20,000 bases of DNA from an uncultured virus (IMG/VR IMGVR_UViG_3300026549_002379) (IMGVR_UViG_3300026549_002379); one strand, 5' to 3'. Shown: positions 1 through 20,000, counted from the stretch's first letter. Notes: generated by a model not told the origin, from the letters alone. Numbers and translations are program-made.

Positions 1-452
1 TTCCTGCCCTTGAACGCCTTCTGCACCTCAGGCGCAGACTCGTCGACAAAGTACATACGCGTGTACTTCTTCGCACGGATGTTGTTCTCCATCAGAATCT
101 CGAACGCCAGCAACTGGCCTTCGCCCGTAGGGTCGTCATCGGTCGCGACACAAACCTCGTCGCATCCCTTGAACGTCTTCTTGATGTTCGCAATGGTGGC
201 TGCCGTGTCCGGCTTCTTGGAACGGCTCCAGTTGAACTGCGTAGGGTCCCATGGCAGATTCGCCAGGTCCCATGACTTGTACTGTGCCCGCAACGCCGCA
301 GGCACCTGCTTCTCGGGCGTGTCAAACTCATAGAGATGACCGCGTGCGGCGACAATCGTGTACTGTTCGCCGTTATACGTGCCCTGCATGCCACCCAGCG
401 CCTTGGCAAAATTTCGCGCCTGTGACGGCTTCTCTGCAAGAATTCCTATCAT
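1..452 (-). CDS. topB: Type IA DNA topoisomerase (TopoIII/TopB-like), N-terminal TOPRIM part, running off the window edge
   Basis: Not in the ORF track. Manual translation from ATG at 452 gives MIGILAEKPSQARNFAKALGG...IVAARGHLYEF...VCVATDDDPTGEGQLLAFEIL...RMYFVDES, with TOPRIM motifs AEKPS, GHL and ATDxDxxGEG. RBS GAAAGGAG lies just upstream. Confidence 0.9.
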   Translation of the reverse strand, partial: MIGILAEKPSQARNFAKALGGMQGTYNGEQYTIVAARGHLYEFDTPEKQVPAALRAQYKSWDLANLPWDPTQFNWSRSKKPDTAATIANIKKTFKGCDEVCVATDDDPTGEGQLLAFEILMENNIRAKKYTRMYFVDESAPEVQKAFKGR

Positions 453-514
453 ATGAAATCTCCTTTCGGGCACAGCCTTTTATCTCAGAGGCGTGCCGTC
501 TCATATTCGTGTCA

Positions 515-543
515 ATGATATCATAAATTTTGGCCTGAATCAA
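515..543 (-). promoter_or_regulatory. Sigma70-type promoter for the topoisomerase gene
   Basis: Minus strand TTGATT (543-538), 17 bp spacer, TATCAT (520-515), with a TGn extended -10. Confidence 0.65.
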
Positions 544-551
544 GCCATATA

Positions 552-1310
552 TCAACGGATTGGCCGTCCATCACGACGTTTCGCAAGCTCAATCCGCTGT
601 GCCGACTGCATCTGCAGACGACGCATGACGTCCTCCACGCCATCCTCTCCGAAGTCGACATCACCGGGCTTCGCCGGATTGCCACGACGATAGCCAAGAC
701 GGTCGAACACCAGATACGACAGCGCCAGCTCGGCCTCGTGATTCAAATCGAGCAGCGTCCTCAGCTGCATCGTCGCCTTCGTAATCGACTTCTGCATGGC
801 CAGCATCGGGTCGCTGGCATCGCTCGCCTTCGCATAGGCGTTGGCAAGACGCAGCTGCTCCGGCGTCAAGTCCTCATAGTTCCCAAGCGTCACCGCCATG
901 AACGCCGTGACCGCATCGGTATTGTTCGCCGCATCCACAAGGCCCGGAAGCATACGCACCTGCCGTATCAGGGACAGAGGAATGTCCTTTACCTGACTAA
1001 GCTTCACGTCTTCCTTCTTCTTGCCCTGCGACGGCTTCGGCACGTTCGTGCTCTTCGCCATCACCACGGGCTCCCTCTTCGCCTTCGGCCTATGAGGCGG
1101 CTCCATATCCGCCTGCTGGTCTGCAACGACATCCGTCGTCGACATCTCGGTTCCCGCCGGCGATGCCTCAACGCTCACAGTACTATCGGAAACAACAGGC
1201 CTCTCGTCCACATCGGGAAGCTTTCGCGGCTGCTTTCCCTCTTTCTTGGCCTGCTGCATGCGGTCCTTTATCATCAGATAGTTCACATCAAAAACGTCAT
1301 TCTCCGCCAT
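552..1310 (-). CDS. Hypothetical protein (252 aa) with a disordered N-terminal half and a helical C-terminal half
   Basis: RBS AAGGGAG upstream of the ATG. Third gene of a tight operon with two RHH genes. No family recognised. Confidence 0.75.
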   Translation of the reverse strand: MAENDVFDVNYLMIKDRMQQAKKEGKQPRKLPDVDERPVVSDSTVSVEASPAGTEMSTTDVVADQQADMEPPHRPKAKREPVVMAKSTNVPKPSQGKKKEDVKLSQVKDIPLSLIRQVRMLPGLVDAANNTDAVTAFMAVTLGNYEDLTPEQLRLANAYAKASDASDPMLAMQKSITKATMQLRTLLDLNHEAELALSYLVFDRLGYRRGNPAKPGDVDFGEDGVEDVMRRLQMQSAQRIELAKRRDGRPIR

Positions 1311-1328
1311 ATCGCATCACTCCCTTCG

Positions 1329-1646
1329 TCATACCTCGCCATCCTCATGCTCCAACAGATAGTTGTCGCCACGGGTCAGACCGAGCAGGCTGTCGAATCC
1401 GCTCACCGTCACGTCCTCCAGGCTCCTGACATTGCTCGAAAGCACAGTGACCGCGTCTATCAGCTGATTCAGCCTCGCCACCTCCGCCGTCGGGAGGTCA
1501 TAATCGCCGTTCTCGCGCCCTATCTGGCGCTCCAGCGCCTCCTGCATGTATTCGTTCGCTGACAAACCACGGCGCTTCGCCCAGTACTGGAGCCTCTGGT
1601 AATCGTCCTCAGAGAGCCTCAGCGTCATTCTGTGCCCTTCTGCCAT
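1329..1646 (-). CDS. Ribbon-helix-helix (CopG/Arc-like) protein with a C-terminal coiled-coil extension
   Basis: RMTLRLSEDDYQRLQYWAKRRGLSANEYMQEALER fits the RHH pattern. RBS AGGAGG. Overlaps the upstream RHH gene. Confidence 0.75.
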   Translation of the reverse strand: MAEGHRMTLRLSEDDYQRLQYWAKRRGLSANEYMQEALERQIGRENGDYDLPTAEVARLNQLIDAVTVLSSNVRSLEDVTVSGFDSLLGLTRGDNYLLEHEDGEV

Positions 1647-1816
1647 GCCGTATCAGCCTCCTTCCTGTTCGCGTCGACCCATTCGTGAATCAGCGCCGCG
1701 ACGGTCATGCCGCGCTCGGCAGCCATGACCTTCAGCGCCGTCTTGTCATCCACGGACAGTGATATCTGCATCGTTGTACGCCTCTTTCCGGCGCACACGT
1801 CATTCGTATCCGTCAT
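1625..1816 (-). CDS. Small ribbon-helix-helix DNA-binding protein (63 aa)
   Basis: TTMQISLSVDDKTALKVMAAERGMTVAALIHEWV fits the RHH pattern. Start moved to ATG 1816 because RBS GAAAGGAG precedes it. Confidence 0.75.
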   Translation of the reverse strand: MTDTNDVCAGKRRTTMQISLSVDDKTALKVMAAERGMTVAALIHEWVDANRKEADTAWQKGTE

Positions 1817-1832
1817 CCGCGCATCTCCTTTC

Positions 1833-1876
1833 TTATCCATTTATCCAATTATACATAATATTACGCCGGAAATCAA
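1833..1876 (-). promoter_or_regulatory. Sigma70 promoter of the RHH operon with tandem TTATCCA repeats at the start site (candidate operator)
   Basis: TTGATT (1876-1871), 17 bp, TATAAT (1853-1848). Direct repeats TTATCCA at 1833-1839 and 1841-1847. Confidence 0.7.
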
Positions 1877-2003
1877 GACCCTGCGCCACAGTTCGACCGA
1901 AAACGCGACGGCATGACCCAACGCGTAAGCGTCGAACCCACACGACGCCCTGAGAGCCGATTTAAGACGTCTTTATCACCAGAAAGTAAAACGTATCGAC
2001 AGG

Positions 2004-2040
2004 CAAAAGAAAACGCCCCTGAGAGCATCTCAGAGGCGTC
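2004..2040 (-). terminator. Intrinsic terminator downstream of the sortase gene
   Basis: Minus strand ACGCCTCTGAGA-tgc-TCTCAGGGGCGT followed by TTTCTTTT. Confidence 0.7.
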
Positions 2041-2054
2041 CTTTTCACCGTCTA

Positions 2055-3044
2055 TCAATTTTCAGACGCATCGCCCGACTCATCGCCGGACTTATCGTCC
2101 GACACACTGCCGGACGTGCTCACGGCATCAATCTGTGCCTTACGAGTCGCGTCAACAGCCTTCGCCCAGGCATTGTACGCCCGCTCATCGTCCTTGTCGA
2201 CATAGGTTCCGCTGTCATAGTAATACGCGGCATCGGGGGCGGAGACAAGCACGAACCGCATCAGCGCCCCGCCGTTCGGACGGTTGCACGTCGACATCAT
2301 CAGAATCCGCGTATTCTTGTCGGGCGTGTCGCCGACCCTGTACCTGGCATTCGCGGCCACATGCTGAATCATCTCGCCGTACTTATCGGAACCCAACTCG
2401 TACGGGATGTCATAGATTTCGTCCGACTCCCAGGCATCCAGCCCGGCCCACACGCGCCAGCGCTCGGAATGGTCCGGATAATAGATATAAACGTACGGAT
2501 AGTCGGACGCTCCCTGCACCGTACCCCAGCGCGTAGGCAGATTCGAGAACTGCCACTCGCCATTATAGCTGTTCATACGATGCCCGAGAATCAGAAGCCT
2601 TGCATCGTCCGGCAAAGAGCCGTCCTCGTTCTTCGGCTCGGCCGGCACCAGAAAGGCCCCACAGCCGTTATAGGTCTTGTCCAAGCCCTTCAGGTTATAG
2701 AAATACTGGTTCACCGTGCGCTCCTGCATCACGGGCGCGTCAATCTTCGTTCCCGGAACGTACATCCAACGCGTAGCATCGGCGTTCTCTGCAATGAGCG
2801 AATTGAAGTCAATGCGCCTGAGCAGGTTCTCATCAATGCCGAAGCGCTCGGCATCATCCTTGGCCGGCTCCTGCACGACCTCCTGCACGACCTCCTGTGC
2901 CACGTCCGACACCTCGTCATCCGCGTCCTTCTTCTCCGACGCGTCATGGCCGACGTACCACACACCGTACGTCATAGCCAAAACGGCCGCTATTGCAAGA
3001 ACGACGCCAAGCACGCGCCGACCCACCAATCCTTTCCTGTTCAT
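2055..3044 (-). CDS. srtB: Class B sortase
   Basis: N-terminal TM helix. IDFNSLIAENADATRWMYVPGTKIDAPVMQ is typical of SrtB. Catalytic His (ILGHRM), Cys (MMSTC, equivalent to LSTC) and Arg (MRFVLV) are present. RBS AAAGGAGG. Confidence 0.88.
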   Translation of the reverse strand: MNRKGLVGRRVLGVVLAIAAVLAMTYGVWYVGHDASEKKDADDEVSDVAQEVVQEVVQEPAKDDAERFGIDENLLRRIDFNSLIAENADATRWMYVPGTKIDAPVMQERTVNQYFYNLKGLDKTYNGCGAFLVPAEPKNEDGSLPDDARLLILGHRMNSYNGEWQFSNLPTRWGTVQGASDYPYVYIYYPDHSERWRVWAGLDAWESDEIYDIPYELGSDKYGEMIQHVAANARYRVGDTPDKNTRILMMSTCNRPNGGALMRFVLVSAPDAAYYYDSGTYVDKDDERAYNAWAKAVDATRKAQIDAVSTSGSVSDDKSGDESGDASEN

Positions 3045-3081
3045 ACGGAAGGCATCCTCCTTTCAATGTTCGTTTACGCCA

Positions 3082-3110
3082 ATTATAAGCGATTTCAGCT
3101 CATAAATCAA
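3082..3110 (-). promoter_or_regulatory. Sigma70 promoter for the sortase gene
   Basis: TTGATT (3110-3105), 17 bp, TATAAT (3087-3082). Confidence 0.7.
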
Positions 3111-3113
3111 GGC

Positions 3114-3150
3114 ATAAAGAAAGGACGCACCCCTCGCGGAGTGCGTCCTC
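3114..3150 (-). terminator. Intrinsic terminator after the adhesin gene
   Basis: Minus strand AGGACGCACTCC-gcga-GGGGTGCGTCCT followed by TTCTTTAT. Confidence 0.75.
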
Positions 3151-3177
3151 CCTATTATCGCGTCATGTCGTCAGACA

Positions 3178-6100
3178 TTAGCCGCGAGCCTGCTGACGCT
3201 TACGTACGTAGTACGTGATAGCGCCTGCAAGAGCCGCAAGCATTGCGATTGCGACCATGATACCGGCATTGCCGATACCCGTCTGCAGGTTGACGTGAGT
3301 CGTAGTAGGCGGAGTCTTGGACTCTTCCTTGACCGTCACGGTCTGACCCTCGTCATTGACATCCTCATGCTTGCCAACCAGAGTGCCGTTTGCGGAGTAG
3401 ACATACTCGTAAGCGACAACCTTGGCACCGTTTGCCATGTTGGACGTATCCAGCGTGAACGTCATCTCGACGTCACCCGTTGTGGCCTCCGGCGTGAACT
3501 CGGTCTCGGCAGTCACAGGGTTTCCATTGGAATCCTTGATGGCCTTGCCCTCGCCGTCAACCAGGGTGCCCTTCACGGTGTACTTCTCGCCCACATAGAG
3601 GTTCTCGTAGTGGACGGAGTCGACAACACTGACCTTATCGGCCTTCTGGATGTCCTTGGACTTCTTGTCCGCGCCAGTAAGGGTCGTACCGACCTTCATC
3701 TTGTGCACGGACTGGGACTCGTCGTTGATGTCAGCATGGGTTGCAATCTTGACACCGTCCTCAGACAGGTCTTCGAACGCAACGACAGTCTGGCCGTCAA
3801 GCGCACCGGCCTCGATTTCGAAGTCGAACGGAACATCGACCGTGCCATTGGCCTCCTTCGGAGTGAAAGTGACAGTCGCCGCAACCGGCTTGCCATCCTT
3901 ACCCTTCAGAATCGTGGCATCCTCGGTCGTATCGTCCTTCTTGGCATCGGCATCGTCAGCCTTCGTCACATCAGCGCCCTCGTCCTTCTTAGCGTCGGAC
4001 TCAGTTGCCTTATCGGTCGAAGCAGCCTCAGCCTTTGCATCGGAATCCGTGGCCTTCGCGTCGGACTTGTCATCGGACTTAGCCTCAGACTTATCATCAG
4101 CCTTTGCATCGGAATCCGTGGCCTTCGCGTCGTCCTTCTTGCCATCAGACGCTGCCGTCTTCTGAACATGAAGCGTACCAGTCAGCGTATACTCCTTGCC
4201 AGGAGTCAGGCCTTCGTATGCAACAGTATCGACAAGCTCGACGTGAGTCGTCTCAGACATCGCATGCGTCTTGGTCGTCTTGTCCAGAGCAGTCGTCTGA
4301 ACGTCGACGAAGCTTACCGTCTGGTCCTTATCCGTGATGTCAGAGTGAGTGGCAATCGTACGGTCGCCCTCCTTGACAGTCTCGAATGCGACAACGCTAT
4401 GACCAGCGAGTCCAGCAGCATTGAACGTGAACGTCACGTCAACCGTGCCGGTCGTCTTCTCAGGCGTGAACTCGGCAGTCGCCGTAACAGCCTTTCCGTC
4501 GGCATCCTTCAGGGCACCGCCGTCAACGATGTTGCCATCCTTGTCGACGTCCTGCAGATGAAGCTCGCCACTCACGGTGTACTTCTTGCCAACCTCAAGG
4601 TTCTCATAGGCGATGGTATCGGTCAGAACGACCGTCTCGTCCTTTTTCTCAGTCTTCTCAGACTTCGAATCGGACGCCGTATCCTTCGCCGAATCAGACT
4701 TCGTCTCAGTCGTGCTGTCGGACTTGACTTCCTCAGCAACCTTGCTATCGGACTTGACGTCCTCAGTTGCGATGCTGTCAGCCTTTACGGACTCGTCGGA
4801 AGCCTTGGCATCAGCCGAAGCGTCATCCTTCTTGTCCTTCGAGGCATCATAGGAAGCCTGCGTCACATGCGTACCGTTCTCGGCAACCATCGTGGTGCCA
4901 ATCTTCGGAACGTAGACGCTCTGGCCCTCGTCCGTGATATCGGCATGAACGGCCAGCGTCTTGTCCTCACGGGACAGGTCCTCGAATGCGACGATGGTCT
5001 GTCCACCAAGGGCAGAAGCATCGAACGTGAACTCGAGATTGACCTTCATGTCAGCCTTGTCGGCCTTGAAAGTCGTAGATGCGACAACGTCCTTGCCATC
5101 GGCATCCTTCAGAGCGCCAAGGTCCTTGCCGTCCTTGTCGCGAAGATGAAGCGCACCGCTTACCTTGTACTCCTTGCCAACAACCAGGTTCGTAGCGTCA
5201 ACAGTGTCAACGACGGTCTGATTCTTGTCTGCGGCGACAATCTTGCCACCGCTGGCCTTATCGGTAGCAGTCGTTCCGACCTTCGGGAAGGTCACGGTCT
5301 GTCCCTCGTCGTTGATATCGTTATGCGTTGCAAACTCAACGTTGTCAGACGTCAGAGACTCGAACGCAACGACGGTCTTGCCTGCGACGTCAACGCCGGA
5401 GAACTCGAACACAACGTCAGCCTTGCCAGAAGACTTTGAAGGAGCAAACGTGGTCGTGGCAGTAATCGGATTGCCATCGGCATCCTTGACAGCCTCGCCA
5501 GTCTCCTTGTCCATCAAAGTGGCAGTCAGCGTATAGTTCTTGCCCTTCTCGACACCGCTGTAGTCAACGGTATCGGTCAGCTTGATGGTCTTGGCAGCCG
5601 CATTGGCCTCATGCTCGACATCGCCGGTGAACGTCGTACCGATACGAGGAATCGTAACGGTCTGGTCCTCGTCCGTCAGGTCCTTATGGTCGACAATCTC
5701 ATCGCCATTCTGCTCAAGAGACTCGAACGCAACAAGCTTGTTAGTACCGACCTTGGACATGTCGACGTTCTCGAACACGACATCCGTCTTGCCGGTCATA
5801 TTCGAAGCAGTGAACTCAGACTCGGCCGTTGCGACAACGCCCTTGTCGTTGCCATCGTCATCGACAGCATGCAGCTCGCCCTTCAGCGTGTACTTCTCGT
5901 CCTGGGACAGGCCGTTGTAGGAAACGGTATCCGTCAGGTTGACAGTTCCGACAGAAGGAACGGACTTACCGGTATCAGCGGAAAGCTCGGTGCCAATCGT
6001 GATGGTCTTGTCGTCAATCGTGCCGTAGTCGAGGTCAATGCCCTCGCCGTTCGGATTTCCGTACTTATGCAGAGTCACAGTGAACTGGACGAGGTGATGA

Positions 6101-9100
6101 CCCTTGTTCGTGTCAGATGCCAGCTCGGTCACAGTGTACGTATCGTAAGGGAACGCGCGCAGGTCATCATTGACCTTGACGTTGCGACCATTTACATCAT
6201 AGGACTTGCCGTCCTCAGCCCACTTCGTCATGTCAGAAGACATGCCCGTGAACCACGTACCGGCCTCGGAATCGAGCTTGCTCGAGTCGACGACCTTGTA
6301 GTCACCGTCTGCGTCCTTCTGGATTGCACCGTTCGTATTAGGAGAATCCGGGTCGTTCGCATTGGTGTTCTGCGTATGAGCGTTCCAAGAGGAACCCCAG
6401 GTACCATTCTCATCCGTAACGATGACATGGGTCTCGCCAGTCGTATTGGACGTCACCTTGAAGGCAACCTTGTCCATGCGCTCCATGGAGTCCTCATCCT
6501 TCTTCTTGAAGGACCAGTCCTCACGAGACACCTGGTTGGCAACGACATCGTCCTCGTCGAGCAGGTCGACATAACCATCGTGCGTATGCTGGGTCAGCGT
6601 CACCGTCCAGCTCTTGGACGTATCGTCGTACAGATAACCAGTGCCGGACTTAATCTCACGAACCTCGTAGGTGCCATAAGGAAGCACCTTGCCGCTATCG
6701 GCATAGCACTTGCCATCATGCCACTCCGTGGCCATGGTCAGAACGCTCTCACCAGGCTTGTACGTAACGCCATTGACCTTGACATCATTCGCGGAACGGT
6801 TGATGACATCGAAGACAGCACCATCAAGGTGTGCCTCGCCAAGCTGGATGTACTGCTTGGTCTCACGGTCGACCTTGCCGACACGCAGGCCACCACGCCA
6901 GATGTCGTTCGCGTTCCACTTGTTCGCATCAGAGTCATAGCTCTTCAACTGACCGTCCTCGGTAATCTGGAACGTATCGGACCAACCCGCATTAAGATGC
7001 GAATCGTTGGCCGAACCGTCAGTTGCCGAATTGACCTCGCGAATCTCATACGTGCCGTACTCAAGCGTCTTATCGTTGTCCGTATCGACAACGTACTTGG
7101 AGCCATCCCACTTCACGTTGTCAGTCTTGGCAACGTAAGCCTTGAGATTGTCATCGTACTTCGTAGTAATAGTCGTCACGACATCGCCGACAGCGACGTC
7201 CTTGCCGTCATACTTCACCTTGTTGTCAGAGCGGTTGATGATTTCGTACTTGACATCGGCAAGAGAACCATCGCCCTGGTCACGAGATGCGTTCCAGTCC
7301 TTCTCGGCCTTGGTCACAAGCACACCGCCGCGCCAAACCTTATCAATGTAAGAACCAACAGCGTCGGCAGTCGTCTTTGCAGAAGGCCATGTTGCAATCT
7401 GGTGCTGTTCAGCCTCACCATTGCTATCGGCATCCGTCAATGTAAACGCCTGCGGGTCACCAGAAACAGCCACGCCAGAGGGCGCATTGACTTCAGTAAT
7501 CACTACAGTGCCAAGAGGAATAGTATTCTTCATGCCAGTGCCATCATGATACGGCCAAGTACCGGAAACTGGCGTCGCCGCACCGAACAGCAAAAAACCG
7601 TCATCATCCGTCGCAAACACAGCAGATGCCTTCGGAGAACCACTGGCCTGGGCAGCTGCCACAGAATCATACACATCACTATAGTAATCTACACGGAACT
7701 GCACGCCCGAGAGCTTGACATCGCCACGCATCGTGCCAGCCTTGTCTTCGCCATCCAGAGCCTTCTGAACCATAATGCCCATAGGGTCCTTGGTTGCAGG
7801 CTCAGCGAACTGACCGTCCAGCGTAACCTTGGAATGACCACCACTCGTCGCCTCCACGGATGCCACAGCAGGGTTCGTCGTATAACCACAATTACCGGAC
7901 TTGATTTCCTTAAGATAGTAAGTGCCTTCCTCAAGAGGGCCAACCTCGTTCGTCACGCCAGTATTGTTCTGAACCGTCAGGATATCCACGCGATTAGTGC
8001 ACTCGGCATCCTTGTAAACGCCGTACTGCGCACCGGTCATGTCATAGGCCGAGTTGCCGTTCGTATAGGAAGAATCCTCAGGAACCTTCACAGCGGACAG
8101 ATATCCACCAGCCTGCTTCCACGTGACAGTGAACAGACCGACACCGGCTTGCGTATTCATGGTCGGAGATACGATGGCAATCGTCATCGTATGATTAGCC
8201 ATATCGACATCAAGCACACGAACGTCGATGTCCAAGTCATCGGGATTAGAATGATTCTCGCCATACGAAATATGGGCACAGTACAGACCGACCGTTTGCG
8301 CCGGAATCTGGATGGTGTTGCCATCCACCGTCACGGTCTGGGCCTTGATGTGAGAGACACGCTCAACGAAGCCCCACGTAGTATCATCTGTCCACAACTC
8401 TTCCGTACTGATGCCCGCACCGCTAAGAACGGCCCTGGCAAGCGTATCAGGGTTACCGTTATTGGCTGCATGCACATTATAAGTGGCGCCTTCATCGCCA
8501 ACATAATAGTTACGGCTGCCAATCTTGAATGTCATGCCAGCCTGCGGCGCATTGGAAAACGTCCAGGTGCCGCCATACGACGGTGCCGTGTCGGCCTTCG
8601 CCGTGAACGAGAACAAGTTGCGAACAGACTTCATGAAGCCATTGCTCATCTTCACGGAAACAGAATCGACATCCACAGGTGACATGGCGATACTCAGAAC
8701 ACCAGTCGCTTCGTTATACGACCACATACTGGTGTCATGGCCATAGGAAACGCCATTCACAACGACAGAATCAATCGTATCGGACGAAATGCTCTTGCGG
8801 GCCTCGTCATCATTAGCGAGCGTGACATTCGTCACAAGCGCAGACGTCGATGCCTCGGCCGTACCTGAATCAGCGACATCGCCCTTCACGCCACCCTTGT
8901 CGACGCTCACCGCGACATCGGACGTAGCCGAGTCGCCGGTCACATAAAGCAGCTCGACGCGAACGGCGTTCTTGCCATCCTTCGTACGTGCAACAGGCAC
9001 GTACACAAGGCCGCTTTCCTTGTCATAGACGACATCGTCATACACGGTGCCGGACGTATCGTTGCGGCCTGCAACGACATCGGTGACATTCTTGCCATTG

Positions 9101-9852
9101 GACATGTCACCGACCTTGCCGACATAGTACTTGGCATCATCAGACGTCTTGTACAGAACATGCACGCCATAGGCGCTGTTGACAAGCGCAGTCCACTGGT
9201 CGGACACGCCGTCACCATCATTGTCGGCCCACAGGTCATCGACCGTCTTGCCACTGAACTTGCCGCCATCGACGACAAGCGAGTTCGTGGTCACGACATC
9301 GACGGCAGAGAGCGACTTGCCGCTGCCGACATACTTGGAATCCATATGCGACCTGATGTAAGACTCGACGTCCCCATCATTGGCAGACTCCTTATCAGAA
9401 TCGACAGACACGGCAGAACTCTTGCTGCCACCGTCTTCCACGAAATACCCGGTCACGACGACGTCCTCCGTGGGCTTGAAAGTCACCTTTCCGTCGGAGT
9501 CGACATCAATGGACTTCGGGTCGCCGGAAGCACCGACAACAGACACCGAACTTGCGACATAACCGTCATCCGGCTTTGCAGCGACAGTCACATCGTCACC
9601 GGACTTCACGTCAAGAGACGTTCCGTCCTTGCCATCGAAAGACAGACTTCCGTGCTCGCTGTCAGCGAGGACCACAGCGAATGTCTGTGTGTCATCAGGC
9701 TTAGTCGTCTCTGCTGCGAACGCAGTCGTTACGCCGCCGGACGCCACGGTCATCGCCGCAGTTGCCGCCGTCATAACAAGTGCAGAAGCGCGGCGCCAGA
9801 CGCCAAGCAATGACTTCTTCAGATGGTTTTCACCATTGCTCTTGTCATTCAT
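3178..9852 (-). CDS. Giant sortase-anchored adhesin (~2,224 aa): signal peptide, InlB-B-repeat-like domain, variable region, ~5 Cna-B/SpaA-like domains, 6 VaFE/T-Q ester domains, LQTG anchor
   Basis: RBS AGGAGG favours ATG 9852. Signal peptide ends AFA|AE. GTYYLKE/GTYEIRE/GTYEVRE Cna-B-like motifs. Six VA(F/Y)E...HxDxxDxxQ repeats. C-terminus is NLQTG, a hydrophobic helix and RKRQQARG. Confidence 0.9.
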   Translation of the reverse strand: MNDKSNGENHLKKSLLGVWRRASALVMTAATAAMTVASGGVTTAFAAETTKPDDTQTFAVVLADSEHGSLSFDGKDGTSLDVKSGDDVTVAAKPDDGYVASSVSVVGASGDPKSIDVDSDGKVTFKPTEDVVVTGYFVEDGGSKSSAVSVDSDKESANDGDVESYIRSHMDSKYVGSGKSLSAVDVVTTNSLVVDGGKFSGKTVDDLWADNDGDGVSDQWTALVNSAYGVHVLYKTSDDAKYYVGKVGDMSNGKNVTDVVAGRNDTSGTVYDDVVYDKESGLVYVPVARTKDGKNAVRVELLYVTGDSATSDVAVSVDKGGVKGDVADSGTAEASTSALVTNVTLANDDEARKSISSDTIDSVVVNGVSYGHDTSMWSYNEATGVLSIAMSPVDVDSVSVKMSNGFMKSVRNLFSFTAKADTAPSYGGTWTFSNAPQAGMTFKIGSRNYYVGDEGATYNVHAANNGNPDTLARAVLSGAGISTEELWTDDTTWGFVERVSHIKAQTVTVDGNTIQIPAQTVGLYCAHISYGENHSNPDDLDIDVRVLDVDMANHTMTIAIVSPTMNTQAGVGLFTVTWKQAGGYLSAVKVPEDSSYTNGNSAYDMTGAQYGVYKDAECTNRVDILTVQNNTGVTNEVGPLEEGTYYLKEIKSGNCGYTTNPAVASVEATSGGHSKVTLDGQFAEPATKDPMGIMVQKALDGEDKAGTMRGDVKLSGVQFRVDYYSDVYDSVAAAQASGSPKASAVFATDDDGFLLFGAATPVSGTWPYHDGTGMKNTIPLGTVVITEVNAPSGVAVSGDPQAFTLTDADSNGEAEQHQIATWPSAKTTADAVGSYIDKVWRGGVLVTKAEKDWNASRDQGDGSLADVKYEIINRSDNKVKYDGKDVAVGDVVTTITTKYDDNLKAYVAKTDNVKWDGSKYVVDTDNDKTLEYGTYEIREVNSATDGSANDSHLNAGWSDTFQITEDGQLKSYDSDANKWNANDIWRGGLRVGKVDRETKQYIQLGEAHLDGAVFDVINRSANDVKVNGVTYKPGESVLTMATEWHDGKCYADSGKVLPYGTYEVREIKSGTGYLYDDTSKSWTVTLTQHTHDGYVDLLDEDDVVANQVSREDWSFKKKDEDSMERMDKVAFKVTSNTTGETHVIVTDENGTWGSSWNAHTQNTNANDPDSPNTNGAIQKDADGDYKVVDSSKLDSEAGTWFTGMSSDMTKWAEDGKSYDVNGRNVKVNDDLRAFPYDTYTVTELASDTNKGHHLVQFTVTLHKYGNPNGEGIDLDYGTIDDKTITIGTELSADTGKSVPSVGTVNLTDTVSYNGLSQDEKYTLKGELHAVDDDGNDKGVVATAESEFTASNMTGKTDVVFENVDMSKVGTNKLVAFESLEQNGDEIVDHKDLTDEDQTVTIPRIGTTFTGDVEHEANAAAKTIKLTDTVDYSGVEKGKNYTLTATLMDKETGEAVKDADGNPITATTTFAPSKSSGKADVVFEFSGVDVAGKTVVAFESLTSDNVEFATHNDINDEGQTVTFPKVGTTATDKASGGKIVAADKNQTVVDTVDATNLVVGKEYKVSGALHLRDKDGKDLGALKDADGKDVVASTTFKADKADMKVNLEFTFDASALGGQTIVAFEDLSREDKTLAVHADITDEGQSVYVPKIGTTMVAENGTHVTQASYDASKDKKDDASADAKASDESVKADSIATEDVKSDSKVAEEVKSDSTTETKSDSAKDTASDSKSEKTEKKDETVVLTDTIAYENLEVGKKYTVSGELHLQDVDKDGNIVDGGALKDADGKAVTATAEFTPEKTTGTVDVTFTFNAAGLAGHSVVAFETVKEGDRTIATHSDITDKDQTVSFVDVQTTALDKTTKTHAMSETTHVELVDTVAYEGLTPGKEYTLTGTLHVQKTAASDGKKDDAKATDSDAKADDKSEAKSDDKSDAKATDSDAKAEAASTDKATESDAKKDEGADVTKADDADAKKDDTTEDATILKGKDGKPVAATVTFTPKEANGTVDVPFDFEIEAGALDGQTVVAFEDLSEDGVKIATHADINDESQSVHKMKVGTTLTGADKKSKDIQKADKVSVVDSVHYENLYVGEKYTVKGTLVDGEGKAIKDSNGNPVTAETEFTPEATTGDVEMTFTLDTSNMANGAKVVAYEYVYSANGTLVGKHEDVNDEGQTVTVKEESKTPPTTTHVNLQTGIGNAGIMVAIAMLAALAGAITYYVRKRQQARG
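3330..6010 (-). repeat. Six tandem VaFE (T-Q ester bond) Ig-like domains
   Basis: HKDLTDEDQ, HNDINDEGQ, HADITDEGQ, HSDITDKDQ, HADINDESQ and HEDVNDEGQ, each domain opening with an (I/V)(G/Q)T strand. Boundaries approximate. Confidence 0.85.
4028..4132. repeat. Exact 36-bp direct repeat with a 69-bp period inside the adhesin
   Basis: TCAGCCTTTGCATCGGAATCCGTGGCCTTCGCGTCG at 4028-4063 and 4097-4132, encoding DAKATDSDAKA twice. Confidence 0.9.
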
Positions 9853-9994
9853 AAACAACATCCTCCTTTTCTTACTTTGTTTGTTAAACATATATGTTTA
9901 CATGAAATTATTGTACGTCTCCGTTCCTATGCCGCCACTCGCTGCTAACAGCATAAAAGAACACAAAGCACGTACAACGCATCATGCTGAAACT

Positions 9995-10023
9995 AGAATA
10001 CCACATAAGCACTCATTTATCAA
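9995..10023 (-). promoter_or_regulatory. Sigma70 promoter for the adhesin gene
   Basis: TTGATA (10023-10018), 17 bp, TATTCT (10000-9995), with a TGn extension. Confidence 0.55.
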
Positions 10024-10129
10024 GTCCAAAAGCAAATCTCTGGCCCAAAATGGCACGTCAGACCGCGCAAAGCGCGGCGAGTGCCCATGCACGCAGTACC
10101 AAATATAGTGCAAGACAGGAGGGATAGCT

Positions 10130-10612
10130 ATGGAACAGCATTTCGGTACATTCAAGAAAGGGGTTGACCGCTCCAATCCAAAGCAGGTGAAATGGGAACG
10201 AGCCACTATGTCCAAGAAGCTCATTGGGTTTCTTGCAACCCAAATCTGTGTCTCATTCCCACACGACTCATTCATTGTACTCAGTCCGCACTGCAAGGAC
10301 AAGTACGCCAGGCATGACGCGTCCATCGACTTCGGCATCGTGCGCAGCACCCTGATGAGCCCCGCGGAGCACATCATCGAATACTCCGAGGTGGCCACGG
10401 ATGATGACCTGCCGCCCATGCGTCGCGTCCTGCTCCGCAACGACCGCATCAGCAGACCGGTCAGCATCGGTGGAAGAACCGTCGAATGCAACCTCTGCTT
10501 CGTGCTCGGCCTGGACGAGCACTGCATCGTGACGTACTACTGGAACGCAGTCACGGACCATCATGCCACTCTCGACAGGTCCAAATACTGTAAAAAGAAA
10601 AAGACGCACTGA
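10130..10612 (+). CDS. Hypothetical protein (160 aa), DUF4258-like, possibly a BECR-fold RNase
   Basis: RBS AGGAGGG. Pattern LSPHCKDK...IIEY...RVLLR...LCFVL...IVTYYWN resembles the DUF4258 H...IE.Y...VIT.Y layout. The ORF is solid; the family call is tentative. Confidence 0.6.
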   Translation: MEQHFGTFKKGVDRSNPKQVKWERATMSKKLIGFLATQICVSFPHDSFIVLSPHCKDKYARHDASIDFGIVRSTLMSPAEHIIEYSEVATDDDLPPMRRVLLRNDRISRPVSIGGRTVECNLCFVLGLDEHCIVTYYWNAVTDHHATLDRSKYCKKKKTH

Positions 10613-10987
10613 CGTGCGGGGACATGCGGGGCGCATGTCGGAAGAAATGGCGAAGCCAGTTAGGCAGCTTGCGCTGCTGATACAAGACTTCAATCTTGGG
10701 ATGACCAGGTCATCCCGGATGAAAACATGAGAGAAATCGAAACCTCTCGAAGATAAACGGGCCAACAAACTCAATAAAGATAAAGGGCCGTCAGCTCACT
10801 TCACAGGAATCGCGAAAATCAACTCTCTCTCTCAGGAACTGCAAAGACGTAATGCATGCCCATGAGCATACGGCGCAAAAACCACATTATGAATATCAGG
10901 CGCGACAGATTCGCTCACGGCATCACGACGTCAACGCAGACCATTGCATTACTGCCAATTAAAATCACAAAACAGGAGGAAATCATC

Positions 10988-11422
10988 ATGGCAAATCTCA
11001 ACAACTTCGGTATCGTTTCTGGTCGTCTTACCAAGGACCCTACGGTCTTCACTAACAGCGACGGCTCCAAGAAGATTATGGTCACTGTCGCAGCCAAGAA
11101 CAACTACAAGGGCAAGGACGGCAAGCGTGGCACTCAGTTCGTAGACCTTCAGGCCTTCGTCTCTGCCAAGTCCGCTAAGTCTCCGTTCGACTACCTCGAG
11201 AAGGGCGACAAGGTCAAGTTCGGCTTCAGCGTACGCAACAACAACTACACTGACAAGCAGGGCGTCGCTCACTACGAGCAGATTCTCTGGATTGAGGACA
11301 CCGAGCTCGAAGAGACCAAGGCTTCCAAGGCCGCACGCGCAGCCCGCGAGCCTCAGGCAGAGGCCGCAGCAGCAGGCGTCGTTCCTGCAGCTGACGACGA
11401 CAGCCAGCCGTTCGACGAGTAA
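10988..11422 (+). CDS. ssb: Single-stranded DNA-binding protein
   Basis: RBS AGGAGG before ATG 10988. OB-fold NNFGIVSGRLTKDP...TQFVDLQAF...YLEKGDKV...NNYTDKQG. Acidic tail DDDSQPFDE. Confidence 0.92.
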   Translation: MANLNNFGIVSGRLTKDPTVFTNSDGSKKIMVTVAAKNNYKGKDGKRGTQFVDLQAFVSAKSAKSPFDYLEKGDKVKFGFSVRNNNYTDKQGVAHYEQILWIEDTELEETKASKAARAAREPQAEAAAAGVVPAADDDSQPFDE

Positions 11423-11439
11423 TCACTAGCCTGTCACAC

Positions 11440-11489
11440 AAAAAGGACGGGGCGCTATCCAACAGGATGGCGTCCCGCCTTTTTTTTTT
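11440..11489. terminator. Bidirectional intrinsic terminator between convergent ssb and HNH genes
   Basis: A-run, CGGGGCGCTATCC-aaca-GGATGGCGTCCCG stem, then a 10-T run. Confidence 0.85.
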
Positions 11490-11491
11490 CT

Positions 11492-11944
11492 CTAATTCAA
11501 CTTGTCTATGCCGTAATCAATCATCTCACGGACTTCCTCGTTCGTACGGTTCTTGCCCTTCTTGCGATTGCAACGCCAGCAGAGCGTCTGCAGGTTGCTC
11601 TCGTCATCGCCGGAGCCACCCTTAGCCACCGGTACGATATGGTCGACTTCCAACAGCAGATAGTCGCCCAGCCCCGGCATCAGGGAATCCACGTACCCCT
11701 TGGAGATACCGCATATCTGGCATGTGTAGTTGTCACGTTCCAGGACATGCTGCTTCATCGCCTTCGTGACGTAGCGGCGCCTTGCGGTCTCCCGCTTCTG
11801 CTCCTTCTCCTCCTCAACGTGCCTCGACAAGTCGCTGTAACGCTCCTCGGACTCGTCCGCCTGACGGCGGCTGCGTCTCGCCCGTATGAACAGGACGACG
11901 GCCAGAACCGCCAGGACGACGAGCAGGAACAGCAACGCCATCAT
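11492..11944 (-). CDS. HNH endonuclease with an N-terminal transmembrane anchor
   Basis: Hydrophobic N-terminus ALLFLLVVLAVLAVVLFI then RARRSRR. VLERDNYTCQICG...LEVDHIVPVAKGG...NLQTLCWRCNRKKG is an McrA-type Zn-HNH. ATGA overlap with the upstream gene. Confidence 0.88.
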   Translation of the reverse strand: MMALLFLLVVLAVLAVVLFIRARRSRRQADESEERYSDLSRHVEEEKEQKRETARRRYVTKAMKQHVLERDNYTCQICGISKGYVDSLMPGLGDYLLLEVDHIVPVAKGGSGDDESNLQTLCWRCNRKKGKNRTNEEVREMIDYGIDKLN

Positions 11945-12681
11945 CGCGTGCCCTTCCTGTCACCGTACCGGGTGACCGGCATGGTCGACGGGTCATCATA
12001 ACAAGACGTGTACGCCCCGTCGGGAACGGTACGCACGATACCCATGTTGTCCGCCTGCATGGCAATGACCTCAGGGCTCATGCCAACGCACTCGGAGGCG
12101 CAGTCCGTAACAGAGGCATGCTCCACGAGCAGACGATACAGAGCGTGCATCTTCATCATCTTGCCCACGGCAGTGCGTTGCACCGTGCCGTCGGGGCGGA
12201 CGCGCTGATAATGCTCCTCCGCCACCATGCCATAGTACACATGCATCATCATGTTGTACATCAGCCCGGCATCCTCGCCATACGCATCAGCAAGACGGCC
12301 AATCTCCCGCACGCACTCCTCACGCACGGAGTTATCAGCCATTGCGTACACGGCCCTGATATCAGCGAAGACACGGTCGTCCCCATGACACAGGGCAATC
12401 GCGGCAAGCCTCGAGAAATAGTACTCGTCCTTCGGGTACGCCATGCTGACGTTGCCCTCCGGTGACCACTGCAGCACCGCCGCGGCCCAGTTGTCATAAC
12501 GACCCTGGCAGAACGCAATCGCCCTGTCCAGACCGTCATCGCCCGCCATGTGCCTCAACGCACGCATGTCGCGCAGATACGGACGGTCATCCCACGGGAG
12601 GAAGGAAAGGCCGGAAGCCATGACTTCCGACCTGACAGAATCCTTCCAGGCATCTGCCATGAGCCTTCCCACGGCATCCAT
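11941..12681 (-). CDS. Hypothetical helical protein (246 aa), translationally coupled to parM and the HNH gene
   Basis: TAATG overlap with the parM stop and ATGA overlap with the HNH start. Distinctive segment YYGMVAEE...VGKMMKMHALYRLL. Function unknown. Confidence 0.75.
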   Translation of the reverse strand: MDAVGRLMADAWKDSVRSEVMASGLSFLPWDDRPYLRDMRALRHMAGDDGLDRAIAFCQGRYDNWAAAVLQWSPEGNVSMAYPKDEYYFSRLAAIALCHGDDRVFADIRAVYAMADNSVREECVREIGRLADAYGEDAGLMYNMMMHVYYGMVAEEHYQRVRPDGTVQRTAVGKMMKMHALYRLLVEHASVTDCASECVGMSPEVIAMQADNMGIVRTVPDGAYTSCYDDPSTMPVTRYGDRKGTR

Positions 12682-13910
12682 TACTCGACCATTCCGGCTG
12701 CCTGTGCGCCAAGCACGGCAACCTCGTAGAGACCAGTGCGGTTGAGGTCGCGACTGTAACTGGAATCCAAATAGATAATAGGCAGGCAGTTACCGTCCGC
12801 CAGCGTCACGGCATCGACGAGCATAGGCTCCAGAACCGGGCGAACGTCGTTCGCACCGCCGCCATAGACGTAGATGACGTCCGTACGCAGACCGACCTTG
12901 CGGAAGATGTTCGTGAACTCCTTCATGACATCACGCACGAAGATGACCACCTGGTCGTTGATATAGCGCGACACGGTCTTCTGCACCATCTTCTGGGCGG
13001 GCATCAGGTCACGCTTCAGCATGAAATCGGCAAGGTCCTTACGGGAATCGAACGCATAGTTCGTGTTCCGAAGGGCGCCAACGACACTGGTCAGAACCGT
13101 GCCATAGCCCTTGTTGATGCTCGTCGAAGACTCGATGGACACGGCGCCGTCCGTGAACACGGGGAAATTCGTCGTGCCCTCGCCGATGTCGATGCCGATG
13201 GTGTTCTTGGCACCAGCCAGCACCTCGCCGGTATAGCCGGGGTCAATCTTCGCGCCATGGCTGCGGGCCTCGTCCAGCGCAAGCTGCAGGAACTCGGCAC
13301 CCATGGAGCTAATCGCATACTGCGCGGCGGCACCCTCTGCCAGCACCTCGACGTCGACGAAACGAACCGAGACGTCGATGTCATGGTCGAAATTATGCAC
13401 GATGACATGATGAACGTCACCCATCAGCGTGTCACGGTACGCATCCTTCCAGTCCATGAAGTCCTCGATAGGAAGCGCGATGCCGATGCAAGCGTCCACG
13501 CCAAGGGACGTACCCGGCAGGCTTCCGTTCTCTGCCCAATAACCCTGAATTGCAAGCGAGGCAATCGAACCGAGCACCAGCATCGTGCTCAGGGCATCCT
13601 GGCACTTCGGAACATGATTTTCGATGTTGAACTCGCGAAGCGACTCTCCCGTGCGAATCGCACGCTCGCCGAAGAACACGCGCCCGGCGTCCATCGCCTT
13701 GATGGCACGGCTCGTGACCGTCGCATCCAGCTCGTTCACCAGCTTCTCCATATAATCGTTCGTTGCAGGCTTCGGAATGTCCGAGCCAATCGTATAGGAA
13801 ACGGCACTCGGCATATCGACGAGCTTACCGCCCACACCGTTCACAGACGCCTTTCCCTTCACATAGCCATTGCCGACATCGAGGCCGGCCACAATCTTCA
13901 TATCACTCAT
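12681..13910 (-). CDS. parM: Actin-like plasmid segregation NTPase (ParM/StbA/Alp7A family)
   Basis: Phosphate-1 GLDVGNGYVK, connect LAEGAAA, phosphate-2 IGIDIGEGTTN, adenosine VYGGGA. RBS AAAGGAG. Confidence 0.9.
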   Translation of the reverse strand: MSDMKIVAGLDVGNGYVKGKASVNGVGGKLVDMPSAVSYTIGSDIPKPATNDYMEKLVNELDATVTSRAIKAMDAGRVFFGERAIRTGESLREFNIENHVPKCQDALSTMLVLGSIASLAIQGYWAENGSLPGTSLGVDACIGIALPIEDFMDWKDAYRDTLMGDVHHVIVHNFDHDIDVSVRFVDVEVLAEGAAAQYAISSMGAEFLQLALDEARSHGAKIDPGYTGEVLAGAKNTIGIDIGEGTTNFPVFTDGAVSIESSTSINKGYGTVLTSVVGALRNTNYAFDSRKDLADFMLKRDLMPAQKMVQKTVSRYINDQVVIFVRDVMKEFTNIFRKVGLRTDVIYVYGGGANDVRPVLEPMLVDAVTLADGNCLPIIYLDSSYSRDLNRTGLYEVAVLGAQAAGMVE

Positions 13911-13929
13911 AAGTATCTCCTTTCGTCTC

Positions 13930-14286
13930 TTACTTGTTCAGCAGACCCTGCATCTGCAGAATCTTCAACCGTGCGTCATTGTCATCGGCAGAAGGCGCGG
14001 CCGGAACCATCTCAGGCTCCTTCGGCATCACGGCAGGCGCCTCCTCTTCCTTCGCCGTCTCCTTCGCAGGGCGCGGCGACGCCGATGGTACCGTCTCGAC
14101 AGGACCATAGCCCATGCGGTCACGCCCCGAGGAGAAATAGTCCCCGGTGCCGTACGCACTCACGGCAAATCGGATGAGCTCGCGTATCGACAGACTGACC
14201 GACTGTTGATGTGACAGCCATGCCAGGACGTCCTTGTCGTTCGTCGGAACGGATATCCTTATCCGCTTCATCTCCGTTGCAGCCAT
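13930..14286 (-). CDS. Putative centromere-binding adaptor (ParR-like, RHH), 118 aa
   Basis: Start reset to ATG 14286 (RBS AAGGAGG). KRIRISVP...VLAWLSHQQSVSLSIRELIR is RHH-like, followed by a Pro/Ala/Glu-rich linker and a short terminal helix. Lies directly upstream of parM. Confidence 0.72.
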   Translation of the reverse strand: MAATEMKRIRISVPTNDKDVLAWLSHQQSVSLSIRELIRFAVSAYGTGDYFSSGRDRMGYGPVETVPSASPRPAKETAKEEEAPAVMPKEPEMVPAAPSADDNDARLKILQMQGLLNK

Positions 14287-14319
14287 CGCGTTTCCTCCTT
14301 TCTTGATTTCCATGACTAA

Positions 14320-14348
14320 ATAATACCACTGCAAATCAACGTTGTCAA
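14320..14348 (-). promoter_or_regulatory. Sigma70 promoter of the partition operon
   Basis: TTGACA (14348-14343), 17 bp, TATTAT (14325-14320), with a TGn extension. Confidence 0.8.
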
Positions 14349-14352
14349 GCCT

Positions 14353-14458
14353 ATGGGATACTTTTTGGTCATTTTTGTAACCATTTTCGAACCAGTTTGT
14401 ATCCCTACCCAATCAAAAACCATTTACGAACCATTTTAGAACCATAAAATATCCCTAC
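14353..14458. repeat. Centromere-like (parC) array of 11-bp direct repeats
   Basis: GTCATTTTTGT/AACCATTTTCG/AACCAGTTTGT (14368-14400) and AACCATTTACG/AACCATTTTAG/AACCATAAAAT (14418-14450). Each block ends in TATCCCTAC, and an inverted GGGATA lies at 14355-14360. Confidence 0.75.
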
Positions 14459-14522
14459 GTCATAGAAGCGTTGCCAAGCAACGCCGGGAGCACGATAAGA
14501 AAACATGACAGGAGACATCAAA

Positions 14523-14741
14523 ATGAGCAGAAAGAAAAAGAAATCCGTGCCGGTACAAACGCCAAAACGGCACCGCACGCACGGCAAAATCCATGTCGGA
14601 ACCATCACATCGGAACAGCTCCGAAAGATGAACAGACCCCGCCAGCTTCCTACGAGCGGGTTCGGCATCCACGGCGACACAAAGTACAACCGCCGTCGCG
14701 CCAAAGAGGAAACCCGCCGAATCCTCGAGGACGAGGACTGA
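14523..14741 (+). CDS. Small basic hypothetical protein (72 aa)
   Basis: RBS AGGAG before ATG 14523. K/R/H-rich with GFGIHGDTKYNRRRAK. Followed directly by a terminator. Confidence 0.7.
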   Translation: MSRKKKKSVPVQTPKRHRTHGKIHVGTITSEQLRKMNRPRQLPTSGFGIHGDTKYNRRRAKEETRRILEDED

Positions 14742-14780
14742 AAGAAAAGGCAGACCCTAACAGGTCTGCCGACTTTTTTT
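14742..14780. terminator. Bidirectional intrinsic terminator
   Basis: A-rich run, GGCAGACC-ctaaca-GGTCTGCC (14749-14770), then a T7 run, between convergent genes. Confidence 0.85.
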
Positions 14781-15513
14781 ATTTCTTGGACGCCTGGTAT
14801 TCTGCGTTCTTCCTCTGGCACTCGTCGACGAGCCCGGGGTCATCCTTCGACACCGGGTCCCTCGACGTGTACACGTCATCCGGTATCGTGATGCACACAT
14901 CGGCCGCAGGCATCTCATTAATGGACTCTGAAACCTTCTTCACGATGTAGTCGTACAGCTTCTGCTGGTCAAGCTCGTTACCCTTGCTGCCCTCGACGAT
15001 GACGTACGCATTGTCCTTGCCGCTCCACTCAATCGAGGCGTCCACCGTCTTGCGGCGCTTGACGTACATGTTGTCCGTCGAGAACGTCTTGTCGAACTTG
15101 TCCATGTCCAGCCGATACCCGAAGTCCACCTTGTCGCCGCCGGAACGAATCGCATCGAACGCATAGCGTATGTCGCTTTTCTGCTTGTCGTACACGGACT
15201 GCAGATTCTTGAACAGCCCGTCGCAGTCAAGCTCGTACCCGGCATCCGACATCGTAGTCACGATGACCGGACGCTTGTCCACCGAATTGCTCTCGTAAAT
15301 CACGATTTTCGGGTCCTTCGACTCCGAGACGACGAACTCCAGAGCATCCGCGGGCTTCAACCCCGCAATGCTCACGCCCCTGCATGTCGTGCCTTCCAGA
15401 AAACCGTCCTGGTTCTGCAGGTGCCATATCAGCCCGACGAACATCGCCACGACGATTGCGACTGCCAGACATAGCACGCCAAGCATCATCTTTGTTATCG
15501 CCTTTGCCTTCAT
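14779..15513 (-). CDS. Membrane-anchored protein with a PG_binding_4-like stalk (as in L,D-transpeptidase/VanW N-termini), no catalytic domain
   Basis: RBS AGGAGG before ATG 15513. TM helix, FLEGTTCRGVSIAGLKPADA, and DASIEW...YVIVEGSKGNELDQQKL. No YkuD HxxxSHGC motif. Confidence 0.65.
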   Translation of the reverse strand: MKAKAITKMMLGVLCLAVAIVVAMFVGLIWHLQNQDGFLEGTTCRGVSIAGLKPADALEFVVSESKDPKIVIYESNSVDKRPVIVTTMSDAGYELDCDGLFKNLQSVYDKQKSDIRYAFDAIRSGGDKVDFGYRLDMDKFDKTFSTDNMYVKRRKTVDASIEWSGKDNAYVIVEGSKGNELDQQKLYDYIVKKVSESINEMPAADVCITIPDDVYTSRDPVSKDDPGLVDECQRKNAEYQASKK

Positions 15514-15527
15514 AAAACCTCCTGACA

Positions 15528-15558
15528 CAGAAAGGGAACCCGACGTGCGGGTTCCCCT
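15528..15558 (-). terminator. Hairpin, probable terminator closing the sec operon
   Basis: Minus strand GGGAACCCG-cacgt-CGGGTTCCC followed by TTTCTG, just after the HTH stop. The U-tract is short. Confidence 0.6.
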
Positions 15559-15564
15559 GCCGTA

Positions 15565-15777
15565 CTATCTGTCATGCTTGCGCAGGAGCCGGCGCACCGT
15601 CGACGTCGAAAGGCCGACGTTCGCCGCGATGTCCTCTATCGAGTACCCCTGGTCAAGCATATCCTCTATCTGCGGCCATGCAGCATCGCTTGTGGACGGA
15701 CGTCCCGGAAGACGCCCGTGGGCACGCGCGCGTTCCATGCCCTCGCGAATTGCGTCAGACCTGCTCTTCTTGCCCAT
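15565..15777 (-). CDS. Stand-alone resolvase/invertase-type HTH protein (70 aa)
   Basis: SDAIREGMERARAHGRLPGRP...GYSIEDIAANVGLSTSTVRRLL matches the end of serine-recombinase helix E, the GRP arm and the HTH. No catalytic domain upstream. Confidence 0.75.
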   Translation of the reverse strand: MGKKSRSDAIREGMERARAHGRLPGRPSTSDAAWPQIEDMLDQGYSIEDIAANVGLSTSTVRRLLRKHDR

Positions 15778-15784
15778 CGGCAGC

Positions 15785-16027
15785 TCACACGAACAGACCG
15801 ACAAGCGACGTCACGCACCAGGACACCGCCCAGCATGTGATGCCAAGCCCCGCCGTGAACACGACGAACTCCAGCGTGGACGTCACGACGCGCTTCGGAC
15901 GTGCCCACACGACATGCATGCCATCTGCTCTCTTGCCGGAGAAGACCCGCATGAGCCTCTGACTGTTCTCGCGAGCCTCCCGTGCCTTCTCGGCACTGTC
16001 GTCACGCTTCCTCTGTGTCAACGCCAT
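15785..16027 (-). CDS. secE: Divergent single-TM SecE-like subunit
   Basis: HVVWARPKRVVTSTLEFVVFTAGLGITCWAVSW aligns with the SecE hinge and TM (KVTWPxxxE...T...V). 80 aa, strong RBS AAGGAGGT, 1 bp after the secY stop. Confidence 0.68.
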   Translation of the reverse strand: MALTQRKRDDSAEKAREARENSQRLMRVFSGKRADGMHVVWARPKRVVTSTLEFVVFTAGLGITCWAVSWCVTSLVGLFV

Positions 16028-16028
16028 A

Positions 16029-17333
16029 TCAGGCCACCTCCTTCGTTCCGAAAAGATTGTACTTCCTGCTGCGATGGCGCGTCATACCGACGTATGCCAT
16101 ACGCGTCTGCCAGAACGCACCGACCATGATGACCATGGACGTGCCCGCGAACTGGACACCGGTGATGCCAAGCAGACTCAACGCCAGGTCAGGCAGGACC
16201 GCCACGGCCACAAGCATCAGAGCACTGATGATGGCCAGCTTGCGGCGGCGCTTCTCCAGATAGACCTCCGTATCGTGACCAGGAGCCACGCCGACGATGA
16301 CGTCACCACGCTCACGCATGCGGTTCGCGACCTCCGCCGACGAGAACGTCAGACGGGACGCGAAGAACGAGAATCCGACGACGAACAGCACGTACACAGC
16401 CAGAGAAACCCAGCCCTGCCAGGTGCCGCTGTACATGACATACGTCTGCGTATAGGCACTCAACTTGCCGAACCAGCTGTCAGCCGACAGGCCAAGCGTG
16501 ACGACCAGGCTGGGCATCATGAACAGCGCCGAGGCGTACACGATAGGAAGGACGCTCGAGATGCCAAGCGGCATAGGAAGCGTGCCCTCCGCGTTCATGA
16601 CGCTCAGGGGCTTACGCGTCTGCTGAATCGGAACCTCGAGACGGCTTTCCTGCATGATGACCGCAACAACGACGGCCACCAGCACGATGACGACGCCCCA
16701 GCCAAGACCCTGTGCGGCCGACCAGTTGGTGCTCACCATCTGACCGGGCAGAGCCGTGGCGATGTTTGCGGCAAGGATTGCCGTGGGACCGTTGCCAAGG
16801 CCGTGGTCCTGCACACGCTGTGCCAGCACGGCAACGACGAGGGTGCCGAGAAACCACTCTGCGACGGGAATGACGGCCATCCAGCCGACATCCTTGTACA
16901 GCAGGGAGGAATGCGACGTGGCCATAATGGCAATGCCCATGACCAGCGTAATCATGCATGCCAGACCCATCGAGAGCTGCTCGTAGCGCCTGCGTCCCAT
17001 CTCGCCCAGACGGCGAATCTCCTCGAAGCGCGGGAACGCGATGCTAATCAGCTGCATCAGGATGCCCGCCATGATGATACTCGTGACGGCGAAGCCACCG
17101 ACCGCAAGCTGCGACAGGCCTCCGCCCGACAGGGCATCCGTGAAGTTCAGAATGCTCGCACTGCCAAGCAGCGACTTGACAATCGACGCATTCACCCCGT
17201 ACACGGGGATATGGCTCAGGACGAGCGACGCCAGCACGACGAATGCCGTGTACGCCACGCGACGGCGAACGCTTGCGTCGCGCCGTGCGTTGACCAGTGC
17301 CACCGCGCCCATCTTCTTTCTCTTGTCTCTCAT
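16029..17333 (-). CDS. secY: Preprotein translocase SecY, divergent accessory paralogue
   Basis: About 10 TM segments. SHIPVYGVN, LSGGGLSQ, GEMGRRR, HGLGNG, VLPIVYASA, GVAPGHDTEVYL and FAGTSMVIMVG are all recognisable SecY blocks. Confidence 0.92.
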   Translation of the reverse strand: MRDKRKKMGAVALVNARRDASVRRRVAYTAFVVLASLVLSHIPVYGVNASIVKSLLGSASILNFTDALSGGGLSQLAVGGFAVTSIIMAGILMQLISIAFPRFEEIRRLGEMGRRRYEQLSMGLACMITLVMGIAIMATSHSSLLYKDVGWMAVIPVAEWFLGTLVVAVLAQRVQDHGLGNGPTAILAANIATALPGQMVSTNWSAAQGLGWGVVIVLVAVVVAVIMQESRLEVPIQQTRKPLSVMNAEGTLPMPLGISSVLPIVYASALFMMPSLVVTLGLSADSWFGKLSAYTQTYVMYSGTWQGWVSLAVYVLFVVGFSFFASRLTFSSAEVANRMRERGDVIVGVAPGHDTEVYLEKRRRKLAIISALMLVAVAVLPDLALSLLGITGVQFAGTSMVIMVGAFWQTRMAYVGMTRHRSRKYNLFGTKEVA

Positions 17334-17336
17334 ATC

Positions 17337-19781
17337 TTATACCACCATGTCCTTTCCGCTCTTGAGCTTGACGTCCATGCCATCGACGGTCGTCTCTGCC
17401 TTACGGTCAGGACGCTGTGCGAAGAACGTGAACACTGCCGCCGCATAGACCATGTCGAGCATGCGCCCGTACAGGTCATAGGCCTCGATGCCATAGGCAG
17501 CCTTCGGGTCCATCTGGCCATAGCCGGAGTATCCGACCGCGTTGCGGCAGAACTCCAGGGCACGGAGCTGCTCAGCCCATGCCGAGTCAATCGCGACGAG
17601 AAGGCAGCGACGCGTGTACGACTTCCTGATGTCGTCATCCGTGAACTCCATGGCCTTCGCGGCCTTCTCGGCCTCAAGCACCAGCATGTCGTCCGCGCCA
17701 TTGTAAAGCCTGCCCTTCTCATCGCAGAGCCTATGCTCAAACTTAATGCCGGTCAGCGCCTCGAAGGCACCGCCAAGCTCGTCAGGCTTCACAGTACGGG
17801 CGATGTGCTTGATGGCATGAGCCATGGCATAGCGCATTTGCTCCGTGACGTCCTCCTTCGCAAGGATGGCCCTGCGCTCCGCATAGATGCGCTCACGCTG
17901 AGCGTCATTAATATCATCGTATGCAAGCGTATCCCGACGCATCGCCCAGTTGTCCAGGGCGACGCGCTTCTGAACCGTGCGAATCGCACGCATGACGCTA
18001 CGAAGCACCACGCGTCCGGTCTCGTCCGTGGCTCCCGCCATCCGGACGCCCTTCGCAAAACGCTGCGCCCCGTAGAGACGCATGACGCGGTCTTCCATCG
18101 AGATATAGAAAGCGCTGGTGCCAGGGTCTCCCTGACGCCCGGAACGACCGCGGAGCTGATTGTCGATACGCTCGTCCTCGTGCTTCTCACAACCGATAAC
18201 CAGAAGGCCACCGGCCTTGCGTGCCTCGTCGTCCAGGACGATGTCGGTACCACGACCGGCCATGTTCGTGGCCACTGTCACCGTGCCGTGAATGCCGGCC
18301 TTCGCGACCACCTCCGCCTCGTGCTCGTCCTGCTTTGCTGACAGGACCTGATGCTCGATGCCGGCACGCCGCAGGTATCCGGAGACGACCTCCGACTCCT
18401 CGACGGACGCCGTGCCCACCAGCACGGGGCGGCCCTTCTCCAGAGCCTCCTGGATACGCTTGACGACGGCCTCGTGCTTATGAGCAGCCGTATCGTAGAG
18501 ACGGTCGGGCTCATCGACGCGAATCATCGGACGGTTCGTCGGAATGACGCGCACGCGAAGCCTGTAGGTATCCCAAAGCTCGGAATGCTCCGTCCATGCC
18601 GTACCGGTCATACCGGAGAGCACCTCGTACTTGCGGAAGAAGTTCTGGTAGGACGTGGTCCCTATCGTCTCGTTCACCGAAGACACGGCCACGTGCTCCT
18701 TCGCCTCGATGGCCTGGTGCAGACCGTCGGAATACTGACGGCCCTCCATGGTACGGCCCGTGTTCTGGTCGACCAGAAGCACCTTGCCGCCACGAACGAT
18801 ATAGTCCTTGTCCCTGCGGAACAGGGCGTGCGCCTGCAACGACTGCTCCACGGCATGCTGAATAGAACGATTCTTCGCGTCGGCGTAGTTCTCGATGCCG
18901 AGTGCTGCCTCGATTTTGGCGATGCCCTGCGACGTCAGGATGACGTTGCGCTCACGCTCATGCACGATGTAATCACCCGTCTCGACGCGCTCGACGCCAA
19001 TCATGGCCTCCGCGCGGTTGAACGGACGGGACTCAGTGCCCTTCTCGAGCTTCGACACCACGGCGTCGATGCGCTCGCAGAGCAGGGACACGTCCTTGCC
19101 CATGCCGGAGATAATCAGCGGCGTCTTCGCCTCGTCAATCAGAATCGAATCCGCCTCATCGACGATGGCGTACACAAGGCCCCTCTGCACCATCTGCCTG
19201 GCATCGACGACCATGTTGTCACGCAGCCAGTCGAAGCCGAGCTCCGTGTTCGACACGTACGTGATATCGCACGCATAGGCGTCGCGACGCGTCACGTTGC
19301 CCATGCCGGGCAGCACGCATCCGACCGTGAGCCCCAGGAAACGGGCAATCGACCCGATGTTCTCCGAGTCACGCTCGGCCAGGTAAGGGTTCACCGTGAC
19401 GACATGGGAACCGCGCCCCGTCAGGGCATGAAGAATGCTCGGCATGGCCGCCATAAGGCTCTTGCCCTCGCCGGTCTTCGCCTCCGCAATGGCGCCCTCG
19501 TGCAGCGCGACGGCACCGATAATCTGCACGTCATACGGACTGAGTCCGATGGCGCGCTTCGCAGCCACGCACACCGTGGCGTAAACGTCCACGAGCTCCA
19601 AATCGAGGGCCTTCCCCTCGTCGGACGCGGACTTGATTCTATCGGCAGATGCCTGGATGCGCGCACGGAGCTCGTCGTCGCCGAGGTCCGACATCTCGTC
19701 CCTCTTCGAAGCGACCCTCTCGGCAATCTTCCGTGCATGCGCGAGCCAGGCTGTCTGCCTATTGACCTTCATCATAGGCAT
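17337..19781 (-). CDS. secA: Preprotein translocase ATPase SecA, accessory paralogue (~814 aa)
   Basis: AEAKTGEGKS, HVVTVNPYLAERD, IVDEADSILIDEAKTPLIISG, GLHQAIEAKE, GMTGTA, ATNMAGRGTDI, RIDNQLRGRSGRQGDPG. RBS GAGGAG before ATG 19781. No C-terminal Cys-rich Zn motif. Confidence 0.97.
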   Translation of the reverse strand: MPMMKVNRQTAWLAHARKIAERVASKRDEMSDLGDDELRARIQASADRIKSASDEGKALDLELVDVYATVCVAAKRAIGLSPYDVQIIGAVALHEGAIAEAKTGEGKSLMAAMPSILHALTGRGSHVVTVNPYLAERDSENIGSIARFLGLTVGCVLPGMGNVTRRDAYACDITYVSNTELGFDWLRDNMVVDARQMVQRGLVYAIVDEADSILIDEAKTPLIISGMGKDVSLLCERIDAVVSKLEKGTESRPFNRAEAMIGVERVETGDYIVHERERNVILTSQGIAKIEAALGIENYADAKNRSIQHAVEQSLQAHALFRRDKDYIVRGGKVLLVDQNTGRTMEGRQYSDGLHQAIEAKEHVAVSSVNETIGTTSYQNFFRKYEVLSGMTGTAWTEHSELWDTYRLRVRVIPTNRPMIRVDEPDRLYDTAAHKHEAVVKRIQEALEKGRPVLVGTASVEESEVVSGYLRRAGIEHQVLSAKQDEHEAEVVAKAGIHGTVTVATNMAGRGTDIVLDDEARKAGGLLVIGCEKHEDERIDNQLRGRSGRQGDPGTSAFYISMEDRVMRLYGAQRFAKGVRMAGATDETGRVVLRSVMRAIRTVQKRVALDNWAMRRDTLAYDDINDAQRERIYAERRAILAKEDVTEQMRYAMAHAIKHIARTVKPDELGGAFEALTGIKFEHRLCDEKGRLYNGADDMLVLEAEKAAKAMEFTDDDIRKSYTRRCLLVAIDSAWAEQLRALEFCRNAVGYSGYGQMDPKAAYGIEAYDLYGRMLDMVYAAAVFTFFAQRPDRKAETTVDGMDVKLKSGKDMVV

Positions 19782-19823
19782 GTATCTCCTCTCTTGGTTC
19801 GTCAAAACAACCTTTATGCAATG

Positions 19824-19852
19824 ATTTTAACATCTTTTTGGAGCGATTGCAA
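19824..19852 (-). promoter_or_regulatory. Sigma70 promoter of the secA-secY-secE-HTH operon
   Basis: TTGCAA (19852-19847), 17 bp, TAAAAT (19829-19824), with a TGn extension. Confidence 0.7.
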
Positions 19853-19881
19853 CAGTAATCCCCTCATTTATGACAAAAAAA

Positions 19882-19890
19882 TGTTATAAT
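19882..19890 (+). promoter_or_regulatory. Extended -10 promoter divergent from secA
   Basis: Perfect TGtTATAAT at 19882-19890 in an AT-rich context. No clear -35. Confidence 0.55.
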
Positions 19891-20000
19891 AGGTGTATCG
19901 TACCGAAACACCATGGCCACCCCTTTAGCATACCTTACACGCATGACCCTTGGATGCCGGTGGCATCCCGGATGATGGCGTGAAGGTAGCTGGAAGGGTT

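Follow-up and report, generated by a model that had tools for sequence, protein, structure and literature searches.

Sec systems additional to the housekeeping translocase are known mainly from pathogens, where they control the passage of particular adhesins and wall proteins to the cell surface. They are of two types, the accessory Sec (aSec), which combines SecA2 and SecY2 with Asp1-3, GtfA/B and a serine-rich-repeat adhesin, and the SecA2-only systems. In C. difficile, SecA2 exports S-layer/CWB2 proteins. Plasmid-borne Sec genes also have precedents: complete aSec loci occur on S. saprophyticus pSSAP1, where the locus adjoins the gene of a KxYKxGKxW protein, and on one L. lactis plasmid, and a SecA2 is carried by a plasmid of C. 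estertheticum. PMC7446861 devotes a single sentence and a table column to a 'third SecY-SecA system' on the megaplasmid of L. reuteri LL7, and no analysis of that system was seen there. That sentence was the nearest match in the literature to the Sec lineage presented here, for which no published description was found. The sequence-only reading of the locus had considered the arrangement undescribed, and in the literature searched this holds for the lineage; it does not hold for plasmid-borne Sec genes as such, given the pSSAP1, L. lactis and LL7 precedents.

The analysed stretch of 20,000 nucleotides (the window) contained a minus-strand unit running from a promoter-like site through secA, secY, a gene for an 80-aa protein and a gene for a 70-aa helix-turn-helix (HTH) protein to a strong hairpin (Table 1). 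Such a four-gene unit had been proposed before, and the ORF, promoter and folding analyses confirmed it, with intergenic gaps of 3, 1 and 7 bp according to the ORF calls. For secA, the ATG behind GAGAGGAGA was taken as the start; in the ORF list the gene begins at the TTG at 19805. Four promoter-like sites were seen in the region versus 1.3 expected, and the promoter function of the listed site is presumed from its position, 43 bp before the secA start. The hairpin had a folding energy of -25 kcal/mol (z = -2.87, with equally stable folds in 1 of 200 shuffles) and a weak U-tract (UUUCUGUGU). A simple terminator scan missed this stem and picked a weaker one at 15534-15518. The sequence visible upstream of the promoter was limited to about 150 bp, and one ORF enters from beyond base 20000.

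Table 1. Features of the window, with positions counted from its first nucleotide.
Feature	Position	Strand	Basis or remark
Sigma-70-like promoter, TTGCAA-17 nt-TAAAAT with upstream TG	19824..19852	-	9/12 consensus matches
secA, 814 aa	17337..19781	-	Pfam and NCBIfam
secY, 434 aa	16029..17333	-	Pfam SecY; divergent member of plasmid-linked SecY clade
Probable divergent SecE, 80-aa single-pass membrane protein	15785..16027	-	Profile comparisons
HTH protein, 70 aa, last gene of the unit	15565..15777	-	Pfam HTH_38, HTH_7
GC-rich hairpin behind the HTH gene, likely terminator	15527..15563	-	Folding energy
249-aa protein, N-terminal TM, own AGGAGG ribosome-binding site	14779..15528	-	ORF calls
Iterated ACCATTTnnGAACCA repeats, 11-bp spacing, upstream of the 160-aa gene	14380..14458		Candidate parC centromere
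Candidate ParR-like adaptor, 160 aa, encoded upstream of ParM	13930..14412	-	Position
ParM-like actin-fold partition ATPase, 409 aa	12681..13910	-	ALP_N 33.2 and MreB-like_C 35.2 bits, above cut-offs
DUF7004 protein	11941..12681	-	73.9 bits
Membrane-anchored HNH endonuclease	11492..11944	-	HNH 50.6 bits
Single-strand DNA-binding protein (SSB)	10856..11422	+	Pfam and phrog
2237-aa ester-bond surface adhesin	3178..9891	-	Pfam TQ, VaFE_rpt
Class-B-like sortase, sub-threshold	2055..3044	-	TIGR03064 44.7 versus cut-off 153.75
Two small ribbon-helix-helix proteins, one NikA-like	1329..1840	-	RHH_10 31.6 bits
Toprim part (N-terminal) of topoisomerase-III-like protein, running off the window	3..473	-	Toprim 43 bits

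Contigs from four other studies covered 30 of 30 window bins at even depth and spanned the point where the backbone meets the sec genes, as X4 record 26 (11449-16391) and X2 record 14 (15246-16841) illustrate. An assembly chimera was therefore rejected. The unit is real, compact and intact and, under the explanation that we prefer, it would be co-transcribed. The adjacency of secA, secY and a secE-like gene was also recovered elsewhere, with the order secA, secY and a small TM protein kept in the metagenome loci L004 (54% GC), L005 (34%) and L006 (46%); the lineage with plasmid synteny spans 34-57% GC. The trio and its gene order are maintained across plasmids in a distinct clade. The GC content of the operon was 6 points above the rest of the window, as might be expected of captured passenger genes that have no selected role and are neutral or decaying. 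However, an equal excess in L005 and L006 marks it as a property of the genes and not as a sign of recent capture. No reading frame is interrupted, either in the 33 near-identical members of the cluster or in relatives sharing 45-50% identity. The ATPase motifs and 82 invariant columns of SecY are retained, and the gene order persists across GC-shifted hosts, which together make a passenger origin very improbable.

All four SecA domains exceeded their Pfam cut-offs (SecA_DEAD at 337.8 bits, together with SecA_PP_bind, P-loop_SecA and SecA_SW), and the ATPase motifs, including Walker A, Walker B and the arginine-finger motif, were intact (GEGKS, DEADSILIDEAKTPLIISG, TNMAGRGTDI and LRGRSGRQGDPG). 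The protein passed one housekeeping equivalog model (NF009538, 848.7 versus a cut-off of 814) and scored below the cut-offs of two others (TIGR00963, 796.2 versus 800; NF006630, 771.8 versus 862). It stayed below the SecA2 equivalog TIGR03714 (642.1 bits versus 930) and the SecA2-only models TIGR04221 (532.4 versus 725), NF012136 (529.8 versus 1100) and TIGR04397 (724.4 versus 1085). The C-terminal zinc-binding tail (CPCGSGKKYKxC[HC]G) was absent from the SecA proteins of the window, L005 and L006. This tail was present in five of the seven housekeeping references (Listeria, E. coli, Vescimonas, Collinsella and Bacillus) and absent from the other two (Nocardia and L. curvatus), so it is not universal; the sampled SecA2 references lacked it as well.

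SecY reached 190.3 bits against Pfam SecY (cut-off 32.2) and 203.3 against the housekeeping equivalog TIGR00967, below the cut-off of 253.6. The SecY2 equivalogs TIGR02920 (93.4 versus 249.6) and NF009082 (96.0 versus 353) were not matched. The protein belongs to a clade that comprises about 12 clusters when grouped at 50% identity and whose representatives scored 296-567 bits before a drop to 256. Ten of the 12 family representatives fell below the housekeeping equivalog cut-off, and 16 of the 18 next SecYs lay above it. Among the matches listed, 42 of 120 SecY homologues sit on contigs of 152-204 kb. In trees built with housekeeping and aSec references, as had been suggested earlier, SecA and SecY each formed a clade of their own away from aSec. 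Support for the SecY clade was 96 in the tree of 23 rows and 100/100 in that of 12 rows, and the clade nested among ordinary Clostridia-like SecYs. The trees, like the AU tests described below, contained two aSec references.

The earlier suggestion that the locus stands apart from the SecA2/SecY2 loci was supported by the failure of all the SecA2/SecY2 equivalog models and by the separation in the best trees. The AU tests were more permissive and tolerated a sister relation, since a joint clade of the family with the two aSec references was not rejected for either SecA (p = 0.054) or SecY (p = 0.36). A distant member or sister of aSec, with its Asp/Gtf partners or a glycosylated substrate located outside the window, would also be in line with the tailless SecA, the short view above the promoter with its incoming ORF, and the existence of plasmid-borne aSec loci. 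Further likenesses to aSec are the pairing of an additional SecA gene with an additional SecY gene away from the housekeeping loci, and the fact that such loci can be plasmid-borne near a giant wall-anchored adhesin. In contrast to the window, where the sec genes abut, asp genes lie between or right behind secY2 and secA2 in aSec loci. No asp, gtf or serine-rich substrate gene was present in the 15.5 kb downstream of the operon, and no asp or gtf gene was found downstream in L005 or L006; the lack of such a context, as claimed before, therefore holds for the downstream side, with the upstream side open to view for only those 150 bp. The KxYKxGKxW motif was absent from the one giant protein of the window, a T-Q ester/VaFE adhesin. 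A SecE-like gene follows secY in the window, whereas none lies between or directly behind secY2 and secA2 on pSSAP1, and on the L. lactis plasmid a secE stands by itself, about 4 kb upstream and in the opposite orientation. Taken with the model scores and the best trees, these differences leave kinship with aSec improbable.

The 179-kb LL7 megaplasmid resembles the window in carrying an extra secA and secY together, without asp or gtf, and in the large LPXTG/MucBP/BspA surface proteins that flank them. However, LL7 SecA groups with the Lactobacillaceae housekeeping SecA (94/93) and LL7 SecY falls outside the family of the window, which indicates a separate origin. The gene order also differs (secG-like, secA, hypothetical, secY, hypothetical, with a 308-aa protein annotated as SecG), and no SecE-like gene was recognised at the LL7 locus. 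The SecA2-only systems of Listeria, mycobacteria, the Bacillus anthracis type and Clostridioides difficile share the use of an extra SecA for a subset of exports, but they have no partner SecY or SecE, and their NCBIfam models fail on the window SecA. The lone secY on the 184-198 kb megaplasmids of Bifidobacterium longum is likewise a Sec channel gene on a gut megaplasmid, but it is 28% identical, lies beside a WhiB gene and branches elsewhere; no secA match was obtained on the B. longum megaplasmid. With the housekeeping SecA-SecYEG the locus shares the three core components, their domains and catalytic motifs, and the NF009538 match. It differs in having its genes in one plasmid operon, not in the spc operon or beside nusG, in the scores of SecY and the SecE-like protein below the equivalog cut-offs, in the missing SecA tail and in the missing SecG. 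SecG, signal peptidase and YidC were not seen anywhere in the window.

The third gene had been read as secE-like, and three profile tests bore this out as probable. On its own, the 80-aa protein scored below the cut-offs of TIGR00964 (17.1 bits, E 0.0037, cut-off 27.55) and PF00584 (13.4, cut-off 22.7). Its L005 homologue came closer (24.0 bits, E 2.6e-5, and 20.0 bits, respectively; both below the cut-offs), and the homologues of L004 and L006, two of the four family members, matched no SecE model alone. When the family profile was compared with PDB, the top eight matches were all SecE (best 3dl8_C, E 7.7e-5), and hhalign against four real SecE sequences gave a probability of 86% (E 4.8e-6, residues 36-79). 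The profile-level homology covers the V-x-W-P motif and the clamp TM helix, and the AF2 model consisted of one long helix (residues 44-79, pLDDT about 88-94). The gene lies directly behind secY in all four loci seen. On these sub-threshold and profile-level scores, the 80-aa protein is probably a divergent SecE. The HTH protein matched HTH_38 (33.1 bits) and HTH_7 (31.7 bits) in Pfam as well as positions 138-203 of the 254-position DNA invertase family phrog_125, and it resembles the C-terminal DNA-binding domain of a resolvase/invertase. A similar HTH gene follows the small protein in L004; none was found there in L005 or L006.

The plasmid- or ICE-like setting proposed earlier was supported as a plasmid-like backbone by the ParM-like protein and iterons, SSB, NikA-like protein, Toprim protein, sortase and adhesin. 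The ParM-like protein matched the phrog_691 partition protein (E 1.5e-25) and was 74% identical to the L006 copy; its score of 24.9 against the ParM equivalog NF010498 (cut-off 417) makes it a distant ParM-like protein. The 160-aa protein had no family match in Pfam, NCBIfam and further profile searches, and its gene stands beside ParM in L006 and in 21 of 26 IMG/VR loci as well. By analogy with ParMRC loci, the ACCATTTnnGAACCA iterons are a candidate parC centromere. The actin-fold ATPase, the upstream adaptor gene and the iterated repeats are the hallmarks of a type II (ParMRC) partition system. The partition module was said to lie about 1.1 kb from the operon, and the distance from the HTH stop is indeed 1.15 kb; however, the interval is not empty, as it holds the 249-aa gene, whose best family match was a sub-threshold PG_binding_4 (17.1 bits versus a cut-off of 22.1) and which is not conserved at the matching place in L006. 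The adhesin contained seven TQ stretches (499 bits), eight VaFE_rpt stretches (570.9 bits) and one SpaA domain in Pfam, between a long N-terminal signal region and a C-terminal sorting signal (NLQTG, TM and RKRQQARG). The signal peptide is long in the window and ordinary in L006, so no common special targeting signal is evident. The sortase was 57% identical to the L029 copy. The NikA-like match (20.5 bits) was below the cut-off of 27, and a NikA-like gene was present in 12 of 26 related loci. No relaxase was found within the window. The replicon looks like a large plasmid, at least 139 kb in size, of an uncultured Gram-positive bacterium of the cattle rumen that appears Clostridia-like.

IMG/VR records of 79-252 kb, most of them bearing direct terminal repeats, share this order of backbone genes. 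Both secA and secY were missing from 25 of the 26 backbone relatives, some of which carry an adhesin and sortase, so the operon is accessory cargo and a private translocon is not needed by this type of element. Nor is it needed for such surface proteins, since G001, without secA or secY, encodes an adhesin at 47% and a sortase at 58% identity. The same distribution argues against a chromid, in which the only secA, secY and secE of the organism would have moved to a secondary replicon. Many PLSDB 'plasmid' records do contain true housekeeping sec genes, but the ribosomal-protein, nusG or prfB context, unlike in those records, is absent around the sec genes of the window. The sub-threshold SecY and the GC range of the lineage with its plasmid synteny add to this, and we regard the chromid as barely credible.

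The fully read relative G006 encodes a MobL relaxase (174 bits), TopoIII, HU and a 719-aa homologue of the Toprim protein with Toprim, Topoisom_bac and DUF3945 domains; it gave no capsid, portal or tail match, and Pfam recognised no T4SS ATPase in it. Defence-type genes (GmrSD, SocA/Panacea and a methylase) were also observed on this plasmid. Its SecA shares 51% identity with that of Vescimonas and its SecY 38% with those of Bacillus and Listeria, and G006 gained these housekeeping-like proteins separately. Five CWB2 wall proteins and two giant proteins are encoded on it as well. This independent uptake would suit a general secretion booster or host-independent spare, in which a plasmid SecAYE supplements or replaces that of the host for any substrate, with no dedicated client, and buffers the burden that a plasmid of 140-200 kb with many surface proteins imposes. 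The NF009538 match, the nesting of the SecY clade among ordinary Clostridia-like SecYs and the lack of Asp-type specificity factors in the window are consistent with such a role. However, the strongly divergent SecY, the tailless SecA and the length of the stem branches suggest specialisation away from housekeeping, and we consider the booster unlikely. The patchy distribution of the cargo on a mobile backbone, the independent acquisition of Sec genes by related plasmids (G006) and the defence-type genes of G006 could instead speak for a conflict module, a private translocon that shields the cell from phage, bacteriocins or contact-dependent toxins targeting SecY/SecA, or alters host secretion for the plasmid. 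We give this a low probability, as the operon lies beside a partition locus, not in a defence island, and its surroundings contained no recognisable inhibitor or immunity gene.

The explanation that we prefer, with an even prospect of being right, is an accessory-cargo operon of secA, secY, secE(-like) and HTH genes that would provide a plasmid-encoded SecAYE for plasmid envelope proteins alongside the host Sec. SecY and the SecE-like protein would assemble into a second SecYE channel, with the plasmid SecA as its dedicated motor, and would operate next to the chromosomal Sec system of the host, which we infer to have separate sec genes. The job of this translocase would be to export or insert plasmid-encoded envelope proteins. 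Its candidate clients are the giant ester-bond adhesin, which would be anchored by sortase, and further proteins of the surface or for transfer; the HTH protein may regulate the unit. The plasmid would thereby gain its own secretion capacity and compatibility in any host that it enters. Dedicated export of the plasmid's surface proteins is our best guess for the predicted role, and the pSSAP1 aSec locus beside the KxYKxGKxW protein provides a precedent for extra Sec systems serving big adhesins. More tentatively, and with the balance tilted against it, the lineage may represent a third kind of accessory Sec, a portable, self-contained SecAYE kept together for a long time on gut and rumen Clostridia megaplasmids, in hosts of 34-57% GC, that exports the plasmid's giant adhesins and wall proteins with no need for Asp proteins, glycosylation or the channel of the host.

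In this lineage, motor, channel and predicted clamp move together in a single operon, carried by megaplasmids that are abundant in the gut and rumen. The natural minimal SecAYE set, lacking SecG, would be of use for biochemistry. If the proposed role is true, a mobile element can enter a new host already equipped for general protein export, which would bear on plasmid host range, on the export of giant adhesins and on the mobility of 'informational' housekeeping machines.

The sec operon occupies positions 15565-19852 on the minus strand, and the sequence-only reading had described it accurately: the promoter-like site, the short intergenic gaps and the terminal hairpin were all recovered. The hairpin (11-bp, GC-rich, -25 kcal/mol, z = -2.87) was equalled by 1 of 200 shuffles. 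The ORF list additionally contained an alternative secA start, a TTG at 19805 upstream of the ATG. A gene for a 249-aa membrane protein, with its own Shine-Dalgarno sequence, lay in the 1.15 kb that separates the HTH gene from the ParM module. Contigs in two runs reached 0.7-1.0 kb past the window end, beyond the secA side.

Features of the window and of the related record G006
Feature	Coordinates	Strand	Remarks
Promoter-like site	19852-19824	-	TTGCAA-17-TAAAAT, TG upstream
secA, 814 aa	19781-17337	-	ATG at 19781 preceded by GAGAGGAGA
secY, 434 aa	17333-16029	-	3 bp after secA
80-aa single-pass membrane protein gene	16027-15785	-	1 bp after secY
HTH protein gene, 70 aa	15777-15565	-	7 bp after 80-aa gene
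ORF entering from past the window end	19937-20000	-	21 visible codons; TAA about 85 bp before promoter
Class-B-like sortase	2055-3044		Adjoins adhesin
T-Q ester-bond/VaFE adhesin, 2237 aa	3178-9891		C-terminal NLQTG, TM segment, RKRQQARG
Iterated ACCATTTnnGAACCA repeats	14380-14458 (and 14585-14605)		11 bp apart, just upstream of 160-aa gene
160-aa partner gene			Upstream of ParM, with iterons at 11-bp spacing
ParM-like actin-fold ATPase			Backbone
DUF7004 protein; HNH nuclease; SSB			Backbone
Two RHH proteins			One NikA-like
Toprim protein			Start of TopoIII-like protein
G006 secA	172266-174737		About 22 kb from secY, not adjacent
G006 secY	4190-5458
G006 808-aa LAGLIDADG protein	L058:15141-17567		PHROGs matches: terminase large subunit, DnaC-like loader, primase

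The window SecA carried all four Pfam SecA domains, well over their cut-offs, and its Walker A, Walker B, TGTA and arginine-finger motifs were intact when the sequence was read. It barely exceeded one NCBIfam housekeeping model (848.7 versus a cut-off of 814) and fell far under all the NCBIfam SecA2 models (642 versus 930, 724 versus 1085, 532 versus 725 and 530 versus 1100). The zinc-finger tail, present in 5 of 7 housekeeping references, was absent from the SecA proteins of the plasmid-linked clade that includes the window and the metagenome loci L005 and L006 (hereafter the family); these have a conserved tail of their own in its place (..DG.L.LKSGKD.EV; window 17337-17400). Read-depth spikes and many short, partly fitting contigs, observed at 18010-19343 in all four runs, represent conserved SecA motifs of other organisms and not the element. 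The window SecY exceeded the Pfam SecY cut-off by a wide margin and scored 203 on the NCBIfam SecY model, compared with 93-96 on the SecY2 models (cut-offs 250-353).

The 80-aa protein matched no family over any curated cut-off; it scored 17.1 bits against the SecE model TIGR00964 (E 0.0037, cut-off 27.55) and 13.4 bits against PF00584 (cut-off 22.7). In each of the three related metagenome loci, a homologue of this small protein lay immediately 3' of secY. The 72-aa homologue from L005 reached 24.0 bits against the SecE model (E 2.6e-5), and those from L004 and L006, searched singly, gave no SecE match. Homologue searches returned a single cluster (94% identical) for the 80-aa query and 30 proteins at 86-99% identity for the L005 query, and because of these narrow yields the SecE profile was limited to four divergent lineages (profile A3, nine sequences). 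The top eight matches of A3 among PDB sequences were all SecE chains (best 3dl8_C, E 7.7e-5; the other seven E 0.06-0.22), and the eight alignments shared one register that covered the V-x-W-P motif and the TM helix. Comparison by hhalign with four bona fide SecE proteins (Listeria, Bacillus, Collinsella and an L. lactis plasmid) gave 86% probability and an E value of 4.8e-6 over residues 36-79, and the AF2 model consisted of a single long confident helix (44-79). These profile matches suggest that the 80-aa protein is probably a divergent SecE, for which a clamp function on SecY is presumed.

The order secA, secY, small TM gene was kept in the three metagenome loci at 34%, 46% and 54% GC, and in L006 a ParR-like gene, ParM, SSB and adhesin were also retained beside the sec genes. 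The sec genes were 4-7 GC points above the flanking plasmid DNA in the window (15565-19781; 61.7 versus 55.5), L005 (43-3928; 36.2 versus 30.2) and L006 (1-2416; 50.5 versus 43.8). One cluster, of 33 members on contigs of up to 139 kb, was near-identical to the window SecY, which had many further homologues at 46-49% identity; by manual count, 42 of the 120 homologues listed lay on contigs of 152-204 kb. A SecY profile search of 1.84 billion representatives returned 12 clusters at 296-567 bits, with the next at 256 bits. Ten of these 12 family clusters were under the SecY equivalog cut-off, and 16 of the 18 next ordinary SecYs were over it. A scan of JGI metagenomes for SecY relatives yielded three short loci only. 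The lineage was absent from the GTDB representative genomes in two SecY scans, the sole match being a Dojkabacteria SecY that is unrelated (23% identity). The SecY-profile search of IMG/VR found no family SecY, PLSDB contained nothing above 30% identity to the window SecY or protein P0005 at the DNA or protein level, and there was no close SecY relative among GenBank phages. The Atlas look-up returned SecY clusters only, one of them partly labelled Uroviricota among eight members of known phylum; we treat this label as a lead to a possible mislabel. No description of this Sec lineage was found in full-text literature searches.

In a SecY tree of 75 rows, the family formed one clade of 23 rows (SH-aLRT 96), and in a careful tree of 27 rows it was nested among Clostridia-like SecYs with 100/100 support. 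In these trees it lay away from the SecY2 of accessory Sec (aSec; SecA2/SecY2 with Asp/Gtf and a serine-rich-repeat adhesin) and from the B. longum and L. reuteri plasmid SecYs. The SecA tree (17 rows) placed the three family rows on their own long stem (100/100), joined neither to the SecA2 of aSec, Listeria, Bacillus or the C. estertheticum plasmid nor to the L. reuteri plasmid SecA. The best trees separated the family from aSec, but AU tests, run with two aSec references on very long branches, did not reject a joint clade for SecA (lnL difference 20.0, p = 0.054) or SecY (lnL difference 3.7, p = 0.36). The family may be a distant sister of aSec. We give little weight to the operon being itself a distant aSec with partners beyond the window, a reading that the AU tests tolerate and the best trees do not favour.

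By gene content, the rest of the window looked like a Gram-positive plasmid backbone, in which the ACCATTTnnGAACCA repeats are likely a parC-type centromere. The N-terminal signal region of the adhesin was unusually long, approximately 60 aa, and its NLQTG ending is similar to the NVQTG-type signals that C. difficile SrtB cleaves. The window DNA was detected in 20 runs from nine studies, mostly of bovine gut metagenomes. In four of the nine studies, contigs spanned the point where backbone and sec genes meet and gave even coverage across the entire window, so the linkage is not an assembly artefact, and an assembly chimera was rejected. A prophage or phage-plasmid reading was likewise rejected, as the gene content of the window and of the backbone-related record G006 gave it no support.

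From IMG/VR, the ParM-like query retrieved 26 records (79-252 kb). Direct terminal repeats were present in most, and the set had in common a backbone of ParR-like protein, ParM, SSB, adhesin, sortase, NikA and Toprim. Only one of the 26 carried secY and one secA, and both were found in the same record, G006 (192.5 kb, 31% GC, classified as viral and bearing direct terminal repeats). The G006 SecA was 51% identical to Vescimonas SecA and 45% to the window SecA, and its SecY was 24% identical to the window SecY; by sequence these genes differ in kind from those of the window, being housekeeping-like and separately acquired. A full read of G006 identified a MobL relaxase, TopoIII, HU, ParM, a D5-type primase, NrdD and ThyA, together with five CWB2 wall proteins and a pilin accompanied by its sortase. 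Neither Pfam (150 of 176 ORFs) nor PHROGs (66 ORFs, nearly all Pfam-negative, E <= 1e-12) gave a capsid, portal or tail match. Its 808-aa LAGLIDADG protein is probably an intein-bearing P-loop ATPase. Given this backbone content and the lack of capsid, portal and tail matches, the "viral" backbone records look like plasmids. The Sec genes are patchy cargo on these plasmids, gained more than once. We assign a small weight to the element being a chromid that bears the only sec genes of its organism.

The sequence-only reading had recognised no described system of this kind, which overstated the novelty, since plasmid aSec loci and the L. reuteri LL7 secY-secA genes exist. Complete aSec loci are located on pSSAP1 (S. 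saprophyticus) and on an L. lactis plasmid (NZ_CP117408.1: secA2, secY, asp1-3 and glycosyltransferases); on the latter, a separate annotated secE lies about 4 kb upstream of the locus on the opposite strand. C. estertheticum plasmids carry SecA2 alone, and B. longum megaplasmids carry secY alone, with no secA found on the 198-kb plasmid NZ_CP065398.1. There, secY neighbours a WhiB gene and stands between a type I-E cas cluster, which it closely follows, and a TnpB gene. On the L. reuteri LL7 megaplasmid (179 kb), secA and secY are accompanied by a secG-like and a hypothetical gene and lie among genes for large surface proteins; PMC7446861 refers to this secY-secA pair as a third SecY-SecA system, in a single sentence and a single table column. 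In NZ_CP041677.1, the record of the LL7 plasmid, the genes run in the order secG-annotated gene (308 aa), secA, hypothetical gene (118 aa), secY and TM protein gene (118 aa), and giant LPXTG, BspA and MucBP proteins flank them. Unlike the family SecA, the LL7 plasmid SecA groups with Lactobacillaceae housekeeping SecA. The window operon belongs among accessory, mobile Sec systems, and mobile Sec genes as such are not new.

The view that the element brings its own SecAYE was supported by the intact, packed operon, the probable clamp and the plasmid backbone. The operon of motor, channel and probable clamp is intact and tightly packed, and it has been kept together on plasmids that differ widely in GC content. 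Two readings have small weight, namely that the genes are neutral passengers and that they serve in conflict or protection. A dedicated or preferential export role has roughly an even chance. Against it, most backbone relatives do without the operon. The complete, 117-kb relative G001 has the adhesin (47%) and sortase (58%) without sec genes, an indication that neither protein depends on a private translocon. A non-specific capacity or compatibility module is a less probable reading, though one that we rate above the minor alternatives. Under dedicated or preferential export, the SecA, SecY and SecE-like products would assemble into a second SecYE channel powered by its own SecA, the HTH protein may regulate the operon, and the plasmid channel would operate alongside the host Sec system and serve plasmid-encoded envelope proteins.
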